Source of the DNA: an uncultured Verrucomicrobiota bacterium
GTDB lineage: Bacteria > Verrucomicrobiota > Verrucomicrobiia > Limisphaerales > UBA9464
Length of the DNA: 64,000 nt
Direction: 5' to 3'
NCBI GenBank assembly: GCA_903854475.1
Contig: CAINWP010000080.1
Coordinates: forward strand, 1,995 to 65,994
Shown here: positions 1 to 64,000 of the stretch, in pieces
Layout: the number at the start of each line of letters is the position of its first letter
Position numbering within the stretch: the stretch's first letter is position 1
Translations under genes and position numbers: made by a program
Notes under the pieces: generated by a model
What the model was told of the DNA's origin: nothing
The model's input: the letters and a program-made list of their open reading frames with translations, nothing else
Databases searched by the model: none

Positions 1-1141
1 AGAGCGAGGTCGGTTGGAGGTTGTAAATCGCGCCGTTGCCGCCATTAGAGGCCTTGCCGGTCTTCACATCGTCCAAAATTTGAATCTCGTGACGTCCGCG
101 CAGGTAGAGGCCGGAGTTCGATTTCGGAGCCACCTGGTACTCATAGCGAATGACGAAGTCCTTGAACTTCTCCTCGGTGAGCAAATCCGTGCCGTGCTCG
201 GTGAAATTGCCCTCGCGGTCCACCTTGAGCACGTTGCACAGCATGCCGTTCTGAACGCTCCACGACTTCATCCCATCATCGCGGCGGTACTTCCAGCCCT
301 TCATGGATGTGCCGTCGAACAGCAACTTGAAGCCCGCCTTCTTCTCGGCCGCGCTCAGCGCATTGGCCGTATCGGTCACCGCACCGGAACCCTTGGCCAG
401 GCCCAAGCCCCAACGAATGCCGCCAAGGATGTGCTTCTGGTAGGCGGCGCTGGTCCACACATCTTCGCGGTGGCCCAGGGAGGTGTAGAACATGCGACCA
501 CCGCCCTTGAGGTCTTTGCACCAGGACACGGGGTAATCGCCGGGCAAGTGATTCTGCGGGTGCTTGTCGAGGGTCAGCAGCCCGTGCACGCGATCGCGGT
601 GGAACTCCTTGAACTCGTAGATCTCGTCGTACATCGACCACGTGTCGCCCAGATGTTGGTTGGCGGGGTGCGCCGGGTCCTGGTTGGCCATGTCGACGGT
701 GACTTGCGCGCCGTGGGTCAAAAACAACCCGCCCAACATGCCGTAAAACGCCGGAAACCCATGGAACGTGTCGCTGCACGAGTGCATGCCGATGAGGGCG
801 TGTCCCTGCTCCACCCAGCGGATGAATCCTTCGCGATCGGGAATCGCCAAATCACCGGTGGTGTTCGCGAAGATCACCGCATCGACCTTGGCCAGATTGG
901 CCATGGAAAGCTTCTCGCGGACTTCGTTGTCGTCCTTGCCGTCGGCTCCGCCCCGCACGTAATCCACCACGGTGAAATCACCGGTGGTTTCACCAAGCGT
1001 CGCGATGACGTTCTCGGCGGTGGCGATGGAGCTGTGGCGGAAGCCCTTGGTGGCGGTGACCACGAGGACCTTCTTCGGCGCAGCCGCAGAAAGAGTCATC
1101 GCTGCCAACAGGCAACTGGATACGAGGGTGACGGTGTTCAT
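1..1141 (-). CDS. ThuA-like domain fused to DUF1080 (3-keto-disaccharide hydrolase-like) secreted protein; C-terminus runs off the left edge
   Basis: Own translation of the minus strand from ATG at 1141-1139. It reads MNTVTLVSSCLLAAMTLSAAAPKKVLVVTATKGFRHSSI...FYTSLGHREDVW (ThuA-type), then GFKLLFDGTSMKGWK...NSGLYLRGRHEIQILDD (DUF1080-type). It is absent from the ORF track because there is no stop inside the window. The listed 14..1552 + ORF is its antisense shadow. Confidence 0.8.
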   Translation of the reverse strand, partial: MNTVTLVSSCLLAAMTLSAAAPKKVLVVTATKGFRHSSIATAENVIATLGETTGDFTVVDYVRGGADGKDDNEVREKLSMANLAKVDAVIFANTTGDLAIPDREGFIRWVEQGHALIGMHSCSDTFHGFPAFYGMLGGLFLTHGAQVTVDMANQDPAHPANQHLGDTWSMYDEIYEFKEFHRDRVHGLLTLDKHPQNHLPGDYPVSWCKDLKGGGRMFYTSLGHREDVWTSAAYQKHILGGIRWGLGLAKGSGAVTDTANALSAAEKKAGFKLLFDGTSMKGWKYRRDDGMKSWSVQNGMLCNVLKVDREGNFTEHGTDLLTEEKFKDFVIRYEYQVAPKSNSGLYLRGRHEIQILDDVKTGKASNGGNGAIYNLQPTSL

Positions 1142-1415
1142 GAGAGAATGAAAACGGGTGTAGAACTTTGGAATATTCGGCAGCCCGGTCCGAGAAAAGG
1201 CAAGCCTCCGGAAGCGAGAACCTCCGGGGGATCGGCGGGTGTCCACGGCTGTGGGATCGGCCTCGAGGGAGTTGCCCGACGTCCGCCGCGGCCGGCCGAG
1301 CTTGCCAGCCCTAACCTCCGACGCACGATCCGTGGCCCCGGTCCGCTGTGGAAGGTTGGCCCACGCCCCGACTCACCCGCCCGGTCTGCGTGGCGGACCG
1401 ACAGATCCCGACCCT

Positions 1416-2294
1416 TCAATAGCGGCTCCGGAGGCGGCTCAGGACGGGCTCGATCCTCTCGCCGACATCCTCCTGATGGATGTAGGAATCACGGCTGCCA
1501 CCGGCATCCCAGCTATGCAGGAACAGCATCTTCTCGAATCGCACCCAACTAGCCGAACCGTCCATATAAAGTTGGTTTCCGCCGGCGGGAAGCCGGCCGT
1601 TCTTGTGGCCGGGCATGCCCTTGAATGCCGTGTCCCGACCGCCCCCCCACTGACCGTCGACCTTCATCACCGCGTCCGCCGCCAACACCCATCCGGGTTG
1701 CGCGGTGGTCGATTTCACCGGGCTGCGGGACGGGAAGGTGCCGGCCGGATTGATCCAGGTCTCGATGCCCCCCATGTACTGGTAACCGATGATCCATTGG
1801 TCGTATTCCGCCTCGAAGGTCGGGAATCCCTTCCGCGTGGGACAGGACCAGATCGTCGAAGCCTCGGAATTGGTCTGGATGGCCAGTCCTACGGTGGCCG
1901 CGGCCAATCGCTCCGGGGGATTCAGGGCGATCTGCACCGCCCCGCCGCGGGCCTGCAGAAGCGTGCCCTTGTGATCGTCGGCGTAGATCGTCATGGCGAT
2001 GCCGAGCTGGCGCAGGTTGTTGAGGCACTTGGATCGCCGGGCCTGTTCCTTGGCCCGTCCAAGGGCGGGCAGGAGCATGCTTGCGAGGATCGCGATGATG
2101 GCGATCACCACCAGCAGTTCGATCAGGGTGAAGGCCCGACGCAGAGGGCGATCAGTCAGGCCCGCCTGTCGTGGCCTGAGATTGGTTCCTGCCGGGTACG
2201 GGACTGCCAGTGAGGAACGGATGCGGGCCGGGACTGGAGGAATCACCACAAGACTTTGGGTGGCGAATATGAACTCAGTGCGCCAAATCGGCAA
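1416..2294 (-). CDS. Prepilin-type N-terminal cleavage/methylation domain protein, DUF1559-like
   Basis: Motif [31 protein letters not shown], with a C-terminal ...[14 protein letters not shown] typical of the DUF1559/H-X9-DG family. The leader in the ORF-track model is unusually long, so the true start is uncertain. Confidence 0.75.
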
Positions 2295-2327
2295 CCATCT
2301 CCAAACATCGATGGAAACGGGCCGGGT

Positions 2328-2603
2328 TCAGGGACGTGGAGCCGCCAATCCATCCGGACGGTATGGGATGACGATCTCCCGAGCCTGGATGGGCACCGAG
2401 ACCTCCTGCGTCCCGCCCCCGGGCCAGCGGATCCGGACCCGATCAGGAGCGTCCGGGCTGTGCATGACGACCACCGCGGAATCCTGGGACCAGTAGCCGG
2501 ACCCCGCATGGATCTCGCGGACCGGACCGGAACGTCCTCGGGCGACCCACTGGAGCACCGCCCCGGCGCCAGAGGGATTGCCGGAAGGGCCCTGCAGCCG
2601 CAC
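2328..2603 (-). pseudogene. Orphan UnbV/ASPIC C-terminal domain fragment (remnant of a CRTAC1/FG-GAP family gene)
   Basis: LRVRLQGPSGNPSGAGAVLQWVARGRSGPVREIHAGSGYWSQDSAVVVMHSPDAPDRVRIRWPGGGTQEVSV matches the UnbV_ASPIC pattern (GSGY.SQ ... V.W P.G). The open frame runs only from the stop at 2712-2714. I see no FG-GAP repeat region upstream in any frame. Confidence 0.5.
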
Positions 2604-2976
2604 TCGAAGGCCGGGCTTGGCCCGGACGCCAGCGAAAACCCGGACCAGACCGCCACCCTGCGGAATCCGGCGAGTCCGCCGATCCGTCCGTCGGCAGCGG
2701 ATGGATCCCGGTCAAGACCGCTCACCCGAGCATCACTAGGGTCCCGAGGACGGGCCATTAATGGCGGTCGGAAACCAGTTCAGTGCCGAGCCTCTCCGCG
2801 AAGGATCACCCCGGCAAGCAGTGGGGCGGGATCACCGGCAACGTCACCCACCTGTCACGGTCGCTTTCAGGCGTGCGAGAGACATCCCGAGCCCGGACAA
2901 GACCCCGGTGGTGGCCCAGAGGCTCCGTGGACGCGCCAAAACACGGAATACCGGGGCGCCGGCACGCGCCGATCGG

Positions 2977-4776
2977 TCATTGCCGCGACCGTTCGAATCG
3001 GGGCTTGCCACCGACGTAGGTCGATTCCACCCGGATGTCGGCAATCCGCCTGGGCTCGGATTTCCGGGGATCTCCCGACAGCACCACGAAATCCGCAACC
3101 CTTTCCTCGGCGATGGTGCCCTTAACCGCCTCCATCCGTTCGGCGAACGCGGAACCCCAAGTGTATTCGCGGATCGCTGTCTCGACCGGAATCCGCTGGG
3201 ACCCGCCGTACACCCGTCCCACCGCACTGGCGCGCGTCACGAGACTTTGGATCCTCCTCATCGGCTTGCACGCGCTCACCGGCCAGTCCGAATTTCCGGA
3301 CACCACGATGCCCAGGTCCTCCGCGCTGCGGTTCGGGTGCATGAACTCCCATCGTCGGGGTCCGTATTCCTCCATCTTGTCGCCATGCTCGAAGATGTAC
3401 GAATGGAGGGCGAGCACCACGCCGAGATCCTTCGCGCGTCGCAGTAATGCCTCGGGACAGACGCTGGCATGCTCGATCCGGAACCGAGCATCGGCCTTAG
3501 GGAGCTTGTGCAACGCGCGCTCGAAGGCGTCCAGCACCATGGCAATCTCCCGATCCCCATTGGCATGGATCGCCGGTTGGAGTCCCGATCGGTGAACCCG
3601 CAGCACCAAGGCATCCAGTTCCTCCTGGGTCCGGGCGGGCGGGATGCCGAAATCGTCGCGACGCCCGGTGGCGGGGTTCACTCGATCGTAGGGCTCCGAC
3701 ACCCAACAGGTGCGGCCGGACAACGAATTGCCGTGGACGATCTTGATGCCTCCGAGGCGCACCCACTCGTCACCGAATCCAGACTCCATGCCGGCCGCCT
3801 CGACGAGGTCGAGGTATGCGGACTGCATCAGCACACCCACCCGGCATCCTCGGCCGCGCCGTGCAAGTTCCTGGTAGGCCCGCAGAGCCTTCGGGGTACC
3901 TGCGGCATCCTGGACACTGGTGATCCCCTCTGAGAGGAACCGATCGAAACATCGCTCGTAACCCTCTACAAGCTGCTCCCAAGAGGGGTCCGGCACCTTC
4001 GGTCCGGCCGCCTCCACCAGTCGGAGTGCAGGGGGCTCCCGGAGCACACCATCCGGCTCGCCTTCCCGGTTTCGCCCGAACGCCCCGCCCTTCGGATCCG
4101 GTGTCGAACGGGTGATGCGTGCGGCATCGAGCACGACGCTGTTCACGGCCCAGACGTGACCGCTGGAGTGGCGGAGCAGGATGGGATGGTTGGTCGACAC
4201 CCGGTCGAGGAGTTCCCTGGTGGGATGTCCGTCCAGACGGGTGTCCTGGTAGTTGAACCCGCGCACCCAGAGGCCGGGAGGCGTGGCCGCAGCCTTGGAT
4301 CTGAGGACCGCAAGGAGACGATTCCGGTCCGGCACCCGTTCCGGATCCAGGTCGACTTCGCCATGGATGGAATCCTCCGGAAACTCGGGTCGGGGATGCA
4401 GATGGGAGTCGTTGAAACCGGGCAATACAGTCTGACCGTGGAGGTCGATCACGCGAGTACCGGGTCCGCGGGTCTTCAGCACCTCGGCGTCCGAGCCGAC
4501 CAGAATGAATCGTCCCCGGTGAACACTAAAGGCGGTGGCCGTCGGGCGCGCCGGGTCGACGGTGACCACGACCGCATCGTGGACGATCAGATCTGGCGTC
4601 GAGGCCCTGACAAGGCCGGCGAGCAGGATCGGGCACCACGAGCCGCGGCGAAAAAGACCGAGCAGCGCCGGGCGCTTGGAAGGCGGGAGGACGGGAGGGA
4701 GGAGAGCCATGGTGGGCGGTTTGGATCCGCGCACGGGCGTCGGGGCGCGGATCTTCCGGATGCGATCTTGAACCAT
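2977..4776 (-). CDS. Amidohydrolase family (YtcJ-like, Amidohydro_3) metal-dependent hydrolase
   Basis: LPGFNDSHLHP metal-binding motif, and HANGDREI / FRIEHAS / SGNSDWPV motifs typical of YtcJ-like amidohydrolases. The likely true start is the ATG at 4710 (MALLPPVL..., signal-like). Confidence 0.8.
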   Translation of the reverse strand: MVQDRIRKIRAPTPVRGSKPPTMALLPPVLPPSKRPALLGLFRRGSWCPILLAGLVRASTPDLIVHDAVVVTVDPARPTATAFSVHRGRFILVGSDAEVLKTRGPGTRVIDLHGQTVLPGFNDSHLHPRPEFPEDSIHGEVDLDPERVPDRNRLLAVLRSKAAATPPGLWVRGFNYQDTRLDGHPTRELLDRVSTNHPILLRHSSGHVWAVNSVVLDAARITRSTPDPKGGAFGRNREGEPDGVLREPPALRLVEAAGPKVPDPSWEQLVEGYERCFDRFLSEGITSVQDAAGTPKALRAYQELARRGRGCRVGVLMQSAYLDLVEAAGMESGFGDEWVRLGGIKIVHGNSLSGRTCWVSEPYDRVNPATGRRDDFGIPPARTQEELDALVLRVHRSGLQPAIHANGDREIAMVLDAFERALHKLPKADARFRIEHASVCPEALLRRAKDLGVVLALHSYIFEHGDKMEEYGPRRWEFMHPNRSAEDLGIVVSGNSDWPVSACKPMRRIQSLVTRASAVGRVYGGSQRIPVETAIREYTWGSAFAERMEAVKGTIAEERVADFVVLSGDPRKSEPRRIADIRVESTYVGGKPRFERSRQ

Positions 4777-5206
4777 GGGGCTTCTGTGCGAGCGAACGCT
4801 GCGGTTACAATCAGGAAACGTGTGCCGGCGGGCCCGACATCGAACATGGACATCCGGGCATCCTCCCGAGAGACAAACGGCGCGGCTTCAAGAGAGCACC
4901 GACCACCGACGGAAGGCCGTGGTCGCCCGCACGATTGAATCCCCGTCGACTCGGGGGATGGACCGGGAATCCTCCACGGACACCGGACCCCGCCGCCCGA
5001 TTCCGTACCGGGCCCGCGGCAAGGTGCCCGCAGCGCGACCGGCGGACCAAGCGCCACCTCGGGCGAGCCGCCCGCAGTTCTGCGATGCGACATCGCCACC
5101 GACCCGCCTCCCGTGTTGCTACAGGATTCGGGGAGCGACGGACTCGTCCGCCGAAAAATCGACGCGCCCACTTGCCTTGGGCTGATGGGTGTGAAGGCTC
5201 CCGGGA

Positions 5207-6127
5207 ATGACCCCGATCACGCAGGCCCACCGGCCAAACCACCTGTCCCCTTTGAGGTGGCTACGCGTCTCAATCTTTCTGTTGATGCTGCTGCCCTTGG
5301 GCCGGGCCGACTCGCTGACGCTGCGCTTCAAGGCGCCGCATTGGCTCTACATCGAGGGGGATCACCTGCCGGGCAAGGTGATCGAGGTAAACTACCTGGA
5401 GGCCTATTGCCGGGCCGGATCCACCGAGGCGGATTGGGTGAAGCACACGGTCATCCCGCACCGAGCCGAATTAATTAGCCTGAGCGCCGATCGAAAAACC
5501 CTGAAACTCCGAGACACTTTGGCAGACGGAGTAGTGGTCGATCACACCATCCGCGCGGGGAGCGATGATGTGGACTTCCGCCTCGTAGCCCACAACCCCG
5601 GTCCGAAACGCTCCGAGGCCCACTGGGCGCAGGCCTGCGTGCGGTTAGGGAATTTCACCGGCTTTCCGGCCTCCAGCACGAATCTCGACGACTACCTGCC
5701 TCAGTGTTTCCTGATCTTGAGCAACCGGGTCACGCGCTTCCCTGAAATCAAGCCGTGGGTCAAAGCCGCGCGGTATGTTCCTGGGCAAACCTGGTGTCCT
5801 CTCCACGTCCCCCGCACCGATGTGAACCCACGCCCCCTGAGTCCGGTGGTGCCCGATGATGGGTTGATCGGGGCCTTCAGCGGCGACGGCCAATGGATCT
5901 TCGCCACGGCCTGGGAGCCTTATCAGGAACTCTTCCAAGGGGTCATCCGCTGCCTGCACTCGGATTTGCGTCTCGGAGGCCTGCAACCCGGTGAAACTAA
6001 ACAGATCCGTGGCCGCATCTACCTGATGAAGTCCGATCCTCAGGCACTACGGGACCGCTATGCCCGCGATTTCCCGGAACACCGCCCGTCTCGGATCATC
6101 CGCAAGGCGGCCTCGACCCCGAAGTGA
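5207..6127 (+). CDS. Hypothetical secreted protein
   Basis: 306-aa ORF with a signal-like N-terminus (LRWLRVSIFLLMLLPLGRADS) and normal composition. No family recognised. Confidence 0.55.
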   Translation: MTPITQAHRPNHLSPLRWLRVSIFLLMLLPLGRADSLTLRFKAPHWLYIEGDHLPGKVIEVNYLEAYCRAGSTEADWVKHTVIPHRAELISLSADRKTLKLRDTLADGVVVDHTIRAGSDDVDFRLVAHNPGPKRSEAHWAQACVRLGNFTGFPASSTNLDDYLPQCFLILSNRVTRFPEIKPWVKAARYVPGQTWCPLHVPRTDVNPRPLSPVVPDDGLIGAFSGDGQWIFATAWEPYQELFQGVIRCLHSDLRLGGLQPGETKQIRGRIYLMKSDPQALRDRYARDFPEHRPSRIIRKAASTPK

Positions 6128-6354
6128 TCGACTCCGGGGCCCCATTCAGTCTCCCGCTGAGAAACCCATCGAATCCGGGATCACCGCGCCGGAAGGAATA
6201 AGCTGAGGCATCCCGGCGCGCGGTACCGGCAAAACTTCTAGACCGATCCAAGAGAAAAACCCTCGCATGGACCCAGGCTATCTAGCAGTTCGAACCGGAG
6301 CCAGTGGTGACTCACTCAGTGAGACGAGTGACGCTGGAAAATCGGGGCAACCGT

Positions 6355-7113
6355 TCAATCCCGAGTAAAATCGGCGGAAAGAAATCGACGGATTAACGGA
6401 TCCTGCGAAGCACGAATCACTTCCGGCGTGCCCACGGCCACGATCCGCCCTTCGCTGAGAAATGCGATACGATTGGCGATACCGAAAGCGAGGTCTCGAT
6501 CATGGGTCACCACCAGCGTGGTGGCATGAGTCATGGCATTGGCTCGGACAATTTCTCGTCCGACCGTCACTGCGACCAGTGGATCCAATTCACTGGTCGG
6601 CTCATCATAAAGAACAACCTGCGGTTCCATTACCAATGCTCGAGCAATGGCTACCCGTTTCTTCATACCGCCCGAAAGTTCCGACGGATATTTCAGGGAA
6701 TCCTTCGGTCCCAGGTGTACCAACGCCAGTTTCTCTTGAACGATCCGTTCAATCTCTGCCGCGGGTTTCAGTCGATGTTCCGACAGATAAAGGCCGACAT
6801 TTTCACCCACCGTGAGCGAGTTAAGCAAACCTCCGCTCTGGAACACCATAGCCAAGCGGAACCGATCACGAATGCCTTCGTCTTCGATGCGCGTCCCGTT
6901 GAGATGAATCTCGCCAGAATCGGCCGTCTCAAGACCGATGAGATGGCGCAGCAACACCGATTTCCCGGAGCCGCTCGGCCCCATTAGAACAAAGATCTCC
7001 CCGGGTTGGATCTCAAGGTCAACGCCGTCGAGAACGATCTGGGAGCCGAAGGATTTTCGGAGTTGGTGGACTCGGACGGCCACGCCCGATTCAGCGATCT
7101 TCGCAAAAGTCAT
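6355..7113 (-). CDS. mlaF: ABC transporter ATP-binding protein, MlaF-like
   Basis: Walker A GPSGSGKS, signature LSGGMKKR, Walker B VLYDEPTSELD. It sits directly downstream of an MlaE-type permease. Confidence 0.85.
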   Translation of the reverse strand: MTFAKIAESGVAVRVHQLRKSFGSQIVLDGVDLEIQPGEIFVLMGPSGSGKSVLLRHLIGLETADSGEIHLNGTRIEDEGIRDRFRLAMVFQSGGLLNSLTVGENVGLYLSEHRLKPAAEIERIVQEKLALVHLGPKDSLKYPSELSGGMKKRVAIARALVMEPQVVLYDEPTSELDPLVAVTVGREIVRANAMTHATTLVVTHDRDLAFGIANRIAFLSEGRIVAVGTPEVIRASQDPLIRRFLSADFTRD

Positions 7114-7118
7114 GGATT

Positions 7119-7886
7119 TTAGAACCCTCCCGCCATCGAGGCCTTAGTGAACGGTAAGAGCATCCGAGTGATGACATAGTCGAGCACTAGAATGAACACG
7201 ATTGAGTTCACAACCGCCTTGGTGACGCTGCGCCCGATTCCGCGTGGGCCGCCCATCGTGTCGAGGCCCTGATTGCAACAGACCACACCCACCGTTATGG
7301 CGAAGAGGAATGTCTTAATCAGTCCGTGGATGATGTCCCGCGGTTCTAACGTCGCCTTGAGACTGTTGAAGAAGGCAGTTGCCGACACAGCAACTTCCGG
7401 GTTGAGGGCCGCCACGAAGGCGCCACCGGCTGAACCAATGAGCAGCGAAAACACCAGCAGGCATGGGAGCGCCAGTGATATGGCGACGACGCGCGGTAGC
7501 ACGAGGTACTCGACCGGATCGATGTTCAGGGTGCGCAGGGCATCGATTTCTTGGTAAACTCTCATGGACCCCAACTCGGCCGCCATCGCCGAACCGATGC
7601 GACCCGCGATGAGGATCGACATCATCACCGGCCCCAGTTCTTTGGCGAGCGAGGCTCCGACCAAACCACCCAACATGGAACCGAGACCTCGCTGAGCCAG
7701 CAATGGTCCCGCCTGCAACGACAACACGCCGCCAATGAAGAGCGAGAGCACGCACGCCATGAAAAGACTGGCGTTGCCAATCTCGAACAACTGCTCGGCC
7801 AAATTGCGCCGATAGCGAAAAATCCTCGGCAATGCCCTAAGGGTCACCCAAAAAAGCACCAGCATCTTGCCCAGTTCACGAAACAC
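7119..7886 (-). CDS. mlaE: MlaE-family ABC transporter permease
   Basis: 255-aa polytopic protein with MlaE-like layout and sequence (FRELGKML...RALPRI..., GGPRGIGRSVTKAVV). Confidence 0.8.
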   Translation of the reverse strand: MFRELGKMLVLFWVTLRALPRIFRYRRNLAEQLFEIGNASLFMACVLSLFIGGVLSLQAGPLLAQRGLGSMLGGLVGASLAKELGPVMMSILIAGRIGSAMAAELGSMRVYQEIDALRTLNIDPVEYLVLPRVVAISLALPCLLVFSLLIGSAGGAFVAALNPEVAVSATAFFNSLKATLEPRDIIHGLIKTFLFAITVGVVCCNQGLDTMGGPRGIGRSVTKAVVNSIVFILVLDYVITRMLLPFTKASMAGGF

Positions 7887-7955
7887 GGTCGTAGGATCGC
7901 TGCAGCAGGCCTAGTCGGCAATACCCAAGGTTTTCATCCTGAGATCGCCCCAAGT

Positions 7956-9023
7956 TCAGCCGCCCGGAAAACATTGCTGCAACCCGGCAGCCACCGCTGA
8001 GAATGCCCGGGCCGCCTCACCCATTGGGTCAGCCACCACCACCGGTTCGCCACGATCCCCGCCCTCGCGGATCGCGACAACCAACGGGATTTCCCCCAAG
8101 AACGTCACTCCCTTGCGCTCGGCCTCAAGACGGCCTCCGCCATGCCCGAAGATGTCCACGCGTGTCCCATCGGCGAGACGGAAACCACTCATGTTCTCCA
8201 CGATACCCAGGATCGGAACCTGAACCTTCTCAAAGAGCGACATTCCCTTGCGGACCACTCCCAAAGAGGCTTCTTGCGGGGTAGTAATGATGACACCGCC
8301 ATCCAGCGGCACCGACTGGCACAAGGACAACTGGGCATCGCCGGTGCCCGGCGGTAGATCCACCAACAAGTAGTCCAAATCACCCCAGGCCACCTGATTG
8401 ATAAACTGATGGATGGTTTTCTGGATCATCGGCCCACGCCAGATGACGGCCTGTTCCGGATCAATGAGAAAGCCCATACTCATGAGCTTCACCCCGTGGC
8501 GCACCGGTGGCACCAAGCGCTCATCATCGGTGAGGGTGGGCCGCTCCTGAATACCCATCATCAGCGGAATGCTCGGGCCGTAGATATCACAATCCAGAAG
8601 GCCTACCCGCAATCCAGCACGCGCCAAGGCGCACGCCAAATTGACCGAACACGTGGACTTACCGACCCCTCCCTTGCCCGAGGCCACCGCAACCACCCGA
8701 CGAACTCCCGGCATGCGATTGCGCTGAGGGACCCCAGTATTGGCCGGAGTAGCCGAAACCGCCGAGGTCTGTGTCGGAACCTGGACCTGCACATGGGCGT
8801 CAGTGATTCCCTCGATCTGGTCCCGCAATGCGGCCTTGGCTGCGTCGGCGATTTGATTGCCGATCTCCGGATTCGGAGTGGTCAATTCAAGAAGCACTCC
8901 CACTGCACCTCCGTCAATCTGAACACCTTTCACCAATCCGAAAGAAACGATGTCTCGGCTGTATCCGGGATACTTGACCGTGCGCAGCGCTTCCATCACG
9001 GAGGACTCTAAAATGGTTGCCAT
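7956..9023 (-). CDS. apbC: Mrp/NBP35 (ApbC) Fe-S cluster carrier ATPase with N-terminal DUF59 domain
   Basis: DUF59-like MATILESSVMEALRTVKYPGYSRDIVSFGLV, then VAVASGKGGVGKSTCSVNLA (deviant Walker A). The start is set at ATG 9023; the ORF track begins at GTG 9098. Confidence 0.85.
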   Translation of the reverse strand: MATILESSVMEALRTVKYPGYSRDIVSFGLVKGVQIDGGAVGVLLELTTPNPEIGNQIADAAKAALRDQIEGITDAHVQVQVPTQTSAVSATPANTGVPQRNRMPGVRRVVAVASGKGGVGKSTCSVNLACALARAGLRVGLLDCDIYGPSIPLMMGIQERPTLTDDERLVPPVRHGVKLMSMGFLIDPEQAVIWRGPMIQKTIHQFINQVAWGDLDYLLVDLPPGTGDAQLSLCQSVPLDGGVIITTPQEASLGVVRKGMSLFEKVQVPILGIVENMSGFRLADGTRVDIFGHGGGRLEAERKGVTFLGEIPLVVAIREGGDRGEPVVVADPMGEAARAFSAVAAGLQQCFPGG

Positions 9024-9122
9024 GGATGATTTTGCTCGGAATACGAGGGTTTTAGCCGTTGTAAAAACGGGGTGGACCATCCCACAGGACGGCTCCACCC
9101 CTGAAAAAAATTCGTCAGCGGT

Positions 9123-10130
9123 TCACTTGGCCGCGACAACCGCGCGTTTCTTGTCGGAGAGTGCTCGGAGGAAGGCCGTCAGGTCGCTAGTTTCTTCGGC
9201 CGAGAGCCTCTTACCCAATTGTAGCCAAGCCATCTTCTGGACCGTCTCTTCCAACGTCTTCTGGCTGCCGTCATGGAAATACGGCGCAGTCAGGGCGATG
9301 TTGCGGAGGCTGGGCACCTTGAAGACAAACTCGTCGTAGTCTTCCTTGGTCACCTCGATGCGCCCCTTGTCCGAGGTGTTTTCGTAGGCATTGAGAATTC
9401 CAAGCTTCTTGTAGTCGTTACCTCCGAGGAGCGGACCTGTATGGCAGGTGGTGCAACCGATGGACAAGAAGGTGTCGAGTCCCTTCAGTTCAGCAGCGGT
9501 GAGTGCCTTGTCGTCGCCCTTTAGAAAATCATCAAATCGGTCGTGCGTGCGGAGGGTTCGCTCAAATGCGCCGACAGCCTTAGCAAAATTGTCGTAAGTC
9601 AGCGGATCCGACTCGCTGGGAAATGCCTTCTTGAAGGCTCCGACATACTTCTTCTCAGCCTTGAGCTTCTCGATGACCGCCGCCTCGCTGGGCATGGCCA
9701 TTTCACCCGGGTTGAGCACCGGTCCCTTGGCCTGATCCTCTAAGGTCTTGGCGCGACCATCCCAGAACTGGGCGATATGGAAGCCCGCGTTGAGCACTGT
9801 CGGAGAATTTCGGCCACCCCGCTTTCCGAAGGCACCCGGAGAGGTCGGCTCGTTGTCTACGCCACCACGGTTCTGATCCACCGCATGGCAAGAATTGCAA
9901 GATTGGGTGTTGTTGGCCGAAAGTTTCTTCTCAAAGAACAGGTCCCGACCGAGTTTTACTCGAGCCGGAGTGTCGTTTTCTGCACCCGGCATTTTGTCAG
10001 GAATAGGCGCTAGAACCTTCAAGGCACCCGTTCGCAATTCCGAAGAAGTTGCAGCGTTTATCGCAGCAGGAACCAACAAGAACGCCGACACAGTCAAGGC
10101 ATGAGCCAAAGTCATGTTTATGGTCATCAT
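9123..10130 (-). CDS. Di-haem cytochrome c peroxidase (CCP/MauG family)
   Basis: Signal peptide, two CxxCH motifs (CNSCH, CTTCH), and PSLRNIALTAPYFHDGS typical of bacterial CCP. Confidence 0.85.
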   Translation of the reverse strand: MMTINMTLAHALTVSAFLLVPAAINAATSSELRTGALKVLAPIPDKMPGAENDTPARVKLGRDLFFEKKLSANNTQSCNSCHAVDQNRGGVDNEPTSPGAFGKRGGRNSPTVLNAGFHIAQFWDGRAKTLEDQAKGPVLNPGEMAMPSEAAVIEKLKAEKKYVGAFKKAFPSESDPLTYDNFAKAVGAFERTLRTHDRFDDFLKGDDKALTAAELKGLDTFLSIGCTTCHTGPLLGGNDYKKLGILNAYENTSDKGRIEVTKEDYDEFVFKVPSLRNIALTAPYFHDGSQKTLEETVQKMAWLQLGKRLSAEETSDLTAFLRALSDKKRAVVAAK

Positions 10131-10224
10131 CTGTATCTTACTGCAGGAGTCAAATTGTGCAAATCAAGGAAACCGCCCACGGAAACAGTCTCAGATCAAC
10201 GGGTTTCAAATCTGCGGATCGATT

Positions 10225-11490
10225 CTAATGCGCCGACTTTCCAGACACTTCAGCCGCATGCTGACTAAAGGACTTTCCGCGGCCGGTGGGTGCAATGACC
10301 GAGTCGATCACACCGTGTTCAAACTCATCCCACATCGGGGACATCCCCCGGAGCTTGGAGGCAATCTTGGCGAAGGTTTCAACCACGTAGTCAATGTCGG
10401 CTTCGGTGTTGGCCTCGCCAAGAGTCATGATGATATTCCCCTGTGCCAGCGCATGATCTAGGCCGATGGCTCCCAGAACATGGGAGATCTTGAGACTCTT
10501 GCTCACGCAGCTCGATCCGCTCGCTACGGAGATTCCGTTCATGTCGCAGAGCAGCAACTGCCCCTCACCCTCGATGAACTCGGTTGAGAGGTTTAAATTG
10601 GTCGAAATGCGATTGGGCCCCGGTTCTGGGCCGTTGAGCTGGATGTAAGGAACATTCAGCTTGAGACCTTCCCAAAGCCGTTTCTGCAACGGAGCCACGT
10701 GAGCAACCCGTTGTGAGAGCCGTTCCTGGGCTATTTCTGCGGCCACTCCGCCACCGACGATCGCTGGAATATTCTCGGTGCCAGCCCGACGCCCTCCCTC
10801 CTGCACACCGCCATGGATCACGCTGACAATGCGAGCTTTGCGATTGCGGTAGAGCACACCAACCCCCTTAGGACCGTAGAACCGGTGGGGAGAGAAACTC
10901 ACCATAGCCGCCCCCCACTCCTTCACATCAATGGGCAACCACCCGGCACTGGCCTCACAGTCTACGTAAAGGGGCACGTTTTTGGTGGCACAGATCTGCC
11001 CCACCTCACGCATCGGTTGAATAGTACCGATGTCGTGGTTCACATGATGCACTGCCACAAGCACCGTCTGGGGCGTGATGGCTGCCTCGAGTTCGTCCAA
11101 CCGAATCATCCCCTGAGGCGTCACACCAACTCGAGTGCATGTCCACCCCTGCTTTTCCAAGAACTCCAAGGAATTCATCACACTCGGATGTTCCGTTGCG
11201 GAAATCACCAAGTGCTTGCCCTTGCGCTCGTTCGCATAGGCCGCGCCCTTGATGGCTAAGTTAGAGGATTCGGTGCCATCCGAAGTGAAATAGATCTCCT
11301 CTTCGCTCTCGGCGCCGATCAATGCGGCCATTTGCTGGCGCGCGCGCTTCAGAGCGTCCCGGACCCGAAGACCATGCTGGTGGAGCGAAGAAGCATTACC
11401 AAAATACTCGGTAAAGTAGGGCCGCATGGCTTCGAAGACCTCTGGAAGGACCGGAGTCGAAGACTGGTGATCAAGGAAAACCTGGCGCAT
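10225..11490 (-). CDS. Cysteine desulfurase (IscS/NifS class)
   Basis: MRQVFLDHQSSTPVLPEVFEAMRPYF...GNASSLHQHG, a PLP-enzyme layout, and catalytic loop ASGSSCVS. The start is set at ATG 11490; the ORF track begins at 11547. Confidence 0.85.
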   Translation of the reverse strand: MRQVFLDHQSSTPVLPEVFEAMRPYFTEYFGNASSLHQHGLRVRDALKRARQQMAALIGAESEEEIYFTSDGTESSNLAIKGAAYANERKGKHLVISATEHPSVMNSLEFLEKQGWTCTRVGVTPQGMIRLDELEAAITPQTVLVAVHHVNHDIGTIQPMREVGQICATKNVPLYVDCEASAGWLPIDVKEWGAAMVSFSPHRFYGPKGVGVLYRNRKARIVSVIHGGVQEGGRRAGTENIPAIVGGGVAAEIAQERLSQRVAHVAPLQKRLWEGLKLNVPYIQLNGPEPGPNRISTNLNLSTEFIEGEGQLLLCDMNGISVASGSSCVSKSLKISHVLGAIGLDHALAQGNIIMTLGEANTEADIDYVVETFAKIASKLRGMSPMWDEFEHGVIDSVIAPTGRGKSFSQHAAEVSGKSAH

Positions 11491-11577
11491 GGATGGAACA
11501 ATCAGAGGATCAGACGGTGCAGAGTTGGCTAAGAATAACCCCGGCATTCCGACAGCAATAGACCGGGAACGGCTTTA

Positions 11578-11625
11578 AACCACAAAGAAAGCCTGCAGTC
11601 GTCGAAACTTCCTCCGACTGCAGGC
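11578..11625 (-). terminator. Stem-loop plus U-rich tail between iscU and the cysteine desulfurase gene (terminator/attenuator-like)
   Basis: Perfect 11-bp stem GCCTGCAGTCG (11591-11601) / CGACTGCAGGC (11615-11625) with a 13-nt loop. On the transcribed (minus) strand it is followed by TTTCTTTGTGGTTT. Confidence 0.5.
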
Positions 11626-11642
11626 CACTGAAGGCGGACAAA

Positions 11643-12071
11643 TTAGGCAGCAACCGAATCCGTCGTCGCCACCTTGGCGGCCGCGGAAGGGTTTCGCTTC
11701 ACATAATCCTCCAATGCCGCCTTGAGAGCCTCCTCTGCAAGGACCGAGCAATGGATCTTAACCGGCGGCAAACCACCGAGGGCATCTACTACCTCCTGAT
11801 TGGAGAAGGACATCGCCTCGTCGATAGTGCGTCCCTTGATTAGTTCAGTGGCCATGCTTGAACTAGCAATGGCTGAACCGCATCCGAACGTCTTGAACCG
11901 GGCGTCCTCAATTCGACCATCCTTGATCTTGAGGGAGATTTTCATGATGTCTCCGCAGGCGGCGGCTCCCACCTCACCCACACCATCCGCATCCTTCAAA
12001 TCCCCCATATTGCGAGGATTCATGAAGTGCTCCATCACCGTGGAATTGTACAACGTGTAAGTTTCGCTCAT
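11643..12071 (-). CDS. iscU: Fe-S cluster assembly scaffold IscU/NifU-N type
   Basis: NPRNMGDL...GAAACGDIMKISLKI...FKTFGCGSAIASSS...LPPVKIHCSVLAEEALKAAL, with three conserved Cys. Confidence 0.9.
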   Translation of the reverse strand: MSETYTLYNSTVMEHFMNPRNMGDLKDADGVGEVGAAACGDIMKISLKIKDGRIEDARFKTFGCGSAIASSSMATELIKGRTIDEAMSFSNQEVVDALGGLPPVKIHCSVLAEEALKAALEDYVKRNPSAAAKVATTDSVAA

Positions 12072-12081
12072 AAAATTGAAA

Positions 12082-12606
12082 TTAATTTAGACTTGGGGCC
12101 ACTGCGGTTCCGTCTGACTGGAGGTCAACGGTCACCTCAGAGGCCGTCAAAGAAATCTTGGGGGTTCGAACCGAACGAGCCTGCTGAACCAGACCATTGG
12201 GCAAGTGGCGTCCTGCCAAGGTGGCCAAGCTTGTGCCGGCAAAAACTTCTTTCATCCGCTCCTGAGCCTCGGCCAACAAACCACACAGCGCACAACCACT
12301 ACTGTGTTCACAGCCCACATCGATTTCGAGGCATCGCTGTAGAGCGATTGGCCCCTCGATGGACTCCAAGATCTCAAGCACGGTGATATCAGAGGCTGGA
12401 CGGGTGAGGTAGAAGCCCCCACCGGACCCGCGGGTCGAGCCCACCAAGCCCGACTTGCTGAGATTCTGGAAAATTTTACCCAGAAAACTTTTCGGGACAC
12501 ACTCTTCTTCACAGAGGATGTCGATCATGACCACCTCGCCCAAAGGACGGCGAGAAAGGGCAATTAGCCCTAAAACCCCGTATTCTCCTGCTTTGGTGAT
12601 TTGCAT
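12082..12606 (-). CDS. Rrf2-family transcriptional regulator (IscR-like)
   Basis: MQITKAGEYGVLGLIALS... winged-helix N-terminus, GGGFYLTRPASDITVLEILESIEG, and a Cys cluster CEHSSGCALC. It heads the iscU/desulfurase operon. Confidence 0.85.
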   Translation of the reverse strand: MQITKAGEYGVLGLIALSRRPLGEVVMIDILCEEECVPKSFLGKIFQNLSKSGLVGSTRGSGGGFYLTRPASDITVLEILESIEGPIALQRCLEIDVGCEHSSGCALCGLLAEAQERMKEVFAGTSLATLAGRHLPNGLVQQARSVRTPKISLTASEVTVDLQSDGTAVAPSLN

Positions 12607-12614
12607 CCCTTGAA

Positions 12615-12633
12615 CCAGACCATTTCCGTCTGG
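12615..12633. promoter_or_regulatory. Inverted repeat CCAGAC-N7-GTCTGG just upstream of the Rrf2 gene start
   Basis: CCAGAC (12615-12620) and GTCTGG (12628-12633) are reverse complements and lie 9-27 bp from the ATG at 12606. The element CATTTCC/AGAC recurs at 12673-12685. Confidence 0.3.
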
Positions 12634-12705
12634 AATAAAATCAACGTACCCCCCTCCCCTGCACTGTCAAAACCATTTCCAGACCAAATTCATCTGATTC
12701 CCCAA

Positions 12706-12813
12706 AAAAGGGACAGGCTCTTCAAAAGGGACAGGCTCTTCAAAAGGGACAGGCTCTTCAAAAGGGACAGGCTCTTCAAAAGGGACAGGCTCTTCAAAAG
12801 GGACAGGCTTTTT
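12706..12813 (+). repeat. Tandem array, 6 x 18 bp, unit AAAAGGGACAGGCTCTTC (last copy degenerate)
   Basis: Read directly: five perfect head-to-tail units from 12706, and a sixth unit AAAAGGGACAGGCTTTTT. It lies in the Rrf2/nuoA divergent intergenic region. Confidence 0.95.
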
Positions 12814-12864
12814 TGAAGCGCTGGACTCAATGTCCACTTGCCGGGAAACGGCTTCGATCCCACC

Positions 12865-13260
12865 ATGTACCCATTGATGGATACTCAACTGAACCAGTAC
12901 CTTCCGGTGCTGATGCTGCTGTTCGTGGCTGCCAATTTTGCCGCTGGAACCTTGGCCGTGTCCGTGTTGCTCGGGAAATCAGGCCGTCGGACTCAAACCA
13001 AAGACATCCCCTACGAGTGCGGAATGTTGCCGCAGGGCGAGGGCAGCGCTCGACTCAGCATTAAGTTCTATCTAGTCGCCCTGCTATTCGTCCTGTTCGA
13101 TATCGAGGTAGTTTTCATGTACCCGTGGGCTGTGACTTTCAAAGAACTGGCCCGGACGGATCTGGCACTCGGCCTCGGCGGGATGCTTTCTTTCTTGGGA
13201 ATCGTCTTTGTCGGATACGTCTACGCCGTCAAAAAACGCGCGTTTGACTGGAAGAGCTGA
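12865..13260 (+). CDS. nuoA: NADH-quinone oxidoreductase subunit A
   Basis: PYECGMLPQGEGSARLSIKFYLVALLFVLFDIEVVFMYPWAV aligns with the NuoA/NdhC core. The first ATG is at 12865; the ORF track begins at TTG 12838. Confidence 0.85.
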   Translation: MYPLMDTQLNQYLPVLMLLFVAANFAAGTLAVSVLLGKSGRRTQTKDIPYECGMLPQGEGSARLSIKFYLVALLFVLFDIEVVFMYPWAVTFKELARTDLALGLGGMLSFLGIVFVGYVYAVKKRAFDWKS

Positions 13261-13429
13261 ACTTCCCGGATTCACCTCACGACCGGAAAATTCTCGACGG
13301 AATCGTTATGCGGTTCTGCCCTTGAAAGGTATTTCCCGGTCCGTTTCAAAAAATATTTTGCTCCCCATCATTTCGGTTGGTTCACTTTGCTCACTTGGAC
13401 CCAAACAAGGTTTCACTATTTCCCGTTGA

Positions 13430-16400
13430 ATGAACTCGTACCCGTCCGTACCGAACTCACTCTACCGGCCTGACTTCGAACACGACGCGTGTGGCGTCGG
13501 TTTTGTCGCCAACATCAAGGGAACCCAGACTCATTCTGTGGTCCAACAAGGGCTCCAAATTCTTCGGAATCTGGACCACCGCGGCGCGTGCGGCTGTGAA
13601 GCCAACACAGGCGACGGTGCCGGCATCCTCATCCAGATGCCTCACGAGTTCTTGGCCAGCGAAACCCAGCGTGTGGGTATCACCCTGCCGCCCCCCGGTC
13701 AGTACGGCGTGGGCATGGTGTACTTGCCCCGGGATCCGCGGCAGCGCCGCAAGCTGGAGATGGCCTTCGAGAAGATCATTCAATCGGAAGGCCAAGATCT
13801 CTTGGGCTGGCGCACCGTGCCAACTGACAACAGCTCGCTCGGCGAGACTGCGAAGTCTTCGGAACCCCATGTCCGACAGGTCTTCATCGGCAAGAACCCG
13901 GAACTCAGCGACGACTTAGCCTTCGAGCGGAAACTCTACGTCATCCGCAAGCGCTCGTACTCCGAGATTCGTTGCTCCACCAAGGACGGCGCCGGGTACT
14001 GGTACATTTGCAGCCTTTCCTGCCGCACCCTCGTGTACAAAGGAATGCTGATGACCGAACAGGTCGACAAGTACTTCCTAGACCTCAAGAACCCAGACAT
14101 GAAGTCGGGTCTGGCACTGGTCCACTCCCGCTTCAGCACCAACACGTTCCCGAGTTGGGCCCGTTCGCACCCCTACCGCTACATCGCTCACAACGGCGAA
14201 ATCAACACGCTGCGCGGCAACATCAACTGGATGCGGGCCCGCGAGGCTCTGTTCCAGTCCGACGCCTTCGGTGACGACATCCAGAAGATCCTGCCTATCG
14301 TCGACCCTGACGGCAGCGACTCGGCCATGTTCGACAACGTACTGGAATTGCTAGTACTGGCCGGCCGCTCCTTGCCGCACGCGATGATGATGATGATCCC
14401 AGAACCCTGGGCCAATCATGAGTCGATGAGCGACGAGAAGAAGGCGTTCTACGAGTATCACTCCTGCCTGATGGAACCGTGGGATGGCCCTGCCTGCGTG
14501 GCCTTCACCGACGGTGTGCGCATCGGAGCGTCTCTGGACCGCAACGGCCTGCGCCCGTCGCGCTATTACGTCACCAAGGACGACCAGGTCATCATGGCCT
14601 CAGAGGTCGGCGTGCTCGATATTGCTCCGGAGAACATCGCCCATAAGGGCCGTCTCCAACCCGGCCGCATGTTCTACATCGACACGGCCCTGGGCCGGAT
14701 CGTGGATGATGCCGAGATCAAGGAACAGATCGCCATTGAACAACCCTATCGTCAGTGGCTTAACCAGCACTTGATCGAGTTGTCCTCGTTGCCCGACCCG
14801 GAGCACTTGCCCGAGCCCGGCCACTCCACGGTTTTGCAACGCCAACAGGCCTTTGGTTATTCTTTCGAAGACCTGAAAATGCTGCTGGTACCCATGGCCC
14901 GCGACGGCGTTGAAGCCATCGGCTCGATGGGAACCGACACGCCCTTGGCGGTGTTGTCCAACCACTCGCAGCTGCTCTACAACTACTTCCACCAGCTCTT
15001 CGCGCAGGTCACCAATCCTCCGATCGACTGTATCCGCGAAGAGATTGTTACCAGCGCGATCACCACCATCGGCTCCGAAAAGAACCTGCTCACCCCGTCA
15101 GCGGAGAGCTGCCACCTCATCGAGTTAAAGTCGCCGGTGCTGACTAACGAAGAATTAGCCAAGCTCAAGAGCATCAATCAGTCGGGCTACAAGTCGGTCA
15201 CGCTCCCCATCCTTTACAAGGTGGATAAGGGCTCCAAGGGACTTGAGAAGGCCCTGAAAGACCTCTTCAAGGCGGCCTCCAAGGCCATCCACGACGGGGT
15301 CAATATTCTGATCCTGTCTGACCGCGGACTCAGCGCCAAGAGCGCGGCCATCCCGGCATTGCTGGCTGTCAGCGGCCTCCACCATCACTTGATTCGCGAA
15401 GGCGACCGCAACCGCGTCGGGCTCGTTCTCGAGTCGGGCGAACCGCGCGAGGTTCATCACTTCTCGCTGCTCATCGGCTACGGGTGCGGAGCGATTAATC
15501 CGTATCTGGCCTTCGAGTCGATCGACGACATGATCCATCAGGGGTTGCTCACCAACGTCGACTCCAAAACCGCCCACAAGAACTTCGTCAAGTCCGCAGT
15601 CAAGGGCGTCATCAAGGTGGCCTCCAAGATGGGTATCTCAACCATCCAGTCCTACCGCGGCGCCCAAATCTTCGAGGCGGTCGGTATTAACGAGGCCGTC
15701 GTGGATCGCTACTTCACCTGGACACCGACCCGCGTGGAAGGTGTCGGTATGGAGGAGATCGCCCGCGACATCGAAATTCGTCACCGGACCGCCTTCCCCG
15801 ACCGGAAGTCGCAGAACCCCACGCTCGATGTCGGTGGCCGGTATCAGTGGCGTCGCGATGGCGAGTACCACCTGTTCAATCCCGATACGGTGCACAAGCT
15901 GCAAAAAGCGGTGCGCAACGGAGATTTCAAGGCCTTCCAAGACTACTCCAAGTCGGTCAATGAGCAGTTCAAGCATTGGGCCACACTGCGAGGACTCCTC
16001 GACTTCAAGTCGTCGAGCCCCATCCCCATCGAAGAGGTTGAATCGGTCGAGTCCATCGTGAAGCGGTTCAAGACCGGCGCGATGAGCTATGGATCCATCT
16101 CCCAGGAGGCCCATGAGACCCTAGCCATCGCCATGAACCGTCTGGGCGGCAAGTCCAACACCGGCGAGGGCGGCGAAGATCCGGAACGTTTTATTCCCCT
16201 GCCCAACGGCGACTCCAAGAATTCCGCCATCAAGCAAGTGGCATCCGGGCGCTTTGGTGTGACCAGCCAGTATCTGGTCAGCGCCCAAGAACTCCAGATC
16301 AAGATGGCCCAGGGCGCCAAGCCCGGTGAGGGCGGCCAATTGCCAGGCACCAAGGTGTACCCATGGGTGGCCAAGACCCGTCACTCGACCCCGGGTGTCG

Positions 16401-18019
16401 GTCTGATTTCCCCGCCGCCGCACCACGACATCTATTCCATCGAGGATCTGGCCGAGTTAATCCACGATCTAAAGAACGCCAACATCCACGCCCGGATCAG
16501 CGTCAAGCTGGTGTCCGAGGTGGGCGTCGGCACCATCGCCGCCGGCGTGGCCAAGGCGCATGCCGACGTGGTGCTCATCTCGGGTTACGATGGCGGCACG
16601 GGTGCTTCACCCCAGACTTCCATCAAGCACGCGGGCATTCCTTGGGAACTCGGCTTGGCCGAAACTCACCAGACCCTGGTGCTCAACAACCTGCGCTCGC
16701 GCATCGTGGTCGAGACCGACGGTCAACTGAAAACCGGCCGCGACGTGGTCATCGCTGCGCTGCTGGGTGCCGAGGAGTTCGGATTTGCCACCGCGCCCCT
16801 GGTGTCACTGGGCTGCATCATGATGCGCGTGTGTCATCTGAACACGTGCCCTGTGGGCGTCGCCACTCAAGACCCTGAACTGCGCAAGCGCTTCACCGGC
16901 GAACCGGAGCATGCGATCAACTTCATGCGCTTCATTGCTCAGGAAGTTCGCGAGATCATGGCGCAACTCGGTTTCCGCTCCATCACCGAGATGGTGGGCC
17001 GCACCGACCGGCTCGAGCCCCGGAAGGCCATCGAGCACTGGAAGGCCAAGGGGGTCGACTTCAGCAAGATCCTCTATCAGCCGGAGGCCGGGCCCGAAGT
17101 CGGACGTTACTGCCAGATGATCCAAGATCACGGCATCGACAAATCGCTGGATATCACCCAGCTCCTTCCGTTGTGCCTACCCGCCATCGAGCGAGGAGAG
17201 AAGGTCAAAGCGACCCTTCCCATTCGCAACGTCAACCGCGTGGTCGGAACCATCACCGGCAGCGAGCTGACCCGCCAACGCGGTGCCGCCGGACTGCCAG
17301 AAGACACCATCCAAATCACCTTCCAAGGCAGTGCTGGTCAGAGTTTCGGCGCGTTCATGCCCAAGGGCATGTCCTTCACGCTCGAGGGCGATGCCAACGA
17401 CTACTTTGGTAAGGGCCTGAGCGGCGGCAAACTCATCTTGTATCCGCCGGCAGCCAGCACCTTTGCACCGGAAGAGAACATGATCGTCGGCAACGTTGCG
17501 TTGTATGGCGCGACCCAGGGTGAAGTCTTCATCCGCGGCATGGCGGGTGAGCGATTTGGCGTCCGCAATTCCGGCGTCAAGGCCGTCGTCGAAGCCGTGG
17601 GAGACCATGGCTGCGAGTACATGACCGGCGGAACGGTGGTCATTCTCGGACCGACCGGCCGCAATTTCGCAGCCGGCATGTCCGGTGGCGTTGCTTATAT
17701 CTACGACGAGGTCGGCGACTTCCCCTCCAAGTGCAACATGCAAATGGTCGCCTTGGAGAAGCTAGAAGAGTCCGATAACGCAGTGCTCCAGGAGATGCTC
17801 CAAAACCACGCGATCAACACCAAGAGCACCCGGGCCGCCTCCATCCTGAAGGACTGGAGCACCACGCAAGCGAAGTTCATCAAGGTAATGCCCCGCGACT
17901 ACAAGCGCGTGCTCACAGCGCTGCTCAAAGCCCAGGCCGATGGTCTCACGGGCGATGACGCACTGAATGCTGCCTTCGAAGCCAACTCCAAAGACGTCTC
18001 CCGGACTGGTGGGGGCTAA
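13430..18019 (+). CDS. gltB: Glutamate synthase large subunit
   Basis: 1529 aa. It has an N-terminal Ntn amidotransferase (DACGVGFVA), an FMN/3Fe-4S central domain, and a C-terminal GXGXG domain. Confidence 0.97.
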
Positions 18020-18085
18020 TATTCAAGCGCGACACAGAACCCCGCAAATCGTCACGAGACCAAGGCCTTCAAACGACATAGAGAT

Positions 18086-19564
<1,479 letters not shown>

Positions 19565-19597
19565 TCGCCGGAACTGCGGTTTCCTGCATCCAACATC

Positions 19598-19636
19598 GGA
19601 AGGCGAAGAGACCCCTCTTCGCCTTCCTGCTTTCGA
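19598..19636 (+). terminator. Hairpin downstream of gltD (candidate intrinsic terminator, weak U-tract)
   Basis: 13-bp perfect stem GGAAGGCGAAGAG / CTCTTCGCCTTCC with a 4-nt loop, followed by TGCTTTCG. Confidence 0.45.
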
Positions 19637-19676
19637 TCCTTCAGCCCCCAGCCAAACCCTTCCTCGTCTACCTGCC

Positions 19677-19901
19677 ATGCCCAAAGAAGATGCCATCCAC
19701 GTCCCGGCCCAGGTCCTAAGTCTGCTGGGAGTTGCCGCCTATCGCATGCGCCTGAGCAACGGCTATGAACTGGTGGCCCATGTCACCCGCAAGCTCCAAC
19801 CGGTGATCGGCGCGATCCAACCCGGCGACACCGTGGAACTCGAACTGTCTCCATTCGATCTGTCTCGAGGACGCATCATCGGCCGCTGCATCACGCCCTA
19901 A
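19677..19901 (+). CDS. infA: Translation initiation factor IF-1-like S1-fold protein (divergent)
   Basis: MPKEDAIHVPAQVL...NGYELVAHV...IQPGDTVELELSPFDLSRGRII aligns along its full length with IF-1. The basic KMRKNYIRI segment is replaced by KLQPVIGAI. Confidence 0.7.
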   Translation: MPKEDAIHVPAQVLSLLGVAAYRMRLSNGYELVAHVTRKLQPVIGAIQPGDTVELELSPFDLSRGRIIGRCITP

Positions 19902-19974
19902 GCCCTGCCCCGGAAATTCTCCCGACAACGCTCTCGGGATTGCCCGAATCCGCAGATCGGAGCAGCCTGCGGCC

Positions 19975-21894
19975 ATGTTCCCTCCGGCCCGCACCGTCTT
20001 GTCGCTGCTGCTGTCGTCACTGCTGTCTTCGACCCTGTTGCCCGCGATCCTCGAAGGTCAAACCTCCCGCCGGGCCAACGAATCCGGGGCAGCCCGATTG
20101 AAGGTAGACCTGTTGGGTGTCTTCGCCCATCCCGACGACGAAACCGGCGTGGCAGCCACCATCGCCTCGCTGAGCCATGGTTCTGGTCGTTCCATTGCCC
20201 ATGTCTACTGCACTCGGGGCGAAGGCGGAGGCAACATGGTGGGAACCCAGTCGGGACCGGCTCTAGGAATCCTGCGGGAGATCGAACTGCGGGACGCCCT
20301 TCGAGGACTGGGTGTGCAACAAGTGCATTTCCTCGATAAGGCCGACTTCGCCTACACCGAAAGTCTCGGTGTCACCCTAGAGCGATGGAACCACTCGGAC
20401 ACCCTCGGCCGCTTGGTTCGGGTTATCCGCACCTTGAGACCAGAGGTGGTGGTCACCATGAACCCCGCCCCGTCGCCCGGGCAGCACGGCAACCATCAAG
20501 CTGCCGGATGGCTAGCCACCGAGGCCTTCGAGGCCGCGGCGGATCCCAACCGATTTCCGGACCACCTGCGCCTGGAAGGCCTGTCCCCATGGCGACCGCG
20601 GAAGCTTTTTTATTCCGGGGCCGCCGCGAATCCGGGGCAGTCTTTGTCGATCGCGCTCACTCAGACCCTACCCGACGGACGCCGGCCGGTGAGCGTTGCC
20701 GCCGAGGCCCTGTCGAACCACCGATCCCAGGCATTTGGTTCCATTGCCCAGTCGCCGTGGTTTCGTCGCACCACCAACCAATGGTTCACCCCGGTTTGCA
20801 GCGTCCTGCCCATCCACCCCACCGAAACTGATCTCTTCCAAGGGCTTCCACTCCCCGAGGCTTTAGGAGCCTGTCCCCCGCGTTGGGATGGGTTTCCGGG
20901 GTTTCCGGTGCCGGAGACAACTGAAGACACCGACCTGTTTTTCGTTCCAAGACCTGCGGTGGCTCGTTACCGAGAGTTTGTCCGCGTCCACCGGATCGCC
21001 CATGCGGCCCAGTCCTTTCAGGCCGATGTCCCCGTCGTCGCCGGCCAAGAAACGAGCCTGTCCCTTTTCCGGGACCGTTCTTTAGCCCAGGCAACGGTGC
21101 AGTTCCAAACCCCACCCAGCTGGTCGGCGCGAGTAATATCGGGAGGTCGAGTGGGCGTCATGGCCCCGGCCACGGCCCGTGAGGACGTCACACTGCTGGC
21201 GAGGGTCGGTGACCACCGAACAATGGTCCGCCTGCACCCGGTGCCATCCCTGAAGGTCCCCAGAATCGCAGCACTCCCCTGGAATCAAAACAGCGAGGAC
21301 CCAGCCTGGAAGGCCTTGCCCATCACCACCATCGGGCCCGAGCAAGCCTGGCAAGGCCGCTCAGACGGCGCTTCAGACTGCAGTGGTCGATTCCGTTTAG
21401 GCCATGACGGCAAACACCTCTGGGTGGAAATCCAGATCCGGGATGACCATGTGGTTTCCAACATCGAAACCAATGACATCAAGGGGCATTGGCGGAGCGA
21501 TTCGGTAGAGCTTTGTGTGGACCCCTCAGCTGGTGCTGAACACACGCTGGCTTGCTGGAAAACCGGTATCTTTCCCTTCGACCGTTCCGGCCAGGTCCGG
21601 GGTGCCCGCGATGCCGATGCCAATCCTGGCCCGCTAGAAACCCATTCTCCGGGCACCCGCCTGCTTTCGTGGCGCACTGCTGATGGTTACACTCTCCGTG
21701 CGCTCATCCCGTTGCGGGAGTTGGGATTGAAAGGAAAGTCCGGCGTCGGTGCTGGGTTCAATGTGTTGATCTATGACGGCGACAAGGTTGATGCCCAGCC
21801 CGGAGAAAACATCAACCGCACCCGACTGGCCTGGTCCCCACGACCCGGCGTTCAGGGACGGCCTGAAGATTGGGGACGGATCGTCCTGGAGTAG
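19975..21894 (+). CDS. Secreted PIG-L/LmbE-family deacetylase with C-terminal CBM9-like carbohydrate-binding domain
   Basis: Signal peptide and LLGVFAHPDDETGVAATIA (PIG-L motif). The C-terminal ~200 aa resemble CBM9/DOMON-like sugar-binding modules (LWVEIQIRDDHV...DSVELCVDP...FNVLIYDGD). Confidence 0.75.
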   Translation: MFPPARTVLSLLLSSLLSSTLLPAILEGQTSRRANESGAARLKVDLLGVFAHPDDETGVAATIASLSHGSGRSIAHVYCTRGEGGGNMVGTQSGPALGILREIELRDALRGLGVQQVHFLDKADFAYTESLGVTLERWNHSDTLGRLVRVIRTLRPEVVVTMNPAPSPGQHGNHQAAGWLATEAFEAAADPNRFPDHLRLEGLSPWRPRKLFYSGAAANPGQSLSIALTQTLPDGRRPVSVAAEALSNHRSQAFGSIAQSPWFRRTTNQWFTPVCSVLPIHPTETDLFQGLPLPEALGACPPRWDGFPGFPVPETTEDTDLFFVPRPAVARYREFVRVHRIAHAAQSFQADVPVVAGQETSLSLFRDRSLAQATVQFQTPPSWSARVISGGRVGVMAPATAREDVTLLARVGDHRTMVRLHPVPSLKVPRIAALPWNQNSEDPAWKALPITTIGPEQAWQGRSDGASDCSGRFRLGHDGKHLWVEIQIRDDHVVSNIETNDIKGHWRSDSVELCVDPSAGAEHTLACWKTGIFPFDRSGQVRGARDADANPGPLETHSPGTRLLSWRTADGYTLRALIPLRELGLKGKSGVGAGFNVLIYDGDKVDAQPGENINRTRLAWSPRPGVQGRPEDWGRIVLE

Positions 21895-21966
21895 CCGCCA
21901 ACCGACCCGTGGCCGACACACCCAAGTCCAACGGACCGGTTGATCACCGCCCCGACTTGAACCAAA

Positions 21967-23298
21967 GTGTCGCCCATGCTTCCCGAGTACGTTGAACGCG
22001 TTGTCAACCTCCTGGACCCCACGCTGAACCGTCTGCGAAATGTTTCGCAGGCGGAGGCCGTTGAACGGGTCCTCAGCGGCGATGCAGCCCGTGTGGCAGA
22101 GATCGACGGTTCCTTCGCCCTCTTGGCCCGCGACGGAAAGACCGTGCGCATGGCTCGCTCCCTCGATCGCCCGATGCGCTACTTCTTGGCAAAACGAGCG
22201 GAGGGTCCGGCCCTCATCGTGGCCGACCGGATGGATGCCATCCACGCCCAACTGCAGCTCGAGGGTTTGGCGGACCAGTTCCATCCGAGCTACACACGCA
22301 TGGTGCCGGCGCACTACGTAGTGGAAATCCAGCTCATCGGCTGCCCGGATCCAGATCCGGTCTACACCCGCTACTTCAACCCCGTCCCCAATTCTCTGCC
22401 GGCTGACCTCGACACCATCGGTCGCCAATACATCGGGGCCCTGGCCGACGAGATCGGCAAGCAACTCGGCTCGATCGATTCGAGTGAACCCATCGGGGTC
22501 GCCTTCTCCGGCGGAGTCGATAGCGGCGCGGTTTTTTTGGCCACCTACTTCCAGATGCGCCGCCTCGGCATGAGTCCCTCACGGCTCAAAGCCTTCACGC
22601 TTCACCTGGGCGATGGACCCGATTGGGCTCAGGCCCGAGCCTTCCTGGAGCCACTCGGACTCGGGCTCTTTCTGGAAGAGATTTCCGGAGATCCGCGCAC
22701 TTTAAATCCGTCGGAAACCCTGCGGGTGCTGGAAGATTACAAACCACTCGACGTGGAATGCGGCACCATGGCTCTGGCCCTCTGCCGCGGAATCCGTGAG
22801 CGCTATCCGAACTGGAAACATCTTTTCGACGGGGACGGTGGCGATGAGAATCTCAAGGACTACCCGATCGAAGAGAACCCCGAGCTAACCATCCGCTCGG
22901 TGGTCCACAACCTCATGCTCTACCACGAAGGCTGGGGCGTGGGGCGTATCAAGCACTCGCTCACCTACAGCGGCGGTCTCAGCCGCGGCTACGTCCGAAC
23001 CTACGCACCCGCCCGAAAGCACGGATTCGAGGGATACAGCCCACTCATGAGCCGCGCCGTCATGGCCGTCAGTGAAGCCATTCCATTCATCGAACTCACC
23101 CGCTACGACGTGCCGACGCTGTACTCACTCAAAGGAGAGATCGTGCGGCGCGGCATCCAGGCGGTGTTCGGTGTGGACATGCCCATCTTTGAAAAGCGCC
23201 GCTTTCAGCATGGGGCCATTTCAAAGGAAACCCTCCATCAACAATTCCCGGCCCAAGAGGCCCGGTATCGCCGTGAATTCATGGCCTTGTATTCCTAA
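21967..23298 (+). CDS. Asparagine synthase-related protein (Asn_synthase domain, PP-loop), no N-terminal Cys nucleophile
   Basis: PP-loop VAFSGGVDSGAVFL, then DGDGGDENLKDY. The N-terminal region keeps IDGSFALLARDG...RPMRYF, but there is no Cys at position 2. An alternative ATG is at 21976. Confidence 0.75.
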   Translation: MSPMLPEYVERVVNLLDPTLNRLRNVSQAEAVERVLSGDAARVAEIDGSFALLARDGKTVRMARSLDRPMRYFLAKRAEGPALIVADRMDAIHAQLQLEGLADQFHPSYTRMVPAHYVVEIQLIGCPDPDPVYTRYFNPVPNSLPADLDTIGRQYIGALADEIGKQLGSIDSSEPIGVAFSGGVDSGAVFLATYFQMRRLGMSPSRLKAFTLHLGDGPDWAQARAFLEPLGLGLFLEEISGDPRTLNPSETLRVLEDYKPLDVECGTMALALCRGIRERYPNWKHLFDGDGGDENLKDYPIEENPELTIRSVVHNLMLYHEGWGVGRIKHSLTYSGGLSRGYVRTYAPARKHGFEGYSPLMSRAVMAVSEAIPFIELTRYDVPTLYSLKGEIVRRGIQAVFGVDMPIFEKRRFQHGAISKETLHQQFPAQEARYRREFMALYS

Positions 23299-23435
23299 GC
23301 CACACCAACAAGGGGCAGGCAAACCGGGACCAGACCCCAAAACTCTTTAGAATTATTATTCGGCCAAAGCCCTTTGATTTCACCAAACCTCGCGAGTCAC
23401 CCAAGATGATACTCTCCCAATCTTGGTTATCTTAC

Positions 23436-24188
23436 TCACTGGGCCAACGGCGGCAATTCCGAGGTTTGTTGGGATTTATCCTGATTCAAGCTGAGGAGTT
23501 TTCTCTCGGCCTGGGAGCGATTGTGTACACCCAATTTGACGTATATTCGCCGAATGTAGGTCCGAACAGTCGCATAAGTGAGTCCCATGGCTTCGGAAAT
23601 ATGCTTCACCGAGTCACCAGTGACGGCCATCTGCCGCATCAACTCGTTCTCCTTGGCAGTTAACTCCGGCAGGTCTTGAAATTTCGGTTGCTCACGCGCC
23701 CCGTGGAATCGCCAGACTTCGAGCAGACGACGGGCAATTTGTGCATCCAGCGGTGAACCGCCGCCAGCAGCCAGCTTGACTCCTTCAACGATCGACCGCC
23801 AACCAGAGCGTTTGAGCATGTATCCCACAGCGCCGCTACTCAGCGCCTCGCGAATGGTGGCATCATCCTCGAAAACAGTCAGTATGATGAACGAACTCTG
23901 AGTCATCGTTGGACTCAACGCCCTAAGCACATCGATACCCGTGCCATCGGGAAGCCCCAGGTCTAGCAGGACGATGTTCGGTTGCCAGAGTGGCAGTCGT
24001 TTCACTGCATCCTTAACGGTTCGAACCCCGCCCTGGAACTCGAACTCCGGCTGGTTCTCCAGACAAGCGGCGAGCATTTCACCAAAACCGGAGGAATCCT
24101 CCACCATGGCTACCTTGATCCGCGGCTTGTCCCAGAGCATTTCGGGATACTCCGGAATCTTTATTGGCTCAGTCTTGGTGGTTTTCAT
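23436..24188 (-). CDS. Response regulator, NarL/LuxR family
   Basis: REC domain with acceptor context NIVLLDLGLPDGTG. C-terminal LuxR HTH: LTAKENELMRQMA...ISEAMGLTYATVRTYIRRIYVKL. Its start overlaps the kinase stop (ATGA). Confidence 0.9.
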   Translation of the reverse strand: MKTTKTEPIKIPEYPEMLWDKPRIKVAMVEDSSGFGEMLAACLENQPEFEFQGGVRTVKDAVKRLPLWQPNIVLLDLGLPDGTGIDVLRALSPTMTQSSFIILTVFEDDATIREALSSGAVGYMLKRSGWRSIVEGVKLAAGGGSPLDAQIARRLLEVWRFHGAREQPKFQDLPELTAKENELMRQMAVTGDSVKHISEAMGLTYATVRTYIRRIYVKLGVHNRSQAERKLLSLNQDKSQQTSELPPLAQ

Positions 24189-27100
24189 CGGGCCACTCGC
24201 GGTACTCGTAGGATAATAACCGAATGGGCGGGCGAGGAAACCAAGGAAACCGAGCCACCCACATCCAGCACCCTGCTCAACAAATTTTGCAGACCACGGT
24301 CCAATGCGAGAGCCGATTTGACATCGAACCCACTGCCATTATCAGTAATTTTATAATAAAACCAATCCGTGCTGACCCTCAATTCGATTCCAATCTGGGT
24401 CGCCGCTCCGTGTCGAACGGCATTTCGTGTCAACTCTTGAGTCGCAGCGATAAGCAACTGCCGAACCGATCCACTGATCTCAGCATCGCCTTCGCCCAGA
24501 ATTTTGAAATCCAAACCCACTAAACAGACATTGAGATAATTGCGGGCCAATCGCTCAATATGTTCACCTAGGTCGATGGCCCGTTCCGAGACATCTCGCA
24601 GAAGCCATACCAAATTGTCTAGTGCCTCCGTGGCCTCGACCGACCGGGAACGAATGCGATCGATCGTCGGATTCACCTGCTTCTGCAACTCCATATTGAA
24701 GATCACTTGCTCAGTCAGCAGTTGAATCTCGCTGAGTCGATTGCCTAGATCATCGTGCAACGTCCGAGAGATGCGAACCCGATCGCTCTGAATTCTTTCC
24801 AAAGTCCGAAGATGAACCCTCCGCCGTTCGAGACTCGATCCATACGATTGCGATACCACGAGTGCTCCGAAGAAAATGAATGAACCCAAGATGATCACCC
24901 GCCAGGCAAAGGAAATATTGGCGGATCGATTCACCTCCACCCGAGTCGTATGGATTGGACCCCACGCCCCTCCAGGCTGTTTATCCTGAATGCGGAGGGA
25001 GAACTGTTTTTTTGAAGGTGCAATAATGCGGAAAGAGTCGGCCACGCTCAATTGAATCCAGGAATGATCGTCCTCCGAGATGGAGTAGCGAACTAAAGGC
25101 GGTTGCAACGTGGCCGCCAGAGTTCTCCGGAGGCTCACCAGCGAATCGAACCCTTCCGGAATGCAAACACCTTTATTTTTATCACCGGCGTTGAAAGCCC
25201 TGTCCAAGCCGATATGGATCCCTAAGTTTTGAACAGCGGGGAGTTGCTCAGCGGCATCCCATCCGTCCAGTCGCACCAGCAACAACCCTTTGGTGGAGGG
25301 CAACGCCACTTCTCCGGAAGGCAGGACCCACGGGGCGGCGCTGCGTTTGGAATTGAGTTGGATCTCTGACAAAATGGAGAAGTGTACCACACGCCCCACG
25401 GGCTCCAGCGTGCCTGTTGACTGCGCATGCCCACCTTCCGCTGCCAATGCCCGATCTATCCACGCTGAATTCAACTCCAGGATCCCGGCATCCGTCGCTA
25501 ACCAGAGGTTCGACTGGAGATCCTCAAAGACCTTCGCGTGCATCTGGGGAAACACACCCTGTTTGGGGCCGAGATAAGCAGCTTTCCGCCCATCCCATAT
25601 GGCTACTTCAGAGCTCCCAACGACCGTCAATCGGCCCTGACGGTCCACAAACAACGACTGTGGATTCCGCACCGTTTCCAACTCCAGAGGCACCGGTTCC
25701 CAATGCCCACGATCCCAGCAGCGCAATTGATCTCCTGCGATGACCCATAACCGATTTGTTTGGATCGCCAAATCAAAGACCGGCTTTCCCACGAGAATAA
25801 CCTCGGGTTGGGTTATATTCGGGGGCAAATGCAGTAATTCTCCTAAATCGGTACCCGCCCAGATTCCGCCAGAGCTATCCACGGCGAGAGCTTTTACCGA
25901 AGCCGCTCCCACCCTCCCCGAATAATCGTGACCGGAGACACACCTCCCCTCGTCATCGATGAGCATCAGAAGGTTACCGCCTCCGACCACCACCCCCCGG
26001 GGTGAAGGTGCCAGGGCATTGACATAAGTTCCGCCTTGAAGGACTGCCGGCGCCTGAGAGAGCGCGCTGAGATGGTCCCCTTCCCGGACAAACAAACCGT
26101 GTGCCCCGGCTGCAGCCCACAACCGACCTCGGGAATCCCAAGCAATATTCTGAACATGAAACGCTTCCCGTTCGCCGATTTCCTGAGCCTGCAGATTTTC
26201 AACCACGTCGAGTTTATTCACCGTGGTAGCGGCCGTTGGGGTCAGCAGAAGATTGGAATCCTGACAAATCAGCAGAAGCCCTGACTCCTCCGCTCCTACC
26301 CACCAATTGCCCAAGGTATCCTCATGGATCGCCCGAATGGGCTCCGGGTGGGTGGCAATCCGACACAACTGCGGATCGGACCGGATATTCGTGAACCGAT
26401 ACAGCAATCCGTACTCGGCTCCCATCAACAGTTCCCCGCGCAAGGTCTCATGGAAGCAGTTCACCAATGGAGCTTTCGCCGCCTTGGATGGAAATGCCGT
26501 CTGCCACTGTTGGCCAGTGTGGTGAACCAATAGTGCCTCTCCCGACTGGGTCAGGATGGACATCCAGATGCGCTGCTGCCGATCTTCGAAAACCTCACAC
26601 CAGCGGACATGGGCGTCGGGTGGAAGCGCTCCGGGAATAATGTTCCATCCTTGAAGTGTTCCTCGCCAAAGATTTCCCCGATCATCGACTTGGTAGACAC
26701 CACCCTCGCGAGCCCCCCACAAGGACGGTATCATTTTTAGCGATTCTCTATCCGGGACAGGCCCCGGCGGCAACACCGCCTCCAGACCTCCGAACCGGCC
26801 CCGAATAACTGAGCCGTTCTGCCACCACACCCAATTCTTGCCATCCTTCACCACATCGCTCGCTGAAAATTCTTCCTTCTGATAGCCACTAACGGGGTGA
26901 GGCTTGAGGCAGTATGCGGACCCCTGGCCTTGGATCCATATTTGGCCATTACCATCAAAAAAGACCCTCCGAACCGGTTGATCGCTCAGACTTTCGAGCC
27001 CCTCTGGAACGAAGAATCGGGCCCCATCAAACGCGCGGAGTCCAAATCGGGTAACCACCCACAACAACCCATCGGGTGATTGATCCAAGTCCAGAATGGA

Positions 27101-27376
27101 TCCACCCGGAAGACCATCGCGCTCGCTCCAATGGGAATTCAGATAAGGCTTGGATACCGGACGCTCCATTGGAACCGCTGCCACCGGCTCGGCCCGACCC
27201 AGTCGCGACAAAACCACGCACAAAAACAGCGACAAGAGGCACCCTCGCACGATTCGAATCAGTGAACCAAATCTGTGCAAGGTCCGCAGGGTGCTCGAAT
27301 CAGAGGGCACGGTCGGAAAATGCGGATCCAGAGGCGCAGGATTCCGATCCCGGAAATGCGGATATGGGTGTTTCAC
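24185..27376 (-). CDS. Sensor histidine kinase with large periplasmic beta-propeller/Y_Y_Y-type region, HisKA_3 and HATPase_c
   Basis: 1063 aa with an N-terminal TM segment and a long repeat-like W/G-rich sensor region. After a second TM come the H-box ISRTLHDDLGNRLSEI, then ELTRNAVRHG...ITDNGSGFD...GLQNL. Confidence 0.85.
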   Translation of the reverse strand: MKHPYPHFRDRNPAPLDPHFPTVPSDSSTLRTLHRFGSLIRIVRGCLLSLFLCVVLSRLGRAEPVAAVPMERPVSKPYLNSHWSERDGLPGGSILDLDQSPDGLLWVVTRFGLRAFDGARFFVPEGLESLSDQPVRRVFFDGNGQIWIQGQGSAYCLKPHPVSGYQKEEFSASDVVKDGKNWVWWQNGSVIRGRFGGLEAVLPPGPVPDRESLKMIPSLWGAREGGVYQVDDRGNLWRGTLQGWNIIPGALPPDAHVRWCEVFEDRQQRIWMSILTQSGEALLVHHTGQQWQTAFPSKAAKAPLVNCFHETLRGELLMGAEYGLLYRFTNIRSDPQLCRIATHPEPIRAIHEDTLGNWWVGAEESGLLLICQDSNLLLTPTAATTVNKLDVVENLQAQEIGEREAFHVQNIAWDSRGRLWAAAGAHGLFVREGDHLSALSQAPAVLQGGTYVNALAPSPRGVVVGGGNLLMLIDDEGRCVSGHDYSGRVGAASVKALAVDSSGGIWAGTDLGELLHLPPNITQPEVILVGKPVFDLAIQTNRLWVIAGDQLRCWDRGHWEPVPLELETVRNPQSLFVDRQGRLTVVGSSEVAIWDGRKAAYLGPKQGVFPQMHAKVFEDLQSNLWLATDAGILELNSAWIDRALAAEGGHAQSTGTLEPVGRVVHFSILSEIQLNSKRSAAPWVLPSGEVALPSTKGLLLVRLDGWDAAEQLPAVQNLGIHIGLDRAFNAGDKNKGVCIPEGFDSLVSLRRTLAATLQPPLVRYSISEDDHSWIQLSVADSFRIIAPSKKQFSLRIQDKQPGGAWGPIHTTRVEVNRSANISFAWRVIILGSFIFFGALVVSQSYGSSLERRRVHLRTLERIQSDRVRISRTLHDDLGNRLSEIQLLTEQVIFNMELQKQVNPTIDRIRSRSVEATEALDNLVWLLRDVSERAIDLGEHIERLARNYLNVCLVGLDFKILGEGDAEISGSVRQLLIAATQELTRNAVRHGAATQIGIELRVSTDWFYYKITDNGSGFDVKSALALDRGLQNLLSRVLDVGGSVSLVSSPAHSVIILRVPRVAR

Positions 27377-27735
27377 TGGTTTTTCCGATCGAATCGCTGA
27401 GACGGCACGAAAACAACCCGTCGTGTCTCTCCTCTGGTGCTGACCGCGCTTTGGGATCGAGAGAGTTCATCCGATACACGATCAATATGTCCACAAAAGA
27501 ATACATCAAACCCTTCAAACCGCGCCAGAAATTGGCTTAAATGATAGCATAAACACCGATTTTAACCCTTTTACCAGTGAACGCCATCGAAAGACCAAAG
27601 GATCAATACTGCTTTTGTGGATCTTCCGTTACAGGGTTTTGTTGGGTATTCCTCTAGTCGTATCTAACGTCATCCTATTGTCGCGGGCGCATCTCAAGCA
27701 ATCGAAACGGTCTGATAAGACTGAATTTAATCTCC

Positions 27736-28071
27736 ATGAACAGCGCCTCAATCATCCTCGGAAAGGACCTTAAGGGGCAATCCATCTACCTCCGGTGGTT
27801 TTTGGAGGAACACCCCTTGGAGCGGAAATGCTTGCTCAGCATGTATCCGGCGAGTCGTAGGTGGTTGGTGCGTATTCTTTTATCTACCCGATGGATTTCC
27901 TTGCTGGAAACCGAAATCAACGTGGCAGCGGCACTCACCGGGATCAACTTTCAAGACCGCACCAACGCCCTGAAATCAATATCGGAAGCCTATCTCCGAA
28001 GACCAATACCCAGCGGGCCCCCTCGTTGGATCATCAGAATCCTGAATGCCGACCCTCTGCTGTTACAGTAA
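27736..28071 (+). CDS. Hypothetical small protein in an AT-richer spacer
   Basis: 111-aa ORF, the only sizeable one in the 27377-28118 gap. No family recognised, and its composition differs from neighbouring genes. Confidence 0.3.
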   Translation: MNSASIILGKDLKGQSIYLRWFLEEHPLERKCLLSMYPASRRWLVRILLSTRWISLLETEINVAAALTGINFQDRTNALKSISEAYLRRPIPSGPPRWIIRILNADPLLLQ

Positions 28072-28118
28072 ATAAAGGTTGCCGTTTTTAAAAATTAATT
28101 ATAAAAAAAACCAAAAAC

Positions 28119-29042
28119 ATGTATCGCTCCGCCAGATCCCCTGAAACATCCTCCGAACCTACCGTCCGCCTCTATAGCTGGACGCTCATCGAATCCAAGG
28201 CCGGCCTCCGTCTCAAAGGCTATGCCACCGACCCGGCTCGCAGCGAGCGCGGCAAGATGTTGTTGACCGCCCCGCTGGTCGGACGCATCGGCCAATACCT
28301 TCTCTCCCAAAAGGGGTGCTTGTACCGATTGGAAGCCCCAGCCACCACTGATCCAGAAAAGCAGGCCTCCATGCGAGCCACCATGGAGCAGATCAAGCCC
28401 GTGGGCGACGACCCCAGCAGCCCAAGCCGCGTTCTCCATACAATCGTGGCCGACCAGGATCCCAAAATTAGGGCTTTCCTGACGGAACTGTGCCATGCTC
28501 AAGGTTTAAATGTGCACGAAGCCGATTCCGCCGAACAGGGGGTTGATCTCATCCTTCAGGGCAAGGGTGACGGAGCCATTCTCCGTATTTTTGGCAACGG
28601 AGCTCTGGGTGTGCCGGTTTTCCGGATGTTGGCGGCTGTTCAGTGGCCACGGAAAACGCTCTTCATCCCACTAGAAACCATCTCCAACTGGGTGGAAATC
28701 CAAAACACCATTGAGAGCGGCACACCCGTCGCCTATACGGAGTCGCGGCGCATGTCCTTGGCGATCGAAGCCCTGCTGGATGGTCGGATTGGCCTCTCAC
28801 AGGATGTTCTCGTCGAGAGCGCTCCCTCTCCTCTCAAGAGCATCTACCCGCTTTCCGACCGGGAGCGAAACATCGCCGCGATGCGGGGCGCAGGTGTCCA
28901 ATGCCAAGATATCGCCGATCAATTAGGTTTGTCGGTGAACACTGTCTACGCACACACCCGGAACATCGCCCGAAAAACCCGACCCTTTCGTGGAAACTTT
29001 ACGGCGGTGACACCAAATTCCGGCGACGCAGTGGTTGCTTGA
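28119..29042 (+). CDS. LuxR-family transcriptional regulator with pseudo-receiver middle domain and unknown N-terminal domain
   Basis: C-terminal HTH LSDRERNIAAMRGAGVQCQDIADQLGLSVNTVYAHTRNIARK. The middle segment VLHTIVADQDPKIRAFL...GDGAILRIFGNG is REC-like but has no Asp at the acceptor position. Confidence 0.7.
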   Translation: MYRSARSPETSSEPTVRLYSWTLIESKAGLRLKGYATDPARSERGKMLLTAPLVGRIGQYLLSQKGCLYRLEAPATTDPEKQASMRATMEQIKPVGDDPSSPSRVLHTIVADQDPKIRAFLTELCHAQGLNVHEADSAEQGVDLILQGKGDGAILRIFGNGALGVPVFRMLAAVQWPRKTLFIPLETISNWVEIQNTIESGTPVAYTESRRMSLAIEALLDGRIGLSQDVLVESAPSPLKSIYPLSDRERNIAAMRGAGVQCQDIADQLGLSVNTVYAHTRNIARKTRPFRGNFTAVTPNSGDAVVA

Positions 29043-29088
29043 CGCTGGATTCCGGTAGCGATTTGAGCTCCCATAGCCCGAACAAGCT

Positions 29089-30510
29089 ATGGGAGCCATT
29101 CAATTTGGGACTGATGGTTGGCGAGCCGTCATCGCCGAAGATTTCACTTTTACCAACCTGGACCGCGTGGCCCAGGCGACAGCAGATTATTGGCAAACCA
29201 ACCCGGTTCCTGGCGTCCACAATGACCGGGCCGTCATCGGTTACGACCGGCGCTTTCTTTCCCCAGAATTCGCAACACGGGTGGCCGAAGTGTTGGCCGG
29301 CAATGGCTTCACCGTCACCTTGACCGACCGCCCAACCCCAACTCCCAGCGTATCCTTCGAGGTAAAACGCCAGAAGGCCATCGGTGGCGTGATGCTGACG
29401 GCCAGCCATAATCCAGCTTCGTTCAACGGTTTCAAGCTCAAGGCCTGGTACGGTGGCTCAGCTGAACCGGCCCTTTGCAAGGCAGTGGAAGGACTTCTCG
29501 ACCAGAAACCGGTCCGCTCCATCCCTCTGGCTCAGGCAGTGCGGTCCCGTTTGGTTTCGGTCCGAGACATCCGTGGGGCCCACTATGCCGCCCTGAAGAA
29601 ACTGGTCGATTTTCCACTAATTGCTGCATCGGGGTTAAAATTTGCGCATGAGGCCCTGCACGGGGTTGGCGCCGGTTGCTTCGATGAACTCTTGGCGGGT
29701 ACCACCTGCCGGGTGACCACCATCAATGCCGAGCACAACCCAGGCTTCCCAGGCATCAATCCCGAGCCCATTGCTCGGAATTATATTCGGTCGATTCCCT
29801 TCCTACAAAAACACCCCCACGACCTTTGCCTGGTCACCGATGGTGACGCCGACCGAGTGGGCGGATTGATGGGAAATGGAGCACCACTAACCACCCACCA
29901 GATCATCTGCCTTCTACTCCGGCACTACGTCAAAAATCGGGGCATGACCGGAAAAGTGGTAAAGGCGCTGACCACGACCTCCATGGTTGATCGCATGTGC
30001 GCACAACTCGGTCTTGAACTTATCGAGACGGGAGTGGGCTTTAAATATATTGCCAGCGAGATCCTCAAAGGCGGCGTTCTTCTCGGCTTCGAAGAGAGCG
30101 GCGGCATCGGTTTCCCGGGCCACATCCCGGAACGCGACGGTATCGCCGCCGGACTCGTTCTATTGGAAATGCTGGCCATGGAGCGCAAACCCCTAAAAGT
30201 CCTCCTCCGCGAATTGGAAAAAGACTTCGGGCCGCACCGATATGCCCGCATCGACACCACTTTCCCGCTGGAGAAGCGTTCAGCACTGATGAGCTTCTGC
30301 TCAGAACACCCTCCCTCCCGCCTGCTGAAGTCGAAGCTCGCCACAGTGAAGGCCTACGACGGAGTAAAGTTCATCGCTCAGGACGGATCCTGGTTAATGC
30401 TGCGCGGTTCTGGGACCGAGCCCATCCTCCGCATTTACGCCGAGGCTAAAACCGACGAAGATGCCCAGGCTCTCCTACGGCAGGGAGTCCAGTTAACCCG
30501 CAAAGTCTGA
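29089..30510 (+). CDS. Phosphoglucomutase/phosphomannomutase family (alpha-D-phosphohexomutase)
   Basis: Active-site loop LTASHNPASFNGFK, metal loop VTDGDADR, and sugar loop FEESGG. Confidence 0.9.
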   Translation: MGAIQFGTDGWRAVIAEDFTFTNLDRVAQATADYWQTNPVPGVHNDRAVIGYDRRFLSPEFATRVAEVLAGNGFTVTLTDRPTPTPSVSFEVKRQKAIGGVMLTASHNPASFNGFKLKAWYGGSAEPALCKAVEGLLDQKPVRSIPLAQAVRSRLVSVRDIRGAHYAALKKLVDFPLIAASGLKFAHEALHGVGAGCFDELLAGTTCRVTTINAEHNPGFPGINPEPIARNYIRSIPFLQKHPHDLCLVTDGDADRVGGLMGNGAPLTTHQIICLLLRHYVKNRGMTGKVVKALTTTSMVDRMCAQLGLELIETGVGFKYIASEILKGGVLLGFEESGGIGFPGHIPERDGIAAGLVLLEMLAMERKPLKVLLRELEKDFGPHRYARIDTTFPLEKRSALMSFCSEHPPSRLLKSKLATVKAYDGVKFIAQDGSWLMLRGSGTEPILRIYAEAKTDEDAQALLRQGVQLTRKV

Positions 30511-30526
30511 GCACCCAAAGGCTCAG

Positions 30527-31207
30527 TCAGTACTCACCGACCGCAGCGGCGTGTCCACTCAAGATGGCCACGCCGGCACTGGTGCCCAGCCGATTGGCTC
30601 CGGCTTCCAGCATCGCCAAGGCCATGGCCGTGTCCCGGATACCGCCACTGGCCTTGACGCCCAAAGCGGAACCCACAGCCTGCCGCATGAGGCGGATGTC
30701 CTCGACGGTGGCCCCGCCGGAACCAAATCCAGTGGAAGTCTTCACGAAACGGGCTCCTGCCTCGACGCTGAGGGAGCAGGCACGAAGTTTTTCTTCTTCC
30801 GAGAGCAGACACGTCTCGAGGATAACCTTCACCCAAACACCCTGAGCAGCCTCCACCACATCCCGAATTTCCCGAAACACGGCGCGGTCATCCCCGTCCT
30901 TGAGTCGTCCGATATTCAGGACCATATCAATTTCTTGAGCTCCGAGATCGATGGCCACCTCGGTCTCATACCGCTTGGAATCACCGTCCATAGCACCGAG
31001 AGGGAATCCGACCACCGCCGCCACCTTCACGTCCGAACCCTCCAACAAGGCAGCAGCCTGAGCCACCCGACTCCCGTGGACACAGACACTCCAGAACTGG
31101 TGTTCCAGTGCCTCGGCGCACAATTTGGCAACATCCGCCGCCCGCGCCTCCGGCTTGAGCAGGGTGTGATCGATGTGACGGGCCAGATCCCGGACGCTCC
31201 ATTGCAT
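30527..31207 (-). CDS. deoC: Deoxyribose-phosphate aldolase
   Basis: [21 protein letters not shown]..., VCVHG..., VKVILE..., and FVKTSTGF (Schiff-base Lys context). The start is set at ATG 31207. The ORF-track extension to 31390 only translates the upstream repeat array. Confidence 0.9.
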
Positions 31208-31251
31208 TCCGGCAATGTCACGGTCTTCCGCTGAGGGTTCAAGCTTGCAAG

Positions 31252-31372
31252 GGAGCCTGTCCCTTAGAAGGAGCCTGTCCCTTAGAAGGAGCCTGTCCCT
31301 TGGAATGTCCCATGGAAGGAGCCTGTCCCTTGGATGGAGCCTGTCCCCTTGGAAGGAGCCTGTCCCTTGGAA
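31252..31372 (-). repeat. Tandem array, about 6.5 x 18 bp; unit on the minus strand TTCCAAGGGACAGGCTCC (plus strand GGAGCCTGTCCCTT + 4-nt spacer)
   Basis: Read directly: GGAGCCTGTCCCTT at 31252, 31270, 31288, 31318 and 31355, GGAGCCTGTCCCCTT at 31336, and a partial copy TGTCCCATGGAA at 31306. The core is the same as in the 12706-12813 array. Confidence 0.95.
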
Positions 31373-31388
31373 AGAAGCGTATAGATGC

Positions 31389-31416
31389 AAAAAGCCGGCC
31401 TCTGGATGAGGCCGGC
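31389..31416 (-). terminator. Intrinsic terminator downstream of the TonB-dependent receptor
   Basis: 9-bp stem GCCGGCCTC / GAGGCCGGC with a 5-nt loop, followed on the minus strand by TTTTT. Confidence 0.7.
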
Positions 31417-31456
31417 CCTGTCTATCTGTTGACCCAGCGCGCGGTGGCGCAGTGGT

Positions 31457-33583
31457 TTAGAACTTCTTGCTCAACTCGATGTAGTAGAAACGGCCGCGCA
31501 AGTCGGCGAACTGACGAGCAACGTTACTCTCGAAGGCCGAGAAGACAGCCGGCGGGCGCTCGTCGAACACATTGTTGATACCAAAGCTGAGGTTGGCTTC
31601 CACCTTCGGGATGGTGTACCGCGTGCGAAGGTCGATCGTGTTGTAGTCACGACCCGAACGGGTGTCGGGAGCGTTCCCATCAATCGTCTCGTAGTTCTGT
31701 CCACTCTGATCTTCACGATAGGCTGAGGTGAAGTTCCAGGCGACAGCAGCATAGTAACGCTCGTACTCCCAAGCGACCGACGCCGTGGCGCGATATTCGG
31801 GAAATCCCACATCGGACATGGCTGCACCGGAGGCCCAGAAACTTCCAAGGTAATCGATCGGAGCCGAACCCGGGAAGTTCTCCATGTTCATGGACAGCAC
31901 CTTGGTGGCATTGCCAGCCAGAAAGAGCTTACCCATCGAGGTCTCGATCTCCTGGGTCATCGACAAGTCGAGACCGTCGGTCGAACGGGTCCCCGTGTTG
32001 ATCGGACCCACGTTGCGAATCTGGTCGATATCGCCGGTCGTCGGATCCACGGCTACCTGGGCACCCAGGGGATTGGCCGCGCTCGGAGTCGCAGAAGCCC
32101 CATAGGGGTTCTTGGCATTGCCGGAGCCACCGTTCATGGCCCATTGGTTGACAATGTACTGCTCGCTCGAGAACGGAATGCCTGTCTGAGTGATCTTGTA
32201 GTAGTCAAGACCCACGGTGAAACCCTTGAGGAAGTTCGGGGAGAACTTCGCTCCAATGAGCCAATTCTCGGCCTGTTCGGGCTTCAAGTTGGGGTTGTTG
32301 ACGGCGAGGACGCCATTCTGGGGCTGGGTTCGGATCTGAGTGATCGGATTGTAAACCTCAGGAAAATCCTGACCACCCGCCGGTTGATAAATCGAAGCCA
32401 GTGACGGAGCGATGAAACCCTGACCGTAAGATCCGCGGATCACCACCTGCTTCTCGATCGGCTGCCAACGGAAGTTCACGCGCGGCTTAGCACCGGTGTC
32501 ACCCGCGTCGGAAAACTGCTCATAACGGACCGCAGTGCCCACAGTGAAGGATTCCATCCCGGTGAACTTGAGATCGTTACCAAAGATGGGTACCTGAACC
32601 TCGCTATACACAGCGTCGGTCTGGCGGCCGGCAGCCCACTGGACGGCCGTATTGAACGGAGCCACCGAGCCATTCTGAAGAGCGAAGTCGGGGGCGATGT
32701 CGATCGAGTCACGACGGGTCTGGGCACCGAGGGAGGCTTGGATGGCCCCACCGGGCAAGTCGAACACTTCGCCACGAACCAAACCGTCGAACTGCTGGGT
32801 AACCCAAGCGTTTTGCTGGGTGGCCGAACCTTTGAATCCGTTGAGGACGTCCGCTGAATTCACCGCCGAGGTGCCATTGATCGGAGTATAACCGAACGGA
32901 TTGAACGCGGACGATGCATCACCGGAATTCAGAGCCGCCTGATATTTATCGGTCAGCACGCCGCCGTTGATGACGGTGTCGTTCTGGGTGCGGTCGTACA
33001 GGAAGGCCGTTTCCCAATTCCAGGTCGATTCACCGATGCGGCCACGGAGGCCGGCCACGGTGTGGATGCTCTGGTACAGGTCGTTGTAAATGCGCGGCCC
33101 GTTCTCGACCGGGCGGTAGGTGATGTTGAACTTGTCCGTCGCGGCGCTGCCCGGGAACACCTGCTGCCACCAGTGGTTGCCTGAAGACATCGTATAGCCG
33201 CCCAGCGGACCAGGGGCCAGCGTGTACGACGACTTGTTGCTCATGTAGTAGGCGTCGGCGAAGGCCTCGAGGTGCTCTCCGAAGAGTTGGTGAGCCACCG
33301 AGGTGTCGAAGCCATAGCGATCGTGCGGACGATACGCCGTGGTGTAATAACCATAGGGGAACCCTGCACTGGTTCCCGGGACGAGGCTTTCATTGCCTCC
33401 GTAACGCAGCTGGGCACCCACCGGCAGAACGCCGCGCAAGGCGGCCTCGGCTGCGGTCCGGGCGGCGGTGACTTGTGACGCGGCCGTCGCCTTGGAAGTG
33501 TCTACATACGCGCTGGGATCGAACTTGTTTCCAGCCACTACGATGGGGAATTGGAGTCCACCCACGGTCACCGAAGCCGGCAC
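31457..33583 (-). CDS. TonB-dependent receptor, beta-barrel part (3' portion of a frameshift-split gene)
   Basis: Barrel-type sequence ending in the canonical ...RGRFYYIELSKKF. Its reading frame stays open upstream to 33717 and there reads as receptor-like sequence (AFSNTRGLTNASQVPTFTGP). Confidence 0.8.
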   Translation of the reverse strand: MPASVTVGGLQFPIVVAGNKFDPSAYVDTSKATAASQVTAARTAAEAALRGVLPVGAQLRYGGNESLVPGTSAGFPYGYYTTAYRPHDRYGFDTSVAHQLFGEHLEAFADAYYMSNKSSYTLAPGPLGGYTMSSGNHWWQQVFPGSAATDKFNITYRPVENGPRIYNDLYQSIHTVAGLRGRIGESTWNWETAFLYDRTQNDTVINGGVLTDKYQAALNSGDASSAFNPFGYTPINGTSAVNSADVLNGFKGSATQQNAWVTQQFDGLVRGEVFDLPGGAIQASLGAQTRRDSIDIAPDFALQNGSVAPFNTAVQWAAGRQTDAVYSEVQVPIFGNDLKFTGMESFTVGTAVRYEQFSDAGDTGAKPRVNFRWQPIEKQVVIRGSYGQGFIAPSLASIYQPAGGQDFPEVYNPITQIRTQPQNGVLAVNNPNLKPEQAENWLIGAKFSPNFLKGFTVGLDYYKITQTGIPFSSEQYIVNQWAMNGGSGNAKNPYGASATPSAANPLGAQVAVDPTTGDIDQIRNVGPINTGTRSTDGLDLSMTQEIETSMGKLFLAGNATKVLSMNMENFPGSAPIDYLGSFWASGAAMSDVGFPEYRATASVAWEYERYYAAVAWNFTSAYREDQSGQNYETIDGNAPDTRSGRDYNTIDLRTRYTIPKVEANLSFGINNVFDERPPAVFSAFESNVARQFADLRGRFYYIELSKKF

Positions 33584-33618
33584 TGGCCCCGTGAAGGTCG
33601 GAACCTGCGAGGCATTGG

Positions 33619-34464
33619 TCAGTCCTCGGGTATTCGAGAAGGCCGGAGTCCAATGCCATTGGCCACGTTCAGCACGTCTCCAGAAGCGCTGGTCACCGAA
33701 TGAGTGCCGAAGCTGCGCTTATTGAAGAAAAGCCCTGGGTTGGAGGTGCCCGAAACGTTGCTGCCAGCGGGGAAACTGCGATCGCGGTCGATGCTCAGCA
33801 GGTCGTTGGCAGAATTGTACTCCGCGGAGAAGAACGCACGGGTCTTCTCATTGGAGGTGCCGAAGTTGACCTGGAAGCGGCGCTGGGAGATGTCCTTGTC
33901 CATCGTGTTCCCGTAGAACGCGCTGAACTGGGTGCCCTGGAAGTTCTTCTTAAGCTTAATGTTCACCACGCCTGCGACGGCATCCGTACCGTAGATGGCA
34001 CCCGCGCCATCATTGAGCACTTCGATGCTCTCGATGGCTGCCTGGGGAATCATATTCAGGTCGGAAGTCGAGGTACGACGACCGTCCACCAGCAGCAGGG
34101 TCGCATTGCCCGGAAGTCCACGAAGACCTACGAAAGACTGTCCCGAACCACCATTTCCGTAACCTTCATTAAGGTTTCCGGTGCCACCCATCTGGGGCAG
34201 CTTGAGGCGAAATACATCGCTCAAATTGGCGAACCCACCATTGACCGGTGAGGCCATGTCGATGGCAGTGACAGATAAAGATCCTTCCGCCTCGGCTCCC
34301 GAAAGGAGGGATCCGGTGACGACCGTAGACTCGAGGGTCTTGGCCGCAGGATCAGCATTCTGGGCCCAAAGAGCGGGCACAGCAATCAATTGGGATCCGA
34401 GCCCGACCGTGATGGCACTCCGGAGAACTGTGCCCCGGAACTGGCGATAGTTGTGGTACGACAT
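33619..34464 (-). CDS. TonB-dependent receptor, signal peptide + plug part (5' portion of a frameshift-split gene)
   Basis: Signal-like MSYHNYRQFRGTVLRSAITVGLGSQLIAVPALWAQ, and plug motifs VGLRGLPGNATLLLVDGRR and IESIEVLNDGAGAIYGTDAVAGVVNI. It ends at TGA 33619-33621, in a different frame from the barrel part. Confidence 0.8.
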   Translation of the reverse strand: MSYHNYRQFRGTVLRSAITVGLGSQLIAVPALWAQNADPAAKTLESTVVTGSLLSGAEAEGSLSVTAIDMASPVNGGFANLSDVFRLKLPQMGGTGNLNEGYGNGGSGQSFVGLRGLPGNATLLLVDGRRTSTSDLNMIPQAAIESIEVLNDGAGAIYGTDAVAGVVNIKLKKNFQGTQFSAFYGNTMDKDISQRRFQVNFGTSNEKTRAFFSAEYNSANDLLSIDRDRSFPAGSNVSGTSNPGLFFNKRSFGTHSVTSASGDVLNVANGIGLRPSRIPED

Positions 34465-34623
34465 AGGTTGGTTGGTCTGAAACATCCTGGTCACATTTAT
34501 TTGACAGCGTGGATTCCCTACTACGGAAAACCCGCTTCGCAATCGGTGCAAGCGATTTTGTTTGAGAACGAATAAAAAGCATCCCAAAGCCTTGATCCCT
34601 CGCAAAACGACAAAATCGTCCGG

Positions 34624-35442
34624 TTGACTGCTACGACCGTTGACAGTTTTCCAAGCACCAACCTAGTGTCCGCACAACAACTCTCTCACATGTACCGAGT
34701 CGCCCTTATCCTTGCCGTACTGGCCGCCATCGGAAGCTTGGCGCTGAGCTTCACCGTCACCAAACCAAAGATCGAAGGATTGGTTCAGGAGCGCACCGAA
34801 CTCCAGACCAACCTCGCCGCTTCAGAAGCCGCCAAGACTGAGGCTGAAAAGAAGGCCAAGGTGGCCACAGCAACGGCCGACAAGAAAAGTTCAGAGCTCG
34901 CTGCTACTCAGAAGGAGTTAGAGACAGCCACCTCGACTGCAGCGACTCAACAGGCCCGCGCTGACAAGTACTTCGCCGATTACAACAAGACTCTGGCCGA
35001 CAAGAACGCCGCCCAAGAACAGTTGGCCCGGTGGAGCGGTACCGGCCTCAATCCCGACCAGATTCTAGCCATGAAGGTCGAATTGAAGGCCTCAAAAGAG
35101 TTGACCGGCGTGCTGGCCGACGAAAAATCAATTTTGCAGCGCAACGTTGCCTCTCTGAAGAACAAGCTTTCCAAGTACGAGGACGAAAACCGAGTTGTTG
35201 CCATGCCCGGCCTCAAAGGAGCCGTTTTAGCCGTGGATCCGAAGTGGGAATTCGTAGTTCTCAATGTCGGTTCTCAGCATGGTGCGTTAGAAGGTGGTCT
35301 GCTAATGGTTCGCCGGGGTGACAAGCTGGTGGGCAAGGTCAAGATCGTCACAGTGGAAGCCAATCGATGCGTCGCCAATGTCCTTCCGACCTGGAAACAG
35401 GGGGATGTCGCTGTTGCCGCCGGTGATCAGGTGCTGTACTGA
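34624..35442 (+). CDS. Membrane-anchored coiled-coil protein with compact C-terminal domain (unknown family)
   Basis: TM segment MYRVALILAVLAAIGSLALSF (probable start ATG 34690), and about 150 aa of A/E/K/Q/T-rich coiled-coil-like sequence. The C-terminus reads GAVLAVDPKWEFVVLNVGSQHG...GDKLVGKVKIVTVE...GDQV. Confidence 0.65.
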   Translation: MTATTVDSFPSTNLVSAQQLSHMYRVALILAVLAAIGSLALSFTVTKPKIEGLVQERTELQTNLAASEAAKTEAEKKAKVATATADKKSSELAATQKELETATSTAATQQARADKYFADYNKTLADKNAAQEQLARWSGTGLNPDQILAMKVELKASKELTGVLADEKSILQRNVASLKNKLSKYEDENRVVAMPGLKGAVLAVDPKWEFVVLNVGSQHGALEGGLLMVRRGDKLVGKVKIVTVEANRCVANVLPTWKQGDVAVAAGDQVLY

Positions 35443-35449
35443 TCCGTCC

Positions 35450-35611
35450 ATGAAGTCACTCACTCATCGGTGGAAAGGGGTCGCATTGGCTGGAATAGTT
35501 CTAGCACTGCTCTCTGGATGTAGAACGGAGGACGAGCTCATCGGCCGCCCCTGGAATACCCCCAAGTCTTGGGAATCAGGCCTCCCCTCAGCAATGACCG
35601 AGGGCCGCTAG
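35450..35611 (+). CDS. Small putative lipoprotein
   Basis: MKSLTHRWKGVALAGIVLALLSGC has a lipobox (LSGC). 53 aa, 8 bp after the preceding gene. Confidence 0.45.
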   Translation: MKSLTHRWKGVALAGIVLALLSGCRTEDELIGRPWNTPKSWESGLPSAMTEGR

Positions 35612-35908
35612 ACCACGGGTTTTAAGAAACCAACCCTGTCTTTAAACTCTGCTGAGACGGGCTTACAACTTGGCGCACCTCGAAATCGGCAGCACCGTTA
35701 CCCGTCACAATCGATTTATCCGGAACCGCTGAACAGTCAGATGATTCAAGTTGATGCCCTTCGGACCGGTCGCGGATTCAACCTGAGTTCTGAATCAGCC
35801 CTACTCTTGCAGCCGATCAAAACAAGATCCAGCCGACTCACTTCCCATTTAACTTGACCGGTCAGTGGTCTTCCACCCATCCTTCGGATTCGTCCTAAAG
35901 GCTTCTCA

Positions 35909-36937
35909 ATGTTTGCGCAGATCAAAGGTCTCTTCTCGAACGATATCGGAATCGACCTCGGAACCGCCAACTCCCTCGTCTATGTGAGGGATCAGGGGAT
36001 CGTCTTGCGCGAACCCTCAGTGGTGGCCATTCAAGCTGGGACAACCAATGTTCTCGCAGTCGGTGAAGAGGCCAAGCGCATGCTCGGCCGAACCCCCGGC
36101 AACATTGTCGCTATCCGACCCATGAAAGACGGCGTCATTGCCGACTTTGAGATTACCGAGGCGATGCTTCGGCACTTCATCCAAAAGGTACACCACCGCA
36201 AGCTCATCATGCCGCGAGTGGTTGTAGCGGTCCCTTCAGGCATCACCGAGGTCGAAAAACGGGCCGTGAAGGACTCTGCCACCCACGCCGGGGCCCGCGA
36301 AGTGTATCTTATCGAGCAACCGATGGCTTCGGCCATCGGAGTAGGCCTGCCGGTGCACGAACCCTCAGGTAACATGATTGTCGATATCGGCGGTGGCACC
36401 TGCGAGATCGCGATCATCTCGCTGGCAGGCATCGTCTTCAGTCGCAGCGTCCGCGTGGGCGGCGATGAATTTGACGAAACGATCGTCGCGCACATGAAGC
36501 GCGCTCACAATTTAATGATCGGCGAACGTACCGCCGAGGAGATCAAGATCCGTGTCGGGTCGGCGTTTCCGCTGGACCAGGAATTGACCATGGAGGTGAA
36601 GGGCCGCGACCTCAGTGCGGGCCTCCCCAAGACGGTCCTCATCCGGTCCGAAGAAATCAGAGCCGCCCTGCAAGAACCGCTCTCGAGTATTTTGGAGTCT
36701 GTCCGCATCACGTTAGAACGATGCCCCCCAGAATTGTCCGCCGACTTGGTAGACAAGGGTATCATGATGGCCGGCGGTGGAGCGCTGTTGCGCAATATCG
36801 ACCGCTTGGTCTCTCAAGAAACCGGTCTTCCGGTCCACATCGCCGACGATCCGTTGAGCGCCGTGGCCACGGGCACCGGACGTGTGCTGCAGGAACTCTC
36901 CTTCCTCCGAAGAGTCGCTTCCTCCACGACTACCTGA
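35909..36937 (+). CDS. mreB: Rod shape-determining protein MreB
   Basis: DIGIDLGTANSLVY..., IEQPMASAIG, and VDIGGGTCEIAIISL actin-fold motifs. Confidence 0.97.
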   Translation: MFAQIKGLFSNDIGIDLGTANSLVYVRDQGIVLREPSVVAIQAGTTNVLAVGEEAKRMLGRTPGNIVAIRPMKDGVIADFEITEAMLRHFIQKVHHRKLIMPRVVVAVPSGITEVEKRAVKDSATHAGAREVYLIEQPMASAIGVGLPVHEPSGNMIVDIGGGTCEIAIISLAGIVFSRSVRVGGDEFDETIVAHMKRAHNLMIGERTAEEIKIRVGSAFPLDQELTMEVKGRDLSAGLPKTVLIRSEEIRAALQEPLSSILESVRITLERCPPELSADLVDKGIMMAGGGALLRNIDRLVSQETGLPVHIADDPLSAVATGTGRVLQELSFLRRVASSTTT

Positions 36938-36974
36938 TCTCCCCGGGGTTCGTTCGTCCGTTACTGGATCGAAC

Positions 36975-37781
36975 GTGCTGAAGCGGACCCATTACCTTAC
37001 ATTGGCCGGCGTAGGACTCCTCACGCTGAGCCTACTGAACTTGCCAGCCTCTCTCCAGACGCAGGTCAAGTCGGCCATCGGCGCATCGTTTCTACCTCTC
37101 TTCGGCATCCGGGCCGCCGCAAGTGACGTGCTCGATAGGGCCGGTTATCAGGTCCTCCCCCGCTCCACGTTGATCGACAACGTCTTGCGACTGGAACGCG
37201 AGAACGCCGAACTCCGAGTCTCGGCTCTGCAGGGGGCTGATGCCCTGGCAGAGAATCAGAGACTGCGGATCGCCATCGGAGCGGCTCCACGCGGCCCCTG
37301 GCACCTCAAACTAGCGCGGGTGGTGGGACGAGACCCGACGACCTGGTGGCGCACGATTCAAGTCAATCTGGGATCCCGGGACAACCTGAAACCCGACCAA
37401 GTGGTAATGAGCGGCGCGGGCCTCGTCGGCCGAATCAGCCAAGCAGGCCTGAGTCATTCCCAGGTGGCTCTAGTCGGTGATGCCGAATGTGGGGTGGCCG
37501 TAGTGGTCAAGGAGACCCGCGATCTGGGGATCATCAAACCGGGGCAAACCCTTTCAGGCGATGGCGGGCTGTTGGAAATGACCCTGCTGCAAAACTGCCC
37601 GGGAATTATGGCGGGTCAGGTCGTACTCACCAGCGGCTTGGGCGGGGTCTTCCCGGCGGGTCTCCAGGTCGGGACCATTGTCGACACTCGGAACGAGGAC
37701 GGCAACGTGTTCACCACCGCCCGAGTCCGTCTGGCTGCCAATCTCAACCGACTCGAAGAAGTGTGGGTGCTGCAGCCATGA
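36975..37781 (+). CDS. mreC: Rod shape-determining protein MreC
   Basis: TM segment, coiled coil (ENAELRVSALQGADALAENQRLR), and GLVGRISQAG...VVLTSGLGGVFPAGLQVGTI. The start is set at GTG 36975, after the mreB stop. Confidence 0.85.
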   Translation: MLKRTHYLTLAGVGLLTLSLLNLPASLQTQVKSAIGASFLPLFGIRAAASDVLDRAGYQVLPRSTLIDNVLRLERENAELRVSALQGADALAENQRLRIAIGAAPRGPWHLKLARVVGRDPTTWWRTIQVNLGSRDNLKPDQVVMSGAGLVGRISQAGLSHSQVALVGDAECGVAVVVKETRDLGIIKPGQTLSGDGGLLEMTLLQNCPGIMAGQVVLTSGLGGVFPAGLQVGTIVDTRNEDGNVFTTARVRLAANLNRLEEVWVLQP

Positions 37782-38341
37782 ACCGCTTCACCCTAATCAT
37801 ACTCTTCTTTGTGACGTGGTTGTCGGTGTTCGGTCAGACCCAATTCTCAGGGCTGCGGCAATGGCTCACCGTCCCGATGGCACTCAGTCCGTCGCTCATT
37901 TGTTATGCGGCATTGACCCATGGCTTTGGGATTACCATTTCCCTGGCTATCCTGAGCGGTCTCTGGGCTGATTCGCTGTCCGCCTCACCACTAGGAATTA
38001 GTGTCATGCCCTTGTTTTTGTTGGGGTTTACCCTGCAATTGCAGCGTCACCTCATCCTCCGCGACCAGGGTTTTGCTCAGTTCTGGATCGGACTGGGAGC
38101 CGGGATTGGTGTGCCTCTCCTAACCTTGGGGATGCTTTCCCTGACCGGATCCCAACCCGTGACCGGCAGCTTCACTTTTATCCAACTCCTACTGCTAGGA
38201 TTACTCAACGGCATCGCCTGCCCAGTCTTCTTCCGGATATTCGATTTACTCCACCGGAGCTTCGACTATCGCCCACTGACAACTTCCAGCTTCCGGTCTG
38301 ATCGAGAAACCGTCCGAGGTCGCCAATTTCGCCCCCGTTGA
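37778..38341 (+). CDS. mreD: Rod shape-determining protein MreD (polytopic membrane protein)
   Basis: 187-aa hydrophobic protein in the mreD position. ATG 37778 overlaps the mreC stop (ATGA). Confidence 0.7.
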   Translation: MNRFTLIILFFVTWLSVFGQTQFSGLRQWLTVPMALSPSLICYAALTHGFGITISLAILSGLWADSLSASPLGISVMPLFLLGFTLQLQRHLILRDQGFAQFWIGLGAGIGVPLLTLGMLSLTGSQPVTGSFTFIQLLLLGLLNGIACPVFFRIFDLLHRSFDYRPLTTSSFRSDRETVRGRQFRPR

Positions 38342-38344
38342 ACC

Positions 38345-40375
38345 ATGCTGATCTTCGACCAGTTCAACAAGGGAGAGCGGCCATTGAGATGGGTGGCTGG
38401 CGTGGTGGGTGCAGGTCTGCTGCTGTTGCTCATCGGGCTTCTGCGGGTGCAAATCTTCGGCCACCATCGCTTTGAACAGTCCCTGCAAACCCAGAGTTTC
38501 CAGTCAGTAAGGGTTCCCGCCCTCCGAGGCCGCATCCTCGACCGACAGGGTCGTGAATGCGTGGGGAACGTCCCCCGTTACCGCTTGGACGTATATCTCG
38601 AGACCCTGAGCCGAGACTTCACCCGAGAATACGGCCTGCTGCGCCGCGAGGTCGTGGCGGCACGCGGCGGCACCAATACTGCATCGCCCAAACTCTGGGA
38701 GCGGATGATGTCGAAACTCCGCCATGATCCGCCCCGGGTCTTGGTGCGCCCCGAGGAGAACAGCCTCCTCTGGAGGCAGGCCCGCTACAATGTCATCAGC
38801 AATGTGGTCTCCCGAGTTGCCAACAAGGTTGGTCTACCTCTGACACTGACCGAATCGGAACTGCACCGTCACTGGGCCAACAGTCGCGCCCTGCCGCTGG
38901 CTGTGCTCAAGAAACTGACTCCGCAGCAAGTTTCACTTCTAACCGAGCAATCCTGGTCCATCCGGGGAATTAGCATCGAGCTCCAGGCTGTCCGCAATTA
39001 TCCGCAGGGCCCAATGGCCGCTCACACACTGGGGTATCTGGTTCGCGCGGATGATTTCGAAGGCGAGGAAGGCGAATCGTTCGACTACCGCCTGCGGGAT
39101 TATCGAGGGGCCGCCGGCCTGGAAGCAGCCTTCGACACCGCCCTCCGAGGCATTTCGGGCTCCAAGAGCATCCTCGTCAACAGCGATGGGTATCGGGTGG
39201 GAGAGACCATAACCACTGCGCCAGTGCCCGGGCAGAACCTGATCACCACCCTCGACATCGAGGTCCAGAAGGCAACCGAGTCAGCGCTGTCTGCAGTGAG
39301 CGGCGAGGAACGGGGTGCAGTGGTCGTGCTGGACGTGCGCAATGGGGATGTCCTGGCCGTCGCCAGTGCTCCAAGTTTCGATCCAGGCGAGTGGATCGAT
39401 GGCATCAGCCGGGCCCGCTGGACCAACTACTACGATGTCCCGAAGCGGACGCCCCTAATGAACCGGGCCACCGACGGCGCTTATTCCCCAGGTTCCACCT
39501 TCAAGATTGTGACTGCCTTGGCGGCCTTAGAGAATGGTTTGGACCCCGATCGAGTGCAGATTGTGGAATCAAACCCCTCCAAACCGGGCAAGGGCCTCTT
39601 CCAGCGGGGCAACATCCGGATCGAGGACACCGCCCCCCCAGGTCCCTACGATTTCAGGCGTGCCTTCATCCGCTCCTCCAACGCCTACTTTATTCAACTA
39701 GGACTCGATGCCGGCTACGACCGACTGCTGTCCACCGCCCACCGGTTTCACTTCGGAGAACAGACACGCATCCAACTGCGCCCTACCGAAGAGCGGTCCG
39801 GTTGGATGCCCGAGCCCGCCGAGGCTCGAGCTGAGCGCTGGCCCCAAGGACGACTCGCCAACTTCAGCATCGGCCAAGAGATCACGGTCACCCCATTGCA
39901 ACTCGCCGTGATGGTCGCGGCAGTGGCCAATGGCGGCACGGTTTATTACCCCCGCCTAGTCGACCGCCTCGAATCGGGGGATCCGCTCAGCGAAGAGGTA
40001 CCTAGCTCCATTCGCCCCGGTCAGGTGCGCAGCCGCTTGGAGACCCGCCCCGAATACCTCGCCCGCATCCGAGCCGCCATGCGCGACGACGTTCTGGATC
40101 CCGAAGGCACAGGCACCAGCGCCCGCGTTGCCGATTACACAGTCTGCGGCAAGACAGGAACCGCCGAGATCAAGGGCAACGGGGTGAAGGACAAAGTAAC
40201 CTGGTTTGCCAGCTTCGCCCCCTTCGAATCACCGCGCTATGCCGTGGTCGTGATGGTGGAAAGTGGCGCCTCAGGAGGTCGCACCTGCGGCCCGGTAGCC
40301 CAGAAAATCTACGAACACCTGCGCGCGCGGGATGCGGGGTCCGGCCGGCCTATCGCCCTTAACCCGGCGCCCTAA
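38345..40375 (+). CDS. mrdA: Penicillin-binding protein 2 (elongasome transpeptidase)
   Basis: SxxK motif SPGSTFKIVTA, SSN (IRSSNAYF), and KTGTAE. It lies between mreD and rodA. Confidence 0.92.
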   Translation: MLIFDQFNKGERPLRWVAGVVGAGLLLLLIGLLRVQIFGHHRFEQSLQTQSFQSVRVPALRGRILDRQGRECVGNVPRYRLDVYLETLSRDFTREYGLLRREVVAARGGTNTASPKLWERMMSKLRHDPPRVLVRPEENSLLWRQARYNVISNVVSRVANKVGLPLTLTESELHRHWANSRALPLAVLKKLTPQQVSLLTEQSWSIRGISIELQAVRNYPQGPMAAHTLGYLVRADDFEGEEGESFDYRLRDYRGAAGLEAAFDTALRGISGSKSILVNSDGYRVGETITTAPVPGQNLITTLDIEVQKATESALSAVSGEERGAVVVLDVRNGDVLAVASAPSFDPGEWIDGISRARWTNYYDVPKRTPLMNRATDGAYSPGSTFKIVTALAALENGLDPDRVQIVESNPSKPGKGLFQRGNIRIEDTAPPGPYDFRRAFIRSSNAYFIQLGLDAGYDRLLSTAHRFHFGEQTRIQLRPTEERSGWMPEPAEARAERWPQGRLANFSIGQEITVTPLQLAVMVAAVANGGTVYYPRLVDRLESGDPLSEEVPSSIRPGQVRSRLETRPEYLARIRAAMRDDVLDPEGTGTSARVADYTVCGKTGTAEIKGNGVKDKVTWFASFAPFESPRYAVVVMVESGASGGRTCGPVAQKIYEHLRARDAGSGRPIALNPAP

Positions 40376-40378
40376 ACC

Positions 40379-41590
40379 ATGACCCCGCTCTCCCTCCAGA
40401 ATCGCCGTGCCGAGGCAGACATCTTGTGGCCCCTTTGGCTCTCGGTGTTGGGTCTGATGATCATCAGCGCGATGTTCATATTCAGCACCACCGGCGGCAC
40501 CGAGATAACGCGCGGTGTCCCGTGGTACCTATGGACGGCTACCCGCCAGGTGATCGCCTTTGGCATTGGTCTCTTCGTGGTTCTCGGACTCAGTCTGGTG
40601 GACTACAGCCGAATGGCACGGTGGGCCATGGTTGGCTACTGGGTATCCATCGCCCTGCTCATGGCAGTCCATGTCCTAGGCACCTCCCGCAACGGCGCGC
40701 GGCGTTGGCTGGATCTGGGCCCGATCCAATTCCAGCCGAGCGAATTGGCCAAACTGACTTTCCTGTTCGCCATGGCTAACTTTTTGGCGCGCCCCTCTTC
40801 GGAGCTCCGCTCGCCCAGCGTCTTCCTGAAGGCCCTCATGCTCACACTTCTACCACTGGGCCTAATCCTTAAACAACCCGATCTGGGTTCATCCCTCGTC
40901 TTTCTGCCCATCACTCTGGTCATGATGCTGGTAGCTGGGGTTCCACAGCGCTTTGTGATCAAGCTTTTGGGGGGAGCGTTCCTCATCGTCAGCCTGATCG
41001 CCATCGACATCTTCATTGCACCCGAGAACTGGCGACTCATCCGCCTTCAAGACTATCAGCGCGAACGGTTGCTGGTTTATTTCAACGCCGATTTTGCCCC
41101 AGCTTCAGCCACCCCAGAACAACGCCAGAGGGCCGCACAGCGCAAGCGGCAGATGTCTTGGAATGTAGAGCAGGCGCTCATCTCAGTCGGCTCAGGCGGT
41201 TTCACTGGCAAAGGGTGGCGCGAGGGCACTCAGCACCGTCTGGGTTACCTGCCCCGACTGGGCGCCCACAATGACTTCATCTTCTCGGTCATCGCCGAGG
41301 AGCGTGGCTTCATCGGAAGCGTCGCCGTCGTCACCCTCTACGGCATCGTCCTATTCAGCGGCATCAAGACCGCTGGAGAATCACGCGACCGGCTCGGGCG
41401 CCTACTGGCCGTCGGCATCGTTACCCTCTTCTTCACACACATCTTCGTGAACATCGGCATGAACATCAAACTGATGCCGGTCACGGGCATTCCACTGCCC
41501 CTGCTCAGTGCAGGCGGAACCTCAGTGCTCTGCTCACTGATCGCGGTCGGTGTTCTTCAAAACATCCATTTGTACCGGAAACGGTACTAA
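40379..41590 (+). CDS. rodA: Rod shape-determining protein RodA (SEDS family)
   Basis: FtsW/RodA/SpoVE layout with FQPSELAKL, HNDFIFSVIAEERGF and PLPLLSAGGTS. Confidence 0.92.
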   Translation: MTPLSLQNRRAEADILWPLWLSVLGLMIISAMFIFSTTGGTEITRGVPWYLWTATRQVIAFGIGLFVVLGLSLVDYSRMARWAMVGYWVSIALLMAVHVLGTSRNGARRWLDLGPIQFQPSELAKLTFLFAMANFLARPSSELRSPSVFLKALMLTLLPLGLILKQPDLGSSLVFLPITLVMMLVAGVPQRFVIKLLGGAFLIVSLIAIDIFIAPENWRLIRLQDYQRERLLVYFNADFAPASATPEQRQRAAQRKRQMSWNVEQALISVGSGGFTGKGWREGTQHRLGYLPRLGAHNDFIFSVIAEERGFIGSVAVVTLYGIVLFSGIKTAGESRDRLGRLLAVGIVTLFFTHIFVNIGMNIKLMPVTGIPLPLLSAGGTSVLCSLIAVGVLQNIHLYRKRY

Positions 41591-41593
41591 AAC

Positions 41594-43597
41594 TTGAATC
41601 CTACAGACATGAGTCAACAGACATTCAAACGCGGCAAGGTACCGATGCGTTTCAAGCCCACCAGAGGAATCGGCTCGCCGAACCTCAACCGATCTGCTGC
41701 CAACGCCCGCATGGAGGCCATCGGCGAGAAAACCGTTGAAGAACGGGTCTTCGACATCCGGCGTCACGAGTCGGAAATCCGGCGCGCTGAAAACCGTGCG
41801 GCCGGACTCCCCGAGGACACCATCGACGCCCCGGAGGTCAATCTGAGCAAGAACGGCCGGGACCAGACCTACCGCTCCCCCGATCTCTCTCGCCCCGAGG
41901 AGGCGCACGAAGAGCCGGCCGAACAGGCACCAAAACCACCTCGCGAACCTAAGGGTCTTATGGAAAAAGCGCGGGCCGCGGTCAAAGAGGTGGTCAAGAA
42001 GGTCAAACAACTCATCCGACCCGAGGAAAAGATCATCAAGGAAGTGGTGATTAACGCCGAACCTCTTGAAACCCGCGTCGCGGTGCTAGAGGAGAGCAAA
42101 CTGGAAGACCTCACGGTCGAACGAACCGCCGATGACCGCCTCGTTGGCTCAATCTATAAGGGCAAGGTAAAGAACCTCGAAGATGGACTGAAGGCTGCCT
42201 TCGTGGACATCGGCTTCGAGAAAAACGCCTTCCTCCATTACTGGGATATTATTCCCAACACATTCGATTCCAGCGTTGAGATCGTGGAACGCGATGACAC
42301 GGGCAAATCTCGCCGGAAGGAAAAACCCAAGATCACCCAGAAGGATGTCCCCCGACTCTTCCCGCCAGGAAGCGAGATCATCATCCAGGTGACCAAGGGA
42401 CCGATCGGCACCAAGGGACCGCGCGTCACGACCAACCTTTCCTTGCCCGGCCGCTATCTTGTCCTGCTACCCAATTCCGACCAGTCGGGTATCAGCCGCA
42501 AGATCGAGAACGTGGAGGAGCGCCAGCGCCTCAAAAAAATCGTCCGCGAACTGACCATTCCCGAGGGCATGGGAGTCATCATCCGCACCGCCGGTGAAGA
42601 AAAGCGCAAGGCGTACTTCGTTCGTGATCTCGCCCTGCTGCTGGAGGAGTGGAAGCTCATCCAAGAACGAATTAAGAGCCAGCCGATGGCCTCCTGCGTT
42701 TATCAAGAGCCCGACCTCATCGAACGCACTGTCCGCGACTTCCTCACCGAAGACGTCGACAAGATCGTTATCGACGACCTCAAGAAGTTCGAATCTATCC
42801 GCGACAGCATTAAGCGCATCAGCCCCCGTTCTGTGCGCAAGGTGCACTTCTACAACGAGGCGGAGCCGCTGTTCGACCGCTACAACATCACCCGCCAACT
42901 CGAGGCTGCTTTCAGCCGCCAGGTGAACCTCAAGAGCGGCGGTTACCTCATCATCGACGAAACCGAAGCCCTCGTGGCTATCGACGTAAACACCGGCAAG
43001 CACAAGCAGGCCGGCACCAAGGATCACGACGCGACGATTCTCAAAGTGAACCAGGACGCCGCCGATGAAATCGCCCGCCAACTCCGCCTGCGGAACATGG
43101 GCGGCATCATCGTCCTAGACTTCATCGACATGAAGTCGCGCCGCGACCAGCAGTCCATTTATCAGCGGATGAAGGACAACCTCAAACGGGACAAGGCCAA
43201 GACACACGTCCTGCCTCTCTCGCAGCTCGGGCTCATGGAAATGACCCGCCAGCGCCAGACGGAGAGCGTTCGTTCATCGCTCTACGACGACTGCGAGCAC
43301 TGCACAGGCCGTGGCGTCATCAAGAGCGCCGAGACCATGAGTGTCGAAATCCAGCGCAAGCTGACCCAGATCCTCAAAGGCCGCCCACGTGACGACGGCG
43401 ATTTCCAGGTCAAGATTGTCTGCAACCCCCGCGTCCTCGATCGCTTGCGGACCCGCGACGAGAAGCTGCTCATCGAGTTGGAGAAGAAATTCTTCGCCAA
43501 ACTCAGCTTCCGCCCGGACCCCACCTATCACAATGAGGAGTGGAAGATCTTCAACGCCATGAACAACGACGAGTTGGCCAAGTCACGAAACAAGTAG
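41594..43597 (+). CDS. Ribonuclease E/G family protein with about 140-aa charged N-terminal extension
   Basis: S1 domain LVGSIYKGKVKNLEDGLKAAFVDIGFEKNAFLH, then IIDETEALVAIDVNTGK, GIIVLDFIDM and a Zn-link CEHCTGRG. Confidence 0.9.
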   Translation: MNPTDMSQQTFKRGKVPMRFKPTRGIGSPNLNRSAANARMEAIGEKTVEERVFDIRRHESEIRRAENRAAGLPEDTIDAPEVNLSKNGRDQTYRSPDLSRPEEAHEEPAEQAPKPPREPKGLMEKARAAVKEVVKKVKQLIRPEEKIIKEVVINAEPLETRVAVLEESKLEDLTVERTADDRLVGSIYKGKVKNLEDGLKAAFVDIGFEKNAFLHYWDIIPNTFDSSVEIVERDDTGKSRRKEKPKITQKDVPRLFPPGSEIIIQVTKGPIGTKGPRVTTNLSLPGRYLVLLPNSDQSGISRKIENVEERQRLKKIVRELTIPEGMGVIIRTAGEEKRKAYFVRDLALLLEEWKLIQERIKSQPMASCVYQEPDLIERTVRDFLTEDVDKIVIDDLKKFESIRDSIKRISPRSVRKVHFYNEAEPLFDRYNITRQLEAAFSRQVNLKSGGYLIIDETEALVAIDVNTGKHKQAGTKDHDATILKVNQDAADEIARQLRLRNMGGIIVLDFIDMKSRRDQQSIYQRMKDNLKRDKAKTHVLPLSQLGLMEMTRQRQTESVRSSLYDDCEHCTGRGVIKSAETMSVEIQRKLTQILKGRPRDDGDFQVKIVCNPRVLDRLRTRDEKLLIELEKKFFAKLSFRPDPTYHNEEWKIFNAMNNDELAKSRNK

Positions 43598-43608
43598 AAG
43601 CCCCAACT

Positions 43609-43649
43609 GCCGCCTCGGCCGATTCATCGGCCGGGGCGGCTTTGTTTTT
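43609..43649 (+). terminator. Intrinsic terminator after the RNase E/G gene
   Basis: 13-bp stem GCCGCCTCGGCCG / CGGCCGGGGCGGC (one G-U pair) with a 6-nt loop, followed by TTTGTTTTT. Confidence 0.8.
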
Positions 43650-43864
43650 AAACCCCTCGTTTTTCCCAACGCCCCCACCCGATCCTTACCGCCCAATCAG
43701 CGGTGGCGAGACGGGACGAAGGAATCTATGGAGCGTCTCACGTTTCCTCCGACCACAAGCCCTTCCCGCAATGAGCCATCTTCACCGTTCCGAAAATTTC
43801 ACTGGCTCTGACCGTACGGAACGTTAGAAACAGACAGTATCCCCAACATCCGTCACTCCAAGCC

Positions 43865-44650
43865 ATGAACAGTCAACGCTGCCGCTGCACCCGTGCCTTC
43901 ACTCTGATCGAGTTACTGGTGGTCATCGCCATCATCGCCATCCTCGCCGGCATGCTCTTGCCCGCCTTGTCTCGAGCCAAATCCAAGGCGGTGAAGACCC
44001 TCTGCGCAAGCAACTGCAAGCAGTGGGGTATCGCGGTCAATCTGTACGCCTCCGACAATCAGAACTCCTTCCCAGACAACAGCGGTGGCGCCGGGTTCAG
44101 CTGGATGATGCCCACCATGAGCAACTTCTGGAACGGCTACCTCATCAAGAACCGACGATCCTCGGCCAACAACACCCGCGCGGCCAATGATGTGCTGTTC
44201 TGCCCGACCGATGACTGGCACCGCGCCGCAGAACGCGGGATGATTAGCACCGACAATGAGCCCCAATTGACCGGTTACTTCTACTTGCCTGGCCGGCGAA
44301 CCGGAGACGCCGATGTCACCGGAGGAGCCCAGGGTACTTCTGAGTGGTTTTTCAAAAAGAAACTCGGTGGCATGTACGAAGCAGCCCCCATCATCATCGA
44401 CCGCATGCAGGCCTTGGGTTCCAAGACGACCAACATGCTCGACCCCAAGCTGAACTGGTTCACCGATTACAATGGTAAGAAAGTGGCCACAGCCGTTCAC
44501 CGAATCACCCGGGGTGCACCCGAAGGCGGCAACTTCGGCTTCGAAGACGGCCACGTTGAATGGCAGTCCAACAAGCGAGTCTCCCTCGGCTCCGACTACG
44601 GCGGTTGGCAATGCTTCTTCAAGATCTCGGTAGCCACCCCTGTTCAGTGA
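43865..44650 (+). CDS. Prepilin-type N-terminal cleavage/methylation domain protein, DUF1559-like
   Basis: Short leader, then [34 protein letters not shown]. The C-terminus reads [13 protein letters not shown]. Confidence 0.85.
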
Positions 44651-44752
44651 TTCATCTCGTGAGCCGGCCTTCCAGCTCACAGAGAACGCGCCCGGCGATT
44701 TTGGATCGACCCCGAGGACTCGCTCTTTGTCAGACGACATTCCAACCGAGGC

Positions 44753-45904
44753 TCACTCCCGGCGGAAAGTCAGCACGGGCATGTCCCGCAGGCTAGATCG
44801 CCGCAAGACTGCAATGTACCGACGGGACAAAGCCCCCAAACGCGCAGTGACGCGAACTTCGAAGGTGCTGCTGACGGTCGAGAAAACCGCTAGCGGCGTG
44901 CCTTGGTTGGGCATCACCGGAACTCCCTGCAAGCGGGCGATGTCTTGGGGCCCGCGGGCTGGTGTGTCATCATAAGTGCCATCCACCCCATCCATGCCCG
45001 CGCGCTGTTCTTGGATGTTGCGGGCAATATTTTCGTCCCCACCACAGGCCATGACCAAAACAGGGTACGGAGCCGTGTTGATATTCACCTGACCGCTGGA
45101 CACCGCCGAGAACACGTCCGCCAAGCCCACCGACCCTGCGATACTCTGTCCCAGAAAGGTGGATTGGACACGCCGCCCCATTGAATCAACCGAGTGCTTA
45201 CCGCCACTGCCGCCACTTTCGCCTGTACCACCGCCACTGCGGGGTCCCCAGTACAACTGCGGAGTGATTCCTCGGATTTTGAGCAATTCCGACATGTCAT
45301 CGATCGGGCCATTCTTGGCGACATAGGGAGGATTGAGCATCCGGTAAAAATCGCTCTCTGCGCCGCCACCCATGGCCGAATCGTCATTGGGGTCGATCCA
45401 GTCTCGAATTGCCGAAGAGACATCGGCTGAATCCGAACCTCCGGCACCACATATCTGCAAGATCAGCTCCAGCAACTGAGGATTGCGCGTGGCGATGGAA
45501 TTAATGTTCAGGTATCGCTCCGCATCCATGATCTCGATGGAAATGGTACCATCTCCAAGAGGCACCTCCGTCAAGGAGACACCCTCAAAGGGATTGTCCG
45601 CGATATTTGTCGGGCCCACGCCTCCGGCCCAAAACTGATTGAGTCCGTCATAGGTCTGTTCGCCGGGTATCTGCCGAGACAACGACAGAACCCATTTGGC
45701 CATCTCAATGCCTGAGCGTCCCATCCATTCCATTTCGCTCTCGCTTTGGGTGCGAGTCGCCAGGCGCCCCTCAACCTTCATCGTGTAGGCAAAGGCTGTG
45801 ACGATCACCGCCATTGCGAAGATCAGCAACATGACCATCAACAGCGCCACACCCCGCTGACAATTTTTGGGGCTACCCTGTGTCTGGACGACGTTATTCA
45901 TCAT
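44753..45904 (-). CDS. gspK: Type II secretion system protein K-like (GspK)
   Basis: RGVALLMVMLLIFAMAVIVTAF..., IRDWIDPNDD, and VNINTAPYPVLV helix-hairpin-helix-type motifs. ATG 45904 overlaps the upstream stop (ATGA). Confidence 0.75.
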   Translation of the reverse strand: MMNNVVQTQGSPKNCQRGVALLMVMLLIFAMAVIVTAFAYTMKVEGRLATRTQSESEMEWMGRSGIEMAKWVLSLSRQIPGEQTYDGLNQFWAGGVGPTNIADNPFEGVSLTEVPLGDGTISIEIMDAERYLNINSIATRNPQLLELILQICGAGGSDSADVSSAIRDWIDPNDDSAMGGGAESDFYRMLNPPYVAKNGPIDDMSELLKIRGITPQLYWGPRSGGGTGESGGSGGKHSVDSMGRRVQSTFLGQSIAGSVGLADVFSAVSSGQVNINTAPYPVLVMACGGDENIARNIQEQRAGMDGVDGTYDDTPARGPQDIARLQGVPVMPNQGTPLAVFSTVSSTFEVRVTARLGALSRRYIAVLRRSSLRDMPVLTFRRE

Positions 45905-46593
45905 GGGGCACCTCCGATCACTCCCTGAGCCTCGCGGGGCACCGCAACGGTCGGTAAGCGAACCACCCGGCTGACGATTTGCGCTGGCTCCCGAGAACCC
46001 TTTGACACACCAAAACCCAGTGTCACACGAACGATCACCGGCAACTGGTTGGTCGAAAGCCATTCCTCGACAAAGTCCCGCTGCTGACCATCCCAAAACT
46101 CCAACTGGAAGAGCTGAACCTCACGCGCCAAGACAATGCTCGCCGGCTCGCCGCCGCTCTCGAAGTCTGCCAGCAAGGAGTTCTGTTCGAGCACCAGGTC
46201 GTTGCCGCCCGGAGGAACGTAGAAACTGACACGGCGAATGCGTTCGCCTCCGAACATACCGCTATTTGGGAACGAATCCGAAAGGTCGGCCGCAAAGCTC
46301 ACCGCGGCAAATTGACCCGCCGTGTCGGCTTGGAAGAAGTACAGCCGCGGATTGGATGCAAACATCGTGGCCGACGCGAGGGCGTCTTCGACGGTGCGCA
46401 TGGCCATGCGAGCCCGCTGAGAATCTGTGGTTGAACGGATGGCAGCCTGCGAACTCTGGAAGATCAGCCTCCAAGTCGAGTAGATCATCATGAGGATCAG
46501 AGCGAAGAGGAAGATAGCCACCATGACCTCCATCACCGTGAAGCCTCCCCGCCGCAAAGACCGGGTGCTGCCCCCCCTCAATCCTCTCATCAT
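45901..46593 (-). CDS. Minor pseudopilin, GspJ-like
   Basis: Prepilin motif RRGGFTVMEVMVAIFLFALIL, with size and position upstream of gspK. Confidence 0.55.
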   Translation of the reverse strand: MMRGLRGGSTRSLRRGGFTVMEVMVAIFLFALILMMIYSTWRLIFQSSQAAIRSTTDSQRARMAMRTVEDALASATMFASNPRLYFFQADTAGQFAAVSFAADLSDSFPNSGMFGGERIRRVSFYVPPGGNDLVLEQNSLLADFESGGEPASIVLAREVQLFQLEFWDGQQRDFVEEWLSTNQLPVIVRVTLGFGVSKGSREPAQIVSRVVRLPTVAVPREAQGVIGGAP

Positions 46594-46991
46594 CGGGCCC
46601 CCTGCACATATTGTTTGGGAAAATAGAGTGCGCTCATGCGGCGCTCCGAACCTTTAGGACCACCTACGATGACAAAGTCGGCACGAAACAAACCGTTGGT
46701 TCCCACCTCATAGACCGAACGGCTCCATTGGTAGCCGGGGTAGAGCTTGCCGAAGTCGCCATGGTCGGACATTTCTTCTAGGCGATTGGAAATGGACAAT
46801 TCGGCCGCCAAGCTGCTGGCGTCCACCTCGACCCGATTGAGGGACTTCGCCGACTTGAGAGCGGTGGAACACACCGAGATGAAACCGAAAAGAGCCAAAG
46901 CCATGATGGCCGAGGCGACAGCCACCTCGATCAGTGTGAACGCCGCACCGGCCTGACCACGGCGGGCTGTGATGACAGGATGGCACTTCAT
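46590..46991 (-). CDS. Minor pseudopilin, GspI-like
   Basis: Prepilin motif GAAFTLIEVAVASAIMAL, 133 aa. The start is set at ATG 46991, which overlaps the upstream stop (ATGA). Confidence 0.55.
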   Translation of the reverse strand: MKCHPVITARRGQAGAAFTLIEVAVASAIMALALFGFISVCSTALKSAKSLNRVEVDASSLAAELSISNRLEEMSDHGDFGKLYPGYQWSRSVYEVGTNGLFRADFVIVGGPKGSERRMSALYFPKQYVQGAR

Positions 46992-47575
46992 CGAAGGTCC
47001 TCGATCGAAAGCCGCGCCGTGATGACTTCCAAAACAAGTCGCTTCACGTCGAGTCCTCCTTTCAGCCAACTGAGTTCGGCGGTCATCGCGTCGCTCGTTC
47101 CATTGGGAAAAAACCGGATCGCAGCCAACGGGGAACTCATCATGTTCTGTCCGTTCACCAAAAGACTCCGGAAGGCCACATCGTCATTGAGTTGCCCATG
47201 GTACGGAGGTTTAGCCAAGGGACCAGAACTCATGGACTCGGAATCCCGAAGTCTATCAAACGAGGCCATCGAAACCCCGTTGGTGGCTCCCATCACGCCT
47301 TCTGGAGCGGGTTCAACCAGAACCCTGCCCTCTGCACCATAGAGCACCACCTGCATCGGTCGATTGCCCATGATGGCCCGGGCCCGCGCTTCATTGCAGG
47401 CCGATTCTATCACCTCGAGGGCCTCGGCCATGGGCCCCTTCTTGGTGGCCATGAAGCGGGGAACCGCCACGAACATCATCACGGACACAAGCATCACCGC
47501 CACTACCAGTTCGATCATGGTGAAGGCAGCGCGGGCGGCGGCACCTTGGAATCGAATGTGGAAGGCAGTCCTCAT
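46988..47575 (-). CDS. Pseudopilin, GspH/FimT-like
   Basis: Prepilin motif RAAFTMIELVVAVMLVSVMM, 195 aa. It is the first pseudopilin after gspF. Confidence 0.55.
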   Translation of the reverse strand: MRTAFHIRFQGAAARAAFTMIELVVAVMLVSVMMFVAVPRFMATKKGPMAEALEVIESACNEARARAIMGNRPMQVVLYGAEGRVLVEPAPEGVMGATNGVSMASFDRLRDSESMSSGPLAKPPYHGQLNDDVAFRSLLVNGQNMMSSPLAAIRFFPNGTSDAMTAELSWLKGGLDVKRLVLEVITARLSIEDLR

Positions 47576-47587
47576 CGCTTCAGTCTC

Positions 47588-48886
47588 TTAGCGAGTGGAA
47601 ATGCTCTCGGTGATCTTGAACATTGCCGACATCACACCCAAGAGCATGAAGCCGACCACAAAGGCGATGGCCACGATGATCACCGGTTGGATGAGGTTGG
47701 TCATCGCCGTCAAACCGACATTGAGGTCGTTCTCGTAGGTATCGGCCACGTTGGACAACGCCGCGGGCACGTCGCCTGTCTCCTCGCCAATCTTGATTAG
47801 GTCGATCATCAGCTGCGGAAATAGTCGGCTCTTGGCCAAGGGTTGCGCCAAGGTCTTGCCGTCGGTGACGGCCTCGCGGGTGCGGGCGATGGCCTCCTTG
47901 ATCACCACGTTGGGCATGACTTGCTCGGTGATGCGCAGCGCCTGCAACACCGGCACGCCGTTCTGAAGCAAGGTCGAGAGCGTGCGCGCGAACTGCCCAA
48001 ACAAGTTGAGTCGAACCACCTTGCCAATGACTGGAAGCTTCATCACCAGACGGTCCAACGACTCTCGACCCGCCTTGCTAGCTCGGTAGCGTCGGAAGCC
48101 GGCCACCGCTGCACCACAGGCCAAAAGCAGTGCCCACCAGTAGCCACTAAGAAAACTGCTAATGGCGATGAGCATTTTGGTCATGGCCGGCAACTCGATT
48201 TTGGTGTTGTCGAAGAGCGTCATGAACTTCGGCAACATGACCGTCATGAAAAAGATGACCAGCGCTCCACCGACGACGCAGACCACGGCCGGATAAATCA
48301 TGGCCGACTTGAACTTCGACTGAACCTCGGCAAACCGATCAAAATGGGCCGCCTGCCGCCGCAGGACCTCCTCAAGCGCGCCGGACTGCTCACCTGCCCG
48401 GACCATGTTAATGACCAGATCCGGGAAGATGTGGTTCTGGCGAGCCATGGCATCGGAGAGACTGCGACCCTCGGTCACATCCTGCTTGAGCTGACGACTG
48501 GCCTCACCGGGAATACCCTTGGAGGACAGGCTTTCCATGCTGCGCAGGGCCATCGTGAGAGGCATTCCCGCACGAAGCAAATTGGCCAACTGGAGGGTGT
48601 ACATGGCCAACTCCTTGAGTCCGGGCTTTTTTGGGCCCCGCGCGAACAGCCGACTTATCCCTGCCCTGGATCCTTCGGCGGCCGCGGCCCGTGCTGCGGG
48701 TGAACCGGCCGACGACGAAGACGAAGACTTCGCCGGCTTGGTCGAACCCTTTGCTTGAACCACGGAAACCGGGATCACTCCCAACCGTTCGACCTGCACG
48801 ACGGCAGTCGCACGGTCCCCCGCTTCGAGGACTCCTTCGACGACTTCACCCGAACGCCGCCGTGCCTTGTAGTTGAATTGCGCCAT
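47588..48886 (-). CDS. gspF: Type II secretion / type IV pilus platform protein GspF/PilC family
   Basis: MAQFNYKARRRSGEVVEGVLEA..., and duplicated T2SSF domains with three TM regions. The start is set at ATG 48886; the ORF track begins at 49063. There is a Ser/Ala-rich insertion near residue 70. Confidence 0.88.
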   Translation of the reverse strand: MAQFNYKARRRSGEVVEGVLEAGDRATAVVQVERLGVIPVSVVQAKGSTKPAKSSSSSSAGSPAARAAAAEGSRAGISRLFARGPKKPGLKELAMYTLQLANLLRAGMPLTMALRSMESLSSKGIPGEASRQLKQDVTEGRSLSDAMARQNHIFPDLVINMVRAGEQSGALEEVLRRQAAHFDRFAEVQSKFKSAMIYPAVVCVVGGALVIFFMTVMLPKFMTLFDNTKIELPAMTKMLIAISSFLSGYWWALLLACGAAVAGFRRYRASKAGRESLDRLVMKLPVIGKVVRLNLFGQFARTLSTLLQNGVPVLQALRITEQVMPNVVIKEAIARTREAVTDGKTLAQPLAKSRLFPQLMIDLIKIGEETGDVPAALSNVADTYENDLNVGLTAMTNLIQPVIIVAIAFVVGFMLLGVMSAMFKITESISTR

Positions 48887-48947
48887 GTCGCGTGCCGTTT
48901 GGATAACCGGCGCGCGCCGAAAGTTCCATCTCCCCGATGCGGAGGCT

Positions 48948-49259
48948 TCAGCTGACTGCCAAGAGAGAGACCCGTTGTCCCTCGGCGTTGCGGCTAATTC
49001 CCTGACCGCGCGGGTCCACCTGCAAGGTGCCATCCACCCAGAAGGCATACTGGTGGTGACCATGACGGATGTTCACTGAAGCCTGCCAAGATCCATCAAA
49101 GGCTTGAGTCATCGGATTGGAATCCGGTTTCCAGGCGTTAAATTCCCCCACAACGGCTACTTTCTGGGCCTGGGGAGCCAGGCAGATGAAATGGACCGGG
49201 ACCAGCGCCTTGGAACCAAGGGATCGCGGGGGACCTGGAGGACGAGAAGCCGAGTTCAT
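48948..49259 (-). CDS. Small AMPK1_CBM/CBM48-like (glycogen-binding-type) domain protein
   Basis: VHFICLAPQAQKVAVVGEFNAWKPDSNPMTQAFDGSWQASVNIRHGHHQYAFWVDGTLQVDP follows the V.F......V.V.G.FN.W...M....G.W......G.Y.Y.F.VDG....DP pattern. Confidence 0.65.
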   Translation of the reverse strand: MNSASRPPGPPRSLGSKALVPVHFICLAPQAQKVAVVGEFNAWKPDSNPMTQAFDGSWQASVNIRHGHHQYAFWVDGTLQVDPRGQGISRNAEGQRVSLLAVS

Positions 49260-49448
49260 GAATTCTAGAAAGAGTCTCTGGTCGCACTGAGTCTTACTCT
49301 TTAACTCCGCGCGATCTCCGAGAGCCGGCTAAGAAAACCATTTGTAAACCGGGGGCAAGTGGATTTCGCAAGAATCCGTCGATTCCTCAAATTCACCACT
49401 TTGCAGACGGGTTGCGGATTCAATCATTTCTAGAGAGCCTGTTGGGCA

Positions 49449-50183
49449 GTGTTGGGCACTTGGATTAATGCAGTTGCCGGGGTCGGAGTGCTTCTATGGG
49501 TTCGCCGCCCCCTGGGCACAGAGAATAAGCCTCTCGATTTGGGACGATTCCGCTGGGGAGCCGCTGGTTTGGCGGCACTCATCGGTGTGACCGGGATCAT
49601 CCATGCCCTGCCCTCCTCACTATCCGGCGCGATCCGCTATTTGGGCATTGCGCTCTTCGGCCTGTTGTTGGGCAACCTCACCGGCCGAATTTTGGGCCTG
49701 CAGCGGGGCCTGGACGCCTGGGGGAGGAACCTTTCGGGTCATCTGCCCAAGCCTACCGGAACACCCACCGATGTGCCGGGAGCGTTGTCCATCGGGGCTC
49801 TTCTGGCACTCAACCCATTGCTCATCCCCGCCGCCGTCCAGGACGGACTGGAACATCGGTGGGTCGGACTGGCCTTGAAGTCAGTATTGGACGCGGTCGC
49901 TCTCCACGCGTGGGTTCGGAGCCTGTCCCCAATCCGGTGGAGCCTGCCCCTTGTGATGCTGGGGGTCATCCTTCTCTGGCAGACCTGCTGGACGGCGGGC
50001 GCGGCAGCCTTGGCCAGTTGGCTCCAAGCCCAGGGCGTTTCCGATGCACTCATGACGGCTTGCAGCCTGCTGATTCTTTGCAGCGCCCCAGCTATCGCCG
50101 GTGTGCGTAGAGCCGCTCTAGCCAATTTGTTGCCGGCGCTGGTCTGGATTCCCGCCCTGGCATTCTGGCTGCGCGGCGGATGA
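49449..50183 (+). CDS. Polytopic membrane protein, DUF554-like
   Basis: The (M)LGTWINAVAGVG start pattern and LALKSVLDAVAL segment resemble DUF554 (YdfK-type). Hydrophobic throughout; GTG start. Confidence 0.5.
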   Translation: MLGTWINAVAGVGVLLWVRRPLGTENKPLDLGRFRWGAAGLAALIGVTGIIHALPSSLSGAIRYLGIALFGLLLGNLTGRILGLQRGLDAWGRNLSGHLPKPTGTPTDVPGALSIGALLALNPLLIPAAVQDGLEHRWVGLALKSVLDAVALHAWVRSLSPIRWSLPLVMLGVILLWQTCWTAGAAALASWLQAQGVSDALMTACSLLILCSAPAIAGVRRAALANLLPALVWIPALAFWLRGG

Positions 50184-50249
50184 CCGTTGCGTAATGGCAC
50201 CTACAGCCCGCGCTTCCCTCGTTCACAATCGGTCTTTAAGCTTCAGTCC

Positions 50250-50999
50250 ATGATCCCGAGGTTGAACTCCCTTCCCAGTGGGGCGGCGCTGTGGTCGGTG
50301 CTCTTGGCGCTCCCCCTCTTGGCGCAAGTTCCAATCCCTCCGGCCCAGTTGGCCAAACTGCCACCCGCCCTGAAACGACCGGTGGACTTCAAAACGGAGG
50401 TTTATCCGCTATTCAAGGCGACGTGTTTCAAGTGCCACGGCCCCGAAAAGCAGAAAGGGAAATACCGTATGGATACCCGGGAAGGGGCCTTCAAAGTGAG
50501 CGGCGACCATGGCCCTGCCATTGAAGCCGGTCACAGCGCAAACAGTGCGATCATCCTCATGGCCGCGGGATTGATCGATGAAATGCTCATGCCTCCACCC
50601 GGAGGCAAACCCGGTGAGAGTGACCCCCTCACCGCTCAGCAAATTGGCATGCTTCGGGCGTGGATTGATCAAGGAGCCGTTTGGCCCGATGGCCCCATCG
50701 CCGAAGTGATCCAGCCGGTTCGCTTTGAACCCGATATTCAGAAACTCTTGGTTGCTTCCTGTGCCAAATGCCATTCCGGCGCAACCGCCGAGGGCGGGTT
50801 CTCGGTGGATTCACTCGAACGGTTGCTCGCTGGGGGCAAATCCTACGGCCGGGTCGTTGTGCCCGGCGATCTCCGCAAGTCCTCACTCCTGACCATCCTC
50901 GCCGGGAAGGATGAAGACATTCCCAAGCCAGAAGCTCATCGGATTCCCGAGAAGTCTCTCAAACAGGTGGAAGAGTGGATTCGGCAGGGTGCGAAATAA
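50250..50999 (+). CDS. Secreted protein with two PSCyt1 (planctomycete cytochrome c) domains
   Basis: Signal peptide MIPRLNSLPSGAALWSVLLALPLLAQ. Two CxxCH contexts: VYPLFKATCFKCHGPEKQKGKYRMD and IQKLLVASCAKCHSG...GGFSVDS. Confidence 0.75.
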   Translation: MIPRLNSLPSGAALWSVLLALPLLAQVPIPPAQLAKLPPALKRPVDFKTEVYPLFKATCFKCHGPEKQKGKYRMDTREGAFKVSGDHGPAIEAGHSANSAIILMAAGLIDEMLMPPPGGKPGESDPLTAQQIGMLRAWIDQGAVWPDGPIAEVIQPVRFEPDIQKLLVASCAKCHSGATAEGGFSVDSLERLLAGGKSYGRVVVPGDLRKSSLLTILAGKDEDIPKPEAHRIPEKSLKQVEEWIRQGAK

Positions 51000-51741
51000 C
51001 GCCGCGGTCGGCACGGACATACTGCAAGAAGCGCTCATCACCCACCGTCCTCACGCGGACCAACCGGAAGCGCACGGCATCGGCCAGGCAGGCCGCCAAC
51101 GGGCCGTCTGCGATCGTGGGGGCCGCCTGTCCTCCAAAGATCCGAGGTACCCAGGTGAGTCGAATCTCATCGACACAGTCTGCGGCCAAAAGGGTGGCAT
51201 TCACCCGTCCCCCGCCTTCCGCAACCAAGCGACGAATTCCATGGCGCCCGGCCAACCAGGCCAAGGCGGCCGGAAAATCGACCTGACTGCCGGGCGAACT
51301 CCAAACCTCCGCTCCGAGATCACGCAATCGTTGCAGATTGGGTTTTGAAGCGTTTCCAGCACTGAAAATGACGATTGGAGCCCCTGGACGCTTCCACAGT
51401 TCTGCCTCAGAGGAAAGAGAGCCGGAGCCACTCACCACCACTCGGACGGGCTCGGGAGCCAACCCTGCTCGCCGCCGGGTCGCCTTATGTTCCGAGGAGC
51501 CTGTCCCCAAAGTCGCTCCGGTTTCTTCGACGGTTCGCGCTCCGCACACGAGGGCGTCGGCAGTAGCCCGAAGGGCATAGAGGGCTTTTTTGTCGTGAGG
51601 GCTCCCAAAAGTGGTCACTTCGCGGCCGGCGGTAGCGACCTTGCCATCGGCCGTCATGGCCATGTTAATGACGACGTAGGGTCGCTGCCCGGCTTCTGGC
51701 AAACCAGGATGCGATTTAATGGAGGAACATGGCGTCGCCAT
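50959..51741 (-). CDS. RibD C-terminal domain reductase (DHFR-like fold)
   Basis: RPYVVINMAMTADGKVA..., RRLVAEGGGRVNATLL, and DEIRLTWVPRIFGG. The start is uncertain (ATG 51741 chosen). The 3' end overlaps the convergent PSCyt1 gene by 41 bp. Confidence 0.75.
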   Translation of the reverse strand: MATPCSSIKSHPGLPEAGQRPYVVINMAMTADGKVATAGREVTTFGSPHDKKALYALRATADALVCGARTVEETGATLGTGSSEHKATRRRAGLAPEPVRVVVSGSGSLSSEAELWKRPGAPIVIFSAGNASKPNLQRLRDLGAEVWSSPGSQVDFPAALAWLAGRHGIRRLVAEGGGRVNATLLAADCVDEIRLTWVPRIFGGQAAPTIADGPLAACLADAVRFRLVRVRTVGDERFLQYVRADRGVISHPAESTLPPV

Positions 51742-52786
51742 AACTAAAGAACCGATAGTGCTCACGAATAGCCTCCGCGTAAGCCAACTGAACGCGTTCG
51801 CACCCCCCAAGTCCCCCCGGATCGGCAAAGGCGCTGACCAGCATCAGTAAGGTGCTTCGGGGCAGATGGAAGTTCGTCAGAAGCCCGTTAACTATGCGGA
51901 ACCGATAGGGGGGGTGAATAAAAATGCGGGTCCGACCGGTACACGGTTGGATGGGACCTTCGGTCTGGGCAGCCACGGTCTCCAAAACGCGCATGCTGGT
52001 GGTCCCCACAGCGATGACACGCCTCCCCGACGCTCGGGCAGCATTGATATCTTGAGCGGTTTCTATACCCAAAAAAAACCGTTCTTCGTGCATGGTGTGC
52101 TCGGAAAGCGACTCAGCCTTGACCGGAAGGAAAGTTCCGACCCCAACGTGCAATGTCACGTAGCACAGACGAACCCCCTTGGCCTCAAGAGAACGAAGAA
52201 TTCCCTCCGTAAAATGCAGGCCGGCCGTCGGAGCGGCCACAGATCCCTCAGCACGACCGTAGACGGTCTGATACCGAACGGCATCCAACTCGCTGGCGCC
52301 TTGTTCGCCTCTCTCAATGTAGGGAGGTAATGGAATTTGACCGATCTTGGAGAGCCGTTCCCAAAAGAATTCCGGTTGCTCCCACCGTACCAAGATGTGC
52401 CCGTCGAGATTCTTGTCGATGACCTCGCACACCAGTTGGCCCGTCCCGGGTTCACCGAATTGCAGGCGCATGCCCGGTCGGACTCGTTTTCCGGGGCGGA
52501 CCATGGACCACCAAAAACCCGGCTCGGCCTCCTCGAGCAACAAGAGTTCTACTCGACCCGGTGACTCGAGTTTCATCCCCAGCAAGCGGGCGGGAATAAC
52601 CCGAGAATCATTCATCACCAACACATCGCCTTCTCGCAAAAGTTTAACGATATCGGAGAACTTCTGGTGCTCAAACCCTCCTGAATGACGATCTAACACC
52701 ATCAGACGAGACCCGTCCCGCTCCGCAGGTGGAGATTGGGCAATGCGATCGGATGGCAGGTCGAAATCAAAATCCGCTACACGCAC
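51716..52786 (-). CDS. queA: S-adenosylmethionine:tRNA ribosyltransferase-isomerase
   Basis: MRVADFDFDLPSDRIAQSPPAERDGSRLMVL..., LPPYI, AAPTAGLHFT, TLHVGVGTF, VGTTS, and TNFHLPRSTLLMLVSAF. Confidence 0.95.
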   Translation of the reverse strand: MRVADFDFDLPSDRIAQSPPAERDGSRLMVLDRHSGGFEHQKFSDIVKLLREGDVLVMNDSRVIPARLLGMKLESPGRVELLLLEEAEPGFWWSMVRPGKRVRPGMRLQFGEPGTGQLVCEVIDKNLDGHILVRWEQPEFFWERLSKIGQIPLPPYIERGEQGASELDAVRYQTVYGRAEGSVAAPTAGLHFTEGILRSLEAKGVRLCYVTLHVGVGTFLPVKAESLSEHTMHEERFFLGIETAQDINAARASGRRVIAVGTTSMRVLETVAAQTEGPIQPCTGRTRIFIHPPYRFRIVNGLLTNFHLPRSTLLMLVSAFADPGGLGGCERVQLAYAEAIREHYRFFSYGDAMFLH

Positions 52787-53023
52787 ACAGGGAGGAAAAG
52801 GGAAACAACCCTGAATGTCGATCTCAACATGTCTTAAATGTTAACGGTATTCATTGGCATTTCAGACTAAATCCCAATTGTGTACAACTTGTTCATAAGA
52901 ACTAGTAAGAAAAAGCAACGAGTTAGTTGCAAAAAGGGAGGCATTTGCTGTAAGAAGTAGCCGTCCACAGGATTCAGTAGTTTGTGACGATTCGGGACGA
53001 GGGGTAAGCCCTCACACGCTCAA

Positions 53024-53533
53024 ATGACCGCCGCAGGTGCCATCACAGAAATCGGAGCCGCTAGGACTGGAGCAACTCCAGCGTCCCAGCGTCCCCGTTT
53101 CACCTGGCGCTACGACCACAAGCTCGATTCTCAAGGCCGGGTTCCATTGCCAGCCAAATGGCGACCTGAAGATCCCTCCAGTTTGTCCCTTATGGCGGTG
53201 ATGATCCGACACCCGTCGGAGGCAGAGTTCGTGATGGTGCTGCCGGTCGAACAATTCGAGCGCTTCAGCAACCCCATCTGCCAGGGTGACTTCACTGACC
53301 CGCTGAGACTCGCCGAGAGGCACGACTATGTGGATCGGATCATCGAACTAGAACTCGACAGCGCCGGGCGGATTTGTTTGCCCAAAGAAATGCGCGGAGC
53401 CGCAGGCCTGACCGAGGACGTTCTTTTCGTCGGATGCATCGATCGATTCGAGATGTGGAACCCTGAATCCTATCAGATGGCACGCCTCTCTGAACGGCTC
53501 ATCAAAAAGGTCCAGAATCCCCAAAAGACATGA
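53024..53533 (+). CDS. mraZ: Division/cell wall cluster transcriptional regulator MraZ
   Basis: Two SpoVT-AbrB-like halves: YDHKLDSQGRVPLPAKWR and LELDSAGRICLPKEMR. It is the first gene of the dcw cluster and carries about 25 extra N-terminal residues. Confidence 0.85.
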   Translation: MTAAGAITEIGAARTGATPASQRPRFTWRYDHKLDSQGRVPLPAKWRPEDPSSLSLMAVMIRHPSEAEFVMVLPVEQFERFSNPICQGDFTDPLRLAERHDYVDRIIELELDSAGRICLPKEMRGAAGLTEDVLFVGCIDRFEMWNPESYQMARLSERLIKKVQNPQKT

Positions 53534-53925
53534 AGCTGTTGGCACTGCTCAACCCGCGATCCTGGTTTTCTTCGGGCCAACGCGAACCGCTCTCCTCCCT
53601 TCAACAAACCTCTGGCTTGGGGGGCGTCCCACTCGGCTCCGTCAAAGCACTACCGGAGACACTCGTTCGCCGCTTTTTCTCCTTTGAGAATCGGCGAACA
53701 CCGAACCGAAATCTCATTCAAGGAGAGCTCCAACTGCCTGCCGTGACACCTATGCGCAACGACCTCATCGAGGACGACGTGGAACTGGTGCGCCGCCGTC
53801 GAGAAACTCGTCTCCTGCACGAGACCCGCCCGCCCGGAGCCGGCGGAACCCACGATCCTGAACTGGCCGTCAACCGCCTGCGAAACCGGGCACCGGAGAC
53901 CAGTCGCCTGGTTGCGCGGGACTGA
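53530..53925 (+). CDS. Hypothetical protein inserted between mraZ and rsmH
   Basis: 131-aa ORF whose ATG overlaps the mraZ stop (ATGA). Arg-rich, no family recognised. Confidence 0.45.
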   Translation: MKLLALLNPRSWFSSGQREPLSSLQQTSGLGGVPLGSVKALPETLVRRFFSFENRRTPNRNLIQGELQLPAVTPMRNDLIEDDVELVRRRRETRLLHETRPPGAGGTHDPELAVNRLRNRAPETSRLVARD

Positions 53926-53939
53926 ATGCTTGATGCCGC

Positions 53940-54881
53940 GTGCCCTCATTTTCCCACCAACCTGTTCTACTCTCAGAAGTAGTGAGCGCACTCCAGCCCA
54001 AGGGACAAGGCCGTTACCTGGATGGTACCCTGGGTGGTGGCGGCCATGCCGCGGCAATTCTAGAGGTTAGCTCACCGGATGGTTTTCTCTACGGTTGCGA
54101 CCGGGACGCCGAGGCCCTTTCCGCCGCCCGTGAACAACTCAAGCCCTACACCGAGCGACTGGAGACCCATCAGGGTAATTTCACCGAGGCAGACCGGTGG
54201 ATCGCCCCCAAATCGCTCGACGGGATCCTGCTCGATCTCGGTGTGAGTTCCCATCAACTCGACACTCCCGAGCGCGGGTTTTCCTTCCAGAAAGACGGGC
54301 CTCTGGACATGCGCATGGATCAGAGCGAAGCCAGCCCCACCGCGGCAGACCTCGTGAACACGCTCCCAGCCAGCGAATTGGCGGATGTTTTCTGGAAACT
54401 GGGCGATGAGCGGCACTCCCGAAAAATCGCCCGAGCCATCGAAACCGAGCGCCGCAATCGACCCTTCACCAGCACCAGCCAACTCGCCCAATTCATCGAG
54501 CGGATCTGTCCCCGACGGGGAGCACCCACCCACCCAGCCACCCGCTGCTTTCAGGCATTGAGAATTGCCACCAATGATGAGTTGACCGCGGTCCAGAATG
54601 GCTTGGAGCGCGCATTCCGACTCTTAGCTCCCGGTGGCCGATTGGCGGTAATTAGCTTCCAATCCCTAGAAGATCGCTTGGTTAAGGAGTTCATGCGGCG
54701 CGAAGCCCGGGACTATGACTTTGAAGGCCCTGAGGACCACCCGGATTTCCGGCACTCGCGGCGTCCCCGCGGCCGAGAGTTGGCCCGAAAAGGAATCGTG
54801 GCCTCAGAATCGGAACTAAGTACCAACCCCCGGGCCCGCAGTGCGCGACTGCGAGTGCTAGAACGTCTTCCGGAACCATGA
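53940..54881 (+). CDS. rsmH: 16S rRNA (cytosine1402-N4)-methyltransferase
   Basis: HQPVLLSEVV...YLDGTLGGGGHA, LLDLGVSSHQLD, GPLDMRM, FQALRIATNDEL, and SFQSLEDR. Confidence 0.95.
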   Translation: MPSFSHQPVLLSEVVSALQPKGQGRYLDGTLGGGGHAAAILEVSSPDGFLYGCDRDAEALSAAREQLKPYTERLETHQGNFTEADRWIAPKSLDGILLDLGVSSHQLDTPERGFSFQKDGPLDMRMDQSEASPTAADLVNTLPASELADVFWKLGDERHSRKIARAIETERRNRPFTSTSQLAQFIERICPRRGAPTHPATRCFQALRIATNDELTAVQNGLERAFRLLAPGGRLAVISFQSLEDRLVKEFMRREARDYDFEGPEDHPDFRHSRRPRGRELARKGIVASESELSTNPRARSARLRVLERLPEP

Positions 54882-55270
54882 GCACCAAAAACCGTTCCGA
54901 AATCCGGCTAGGTACGATTGTGCGAGCCCTCCTGGGTTCTGCACTTATCGGGACATTGGGGTTCCTGTGGATTCTCCAAAGCCGCGCCCATCAGCGGCTT
55001 CAAGACCAAATTAGTCAGATCCGCACCCAATGTACCGTCTTAGAGCGCTCCATCGGGCGGGATCAGCAGGAAATCGAAAAACTCCTCACCCGACCCGCAC
55101 TCATCCGCCGCATTCAAGAGCTCCGACTGGGACTCACCAACATCGCCTACCGCCAAGTCATCCACGTGACCAACCAGTCCCCAGGCATCTCCCCTAATTC
55201 GGAACTAACCCGCAACACCACCCATCCCACCGCGCCTGCGCCCCCGTTAGCCGTAGCCATCCCACGCTGA
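54878..55270 (+). CDS. ftsL: FtsL-like cell division protein
   Basis: Single TM segment (ALLGSALIGTLGFLWIL) followed by a coiled-coil-like segment. It sits between rsmH and ftsI, with an ATGA overlap with rsmH. Confidence 0.65.
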   Translation: MSTKNRSEIRLGTIVRALLGSALIGTLGFLWILQSRAHQRLQDQISQIRTQCTVLERSIGRDQQEIEKLLTRPALIRRIQELRLGLTNIAYRQVIHVTNQSPGISPNSELTRNTTHPTAPAPPLAVAIPR

Positions 55271-55279
55271 ATCCACCGC

Positions 55280-57460
55280 ATGAACAACCCGTCCACCCCC
55301 GACAAGACATTGACCGGACTGACCGTCCTGTTCTGTGTCGTGTTCATTGGGTTGGCCGGAAGATTGGTGTACATTCAGGGCGTTCGTCCCGATTCCCCCC
55401 GCTACACCCTGGGCGCCTCTCCCGCCCGCACCACTTACATTCCGGCACCCCGTGGTGAGTTGCTCGATCGTCGCGGTGAGCGCCTGACGTATTCACAGTT
55501 CACCTACAACCTTCGCGCCAACCCGGTGGTGATCAGCAACCAAGCCACACACTTGGCCGCCCTGCTCTCACCGCTGCTGTCCATTCCGGCGACAGTCCTC
55601 GAGGACCGCCTCAGCATCCGAGCCGAACTGCGCTGGAAAGCCGATGCCAGCACCAACTCCGCGGGTCTGGTCGCTACCCAATGGGTGCAGGTGCTGCACA
55701 CCAACCAAAGTGTTCTGGTGGCCTCCAACCTGTCTTTTGTGGACTGGACCCGGATCCACACCAATTTGAAGGTGTTCCGGTCTCCAGAGGAACGCCAACT
55801 GCTGGCAGCTTCGGCCGCAGTGGCCCATCGACGAACCAACAGTCCTCCCATCGCTTGGTGGGACTTACCGAGACGCTATCGCGTTCGCAAGGAGATCGCC
55901 CGGGACAACCGGGAAATCAACCTAGCGATGAAGCGGATCCAACCGCAATTGAGGGAGGTTCGCGAAAACGGAATCACTGCCGAAATTATGGAACGGCGCG
56001 TGATGCCGCACGGCGAACTCGCCTTACCTATCTTAGGCACCACGACCAACGGGGTAATCCCGATTGTGGAATACCGGACAGCCACCAACCGCATTCGCGT
56101 CCGCACCCGAGAATTGCCCCCCGAGATCCATGGCGCCGACGGCATCGAGCGGCAGTTCAACGATGAGCTCCAGGGGGTTGCTGGTCAGGCGATTATTCGA
56201 CGAGGCAAAGGCCGTGAATTGGCTGGTACCCGAGAACTGGACCTAGCTCCGCAACCGGGTGCGAATGTCCGACTGACCATCGACGCCAATCTCCAATACG
56301 TCGCTGAGAACGCGTTGCGCCAAGGGATGGCCAAGCTGAAGCCCAACTGGATGTCGGCCATCTTGGTGCGCCCATCGACCGGTGAGATTCTGGCCCTGGC
56401 CAACGCCACGGACCCAGACTACTCACCGGCGCGACAACCTGGCTTACCGACACAGGCCAGCGGACCAAGCAAACCCCAGCATCGCAACCATGCCGTGTCT
56501 GAATTGGTCGAGCCTGGATCTACTTTCAAGCTAGTCACCTACTCGGCCGCCCTCGAATCCCTTCCCGGTCGAAACCTCTCCCCCAGCTCTCTGATCGACT
56601 GCGAGGGCGGATCCTGGCGCCCCCCTGCTGGACGCAAGAAACCCATCGCTGATGCGCGTGGCCACAAGCTGCACACGGTCACCCTGGAAGAAGCCTTCGC
56701 CGCATCCTCCAATGTCGGCGCAGCCAAGCTCGGATACGCCCTTTGGGATTCTGCTGCGCCGCCGCGAGCCACTGCGTTGGTCAAGTACGCTGAGGCCTAC
56801 GGATTCACCCGACGGACCGGTATCCTCTGCGGAGGAGAGCCCAACACGCGAATCCCGGCCTGGGACGGCCTCGGCACTCAGCTCATCCTTTCTTACGGTT
56901 ACGGCATCTACGCGACACCACTTCAGATCACCATGGCCTATGCTGCCGTGGCCAACGACGGCATCCTCATGGAACCCATGCTGGTAAAGTCCGTGGAGAG
57001 TCCCTCGGGAAGCGTCATTCGCAATCTTGCCCCGCGTCAGGTCGGCAGGGTGGTACGCTCCGACACAGCCAAGCAACTGGTACAACTCCTGACGGCAGTA
57101 GTGAGCTCCAAAGGTACAGGCAAGGATGCCGCCCTCAGTGAGTATACCGTCGCCGGCAAGACTGGCACGGCCAACAAGATGACCCAGGCCCACATGGCTG
57201 CCGGCGTCACCGCCCATTTCAGCACCTTTGTTGGATTCCTTCCCGCTGAGAACCCTCAGATCTGCCTGCTGGTCTGCGCCGACGAACCCACCGGGTCGGA
57301 CGGTCGAGCCGCCTATGGAGCCGCCTGTGTACCGGTCTTCAAGGAGATCGCCCGCGAGGCTGCAAGCTATCTGACAATTCCTCCGTCACCCGTCCTGGCA
57401 GCCCATGAAGCGGCCACCGATCGCCCCCCCTCCCGCGTCACTGACCATGCTGACCGCTGA
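55280..57460 (+). CDS. ftsI: Penicillin-binding protein, FtsI/PBP3-type divisome transpeptidase
   Basis: N-terminal TM segment, SxxK EPGSTFKLVTY, SSN (FAASSNVG), and KTGTAN. Confidence 0.9.
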   Translation: MNNPSTPDKTLTGLTVLFCVVFIGLAGRLVYIQGVRPDSPRYTLGASPARTTYIPAPRGELLDRRGERLTYSQFTYNLRANPVVISNQATHLAALLSPLLSIPATVLEDRLSIRAELRWKADASTNSAGLVATQWVQVLHTNQSVLVASNLSFVDWTRIHTNLKVFRSPEERQLLAASAAVAHRRTNSPPIAWWDLPRRYRVRKEIARDNREINLAMKRIQPQLREVRENGITAEIMERRVMPHGELALPILGTTTNGVIPIVEYRTATNRIRVRTRELPPEIHGADGIERQFNDELQGVAGQAIIRRGKGRELAGTRELDLAPQPGANVRLTIDANLQYVAENALRQGMAKLKPNWMSAILVRPSTGEILALANATDPDYSPARQPGLPTQASGPSKPQHRNHAVSELVEPGSTFKLVTYSAALESLPGRNLSPSSLIDCEGGSWRPPAGRKKPIADARGHKLHTVTLEEAFAASSNVGAAKLGYALWDSAAPPRATALVKYAEAYGFTRRTGILCGGEPNTRIPAWDGLGTQLILSYGYGIYATPLQITMAYAAVANDGILMEPMLVKSVESPSGSVIRNLAPRQVGRVVRSDTAKQLVQLLTAVVSSKGTGKDAALSEYTVAGKTGTANKMTQAHMAAGVTAHFSTFVGFLPAENPQICLLVCADEPTGSDGRAAYGAACVPVFKEIAREAASYLTIPPSPVLAAHEAATDRPPSRVTDHADR

Positions 57461-57464
57461 ACTC

Positions 57465-58637
57465 ATGCTCCAGACTGCGCCCGCGTCTTTGACCGAGGAT
57501 ACGGCCCCCGTGGTGTGTCGGCCGAGGCACCCGGCCCTCGGCACCAGCGAGACGACGCGGTTTCGCCGATCCAGCCCGTCCCGGAATGTTGCCTCGCCGC
57601 AATCCCTTTCAGAACCGCTTCAGATTTCTGTCCAGGACCATCCCCTGCAGCGTCTGGATTTATGCAAGATCGCCTGTGAGGGACGAGTCTCAGCGGCCAC
57701 CGCCTCTTTCGTCCACGCCTTACTTAGCGGGGTGGGGCGTCGACCGGCCCTGCTCACTCCAGAAGGAGGGTTCATGGCGGGCCGACTCTTCCCTCAACGA
57801 CCCAAGATCAGCGAAGCCTCCGAATGGGAGCGCCTCTTAGCTACCCATGTCCGATCGGGTGGAGACTGCCTGATCATTGAAGAAGACTCCGAAATTCGAG
57901 AACTGCTCGCTGGCATTTCACCGCGGTCGCACCTCAAGCCACCGACCTCTCCACGCGCCTGGATTCATGCACAGGCGCTGCATTGGCGCGGCAGCCGCCT
58001 GCAGGTATTCTCCCACGACGGCACCACAAGGACCGCACACCTGCCACTGGTTGGGGGTTCGAATCTCCTGGCTCTTGATCTAGCGCTCAACCGAGTCATC
58101 CATGCGGGCTGCTGCCCAACACGGACCCTCGCCACGCTCCCCTCTCTGGACCCCCCGACCGGGCTTCTCGAACCTGTCCACGCCGGACAACCGTATGGCG
58201 TCTTCGTGGACCGAGCCTGCTGCGCCGCCGATCTGGCCGAACTCCTGGCCGAGGCTCGCACACTGTCCGGGCGTCGCATCGTGCTCGTAACCGGCATCCA
58301 CGGCAGTTCAACCCCTCAAGAACGACGAGCCTTGGGGGCAGCAGCAGCGGCGGCGGACGAAGTGATCTTCACCAGCGACAATCCACGTCATGTGCCGGTT
58401 GCCTCCATCCTGAGAGACCTCCAAGCGGGTCTCGGTGGTGGAGCTCTCGAAGAACCTGACCGTCACACCGCCATCGCAACCGCTGTCCGTCGGGCCAAAT
58501 CGGACGACCTGGTGCTCATCGCGGGCAAGGGAAGTCGACCTTTTCAAGAGCTGGGCAGTGCCGTCATCCCCTGGGACGACCGACTGCATGCTCGGGATGC
58601 ATTGGCTGGGCGCGGCTGGGTGGGAGATTCACTATGA
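57465..58637 (+). CDS. murE: MurE-like Mur ligase family protein with degenerate catalytic motifs
   Basis: It keeps MurE-type C-terminal features (FTSDNPRHV, PDRHTAIATAV, LIAGKG) and occupies the murE position. However, it has IACEGRVSAAT where GTNGKTT is expected, DRACCAADL for DYAHTPDAL, and TGIHGSSTPQERR for GCGGDRDKGKR. The N-terminal ~70 aa are low complexity. Alternative starts are at 57405 and 57447. Confidence 0.7.
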   Translation: MLQTAPASLTEDTAPVVCRPRHPALGTSETTRFRRSSPSRNVASPQSLSEPLQISVQDHPLQRLDLCKIACEGRVSAATASFVHALLSGVGRRPALLTPEGGFMAGRLFPQRPKISEASEWERLLATHVRSGGDCLIIEEDSEIRELLAGISPRSHLKPPTSPRAWIHAQALHWRGSRLQVFSHDGTTRTAHLPLVGGSNLLALDLALNRVIHAGCCPTRTLATLPSLDPPTGLLEPVHAGQPYGVFVDRACCAADLAELLAEARTLSGRRIVLVTGIHGSSTPQERRALGAAAAAADEVIFTSDNPRHVPVASILRDLQAGLGGGALEEPDRHTAIATAVRRAKSDDLVLIAGKGSRPFQELGSAVIPWDDRLHARDALAGRGWVGDSL

Positions 58638-59386
58638 CATCCCTACCAAAACCTCATCTTCTCGGCGTCTTGGCCGGCCTGTTTCTGGCCTCAGGCCTCA
58701 TCATTTCTACCACACTCCTGACACGGACCTGGCTTAAAGTGGCCGATGCCGAATCGATATCCGTCACCGGATCGGCCCGTCGCAACGTGAGTTCTGACTT
58801 GGTCGTCTGGCGTGGTTCTCTCACCGTCGAAAGCCCCACTCTTCTGGCCTCGCAAGGAGTCCTCAGTCAACACGAGAGCTTCACACGCAAGTTCCTCACC
58901 GCCCAGGGCGTCACCAACGCCCAGTTCCATCCGGTCGCCATCCAGCGCATCCAAGTCCGCTCCAGCAAACAAACCAGCGAGGCTGACAGCGAGACTGAAA
59001 GTCCCACGACCCGATTCCGCCTCAGCCGCACCATTGAGGTCCGCTCCGGTGACATCGATGCCGTCCTGAGCATGGATGCCCAGACATCTGAACTGGTCAA
59101 TCAAGGCATTGAATTCGCCTCATCTACTCCGGAATTCATTTGGACCAAGGCCGGTGAAGCCAAAATTGAAATGTTGGCCGATGCAGCCCGCGATGCCCGC
59201 GCCCGAGCCGAGCAAATCGTCTCCCAAGGCGGACGATCGATCGCCCGGATGCGCTCTGCCAAAATGGGCGTTTTCCAAGTGACCCCGCTGTATTCGACCC
59301 AGAACACCTGGGACGGAATGAACGACACCACCTCCCGAGAAAAGACTGTCACCGCAGTAGTGAATGCGAGCTACGCACTGCAATAA
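58634..59386 (+). CDS. SIMPL (DUF541) domain-containing protein
   Basis: N-terminal TM/signal segment, ISVTGSARRNVSSDLVVW..., and a C-terminal LADAARDARARAEQIVSQGG...MGVFQV pattern typical of SIMPL/26-kDa periplasmic proteins. ATGA overlap with murE. Confidence 0.7.
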   Translation: MTSLPKPHLLGVLAGLFLASGLIISTTLLTRTWLKVADAESISVTGSARRNVSSDLVVWRGSLTVESPTLLASQGVLSQHESFTRKFLTAQGVTNAQFHPVAIQRIQVRSSKQTSEADSETESPTTRFRLSRTIEVRSGDIDAVLSMDAQTSELVNQGIEFASSTPEFIWTKAGEAKIEMLADAARDARARAEQIVSQGGRSIARMRSAKMGVFQVTPLYSTQNTWDGMNDTTSREKTVTAVVNASYALQ

Positions 59387-60777
59387 TGGAACCGGTGACA
59401 CTCCAATTCATCGCTGAAGCATCCAAGGGGACCTTGCATCCCCACGATACCGGCTGTGTTAGGGTTTCCGGGGTTTGTACCGACTCGCGTCGCCTTCGGG
59501 CTGGCAATGTGTTCCTAGCCTTGTGCGGCGAACGATTTGACGGGCACGATTTCCTCAAAGATCCCGGGCTCGAAAAAGTTTCGGCCGTCGTGGTCTCCCA
59601 AAATCGACTCACGGACGTTCCGAAAGGAATACCGGCCGTCAGCGCACCAAACACACGCGAGGCCCTGAGACACATCGCCGCAGCCTACCGAAACGGCTTC
59701 TCACTGCCCGTGTTCTGCGTGGCCGGATCCAACGGTAAGACCACCACCAAGGAACTGCTTGCAGCCCTGCTCGAAACAACCTTTCCCACCCTCCGGTCCC
59801 AGGCCAGTTTCAATAATGACATTGGGGTCCCCTTGAGCCTTCTGGAGCTAGATGGGTCTCATCGGGCTGCTGTCCTGGAGGCGGGCACCAATCATCCGGG
59901 TGAACTGGCTCCATTGGTGCGCCTGATCGCCCCACGCTACGGTGTGGTACCGCAGATTGGGCGGGAACACCTGGAGCACTTCGGTGACATCGATGGGGTC
60001 ATCGCCGAAGAGAGCGCCCTCGGCGAGGGCTTGCCAACCGACGGCGTTCTATTTCTTAACGGAGACTGCGACGCAGCCCGACCGCTAGCCTCTCGCACTT
60101 CGGCCCGAGTGGTGCGCACCGGATTCAATGCCGGGAACAATTGGCGAGCCCGAATCCTAGACAACGGCTGGAATTCAACCCGCTTCGAGGTCACCGCCCC
60201 GGAGCCCGAGTGGTGCGGCGTATTCGAGATCGCGGTGCCTGGCCGGCACATGGTCTCTAATGCCATTTTAGCCTTGGCGGCCGCCGCCGAACTGCGGGTC
60301 CAACCCGAAGCGGCGCGGAAAGCCTTGTCGTGCTTTTCCGGAGCTAAACAACGTCTCCAATGCTCAGAGCAGCGAGGGATCCGCTGGCTAGACGATACCT
60401 ACAACGCCAACGCCGACTCCACATTAGCTTCGCTACAAACCCTCTCCGAACTGCCCTGCACCGGACGCCGTGTGGCCGTGCTGGGCGACATGGCTGAACT
60501 CGGCGAGCACACCGCCGAAGCGCACCGGGAAGTCGGAGCGGCCGCTCATCGTTTGGGTATCGACCTGCTAGTCTGTATCGGCCACTCGGCCGGCCACACC
60601 GCAGACGGCGCCAGCGGCCTGCGTCAAGTCCTCGCCTTTCCCGAAGTGGAACAGGCTGTCCTCGCGCTCCGCCCACTCCTTCAACCGGGAGACTGTATCT
60701 TAGCCAAGGCTTCTCGCAGCAGCCGACTAGAAAGGCTTTTCGAGGCACTCAAAGACGAACGCATCGAAAACCACTAA
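59386..60777 (+). CDS. murF: UDP-N-acetylmuramoyl-tripeptide--D-alanyl-D-alanine ligase
   Basis: Intact motifs: VAGSNGKTTTKE, FNNDIGVPLSL, EAGTNHPGE, GREHLEHFG, DDTYNANADS, LGDMAELG, and KASRSSRLE. Confidence 0.93.
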   Translation: MEPVTLQFIAEASKGTLHPHDTGCVRVSGVCTDSRRLRAGNVFLALCGERFDGHDFLKDPGLEKVSAVVVSQNRLTDVPKGIPAVSAPNTREALRHIAAAYRNGFSLPVFCVAGSNGKTTTKELLAALLETTFPTLRSQASFNNDIGVPLSLLELDGSHRAAVLEAGTNHPGELAPLVRLIAPRYGVVPQIGREHLEHFGDIDGVIAEESALGEGLPTDGVLFLNGDCDAARPLASRTSARVVRTGFNAGNNWRARILDNGWNSTRFEVTAPEPEWCGVFEIAVPGRHMVSNAILALAAAAELRVQPEAARKALSCFSGAKQRLQCSEQRGIRWLDDTYNANADSTLASLQTLSELPCTGRRVAVLGDMAELGEHTAEAHREVGAAAHRLGIDLLVCIGHSAGHTADGASGLRQVLAFPEVEQAVLALRPLLQPGDCILAKASRSSRLERLFEALKDERIENH

Positions 60778-60783
60778 CCCGGT

Positions 60784-61908
60784 ATGCTCTACAAGCTCTC
60801 AGAATTATTCCCGGTGGTTCCCTGGACGGTGTTCAAGTACGTCACCTTCCGCAGCGCGGGCGCGGCCATCACTGCTCTGCTGCTGAGTTGGCTTCTTGGC
60901 CCGCGGGTGATCGAAGGGCTTCGGAACCTTAAGTTCCGTCAAGACTACCAGCCCAAGGATGTGCGCAATCCCAGCGATGCCACGGCGGCGGCGGCCGACT
61001 TGGCCAAGCGCGGAACACCCACCATGGGTGGTGTTTTAATCCTGCTGGTCTTGGACATCTCCGTGTTTCTTTGGGCCCGACCCAACACATTGGTGCTACT
61101 GACCATGCTTTCGCTGATGGTGTTGGCTTTTTTGGGGTTTTATGACGATTGGCTAAAGGTGTCGCGTCAAAACGCAGCCGGTGCCCAATCCCGGGTAAAA
61201 TGGGTCGTTCAAATCGTGCTCGCACTGGTGGTCGGGGGCTATCTTTGGCAACTCCCCTCCACCCGCACTCTCGTAGCAGACATCCAGATCCCGTTCTTTA
61301 AGGACCCCATCCTCCGATCCGTCCCCTGGATTGGAATCCCGCTAATCGCACTGACCATCATTGGCAGTTCCAACGCGGTGAACCTGACCGATGGCATGGA
61401 TGGGTTAGCCATCGGTTGCACCCTCATCGTGGCCATGGTCATGCTGATCCTGACCTACCTGTCTGACAACGTGAAGTTGGCCACTTACCTTCAGATTCCG
61501 CACGTTCGGGGCGCCAGCGAACTGACGGTGGTTTGCGCGGCCTTCATCGGTGCTTCCCTCGGTTTCCTATGGTTTAACTGTCACCCCGCCGAGGTCTTCA
61601 TGGGCGACACTGGATCGCTGGCTCTAGGCGGTGCACTGGGCATCATGGCCGTCCTGATACACCAACCGCTGGTGCTCCTCATCGCCGGCGGAGTTTTTGT
61701 GGCCGAAGCGCTCAGCGTGATGCTGCAAGTGGGGTGGTTCAAATACACCCGTCACAAGTATGGAGAAGGCCGACGCATCTTTCGGATGGCCCCCCTCCAC
61801 CACCATTTTCAGAAGCAGGGATGGAAGGAATCGAAGATTGTTACCCGCTTTTACATTGCTGGAATTCTGTGCGCTGTGTTGGCGCTGAGCACCCTCAAGA
61901 TCCGATGA
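60784..61908 (+). CDS. mraY: Phospho-N-acetylmuramoyl-pentapeptide-transferase
   Basis: KRGTPTMGGVLIL, NAVNLTDGMDGLA, FMGDTGSLALGG, and APLHHHF. Confidence 0.95.
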   Translation: MLYKLSELFPVVPWTVFKYVTFRSAGAAITALLLSWLLGPRVIEGLRNLKFRQDYQPKDVRNPSDATAAAADLAKRGTPTMGGVLILLVLDISVFLWARPNTLVLLTMLSLMVLAFLGFYDDWLKVSRQNAAGAQSRVKWVVQIVLALVVGGYLWQLPSTRTLVADIQIPFFKDPILRSVPWIGIPLIALTIIGSSNAVNLTDGMDGLAIGCTLIVAMVMLILTYLSDNVKLATYLQIPHVRGASELTVVCAAFIGASLGFLWFNCHPAEVFMGDTGSLALGGALGIMAVLIHQPLVLLIAGGVFVAEALSVMLQVGWFKYTRHKYGEGRRIFRMAPLHHHFQKQGWKESKIVTRFYIAGILCAVLALSTLKIR

Positions 61909-62321
61909 GTGTCCACGCATCAACCCTCATCCACGCCGGTCTTTTCAACCCCACCGGATCACCGATCTTCATCTCGAACCGGATGTTCCTTGATCGCACT
62001 GGTTTCGATTGTTTAATTAGAGCGTCATCAGCGGTACACGGCGGCCTCATCAGGCCCCGGACCCGCATCGCCGCGGCGTTCCGTGCAAACCCAGACTCAT
62101 CTAGCATCCCGTCAGACGCGCCCACAAGTCCTGGCCAACCTGAACCATTTCCCTATTACGGAAGCGGTGAGCATCACCGTTCCTTTCACTCTTCCCAGGT
62201 CCTTTCAATCGCGACCGCACTCACTTTCGTCTCGACCCGGGTGGAGGACCCGGTTCGGTACGGATCCGACAAAACTCAATCCTCGACCCCCGACGTACCG
62301 TCTATCCGCCTAACCCCATGA
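61905..62321 (+). CDS. Hypothetical S/T/P-rich ORF occupying the expected murD slot
   Basis: 138-aa ORF with an ATGA overlap at both ends (mraY stop and LysM gene start). No Mur-ligase motifs, and third-position GC looks lower than in its neighbours. Coding status is uncertain. Confidence 0.35.
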   Translation: MSVHASTLIHAGLFNPTGSPIFISNRMFLDRTGFDCLIRASSAVHGGLIRPRTRIAAAFRANPDSSSIPSDAPTSPGQPEPFPYYGSGEHHRSFHSSQVLSIATALTFVSTRVEDPVRYGSDKTQSSTPDVPSIRLTP

Positions 62322-63211
62322 GCACCCCCAATTCCCCGCTGCTTCCTGGCTCCAAACTGGAACAGGCTGCCAAGAGCAAATCCACCTTCAGCATCGCCGC
62401 CTTCATTTTTAGCGCCCATGTGGCGGTGTTCCTGGTGGTGCTGCTCAACGGCTGCAACAAGGAAAGTTCCGTCAACAACACGGAGCCTCCTGCTGCCACC
62501 AACCAAATTGAACTAGCCGTGCAACCCGGAACCGGGGGTAACGAACCCATCGGCCTTGTTCAACCCCACGGTACAGACACCAACACGGCGGCCATTCCTT
62601 CGGGAGGCGCCGTCACATTCCCGGGCAACCTTACAGCTAACACCAACCCGCCGGTACAACCCATCGCGCCCCCGGAGCTCAGCACCGTCGCTCCAAGCGG
62701 CGCTGCGACCCACGACACCACCGGCGCCGGCTCCGAGTACAAGATTAAGAGCGGCGACATCGCCTACAATATCGCCAAGACCCACGGGGTCTCCCTGAAG
62801 GCCCTCAAGGATGCCAACCCGAGCGTCGACCTAGGGAAGCTGAAGGTGGGCCAGACGATCCAGATTCCTGCTGCCAGCGCATCCGCCGCGGCCGCCGCAA
62901 CCACCAAAGAACCCACCCCTGCGAAAGCGATCTCAAGCCACGAACCCGATACGGCGGGCGCGACCTCATCGTATACGGTCAAAGGAGGCGACACCCTCAG
63001 CAAGATCGCCAAGAAGCACGGAACCACCGCTAAAGCAGTCCGCGCCGCCAACCGCTTGACCAGCGACAAGATCAACGTCGGTCAAAAACTCAAGATTCCC
63101 GGCAAGGGTGCGGCCGCTGAGACTGATGAACCAGCTGCGAAGACCCTGACCGTTCCCGAGCCCACCGCGCCCTTTCCGGCAACCCTGCCGACGCCCGGCA
63201 CAGGCCGCTAA
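62318..63211 (+). CDS. Membrane-anchored or lipoprotein-type protein with two LysM domains
   Basis: N-terminal hydrophobic segment ending LLNGC (possible lipobox), then a P/T/A-rich linker. Two LysM repeats: YKIKSGDIAYNIAKTHGVSLKALKDANP...VGQTIQIP and YTVKGGDTLSKIAKKHGTTAKAVRAANRL...VGQKLKIP. Confidence 0.85.
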   Translation: MSTPNSPLLPGSKLEQAAKSKSTFSIAAFIFSAHVAVFLVVLLNGCNKESSVNNTEPPAATNQIELAVQPGTGGNEPIGLVQPHGTDTNTAAIPSGGAVTFPGNLTANTNPPVQPIAPPELSTVAPSGAATHDTTGAGSEYKIKSGDIAYNIAKTHGVSLKALKDANPSVDLGKLKVGQTIQIPAASASAAAAATTKEPTPAKAISSHEPDTAGATSSYTVKGGDTLSKIAKKHGTTAKAVRAANRLTSDKINVGQKLKIPGKGAAAETDEPAAKTLTVPEPTAPFPATLPTPGTGR

Positions 63212-63225
63212 ATCGGTCCACCGAA

Positions 63226-63254
63226 GGGACGTCCGGCCCGCTGCTGGACGTCCC
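63226..63254 (+). other. Perfect 9-bp stem-loop between the LysM gene and ftsW
   Basis: GGGACGTCC (63226-63234) and GGACGTCCC (63246-63254) flank an 11-nt loop. No U-tract follows. Confidence 0.4.
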
Positions 63255-63278
63255 GACCCCACTTGAGCTCCTTCCGCC

Positions 63279-64000
63279 ATGCGTTCCACCTCCATCCTGT
63301 TGCTGCTGACCGTTAGCCTGTTGCTGGCCTTGAGCTTCACCATGCTGGCCAGCGCCCTCATGATGGAGTCCCGGTTCTTAAACCTCGTCACAACCCAGGC
63401 GGTGGCCATCGTCGCAGGGGCGGCCGTCATGTGCTTGCTATGGCGAAAGGACTACCGCATCTGGGTTAAGCATCACTGGTTGTTTTATGCGGCTGCTATC
63501 GTGATTTTAGCGATGGTTCTCTCGCCCGCTGGCACCTACCGCAATGGGGCCCAGCGTTGGATTTTTGGCATCCAACCGGCGGAGTTCGCCAAGATACCCT
63601 TGCTGCTGACCTTAGCAGCTTGGGGGGCCCGGTTCGGGCCACGCATGCGTTTCGGTGGTACGTTTTCTACCCTTCTATGGGGCTTTATTCTCCCGGGCCT
63701 GGTCATCTCGCCGTTCCTCGGATTGCTGTACAAACAACCGGACCGCGGAACCATGATTCTCTTCGGCATGGTCACCGTGGTGGTCTTGCTCCTCAGCGGT
63801 ATGCGCAAGCGATACGCCATCATTCCGACCCTCCTCGGGGCCGGACTGTTATTCCACTTCTACAATTCCAGCAAAATGGTCCGGGACCGAATGGATGCGT
63901 TCCTGCATCCGGAACTGTTCCCTCAGACCACGGGTTCCCAGGCTCTCAAGTCGCTGGCGGCTCTGCGGGAGGGCGGGCTAGAGGGCGTCGGGCTGGGATC
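63279..64000 (+). CDS. ftsW: Cell division protein FtsW (SEDS family), 3' end beyond the window
   Basis: Own translation from ATG 63279: MRSTSILLLLTVSLLLAL...RWIFGIQPAEFAKIPLLL...KQPDRGTMIL. This is the FtsW/RodA pattern. It is absent from the ORF track because there is no stop in the window. Confidence 0.85.
   Translation, partial: MRSTSILLLLTVSLLLALSFTMLASALMMESRFLNLVTTQAVAIVAGAAVMCLLWRKDYRIWVKHHWLFYAAAIVILAMVLSPAGTYRNGAQRWIFGIQPAEFAKIPLLLTLAAWGARFGPRMRFGGTFSTLLWGFILPGLVISPFLGLLYKQPDRGTMILFGMVTVVVLLLSGMRKRYAIIPTLLGAGLLFHFYNSSKMVRDRMDAFLHPELFPQTTGSQALKSLAALREGGLEGVGLG

Follow-up and report, generated by a model that had tools for sequence, protein, structure and literature searches.

Why should an 18-bp tandem array stand between two divergent promoters, and why does its core recur in a second array of the same stretch of DNA? 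We addressed these questions in the window (the whole 64-kb stretch analysed) and in related genomes. The repeated element is probably a genomic word that operates at the level of DNA and is read by a protein. More tentatively, the array may be a slippage-amplified cluster of such a word, one that is specific to a clade, read genome-wide and similar to an uptake or recombination tag. In this best explanation, the word is neither an operator specific to nuoA and Rrf2 nor an element acting as RNA.

Two arrays with a common core

Array 1 (12706 to 12813, plus strand) lies between the Rrf2 and nuoA promoters. Its unit, AAAAGGGACAGGCTCTTC, is the core GGGACAGGCTC followed by the spacer TTCAAAA; five copies are perfect and a sixth is degenerate at its 3' end. 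Tandem Repeats Finder places it at 12706 to 12809 (period 18, 5.8 copies, 100% matches, score 208), and direct reading of the sequence gives the sixth unit, AAAAGGGACAGGCTTTTT, which ends at 12813. Together they bear out the original observation of five perfect copies and a degenerate one. The array is also, as had been said, not a CRISPR: its units are contiguous, and the "spacers" of 5 to 10 nt are themselves repeated.

On one side of array 1 is the gene of an Rrf2-family regulator (12082 to 12606, minus strand), the first in an Rrf2-nifU/iscU-cysteine desulfurase operon. Its start, at 12606, is at the distance first given, 100 bp from the array. The putative Rrf2 promoter region (12615 to 12697, minus strand), read from the sequence and kept in 12 lineages, would have TTGACA as its -35 element (12665 to 12670) and TACGTT as its -10 element (12643 to 12648). 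The promoter is flanked by two palindromes of the CCAGAC-N7-GTCTG(G) type (12615 to 12633 and 12679 to 12697), which are probably Rrf2 operators; array 1 begins 9 bp past the distal one. On the other side is a solitary nuoA-like gene (Oxidored_q4; 12877 to 13260, plus strand), followed by gltB and gltD. The distance of 52 bp first given between the array and nuoA is correct for the in-frame ATG at 12865, but this ATG is not conserved, and comparative alignment puts the conserved start (ATG-GAT-ACT) at 12877, 64 bp past the array. A putative nuoA core promoter, TTGCCG-N17-CACCAT (12838 to 12866, plus strand), is kept in all lineages, arrayless ones included, and lies 10 nt before this ATG, which would make the transcript near-leaderless.

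Array 2 (31252 to 31372, minus strand) has six exact cores and one truncated unit, and the 11-nt core is common to the two arrays. Tandem Repeats Finder describes it with a period of 18, 7.0 copies, 82% matches and 12% indels. Read on the minus strand, it is TTCCAA, TTCTAA or CATCCAA plus GGGACAGGCTC, six times, and a truncated unit of 12 nt; the spacers are CTTCCAA, CATCCAA and CTTCTAA, and one unit has 19 bp. Orthologs of this array occur in L007, L016, L050, L089, L094 and L111. The claim that both arrays have the same geometry holds only when deoC is read on the minus strand from the conserved ATG at 31207. A 287-aa ORF (30527 to 31390) traverses the array, and the DeoC domain and a conserved 20-residue stretch start after it; with the corrected start, the gene (DeoC/LacD aldolase) spans 30527 to 31207, minus strand. 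The putative deoC core promoter, TTGAAC-N17-GACATT (31214 to 31242, minus strand), is kept in six genomes and in L173 and would be of the leaderless type, 6 nt before the ATG. Array 2 ends 9 nt upstream of its -35 element. At the other end, 21 nt upstream of the array, a hairpin, GCCGGCCTC-ATCCA-GAGGCCGGC, is followed by TTTTT (31394 to 31416, minus strand). It was read from the sequence and is kept in L007, L050, L089 and L111; a terminator scanner did not report it. It is likely the terminator of a TonB-dependent receptor gene, so that array 2 would lie between this terminator and the deoC promoter. Consensus promoter and terminator scans of both array spacers called nothing, and hence the promoters described here are identified solely by their conservation across genomes.

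A word over-represented in freshwater Verrucomicrobiota

The conserved word can be written R-GGGACAGGCTC-Y, or R-GGG(A>G)CAGGCTC-Y, a motif of 12 to 13 bp with a moderately conserved flank beside the core. The window has 19 cores with at most one mismatch, against 2.1 expected, and none of 100 shuffles reached this number. Outside the arrays, it has 4 exact copies, against 0.03 to 0.07 expected under Markov orders 0 to 5. Exact copies in the window are well above expectation and copies with one mismatch are near chance, an exact-or-nothing pattern that fits a strictly read word. The 15 exact copies fall into seven loci, so that a locus comes about every 9 kb and a copy about every 4 kb. Related loci hold 34 single copies in 506 kb, where about 0.5 would be expected; these over-representations refer to the 64 kb and to about 0.6 Mb of related fragments, not to whole genomes.

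A scan of a collection with one genome per species revealed at least 116 loci, mostly from about 18 freshwater Verrucomicrobiota MAGs. In such MAGs, no fewer than 30 distinct intergenic loci have arrays with the invariant core. The arrays form a family with periods of 16 to 20 bp and 2 to 21 copies, and at least seven orthologous loci have arrays at the same place with differing spacers. The recurrence of one core at so many loci and in many genomes upholds the early suspicion of a common, function-bearing core rather than independent slippage. Matches outside Verrucomicrobiota (in Actinobacteria and others) were rejected as unrelated coding low-complexity repeats, e.g., GAGCCTGTCCC, which encodes EPVP. 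Among viral contigs, the core dimer had four matches, all in coding repeats rich in Pro, Glu and Gly, and the 14-mer AAGGGACAGGCTCC had 116 single matches, which is about chance by our estimate, and none with two copies. A full-text literature search for the core on either strand returned unrelated primers only, and we found no description of the word in the literature on verrucomicrobial tandem repeats or uptake sequences.

Single copies inside genes

The word also occurs inside genes. Two exact cores are antisense to the PIG-L/CBM9 gene (19975 to 21894, plus strand). The first (20867 to 20877, minus strand; codons GGA GCC TGT CCC) is kept in L174, has one mismatch in L173 and is absent in L175. 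The second (21054 to 21064, minus strand) lies in another reading frame (ACG AGC CTG TCC CTT), is kept in L173 and L174 and is again absent in L175. Both are retained at 74 to 79% protein identity. The DUF554 gene (49449 to 50183, plus strand) has two antisense copies 21 nt apart (49919 to 49950, minus strand), one exact (49919 to 49929) and one reading GGGGCAGGCTC (49940 to 49950), which together encode R-S-L-S-P..W-S-L-P. Six orthologs, some with as little as 60% identity, retain both, with 10 of 11 columns invariant in each copy; all eight third codon positions are invariant, against 19% gene-wide. Finally, the RibD_C reductase gene (50959 to 51828, minus strand) has an exact sense copy (51497 to 51507, minus strand; codons GGG ACA GGC TCC, encoding GTGS), of which all 11 positions are invariant in six orthologs, including the three third positions (24% gene-wide). 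This gene aligns gap-free with solved homologs from the PDB, without an indel at the core, and an insertion-type mobile element inside genes was rejected on these grounds.

Within genes, the core is thus found in three reading frames and on both strands. The alignments indicate that these copies are under purifying selection at the DNA level and that they were put into coding sequence by substitution. The word forces peptide motifs on proteins (e.g., RSLSP in DUF554), a clear case in which selection on DNA shapes protein sequence.

A word proposed to be read as DNA

In the mechanism that we propose, a putative conserved sequence-specific protein would read the word as DNA, genome-wide. Each core would be recognised on its own, because there is no helical phasing between units and no orientation rule. 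Arrays would arise via replication slippage or unequal exchange and persist only where extra DNA is harmless, i.e., in the gap from a terminator to the next promoter or between divergent promoters. The word itself could mark DNA as self, as a tag of the DUS/USS or Chi type. Cells would preferentially take up, or protect and recombine, DNA that bears it, and the resulting molecular drive would keep copies exact, put them into coding sequence by substitution and favour arrays of many copies.

A long, asymmetric motif suits words of the DUS/USS or Chi type better than it suits the degenerate sites of transcription factors. Still, we regard the specific role of an uptake or recombination tag as doubtful. 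The concentration of the word in promoter spacers and its roughly eightfold intergenic density count against such a tag, and the former is exactly what a promoter-linked function would predict. The density, below that of DUS/USS, the length, beyond that of any known Chi, and the differing strand preferences of arrays and coding copies also weigh against it. We know of no natural transformation in this clade of Verrucomicrobiota, nor, to our knowledge, do DUS, USS or Chi form tandem arrays. In its boldest and slightly less likely form, this reading would give a clade of freshwater Verrucomicrobiota a self-recognition word of 12 to 13 bp. The word would be a third, independent system of DNA uptake sequences, or else a Chi of unusual length, with a drive that rewrites codons in genes and inflates arrays in permissive intergenic DNA. 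We know of no earlier description of the tandem amplification of an uptake or Chi-type self-recognition word. As a separate observation, the window includes a type II secretion/pseudopilin cluster, which is not diagnostic of uptake.

Arrays upstream of inferred promoters

The position of the arrays brings in a serious alternative, if a somewhat less likely one: they could be sites upstream of promoters at which a nucleoid-associated protein or a global regulator, specific to the clade, binds. As such they would be activator sites, or an insulator or topological barrier between transcription units, with the copy number tuning or buffering the Rrf2-isc and nuoA promoters and the in-gene copies being extra architectural binding sites. 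The arrays do sit upstream of inferred core promoters, in either orientation, and conserved -35/-10-like elements directly follow them at nuoA, deoC, a MOSC-like gene and fabD. The density of arrays and intergenic copies is about 8 times that of coding copies. Where the array form was lost (L147 and L173), dispersed or variant copies are still in the same spacers, as with the two dispersed single copies in the deoC spacer of L173. Tandem direct repeats are also a classical form of the operators or centromeres bound by RHH, MraZ, ParB/SopB-type and iteron-binding proteins. Array-bearing spacers appear enriched among divergent genes and rare among convergent ones (11 divergent, 14 to 16 co-directional and 2 to 4 convergent, against 22, 198 and 37 in the background), though these counts are approximate because the gene caller was crude and mis-called deoC, and the convergent deficit is not significant once normalised for spacer length.

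Other observations fit such a protein less well. The genes beside the arrays are functionally unrelated housekeeping genes (nuoA, deoC, purK, fabD, glgB, prfC, hsp20 and ABC transporters). With periods that range from 16 to 20 bp, neighbouring sites do not face the same side of the helix. The core is exact, not degenerate, and the mid-gene copies are strongly selected. Furthermore, L146 and L147, which have no array at nuoA, keep the same nuoA promoter. The conserved mid-gene copies and unrelated neighbours do not fit operator sites limited to the regulatory DNA of a coherent set of genes, and the varying period does not fit the fixed spacing of an operator array or iterons. The original suggestion of an iterated binding site is compatible with our data, but it cannot be specific to the Rrf2/nuoA promoter, given the mid-gene copies and the palindromic operators that Rrf2 seems to have of its own. 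Likewise, the expected bias in position and orientation was found in part: arrays lie upstream of inferred promoters, but their orientation is not obligatory and there are copies in the middle of genes.

Regarding strand, six of the seven loci of the window are on the G-rich strand, and the GC skew has one sign throughout. In the 8-kb fragments, neighbouring loci more than 500 bp apart are on the same strand in 9 cases and on opposite strands in 8. Arrays there are on the C-rich strand in 17 ortholog groups and on the G-rich strand in 7, unlike coding single copies, of which 6 to 7 of 7 are on the G-rich strand. KOPS or other architecture-imparting sequences were rejected, since arrays 18 kb apart are on opposite strands within a region of uniform skew.

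Variable copies around a fixed core

The series of loci anchored on Rrf2, found through this protein alone and blind to the array, is informative. An array is at the same site in 20 of these loci, with the exact core in 113 of 127 units and at least 20 spacer variants of 5 to 10 nt. Among loci whose Rrf2 proteins are 97 to 98% identical, the nuoA/Rrf2 array has 3, 5, 6, 7, 10, 11 or 13+ copies, absolute numbers that short-read assembly may distort. The anticipated VNTR behaviour was thus observed, as was the presence of arrays at orthologous positions in relatives. The period is 16, 17, 18, 19 or 20 bp and varies even within one orthologous locus. At nuoA/Rrf2, spacers diverge fast against an unchanged core, and no lineage has fixed core changes. 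L172 (16.8 kb) and L175 (21.9 kb), from more distant relatives, share the gene order but have no exact copy.

The variability raises the possibility of a selfish or neutral family of minisatellites, in which the core would drive its own duplication (by slippage, nicking or as a recombination hotspot) and the arrays would persist as junk that the genome tolerates, affecting expression at most incidentally. Human minisatellite families share a core, and the arrays resemble them. The hypervariable copy number agrees with this, as do the duplication of units in blocks at the Rrf2-anchored loci, the expansion of variant cores (GGGGCAGACTC in L020 and GGGACAGGCTT in L173) and the tendency of arrays to break short-read assemblies, with about half of those at MAG loci at contig ends. 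Intergenic tandem repeats also underlie structural variants in freshwater Planctomycetota (PMC9426551). We nonetheless find this explanation improbable. Pure neutrality explains neither the fixity of the core amid diverged spacers nor the invariant synonymous sites of isolated in-gene copies, which persist to a protein identity as low as 60%. A core-dependent drive would still need a trans-acting factor, and this alternative therefore merges into the preferred one.

RNA, peptides and other identities

Could the element act as RNA, as a 5' leader or as a small RNA that titrates an RNA-binding protein, be it a CsrA/Rsm sponge or a boxA-like NusB/NusE site? The units contain GGA, most arrays share their direction with the downstream gene, and the junction GCTCTTCAAAA is loosely similar to boxA, GCTCTTTAACAA. 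We consider this very improbable. There is no conserved promoter upstream of the arrays, and the deoC spacer leaves just 21 nt from terminator to array; the promoter-like elements are downstream, 6 to 10 nt from start codons, and the 5' leader once envisaged for array 1 was accordingly not borne out. In ortholog group f (at least five genomes), L039 and others, the array runs against the downstream gene, and antisense copies within coding sequence are conserved as well. What stays invariant is GGGACAGG rather than the part resembling boxA. RNA folding of the array gave no structure beyond that of shuffles (z = -0.8), and a search of the window and seven loci against Rfam at gathering thresholds had no match, so the proposed CsrA/Rsm sponge is unsupported. 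A sponge would be a discrete transcript with GGA in hairpin loops, but the array is framed by neither promoter nor terminator. Conservation of arrays and coding copies, moreover, extends to both orientations with respect to transcription, where a sponge would show it for one strand.

The ORFs that had been listed across array 1 (12601 to 12816, plus strand, and 12667 to 12888, minus strand) exist and are the repeat read through as KRDRLF and EEPVPF. That the repeat encodes peptides, as a small ORF of its own or by extending nuoA or deoC at the N-terminus, has virtually nothing in its favour beyond ORFs that traverse both arrays and a unit of six codons, against which stand periods of 16, 17, 19 and 20 bp at orthologous loci, stop codons (TAA, TAG) in some spacers, conserved nuoA and deoC starts downstream of the arrays, and cores in three frames and both strands of real genes.

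Several other identities were rejected. REP, BIME or MITE elements do not agree with the asymmetric core and the absence of a hairpin signal in DNA folding of the array (z = -0.4), and G-quadruplex or hairpin structures were rejected on the sequence. A sigma-54 promoter lacks its GG-N10-GC spacing here. DnaA boxes, IHF sites and MraZ boxes did not match or had the wrong period.

Comparison with known systems

The consequences depend on what the word is for. An uptake or recombination tag would imply sequence-specific genetic exchange in a lineage without known transformation or Chi, and the 18-mer would be a concrete bait for the receptor. An architectural or regulatory site would imply a DNA-binding specificity that is new and has hundreds of sites in each genome. 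Either way, the arrays are ready VNTR markers for strain resolution in lake metagenomes.

Among known repeats, bacterial VNTRs such as mycobacterial MIRU and the cyanobacterial STRR heptamer are also head-to-tail and intergenic, with many loci per genome and copy numbers polymorphic among strains. The arrays have both hallmarks of VNTRs and minisatellites, a head-to-tail unit of 10 to 100 bp at a fixed locus and copy numbers that differ between strains, and like human minisatellite families they combine a core common to loci with locus-specific remainders. They differ in a core that is invariant across loci and genera and in the conserved single copies inside genes. MIRU units are longer (40 to 100 bp) and inside operons, and STRR units have 7 bp, unlike the intergenic units of 16 to 20 bp described here. 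Closer in phylogeny and habitat, Okazaki et al. (2022) reported intergenic tandem repeats whose number of units rises and falls within freshwater Planctomycetota populations, in the same PVC superphylum (PMC9426551); these were mentioned in passing, with no motif, core, orthology or in-gene copies. Iterons, ParR/parC, SopB/sopC, omega heptads and MraZ boxes share with the arrays the tandem direct repeats near promoters and a conserved, putatively protein-binding core. They are, however, single loci of one system with fixed spacing, and have no conserved copies in unrelated coding genes.

Words dispersed over genomes offer other parallels. HIP1 (GCGATCGC) of cyanobacteria is an over-represented short word found in genes and spacers and kept by selection within a clade. 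The verrucomicrobial word is likewise over-represented, maintained in its clade and present in genes and spacers, but HIP1 is an 8-bp palindrome without tandem arrays. Chi of RecBCD/AddAB resembles our word in being G-rich and asymmetric, in its over-representation, in lying within genes, in its taxon specificity and in requiring an exact sequence for recognition. In a Chi-like reading, tandem copies would raise the probability of recognition; we know of no Chi arrays in nature, and Chi has 5 to 8 nt where the word has 11 to 13. The DUS of Neisseriaceae and the USS of Pasteurellaceae occur about once per kb, far from the one locus per 9 kb seen here, and form inverted pairs at terminators rather than head-to-tail arrays. 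In other respects the likeness is close: an exact, asymmetric core of 10 to 12 bp that is massively over-represented, genic and intergenic copies in either orientation and several reading frames, an apparent entry into coding sequence by substitution, conserved orthologous positions and a moderately conserved flank. DUS "dialects" are, moreover, restricted to clades, as is the word described here (PMC3630211, PMC2346458).

Two tandem arrays share one core

Both tandem arrays in the window are built on the same 11-nt core, GGGACAGGCTC. The first (12706-12813, plus strand) lies between the Rrf2 and nuoA genes. Direct reading and Tandem Repeats Finder (12706-12809, period 18, 5.8 copies, 100% matches) bear out the original prediction of five perfect 18-bp units, AAAAGGGACAGGCTCTTC, and a sixth with a degenerate 3' end. 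The core had also been predicted in a second array (31252-31372), and we find it there, upstream of deoC, on the minus strand: six exact cores, one truncated unit and one 19-bp unit, with the spacers CTTCCAA, CATCCAA and CTTCTAA. The ORFs that cross either array are read-through of the repeat, as had been claimed for the first. Allowing one mismatch, the core occurs 19 times in the window, where shuffles give an expectation of 2.1; outside the arrays there are four exact copies, and Markov models of order 0-5 predict 0.03-0.07. The DNA analysed consists of fragments, i.e., the 64-kb window and about 0.6 Mb of related loci.

A family of arrays in freshwater Verrucomicrobiota

A scan for pairs of cores separated by 6-9 nt, in one genome per species, returned at least 116 loci. 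About 75 of the loci listed come from about 18 freshwater Verrucomicrobiota MAGs; the remaining matches, and four viral ones, are unrelated G+C-rich coding repeats in which GAGCCTGTCCC is read as E-P-V-P. The verrucomicrobial arrays occupy at least 30 loci defined by their flanks. At least seven of these are shared by several genomes: upstream of nuoA, of deoC and of a MOSC-like gene, in the fabD/purK interval (20-bp units, up to 21 copies), adjoining glgB, between the genes for an SDR and an ABC ATPase, and after an NAD kinase gene. The core is identical at every family locus, with a purine always at position -1 and usually C or T at +11. The spacers vary by locus and genome (CTTCCAA, CTTTCAA, CTCACAA, CACCCAA, CTCGGACAA and others), and periods run from 16 to 20 bp. 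Since about half of the arrays lie at contig ends, they break short-read assemblies. Some array-bearing lake-metagenome MAGs with 80-90% DNA identity to the window are titled "Akkermansia muciniphila" (L001, L012, L013, L029, L034, L040, L049, L051, L058, L077, L084, L095, L106, L108); given their lake origin, this submitter label is probably wrong.

GC skew on the plus strand is negative over the whole window, though about two-thirds of the genes lie on that strand. In related loci, the arrays are on the locally C-rich strand in 17 ortholog groups and on the G-rich strand in 7; 6-7 of 7 coding single copies are on the G-rich strand.

The array at nuoA varies in spacers and copy number

Because the core-pair scan selects for intact cores, we retrieved the nuoA locus by its Rrf2 protein only (44 metagenome loci, 98% to 31% identity). 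At 82% Rrf2 identity or more, an array occupies the same position in every spacer-containing locus outside the L147/L150 lineage (86-88%), which keeps nuoA and its promoter with just two dispersed GGGACAGGCTT copies. Loci at 77% (L146, L152) hold only motif relics, and more distant ones have neither nuoA nor the motif. On the 22-kb syntenic contig L173, five GGGACAGGCTT units stand in tandem at nuoA, and the deoC spacer contains two exact copies that are dispersed. Hence, judging by these lineages, the motif outlasts the array form in the spacer. The GGGACAGGCTT variant (C11 to T) is carried by every nuoA-locus copy of one lineage (L173 2701-2782; L147, L150), with the G-rich spacer GTGGGWG; the other copies of that contig are canonical. 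A second core variant, GGGGCAGGCTC, recurs in the window (49940) and in L141, L169 and L170.

Among strains 97-98% identical, the short-read assemblies give copy numbers of 3, 5, 6, 7, 10, 11 and 13 or more. The exact core is present in 113 of the 127 units of the Rrf2-anchored arrays, the exceptions being mostly terminal, and there are at least 20 spacer variants of 5-10 nt. In the 98% cluster the sole variation is A<->G at three positions immediately 5' of the core. Spacer variants of the 97-98% strains (TTCAAAA, TTCAAAG, TTCAAGA, TTCAAGG and TTCAGAG; L121-L124, L129, L134, L153) likewise differ only there, always A<->G, and are grouped in blocks of identical units. Two layouts are either array-mediated rearrangements or assembly artefacts: in L123 (about 848-940, reverse strand) the array adjoins TCCATTGATGG and some 70 nt are missing, including the presumed nuoA promoter; in L101 (first 200 nt), 150 nt from the contig end, what follows the array bears no relation to nuoA.

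Arrays and predicted promoters

Pfam places cysteine desulfurase, NifU/IscU and Rrf2 (12082-12606, minus strand) on one side of the first array and, on the plus strand, a solitary nuoA-like gene (Oxidored_q4, 12877-13260) followed by gltB and gltD (13430-19564) on the other. No further nuo genes lie nearby; the arrangement is the same in the syntenic contigs L173 and L175, and L144, L145, L151 and L156 have a different membrane-protein gene in place of nuoA.

Aligning the Rrf2/nuoA spacer across 12 lineages revealed a conserved TTGACA-N16-TACGTT on the Rrf2 strand. It is flanked by palindromes of the CCAGAC-N7-GTCTG(G) type (12615-12633 and 12679-12697), conserved even in array-less lineages and probably autoregulatory operators of the Rrf2/IscR-like regulator. 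Towards nuoA, TTGCCG-N17-CACCAT is conserved and is followed after 10 nt by an ATG-GAT-ACT (12877) that is conserved too; the originally predicted start, ATG 12865, is not. The array occupies the interval from the distal palindrome to the nuoA -35 element. On one side of the second array are the hairpin and T-run (31394-31416) that end a TonB-dependent receptor gene; on the other is TTGAAC-N17-GACATT-N6-ATG of deoC, likewise conserved. The true deoC start is ATG 31207. A third family has the same promoter-like layout, TTGCCA-N17-GACGAT-N6-ATG. Consensus promoter and terminator scans of both spacers called none of these promoters; we infer those of nuoA, Rrf2 and deoC from cross-genome conservation. 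If they are right, these near-leaderless genes would have the arrays upstream of their core promoters, outside any 5' leader. The layout TTGnnn-N17-nAnnAT with an ATG 6-10 nt on and no Shine-Dalgarno recurs in three unrelated genes (window 12838-12879, 31199-31242; L001, L031, L054, L091), which suggests that mRNAs with no leader, or almost none, are common in this clade.

The TonB-dependent receptor is split in the window into barrel (31457-33583, 708 aa) and Plug (33619-34605, 328 aa) ORFs by a frameshift, pseudogenization or a sequencing error; in L173 both domains are on a single 1005-aa ORF.

Copies inside genes are conserved at the DNA level

The four exact copies that the window has outside its arrays, and one single-mismatch copy, lie within Pfam-supported genes: two antisense in different reading frames of a PIG-L/CBM9 gene, two antisense and 21 nt apart in a DUF554 gene (49449-50183), and one sense in a RibD_C reductase gene, where GGG ACA GGC TCC encodes GTGS. 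The alignment of GTGS with TVKS of a solved homolog has no gap, so this copy arose by substitution, not insertion.

We retrieved orthologous DNA through protein homologs. In DUF554 (7 sequences, down to 60% identity), 19% of third positions are invariant over the whole gene against 8/8 in the cores, and 10 of 11 core columns are invariant per copy, the sole change being A<->G at core position 4. In RibD_C (6 sequences), the figures are 24% against 3/3, with 11 of 11 columns invariant. With third positions treated as independent, such joint invariance has a probability of about 2 x 10^-8. At 74-79% identity the PIG-L copies persist, one with a single mismatch. The syntenic L172 (51%, 16.8 kb) and L175 (60%, 21.9 kb) have no exact copy and different peptides at those positions; therefore, the word is limited to one clade. 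Judged from these alignments, gene-internal copies are under DNA-level selection, and within its clade the word appears to dictate local protein sequence. In DUF554 and its homologs P0001-P0013, the peptide R-S-L-S-P-x2-W-S-L-S is near-invariant within the word-bearing clade, and the 51% homolog lacks it; the two antisense copies appear to impose this peptide.

Copies in mraZ show turnover: exact in L170 (13762), one-mismatch GGGACAGGCTG in L167 (5407) and L168 (6992), and none in the window. A second RibD_C site has a conserved GGGACAGGCTG in four relatives (L165-L169).

What the word may be

The word is probably read as DNA, by a putative conserved sequence-specific protein, and the arrays would be slippage products in permissive DNA. 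That such a word serves as an uptake or recombination tag falls a little short of an even chance as a whole, and the tag role specifically, drawn by analogy, is doubtful. A drive in which tagged DNA is preferentially taken up or protected would also account for array growth. A type II secretion/pseudopilin cluster (N_methyl, T2SSK-like, T2SSF) adjoins the dcw cluster (mraZ, rsmH, ftsI, murE, murF; 43865-49063) and alone is no sign of competence.

A serious rival, if a rather unlikely one, is that a putative nucleoid or regulatory protein binds the arrays upstream of promoters. Array spacers (11 divergent, 14-16 co-directional, 2-4 convergent, against a background of 22, 198 and 37 in a gene call that is crude outside Pfam-checked ORFs) fit either promoter-linked placement or the capacity of only long free spacers; the shortage in convergent spacers was not significant once spacer length was normalised. 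An RNA function is unlikely, because there are conserved antisense copies, arrays in one ortholog group of at least five genomes (and elsewhere) run antisense to the gene downstream of them, folding of the array found no structure and Rfam gave no match to it. Unrelated neighbour genes, lack of phasing and mid-gene copies exclude a gene-specific operator; variable periods and stop-containing spacers, a coding role; opposite array strands under uniform GC skew, KOPS-like polarity; and the core-spacer contrast with synonymous-site conservation, pure neutrality.

Full-text literature searches for the core returned only unrelated primers, and we found no description of such a word or such arrays in Verrucomicrobia. 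The closest statement in print concerns freshwater Planctomycetota, in which structural variants are reported to stem from intergenic tandem repeats (PMC9426551). The element joins features of over-represented genomic words (DUS/USS, Chi, HIP1) with those of shared-core VNTR/minisatellite arrays, a combination that we have not seen described.

The word resembles DUS/USS and Chi in being exact or absent, long, asymmetric, gene-embedded, conserved position by position and clade-limited. We know of no such tandem arrays for uptake sequences or Chi; moreover, its density is low relative to uptake sequences and it is longer than any known Chi. Still, these systems are a better match for the word than transcription-factor sites.

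Follow-up and report, generated by a model that had tools for sequence, protein, structure and literature searches.

A strain-variable tandem array upstream of deoC in freshwater Verrucomicrobia is built on a conserved 11-nt word

Introduction

The 64,000-nt stretch of DNA analyzed here (the window), from an uncultured Verrucomicrobiota bacterium, contains two short tandem arrays with a common core, one upstream of deoC (array 2) and the other upstream of nuoA (array 1). A first-pass annotation of the window had read them as members of a portable family of cis-elements that share core, period, orientation and distance to the downstream gene. We asked what the deoC array is, which part of it is conserved, and whether its position next to a promoter, its RNA, its translation or the word itself best explains its presence.

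Results

Structure and Neighbors of the deoC Array

Array 2 occupies positions 31252–31372 of the window and reads on the minus strand, where its seven units have the consensus TTCCAAGGGACAGGCTCC and its final core lies at 31253–31263. Tandem Repeats Finder returned a period of 18, 7.0 copies, 82% matches, and a score of 163, and the unit lengths in the minus-strand reading were 18, 19, 18, 12 (truncated), 18, 18, and 18 nt; the latter match the six full copies and one partial copy counted previously. Array 1 (12706–12809, plus strand) comprises 5.8 perfect units of AAAAGGGACAGGCTCTTC between nuoA and a divergent Rrf2 regulator gene. The two arrays have the sequence AAGGGACAGGCTC in common, and the core word that they share is the asymmetric 11-nt GGGACAGGCTC. 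Allowing up to two mismatches, the shared 13-mer was found 19 times in the window versus 1.8 expected, a count reached in 0 of 100 shuffles; the array and its core are not a chance product.

Downstream of array 2, and co-oriented with it, is the deoC coding sequence (30527–31207, minus strand; 226 aa; Pfam DeoC, E = 4.5e-19), and the gap between the array and the deoC ATG at 31207 is 44 nt. The upstream neighbor, an ORF for a TonB-dependent receptor barrel (31457–33583, minus strand), is also co-oriented, which makes the deoC site a tandem intergenic region. The intrinsic terminator of this receptor gene lies at 31389–31419 on the minus strand and consists of the hairpin GGGCCGGCCTC-ATCCA-GAGGCCGGC followed by TTTTT. 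Visible in the sequence and able to fold, it was missed by a simple terminator scan, and orthologues keep it directly upstream of the array. The earlier placement of the start of array 2 just after the receptor-gene terminator is thereby confirmed.

An open frame runs from TTG 31390 through array 2 into deoC, and one array of the family described below, at locus L090/L007, does lie in frame inside a gene, being genuinely translated as SKGQAP linker repeats in L090. That array 2 is translated to lengthen the DeoC N terminus with repeats is nevertheless hardly credible. Its 19- and 12-nt units shift the repeat frame inside the array, and orthologous arrays have units of 16, 17, and 20 nt and strain-variable copy numbers. 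A conserved promoter-like element separates the array from the ATG, the Pfam DeoC match begins at residue 12 of the 226-aa protein starting from ATG 31207, and gene callers likewise give a 226-aa deoC on near-identical contigs. Because the units break the reading frame, translation was ruled out, and the ORF model extending to 31390 is an artefact, as the first-pass annotation had held. One nuoA array also had no open frame across it. On the same unit lengths we rejected a coding low-complexity repeat, a description for which only L090/L007 qualifies within the family.

Variation at Orthologous deoC Sites

As an unbiased test, DeoC orthologues were fetched by protein similarity; those with 88–99% identity carried cores between the terminator and the promoter, except at three loci (L131, L132, and L137). 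The copy number at orthologous deoC sites ranged from 1 to 17 or more and varied at the strain level: contigs that match at 99.4–99.8% identity over their 3.1-kb flanks carried 2, 2, 4, and 6 cores. Array 2 is a real, untranslated, strain-variable tandem array.

Among the deoC orthologues, GGGACAGGC was invariant, and the linkers differed at up to 4–5 of 7 positions. Periods of 16, 17, 18, 20, and 22 nt occurred in orthologous arrays, and start-to-start distances of 20, 31, or 57 nt separated some cores. The conserved unit is the 11-nt word; linker, period, and copy number drift. A fixed cooperative lattice is ruled out by this variable spacing (16–22 nt, and also 20, 31, and 57 nt), and the 18-nt period is not a shared constraint.

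A Dispersed Family in Freshwater Verrucomicrobia

By pattern scan, arrays were found in at least 13 species-representative freshwater Verrucomicrobia MAGs among the matches listed. These matches formed about 14 site groups, mostly intergenic and orthologous across species, with 6–7 array-bearing contigs per MAG; the window alone has two arrays. Arrays 1 and 2 thus belong to one dispersed non-coding repeat family that has many further members. The term "portable" was not borne out. The arrays occupy orthologous positions that are conserved between species and bear no insertion signature. Such a signature was sought by comparing sites with and without arrays; the array-free deoC sites of L131, L132, and L137 carry unrelated filler and therefore offer no clean empty site. 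Matches in Actinobacteria, Myxococcota, Magnetococcales, Planctomycetota, and viral contigs were rejected as coincidental coding repeats: the units of matches outside Verrucomicrobia were multiples of 3, mostly within long open frames with G/S/P/A-type linkers.

The genes downstream of the arrays are unrelated (deoC, nuoA, MOSC, yicC, hsp20, prfC, and others), and the distance from array to gene spans about 18 to 385 nt across sites, which contradicts a constant distance. The first-pass annotation had compared gaps of 45 nt at deoC and 52 nt at nuoA; the former roughly holds, whereas the nuoA start conserved among orthologues is ATG 12877, 67 nt past array 1. Given this conserved start, the match in distance is only approximate and coincidental.

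Among the matches listed, about 10 sites were divergent, four were tandem (all sense), and 0–1 were convergent, a tally that is approximate because gene calls around many loci are rough. GC3-based gene calling was noisy and missed deoC, and the orientation of neighbors was instead assigned by Pfam or by reading translations. Divergent regions, including that of array 1, co-orient automatically, so that only the four tandem sites are informative. The supposed co-orientation with the gene holds at 4/4 of these, too few for significance.

Two features of the arrays concern data handling: metagenome assemblies break at them, and gene callers over-extend ORFs across them, as in the deoC model.

Isolated Cores and Selection on the Word

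Outside arrays, the exact 11-mer occurred 15 times in 507 kb, and its 33 one-mismatch variants averaged 0.58 occurrences each with a maximum of 3, making isolated cores 26-fold commoner than their one-mismatch neighbors. In the window, two isolated cores lie on the minus strand in a PIG-L/CBM9 gene, antisense to it, at 20867–20877 (read as G-A-C-P) and 21054–21064 (read as T-S-L-S-L). A two-unit mini-array with 21-nt spacing, consisting of one exact core and one core with one mismatch, lies antisense in a DUF554 gene (49919–49952, minus strand), and a further isolated core lies in sense orientation in a RibD_C gene (51497–51507, minus strand; read as G-T-G-S). These intragenic sites are genuine, and intragenic cores fall on either strand, in frames that differ between genes. 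The overall density in the window is about one locus per 13 kb.

For both antisense PIG-L cores, core positions 3–11 were invariant in 9 of 9 orthologues, and the synonymous positions stayed unvaried across eight. All 48 of 48 synonymous third-position comparisons within these cores were identical, against an overall third-position identity of only 47–69%. Judging from these alignments, the intragenic cores are under selection at synonymous positions, and purifying selection appears to act on the word wherever it is present. Selected intragenic cores and an in-frame linker array are not predicted by a purely promoter-linked cis-element.

This selection bears directly on whether the arrays are a dispersed minisatellite, neutral or selfish, of the STRR/MIRU kind, with a core that looks conserved only through homogenisation within arrays, shared ancestry, or a tendency of the core sequence itself to slip. 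The arrays show blocks of identical units and degenerate edge units, and near-identical strains have quickly gained and lost copies; slippage or unequal exchange typically produces all three. The breaking of assemblies at arrays and the one array that serves in frame as a gene linker also fit. Homogenisation, however, accounts neither for single cores kept at synonymous sites in 9 of 9 orthologues nor for the 26-fold excess over one-mismatch neighbors, and linkers diverge between orthologous arrays whereas the core does not. We therefore consider a mere minisatellite improbable.

The same observations fit better with a genome-wide self word of the DUS/USS, Chi, or KOPS type, kept by biased uptake, recombination, or translocase recognition, with arrays as slippage by-products lacking a promoter role. 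In favor of this reading, the exact word is in 26-fold excess over its one-mismatch neighbors outside arrays, occupies coding sequence regardless of strand or frame, and is conserved at synonymous sites across orthologues, with the identical spelling in at least 13 species; the downstream genes are unrelated, and some orthologous sites keep the promoter without an array. Single cores were on the G-rich strand in 4/4 cases in the window and 19/26 in pooled loci, all of them short and non-independent, but this bias is little above the compositional expectation for a G-rich word. The arrays, with 23/60 on the locally G-rich strand of similarly short, non-independent loci, had no clear replichore polarity. 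DUS and USS occur about once per kb, far more densely than the roughly one locus per 13 kb seen here, and their copies often pair as inverted repeats that serve as terminators. Moreover, the copies are direct repeats without inverted pairs at terminators, the terminator upstream of the deoC array lacks the word, and arrays are almost never found in convergent intergenic regions (0–1 in the approximate tally). Tandem arrays are not known as a feature of DUS, USS, Chi, or KOPS. A self word without a promoter role is thus an alternative of some weight that we judge unlikely.

Promoter-Like Elements Next to the Arrays

Between array 2 and deoC, the pattern in orthologues suggests a −35 element TTGAAC at 31237–31242, 10 nt past the last core of the array, and a −10 element GACATT at 31214–31219, 6 nt before the ATG (both minus strand). 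All 16 distinct deoC sequences found with the pattern TTGAAN-N16-18-GANATT-N5-8-ATG took the form TTGAA[CG]-N17-GA[CG]ATT-N6-ATG, with varying spacer sequences and fixed spacer lengths; the consensus was TTGAAC-N17-GAsATT-N6-ATG. These data imply that the element is a conserved sigma-70-like promoter set directly on the start codon. Because it ends 6 nt before the ATG, the deoC mRNA would be leaderless, and the array would lie upstream of the −35.

At MOSC, six distinct sequences had TTGCCA-N17-GACGAT-N6-ATG, and orthologue alignment placed a putative nuoA promoter, TTGCCG-N17-CACCAT, at 12838–12866 (plus strand), 10 nt ahead of the conserved ATG 12877. At deoC, MOSC, and nuoA, 10–28 nt separate the proximal core from the putative −35 downstream of it. 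The deoC sites of L131, L132, and L137 retain the promoter with no exact core, from which we conclude that the array is dispensable for the deoC promoter. As for a promoter within the array itself, a consensus scan gave no sigma-70 promoter, and comparison of the unit by eye with sigma-70, sigma-54, and ECF consensus sequences gave no convincing match.

The promoter position also weighs against an element acting as RNA, in which transcribed leaders or decoy RNAs would capture an RNA-binding protein on repeated single-stranded AAGGGA/ACAGG motifs, much as sponge RNAs do with CsrA. Each unit has an A-N-GGA-like motif, and the sense orientation at 4/4 tandem sites would suit this function. The array RNAs folded worse than shuffled sequences (z = +2.08 and +0.76), so that such motifs would be exposed. 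In contrast, array and ATG are separated by a conserved promoter-like element whose 17-nt and 6-nt spacings are fixed and which is kept in array-free orthologues, array 2 starts directly after an intrinsic terminator, and the selected intragenic cores are on either strand relative to the mRNA. We hold an RNA-level element to be quite improbable. The folding result led us to reject a structured RNA, and Rfam 15 gave no match at the gathering score over the whole window and only a chance match (E = 0.49) in a search of the region.

Non-B DNA upstream of promoters (G-quadruplex, i-motif, or triplex) was considered since the unit alternates the purine-rich AAGGGACAGG with the pyrimidine block CTCCTTCC, and the sense strand is the G-rich strand at tandem sites. 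The G-runs are short, however, with 10–11-nt loops between them, the linker (the loop or pyrimidine block) varies freely, and the selected single, isolated cores cannot form such structures. We regard this explanation as very improbable.

Several known repeat classes were rejected. CRISPR arrays have 25–40-nt repeats and unique spacers of similar length, whereas the units here are contiguous and 18 nt long, with 7-nt linkers mostly identical within an array. Plasmid or chromosomal iterons are at odds with the neighboring genes (TonB receptor/deoC, Rrf2/nuoA, and other housekeeping genes) and with the absence of an origin, rep, or par at these sites. A comparison by eye with the DnaA box, in its actinobacterial form, gave matches at 5/9 positions, the critical CACA being absent. 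A literature search by sequence and topic returned only unrelated primers and unrelated papers; together with Rfam, it yielded no description of the element, in agreement with the first-pass annotation, which had recognized none.

Discussion

A group of uncultured freshwater Verrucomicrobia has preserved the exact word GGGACAGGCTC at numerous genomic positions, intragenic ones included, and for this reason it is most likely read, as DNA, by some machinery. Our best explanation, which we hold tentatively and at somewhat short of even confidence, is that array 2 is a non-coding, hypervariable amplification of this selected word, which would be recognized by a sequence-specific DNA-binding factor. 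GGGACAGGCTC would be the putative recognition site, and slipped-strand mispairing could amplify a selected single site into a multi-site landing pad wherever extra DNA is tolerated, namely in gaps between genes and in protein linkers that stay in frame. The deoC cores would have their centers near −51, −69, −87, and onward, where a bound factor might modulate or insulate the promoter, with copy number setting occupancy.

Certain observations run against recognition by such a factor. A near-invariant 11-bp word is more specific than most transcription-factor sites, the downstream genes have no common function, and selected intragenic copies are unexpected for a promoter-specific regulator. The arrays fill the free space of promoter-containing intergenic regions, which at deoC begins at the terminator and stops about 10 nt short of the −35; since no other space is free between terminator and promoter, the arrays could lie there simply because insertions are tolerated.

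With lower confidence, we put forward as a possibility that GGGACAGGCTC is the recognition word of a novel genome-wide DNA-reading system in a lineage of freshwater Verrucomicrobiota, and that the strain-variable arrays upstream of promoters are evolvable rheostats or titration pads tuning housekeeping promoters. Examples of such a system would be a global transcription or nucleoid factor and a signal for uptake or self-marking. Should the rheostat or titration-pad reading be true, it would represent a regulatory architecture not described in bacteria.

In these abundant but uncultured lake bacteria, a word that selection holds at silent codon positions can serve as bait for the factor that would read it, and beside promoters of core metabolic genes it has been amplified into arrays that vary by strain. 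If the arrays do tune expression, housekeeping functions would have a source of fast, heritable differences among strains; a word that served in uptake or recombination would give this phylum its first indication of such a system.

Among known systems, the arrays share with STRR (the short tandemly repeated repetitive heptamers of heterocystous cyanobacteria) and with mycobacterial MIRU-VNTR (units of 40–100 nt) their dispersed, mostly intergenic tandem organization, strain-polymorphic copy number, and restriction to one clade. They differ in unit length (18 nt versus 7 nt in STRR and 40–100 nt in MIRU), in sequence and taxon, in the conservation of only an 11-nt core, in the single intragenic cores that appear to be under synonymous-site selection, and in lying upstream of promoters and not within operons. 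The arrays are the same kind of element as STRR and MIRU and a member of neither family.

Like DUS (Neisseria), USS (Pasteurellaceae), Chi, and KOPS, the 11-mer is a short exact word that is strongly over-represented genome-wide, conserved across related species, and maintained within coding regions in several frames. It differs from these words in that its density is roughly ten-fold lower, it forms tandem direct-repeat arrays, it has no inverted pairs at terminators, and its arrays lack a clear replication polarity.

In their head-to-tail asymmetric cores and promoter-adjacent location, the arrays resemble MetJ met-boxes, the direct repeats of Streptomyces PhoP, DnaA-box clusters (datA), plasmid iterons, and centromere repeats, and at deoC, MOSC, and nuoA they do lie in promoter regions, as operator arrays do. 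By analogy, we think that they may work like tandem operator or titration arrays in which repeat number sets occupancy. They differ from these systems in that their spacing is variable and out of helical phase, their sequence is unrelated, they are not at an origin or partition locus, and their copy number varies between strains. The TAAA tract of Neisseria nadA is, like these arrays, a slippage-prone repeat upstream of a promoter with strain-variable length that could tune expression. The arrays described here differ from it in having an 18-nt unit with an information-rich core and in lying beside housekeeping genes rather than genes for surface antigens.

Tandem arrays in the window

Tandem Repeats Finder recovered the 18-bp array that the first-pass annotation had reported before deoC (array 2; 31252–31372) with a period of 18, 7.0 copies, and a score of 163; on the minus strand its units were 18, 19, 18, 12, 18, 18, and 18 nt long, with the consensus TTCCAAGGGACAGGCTCC. 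Array 1 (12706–12809), before nuoA, comprised 5.8 perfect copies of the same period, with the unit AAAAGGGACAGGCTCTTC on the plus strand. The claimed common core was likewise borne out: the 13-mer AAGGGACAGGCTC, present in both arrays, occurred 19 times in the window with up to two mismatches against 1.8 occurrences expected, a count matched by 0 of 100 shuffles. Hereafter, the core, or word, is the conserved 11-nt unit common to both arrays, and the linker is the rest of each repeat unit.

Pfam placed array 2 between a TonB-dependent receptor ORF (31457–33583, minus strand) and deoC (30527–31207, minus strand), and a strong hairpin with a T-run (31389–31419) preceded it. The receptor gene was split around 33584–33621 (minus strand): a Plug-domain ORF (33619–34605) stopped at a TGA, and the barrel ORF (31457–33583) resumed in a different frame. 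On the near-identical contig L199 the same gene was one 1012-aa ORF; the split is either a frameshift or pseudogene of this strain or an assembly error. Array 1 was located between nuoA and a divergent gene for an Rrf2-family regulator (12082–12606, minus strand; Pfam). The nuoA gene (12877–13260) was solitary: next came gltB (13430–18019), the large glutamate synthase gene, in place of nuoB and the rest of the complex I operon. Between the Rrf2 gene and array 1, the inverted repeat CCAGAC-N7-GTCTGG was accompanied by a second copy of CCATTTCCAGACC (12615–12633 and 12675–12692); both were conserved upstream of every nuoA-site array and are probably the operator sites of the Rrf2 regulator itself.

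Translation of array 2 was rejected on the basis of units that are not multiples of three (16-, 17-, 19-, and 20-nt units were common in intergenic arrays), gene calls of 226 aa for DeoC on sister contigs, and a Pfam domain starting at residue 12 of this 226-aa form; the long deoC ORF through the array was an artefact, as first proposed. No open frame crossed one nuoA array. L090, a Verrucomicrobia contig (ORF 42–3377; array at about 1244–1442), encodes a 1111-aa multidomain protein with an in-frame array of 18-, 21-, 24-, and 27-nt units producing SKGQAP/TSTKGQA-type linker repeats, and is one genuinely coding member of the family. This gene also holds two further isolated cores. The contig L007, with an upstream flank similar to that of L090, carried its array in a long open frame with other linker codons and the same core.

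Conserved core and variable linkers at the deoC site

Since the pattern scan had required the core, DeoC orthologues were gathered from metagenomes by protein similarity alone in a second survey of the site, and their upstream regions were read. Orthologues with 88–99% identity had GGGACAGGCT cores in the stretch from the conserved terminator to deoC, except for three (L131, L132, and L137) with no exact core upstream of deoC, L132 having a one-mismatch copy. Orthologues with ≤72% identity were without the element and without the gene context. The number of cores ranged from one (L123) to 17 (L122 and L128), and start-to-start spacings other than 18 nt included 20 nt (L120 and L135), 31 nt (L121), and 57 nt (L133). 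Consensus periods from Tandem Repeats Finder across the set were 16, 17, 18, 20, and 22 nt. Within the units, GGGACAGGC was invariant, position 10 was T or A, and linkers varied freely. Because the core was invariant while linker and period varied, the core is the constrained part. The significance that had been attached to the matching 18-nt period did not survive these unit lengths and spacings; the period reflects shared ancestry rather than any requirement.

Contigs that encode an identical phosphoglucomutase and match the window at 99.4–99.8% identity across 3.1 kb had core counts of 2, 2, and 4 plus a degenerate unit, versus 6 in the window; array copy number varies at the strain level. 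Many metagenome contigs stopped inside the deoC array.

Distribution of arrays across genomes and gene sites

Two cores at an 18-nt distance were sought in a single genome for each GTDB species, and at least 114 stretches matched. Among the matches listed, at least 65 or so array stretches were found in at least 13 freshwater Verrucomicrobia metagenome-assembled genomes (MAGs), with 6–7 array-bearing contigs per MAG and many arrays at contig ends; most compared loci were short MAG contigs, and orthologous loci are non-independent samples. The search of related genomes proposed earlier thus found many more arrays. Several array-bearing MAGs were labelled 'Akkermansia muciniphila' (L001, L008, L023, L027, L032, L039, L054, L062, L070, L072, L076, L084, L090, L098, L101, and L110). 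Their isolate and contig names refer to lake, pond, and river samples and suggest a freshwater origin, and the MaE-, MaH-, and MiE- names resemble those of other MAGs from lakes and reservoirs. By repeat content and flanks these MAGs group with unnamed freshwater Verrucomicrobia, so the species label appears to be mistaken.

The other matches listed came from Actinobacteria, Myxococcota, Magnetococcales, other groups, and four viral contigs. All had units that were multiples of three, with G/S/P/A-type linkers, and most lay within long open frames; on these grounds a family extending beyond Verrucomicrobia was rejected and the matches were regarded as coincidental coding repeats. Several Microbacterium genomes (L004 and L021) and other actinobacterial loci contained the 11-mer in tandem repeats of 18 nt, for example GGGACAGGCTCAGCGACC; the Microbacterium repeats look like coding or low-complexity DNA and were taken as coincidence.

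Flank clustering and annotation resolved at least about 14 site groups among the matches listed, mostly orthologous across species, in agreement with the claimed family. The downstream genes were mutually unrelated: deoC, nuoA, yicC, hsp20, prfC, and genes for MOSC-domain, Gate/nucleoside-recognition, ABC ATPase, solute-binding, DUF1559 pseudopilin, and DUF362 proteins. Copy number at a site differed between species (nuoA, 3–12; deoC, 1–17 or more), as did linkers at one site (TCCAA, TTCAA, CCCAA, CACAA, CAAAA, CGGGA, and TGTTG). The standard core was mixed with the variant core GGGGCAGACTC in contig L014 (1–200) and with G-rich GGGGGGCACTGGCTC-type units in contig L096 (1–124).

Site types were tallied from Pfam and inspection of translations, with rough gene calls. 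About ten groups were divergent intergenic regions, with the partners Rrf2 (nuoA), nusA (unknown gene), glgB or ABC ATPase (MOSC), esterase (yicC), and others. Four were tandem sites (TonB receptor to deoC, cupredoxin-like to prfC, dnaG to hsp20, and NAD kinase gene to DUF1559 gene), and 0–1 of the approximately 14 were convergent. Only in L096 did an array abut a convergent gene at its 3' end. Within the limits of rough gene calls, the excess of divergent and scarcity of convergent sites link the arrays to promoter-containing DNA. Orientation at divergent sites is uninformative, as the array there is always co-oriented with the gene downstream of it. The claimed co-orientation therefore held only in part: it is automatic at divergent sites, and the sense orientation at 4/4 tandem sites is suggestive but, with n=4, not significant.

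The core as a selected DNA word

The exact 11-mer occurred 426 times in 534 kb of clade DNA, whereas permuted 11-mers averaged 0.57 occurrences (maximum 9). With arrays masked (507 kb), the exact word was found 15 times against an average of 0.58 per one-mismatch variant (n=33, maximum 3), some of the 15 being one orthologous site in several species. The window contained four isolated cores, all within genuine genes: two antisense to a PIG-L/CBM9 gene, one antisense to a DUF554 gene and 21 nt from a copy with one mismatch, and one in sense orientation in a RibD_C gene. A protein motif as their cause was rejected, as their reading frames differ (G-A-C-P, T-S-L-S-L, R-S-L-S-P, and G-T-G-S).

Eight orthologous PIG-L coding sequences showed 71–86% nucleotide identity to the window and only 47–69% at third codon positions. 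At both PIG-L sites, positions 3–11 of the core (GCCTGTCCC, coding strand) were identical in 9/9 sequences, and only its two end positions changed. All 48 of 48 synonymous third-position comparisons within the cores were identical and neighbouring codons varied; these sequences are phylogenetically related, so that 48/48 carries no formal probability, yet the cores stand out starkly from the codons flanking them. This conservation shows that it is the DNA word as such that is maintained, and it rules out a purely neutral minisatellite. The 1.9-kb PIG-L/CBM9 gene held 2–3 cores in several species, and some of the orthologues L202, L203, L206, and L209 had an extra sense core or a third antisense core.

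Predicted promoters adjacent to arrays

The search pattern for the deoC upstream regions comprised TTGAAN, a 16–18-nt spacer, GANATT, a gap of 5–8 nt, and the start codon of deoC. Each of the 16 distinct sequences found matched as TTGAA[CG], exactly 17 nt, GA[CG]ATT, exactly 6 nt, and ATG; spacer and 6-nt stretch varied in sequence and not in length (window 31205–31242; orthologous loci L115–L137). The element was kept in array-less deoC orthologues. Six distinct MOSC orthologues (among L001–L112) had TTGCCA-N17-GACGAT-N6-ATG, and nuoA had TTGCCG-N17-CAnCAT 10 nt ahead of its conserved ATG. A common promoter had been proposed earlier as something to look for in the array flanks; N17-spaced hexamers were found near the ATG at all three genes. 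From their conservation we infer that these elements are sigma-70-type promoters producing leaderless or nearly leaderless mRNAs; the fixed 17-nt spacing and 6 nt to the ATG at deoC and MOSC suggest leaderless mRNAs in this Verrucomicrobia lineage. A generic promoter scan of the array 2/deoC region returned nothing, consistent with weak -10 hexamers. This would put array 2 upstream of the predicted -35 and the centres of its cores at about -51, -69, -87, and so on; for MOSC and nuoA, the proximal core would fall at about -58 and -68, respectively.

Function of the word and comparison with known elements

These data establish an asymmetric 11-nt DNA word that is under selection throughout the clade and is amplified in tandem where extra DNA is tolerated (intergenic gaps that contain promoters, and one protein linker, in frame), with rapid turnover of array copy number. 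Reading of the word on DNA by a putative sequence-specific factor is likeliest, given that copies under selection are found on both strands with respect to transcription and that the predicted transcripts do not include the arrays. Structured RNA was rejected, since the arrays folded more poorly than shuffled sequence (z = +2.08 and +0.76).

Judged by the locally G-rich strand of short, non-independent loci, neither arrays nor cores showed clear replichore polarity: 23/60 arrays and 19/26 single cores were on that strand, the latter little above the composition expectation for a G-rich word. This bears on the main rival, in which the word acts genome-wide as a signal of self, uptake, or recombination and the arrays are by-products. 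Intragenic core conservation and unrelated downstream genes fit such a signal as well as they fit a DNA-binding factor, but the low density of the word, its tandem arrangement, and arrays without clear polarity fit it less well. Under the preferred reading by a DNA-binding factor, arrays would be multi-site landing pads for the putative factor; slippage would set array size and with it, possibly, the tuning or insulation of the neighbouring promoter.

The first-pass annotation recognised no described element here, and this still stands: Rfam gave no match, the papers in which the 11-mer turned up, in either orientation, were all unrelated, and nothing relevant came from a literature search by topic. 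Iteron sets and CRISPR arrays were rejected on context and anatomy. The arrays resemble cyanobacterial STRR and mycobacterial MIRU as a dispersed short tandem-repeat family of variable copy number but fall outside both, because unit, sequence, and taxon all differ. As an over-represented genomic word the core resembles DUS/USS, Chi, and KOPS, and differs from them, where compared, in density and arrangement, with no clear polarity in the short loci examined. The combination of a word kept at synonymous sites with strain-variable arrays next to promoters seems undescribed. In mechanism, tandem operator or titration arrays come closest, for example MetJ boxes, PhoP direct-repeat units, and DnaA-box clusters, although spacing here is out of phase and variable and the binding protein only putative.

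Follow-up and report, generated by a model that had tools for sequence, protein, structure and literature searches.

In the 64,000-nucleotide stretch of DNA analysed here (the window), which derives from an uncultured Verrucomicrobiota bacterium, a gene between ftsI and murF encodes a MurE homologue of 396 aa, psiMurE (57447..58637, + strand), that is catalytically dead as judged from its sequence. Judged from its sequence and a predicted structure, psiMurE meets the sequence, fold and selection criteria of a pseudoenzyme, as its catalytic residues are lost (0–1 of seven motifs in the dead forms, 6–7 of seven in canonical relatives), its fold is kept, and purifying selection has acted on it throughout a deep clade. 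This supports the sequence-only reading, in which a Mur-ligase pseudoenzyme had been proposed for the murE slot. It is probable, though by no means settled, that psiMurE is kept for a non-catalytic role in precursor synthesis or the divisome and that ligase activity comes from elsewhere; both the role and this activity are inferred.

The gene was delimited from the ORF list, the match to a MurE HMM and a conserved MLTAE start. Its likeliest start is the ATG at 57447 (MLTAE...), which is kept in all orthologues and gives a 14-nt overlap with the ftsI stop, rather than the in-frame ATGs at 57405 or at 57465, where the sequence-only reading had begun the gene. In hmmsearch, psiMurE matched the MurE HMM with an E value of 1.5e-48. 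PF02875 (Mur_ligase_C) was the only Pfam domain detected, at 60.7 bits against a gathering threshold of 28.4 (residues 257–376 of the 410-aa ORF); PF01225 and PF08245 gave no match. TIGR01085 scored 126.5 bits, half of its cut-off of 257.3, over model positions 253–471 only, and the equivalog models scored 126.6 vs. 476 and 106.5 vs. 373, so that the family score was not reached. The predicted structure showed a MurE fold, with Foldseek matches to 8g6p and 2xja at ~2e-24 (best 1.8e-24) and a TMq of 0.68 with the 59 disordered residues counted in, while a PDB profile search returned 8g6p at 7.9e-33. As assessed by these alignments and the structural model, the homology of psiMurE with MurE is far beyond chance. 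Compared with canonical MurE (UDP-MurNAc-L-Ala-D-Glu:meso-DAP ligase, TIGR01085, EC 6.3.2.13, PDB 1E8C/2XJA/8G6P), psiMurE shares the central and C-terminal fold and the slot between ftsI and murF, but lacks the catalytic motifs, ~60 central residues and an ordered N-domain.

Three parts were distinguished in psiMurE, all on the + strand. The N-terminal tail (residues 1–59; 57447..57623) is rich in S/T/P/L/A/R, was predicted with pLDDT <50 and evolves nearly neutrally (dN/dS 0.64); it is what remains of the UDP-binding domain of MurE after its collapse, and deeper psiMurE relatives carry a recognisable though degenerate N-domain at this position. The remnant of the central (ATPase) domain (57639..58154) is strongly conserved, but without catalytic residues (dN/dS 0.17; pLDDT >90), and gave only 3 bits against canonical HMM positions 95–183. 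The Mur ligase C-terminal domain (58155..58634) holds the PF02875 match and has a dN/dS of 0.12; the C-terminal tail IPWDDRLHARDALAGRGWVGDSL is invariant, and its end reads …PWDDRLHARDALAGRGWVGD. The shortfall of ~100 residues relative to a typical MurE had been attributed to the N-terminal domain, and this holds in part, since that domain is lost and 59 residues are predicted to be disordered, but the ~60 residues deleted from the central domain contribute as well.

A tree built from C-terminal halves showed the psi family as monophyletic (bootstrap 100) but left its placement among MurE proteins unresolved owing to its long branch, so the orthology of psiMurE rests on synteny. psiMurE is translationally coupled to ftsI, the SIMPL gene and murF. 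Upstream, ftsI (PBP3; 55280..57460, +) overlaps its start, as seen from the ORF list, Pfam and the junction sequence; downstream, a gene for a membrane-anchored SIMPL/DUF541 protein (58634..59386, +; Pfam) separates psiMurE from murF, overlapping its two neighbours at ATGA and TAATG. murF (59386..60777, +) is canonical, with 349.3 against the TIGR01143 cut-off of 288.6, in agreement with the sequence-only reading, and is followed by mraY (60784..61908, +; ORF list and orthologous loci) and directly thereafter by a gene for a LysM protein (62318..63211, +; Pfam and synteny). The psiMurE loci share the order mraZ-orf131-rsmH-ftsL-ftsI-psiMurE-SIMPL-murF-mraY-LysM-ftsW-murG-murB-ddl-ftsQ, and in the orthologous loci LysM is followed by ftsW, murG, murB, ddl, ftsQ and ftsA, with no murC. 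Canonical murE occupies the same slot in Fontisphaera persica, SIBF01 and the P0192 lineage. Among the short-form psiMurE loci examined, only L021 was without the SIMPL gene, and every tested relative with a canonical or a full-length dead MurE was without it too; because L021 lacks it, SIMPL as a strictly obligatory partner of psiMurE was ruled out. An mreB-mreC-PBP2-rodA operon also lies within the window. The rest of the wall machinery, namely murF, mraY, ftsW, murG, murB, ddl and ftsI, is intact and conserved, and UDP-MurNAc-tripeptide must therefore be made.

At the loci with a readable downstream cluster, a dead MurE was accompanied by a cluster that had lost murD and murC. Canonical relatives have mraY-murD-LysM whereas psiMurE loci have mraY-LysM, indicating that murD is missing at the psiMurE locus, and after murG the psiMurE clusters carry murB alone vs. 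an 818-aa MurC-MurB fusion in SIBF01. Relative to Fontisphaera and SIBF01, the functions lost, murD, murC and MurE catalysis, are the three steps that build the tripeptide. In a search limited to the 64-kb window and ~20-kb stretches around 28 loci (±10 kb, contig permitting), no other Mur ligase was found, and within this scope none of the genomes carrying psiMurE yielded a murC, a murD or a canonical murE. The closest canonical MurE to psiMurE in the search was P0030; this one and P0044, P0056, P0047, P0203, P0192, P0295 and P0504 were all in dcw clusters of other lineages, and the NCBI accessions of ten canonical murE candidates fell outside the accession ranges of the psiMurE MAGs.

Full-length dead MurE proteins were also found in other Limisphaerales lineages (L038; P0499/P0500/P0464, L117). 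Like psiMurE, these occupy the slot after ftsI and have 0/7 motifs, and the cluster of L117 lacks murD and murC as the psiMurE loci do; unlike psiMurE, they are ~500 aa long, have no central deletion and are not accompanied by a SIMPL gene. In a concatenated dcw tree they grouped with the canonical lineages, a placement which suggests, so far as a sequence tree can, that MurE was inactivated independently in related lineages.

These losses may also be read as the disappearance of the whole MurC-MurD-MurE branch, with the tripeptide supplied by another route, either a Mpl-type ligase acting with preformed or scavenged L-Ala-D-Glu-DAP or an undescribed one, and dead MurE serving as a substrate-binding adaptor for MurF. 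We regard this as unlikely. Exactly the three tripeptide steps are gone from the cluster while murB, ddl, murF, mraY and murG stay, the same combination appears again in the separate L117 lineage with its full-length dead MurE, and the searched stretches hold no other Mur ligase; the joint loss is explained by loss of the whole branch at least as naturally as by three relocations. However, little of each genome is visible, and the lineage of P0056, whose murE has 7/7 motifs, likewise has a cluster without murC or murD, which shows that a gene missing from the cluster need not be missing from the genome. The visible loci and the window held no Mpl or transporter, and for free-living bacteria that abound in lakes it would be an extreme form of dependency to sustain net wall growth with nothing but scavenged tripeptide. 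The fuller proposal, that the freshwater clade and at least one related lineage are without any MurC, MurD or MurE activity, make the tripeptide non-canonically and have recruited dead MurE and SIMPL to feed MurF, is a little more doubtful still.

Profile alignment reproduced every motif replacement named in the sequence-only reading. The P-loop, GTNGKTT in MurE, is the degenerate CEGRVSA (57675..57695, +), in which Lys is changed to Arg and both glycines of GxxG are gone. Replacement of the P-loop Lys by Arg is a classic inactivating change. The regex GxxGK[TS] is absent from all dead MurE forms, and the sequence at this position is wholly different between psiMurE family members. Further, DYAHTPDAL is replaced by DRACCAADL, GCGGDRDKGKR by TGIHGSSTPQERR, and GKGHE by GKGSR. 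The Mg-binding Glu is kept in IIEEDSEI (57873..57896, +) and is all that is left of EVSSH; directly downstream, a deletion of ~60 residues (canonical HMM positions ~184–240), common to every short-form member, removes SSH, TNLxxDHLDxH, the carbamylated Lys and NxDD. The C-domain hallmarks DNPR, DRxxAI and LIAGKG, which had been reported as kept, were confirmed to be present. DNPR, the meso-DAP specificity motif, lies at residues 311–314, and its Arg is variable in the family, with DNPGH or DDPG in many members.

The possibility that psiMurE is still an enzyme was weighed against these replacements. It might be a divergent ligase that relies on a partner ATPase or on a nucleotide site of a non-canonical kind, or might catalyse another reaction on a DAP-containing substrate, and in its favour the central remnant carries new, family-specific motifs (HPLxRLxL, FPQRP, EWxRLLAxHVRxGG and ALHWRGSR) that are strongly conserved together with the EVSSH Glu, while a Gly-Arg pair stands at the position of the P-loop Gly-Lys. 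We nevertheless give this reading little credence, since the P-loop has lost its Lys and GxxG glycines and differs across family members, the catalytic His and the carbamyl-Lys have gone with the deleted segment, and other residues stand in place of DYAH, GGDRD and GKGHE.

The same ORF was found between ftsI and murF at 23 loci from ~22 species-level MAGs (GTDB species representatives), with an undisrupted reading frame at each of these loci and in hundreds of database members. MAGs carrying psiMurE include GCA_006365115.1 (VFQT01), VHCX01, CAJAHH01, CAMDGV01, JAIYBC01, SIAZ01, JAJTFN01, JBEGWF01 and JBDKKQ01. A HMMER search of the whole library added ~15 clusters at 50% identity that share the central deletion, whereas a word-indexed search with the extended-family profile contributed few members, none of them from an organism that is named or in culture. 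When a metagenome scan was performed with the extended family, patterns shared with canonical MurE made 78 of 80 loci ordinary murE, and only L037 and L038 were informative. The dN/dS of psiMurE was 0.19 overall vs. 0.16 for murF and 0.17 for murG, indicating purifying selection, and the dead state is common to lineages with a MurF identity of only 56–60%. psiMurE evolves faster than murF, whereas canonical MurE evolves more slowly than MurF, so the constraint on psiMurE is reduced. By these comparative measures, psiMurE is real and selectively maintained across a deep freshwater Verrucomicrobiota clade related to Fontisphaera and Pedosphaera.

Given these data, the view of psiMurE as a decaying pseudogene, or as a neutral relic awaiting deletion, appears largely refuted, insofar as sequence comparison and modelling can decide, and we consider it very improbable. 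It could appeal to psiMurE being the fastest-evolving protein of the dcw cluster and to the nearly neutral N-terminal tail, but the ORF remains intact throughout, the folded part has a dN/dS of 0.12–0.17 and a model pLDDT >90, and the dead state has persisted across distant lineages; the recent decay that the sequence-only reading had allowed for is refuted by the same selection and distribution data. Nothing was found to support frameshifts from sequencing or assembly as hiding a canonical murE, and this explanation was ruled out by a six-frame search with a MurE HMM built from 89 sequences, which found no MurE fragments in other frames, and by the independent assembly of the same architecture from many lakes and projects. 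With no GxxGK in the profile alignment and no MurE pieces in another frame, the findings that the sequence-only reading had named as refuting it were not obtained.

As a retained pseudoenzyme, psiMurE would be an in-situ descendant of the murE of the dcw cluster that has lost all ligase chemistry and kept the folded protein. It is inferred, in the absence of activity data, that it could neither bind ATP productively nor form the acyl-phosphate, and thus would not add meso-DAP. Its retention would reflect a non-catalytic job already done by the ancestral MurE, most plausibly that of a structural adaptor in a cytoplasmic assembly of Mur enzymes and the divisome, docking with MurF, MraY or FtsI; this is inference only, as there are no partner data. 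The C-domain pocket is preserved in part (R of KR, TxDNP and GKG) and might yet accommodate a ligand that contains DAP, for which no ligand data exist, and a conserved DAP-binding role is weakened by the DNPR Arg not being invariant. The actual MurE activity, like those of MurC and MurD, is presumed to be encoded elsewhere in the genome; that Mur ligase genes of this phylum may lie outside the cluster is seen from the P0056 lineage.

A precedent for a structural MurE, by analogy, is the plant MurE-like protein PAP11 (PDB 8R5O, 8W9Z and 8XZV), a MurE-derived structural subunit of the plastid-encoded RNA polymerase. It resembles psiMurE in being derived from MurE and structural instead of acting in wall synthesis, and is among the sequence and structure matches of psiMurE. 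It differs in its independent origin, its length of 768–774 aa and its place in a transcription complex, whereas psiMurE is truncated and lies inside a cell-wall/division operon. PAP11 chains scored below the best bacterial MurE and covered query positions 200–333 only, part of the C-terminal half, and the PAP11 fold ranked 7th or lower among the structural matches; PAP11 is no closer than bacterial MurE, and a specific kinship of psiMurE with the plastid MurE-like clade was thus ruled out. Fusions of MurE with MurF and multi-enzyme complexes of Mur proteins (PDB 8F5D; PMC10214165) support the idea of a structural, complex-forming role of MurE beside MurF, and psiMurE is likewise co-operonic with murF and translationally coupled to it through SIMPL. 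However, both halves are active enzymes in those systems, and for psiMurE no physical interaction has been shown; the paper on MurE-MurF architecture held nothing relevant. In the library searched, the sole MurE-derived protein found with a non-wall structural job was that of plant plastids, and a literature search found no papers joining Mur ligase and pseudoenzyme.

To our knowledge, the Mur ligases are regarded as universally essential, as invariant in their catalysis and as targets for antibiotics. The bacterial division/cell-wall operon described above holds a dead MurE that is under selection, and does so across a whole clade common in lakes. It also serves as a practical annotation warning: the psiMurE proteins are labelled 'UDP-N-acetylmuramyl tripeptide synthase' in IMG, and pathway reconstructions would consequently score MurE wrongly as present. 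The finding implies either that MurE, besides its catalysis, serves precursor synthesis or the divisome in a non-catalytic way that is important enough to be preserved on its own, or that the stem tripeptide is made differently in these bacteria, and either outcome bears on the organisation of the cytoplasmic steps of wall synthesis and on the evolution of peptidoglycan in the PVC superphylum.

The dcw cluster spans 53-63 kb of the window on the + strand and begins with mraZ (53024-53533), followed by an ORF without assignment (53530-53925), rsmH, an ftsL-like gene and ftsI (55280-57460). Then come psiMurE, the MurE homologue studied here, a SIMPL/DUF541 gene (58634-59386), murF (59386-60777), mraY (60784-61908) and a LysM protein gene (62318-63211), all on the same strand. 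The psiMurE ORF stops at 58637 and contains in-frame ATGs at 57405, 57447 and 57465. Because all orthologues start with MLTAE…, corresponding to the ATG at 57447, the gene was assigned to 57447-58637 (396 aa), which gives a 14-nt overlap with the end of ftsI, stop codon included; the sequence-only reading, which had delimited it as 57465-58637, had the correct stop but a start most likely too far downstream. The psiMurE stop and SIMPL start share ATGA, and the SIMPL stop and murF start share TAATG, so the three genes are inferred to be very probably co-translated.

Some other features of the window were also recorded. The 131-aa ORF at 53530-53925, whose start overlaps the mraZ stop, has no Pfam match and is kept in all related loci with 47-100% identity to the copy of the related locus L002; several canonical relatives carry an unassigned ORF of 81-181 aa at the same mraZ-rsmH position, and that of Fontisphaera shows only a weak 24-residue similarity to it. 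FtsI is 721-726 aa long in the psiMurE clade vs. 633-637 aa in canonical Limisphaerales, and its PBP-dimer Pfam match covers 260 residues for a 180-position model, implying an insertion of roughly 85 residues. On the - strand, a TonB-dependent receptor (31457-34605) is split into adjacent Plug (33619-34605) and beta-barrel (31457-33583) ORFs, through either an assembly frameshift or stop or a genuine split.

Pfam detected only the Mur ligase C-terminal domain in psiMurE (PF02875, 60.7 bits), and neither the N-terminal nor the central one. NCBIfam TIGR01085 (murE) reached 126.5 bits, well below its cut-off of 257.3, and aligned only over model positions 253-471, while the adjoining murF passed its own model (349.3 vs. 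288.6), in line with its earlier description as intact. Profile alignment showed that GTNGKTT is replaced by CEGRVSA, DYAHTPDAL by DRACCAADL, GCGGDRDKGKR by TGIHGSSTPQERR, and GKGHE by GKGSR, whereas DNPR, DRxxAI and AGKG are retained; the replacements and retentions read by eye from the sequence were thus all reproduced. What that reading had missed is a deletion of about 60 residues in the central domain, which removed SSH, TNLxxDHLDxH, NxDD and the lysine that is carbamylated in Mur ligases; only the Glu of EVSSH survives. The possibility that frameshift errors conceal a canonical MurE was excluded, because a custom HMM built from 89 canonical MurE sequences, searched against all six frames of the window, matched only psiMurE (E 1.5e-48) and murF, with no MurE fragments in other frames.

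An AlphaFold2 model (49-sequence alignment) gave a mean pLDDT of 85, exceeding 90 for residues 60-396; residues 1-59 were disordered. The top PDB structural matches were the MurE enzymes 8G6P, 2XJA and 7B6P (E about 2e-24, TMq 0.65-0.68), and plant PAP11/MurE-like was also among the matches. These results showed psiMurE to be derived from MurE and folded, yet devoid of the residues needed for ATP/Mg binding or for acyl-phosphate formation or resolution. It is a member of the Mur ligase superfamily that descends from MurE and behaves like a pseudoenzyme; since the features that define the enzyme family are missing despite the shared descent, it should not carry a MurE annotation.

In the protein database, psiMurE formed 28 clusters at 90% identity (44-100% identical, 381-432 aa, PF02875 the sole domain detected), holding hundreds of sequences that come from lake metagenomes and from Verrucomicrobiota-labelled MAGs, and annotated as 'hypothetical protein', 'glutamate ligase domain-containing protein' or (IMG) 'UDP-N-acetylmuramyl tripeptide synthase'. 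Searching GTDB with a single genome for each species turned up 23 loci, spread over about 22 species-level MAGs. Wherever a locus was long enough for the gene order to be read, it was mraZ-orf131-rsmH-ftsL-ftsI-psiMurE-SIMPL-murF-mraY-LysM-ftsW-murG-murB-ddl-ftsQ-ftsA, and no Mur-ligase-like ORF beyond psiMurE and murF was found in the ~20 kb around each. The GenBank MAGs of four loci (L007, L010, L022 and L024) are titled 'Akkermansia muciniphila' despite a Pedosphaera-like locus, probably a taxonomic mislabel, as gene content and similarity to Fontisphaera/Pedosphaera relatives disagree with it.

Pairwise Nei-Gojobori dN/dS over 14 orthologous loci was 0.19 for psiMurE, compared with 0.16 for murF, 0.17 for murG, 0.08 for ftsI and 0.05 for mraY; within psiMurE it fell from 0.64 for the N-terminal tail to 0.17 for the central remnant and 0.12 for the C-terminal domain. 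The motifs HPLxRLxL, FPQRP, EWxRLLAxHVRxGG, ALHWRGSR and LEPVxAGQP and the C-terminus PWDDRxHAxxALAxRGWVGD are invariant in the family. Family-wide conservation, low dN/dS and invariant motifs together exclude a decaying pseudogene, and the earlier suggestion of recent decay was dropped. The constraint is shifted relative to canonical MurE: MurE is more conserved than MurF in canonical relatives (67% vs. 54-60% identity), while psiMurE is less conserved than MurF in its own lineages (44-45% vs. 57-60%).

Canonical murE with all seven catalytic motifs occupies the same slot in cultured Fontisphaera persica, the Baikal MAG SIBF01 and the lineage of the MurE protein P0192, where murD follows mraY, murC (or an 818-aa MurC-MurB fusion) follows murG, and the SIMPL gene is absent. 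The deeper psiMurE subgroup L021-L026 (432 aa) has the same central deletion and retains a degenerate but recognisable MurE N-domain, so this domain was lost later, in the window's subclade. A full HMMER search with the family profile against 1.84 billion representatives added about 15 clusters at 50% identity (396-448 aa), all matching end to end and all with the deletion and loss of the P-loop, DYAH and GGDRD; one member, on JGI contig Ga0169931_10001150, has psiMurE synteny including SIMPL. Two other Limisphaerales lineages carry in this slot a full-length dead MurE of ~500 aa with no deletion and none of the seven motifs, at loci L038 (9935-11452; ftsI-deadMurE-murF) and L117 (6945-8465; ftsI-deadMurE-murF-mraY-LysM-ftsW-murG-murB-ddl). 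Gene calling split the L117 mraY (9895-11043) into ORFs of 270 and 102 aa, although tblastn aligned it in one frame, which probably reflects an in-frame stop or assembly error in the contig. When eight dcw proteins were concatenated for a neighbour-joining tree, the short forms fell into one clade (bootstrap 100), and both full-length dead lineages grouped with canonical Limisphaerales (bootstrap 98-100), suggesting that MurE was probably inactivated independently more than once. In the tree of the C-terminal half, the psiMurE family was monophyletic (bootstrap 100) on a long branch of unresolved placement, so its orthology with murE rests on synteny.

Set against the clusters of Fontisphaera persica and SIBF01, two genes have gone (window 60784-63211 and 13338-20001 of loci L001/L002): murD from between mraY and the LysM gene, and murC from after murG, where a stand-alone 329-aa murB stands in place of the 818-aa fusion of SIBF01. 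Both are absent from every psiMurE locus with a readable downstream cluster and from L117, which also lacks SIMPL. The SIMPL/DUF541 protein has an N-terminal membrane anchor; among the short-form loci examined only L021 lacks its gene, and none of the canonical or full-length dead relatives tested carries it.

Intact, constrained copies of the wall genes murF, mraY, ftsW, murG, murB, ddl and ftsI are present, and a complete elongasome operon (35909-43597) encodes MreB, MreC, probable MreD, PBP2 and RodA, with RNase G after it. Machinery for both elongation and division is thus in place; judged from its gene content the organism clearly makes peptidoglycan, and UDP-MurNAc-tripeptide must be produced. 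The most likely source of the MurE activity is a canonical murE elsewhere in the genome, although only the locus surroundings were searched, and the canonical MurE candidates traced all lay in dcw clusters of other lineages, none tied to a psiMurE-carrying genome. This source is favoured because Mur ligase genes can sit outside the cluster, as in the related lineage of P0056, which has an intact murE yet no murC or murD there. That lineage also weighs against replacement of the whole MurC-MurD-MurE branch by another route, which we consider improbable; it remains alive because murC, murD and MurE catalysis, exactly the three tripeptide-building steps, vanish together both in the short-form clade and, once more, in L117 (the L038 downstream cluster was not readable).

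No bacterial Mur ligase pseudoenzyme was found described in the searchable literature, whose coverage is incomplete, so this absence does not establish novelty. Conceptually, psiMurE comes closest to plant PAP11, a MurE-derived protein able to serve as a structural subunit, to which it has no special relationship. Mur enzyme complexes are discussed for MurE-MurF fusions in PMC10214165. A ligand containing DAP might still fit the partly kept C-domain pocket of psiMurE (Arg of KR, TxDNP, GKG), but the DNPR arginine varies within the family. The gene is maintained by selection and, from its position, would be expressed from the ftsI-murF operon. Given its lost catalytic residues, psiMurE would ligate nothing; by inference alone, it is kept for a non-catalytic role already held by ancestral MurE, most plausibly as a structural component of a cytoplasmic Mur-enzyme/divisome assembly beside MurF.
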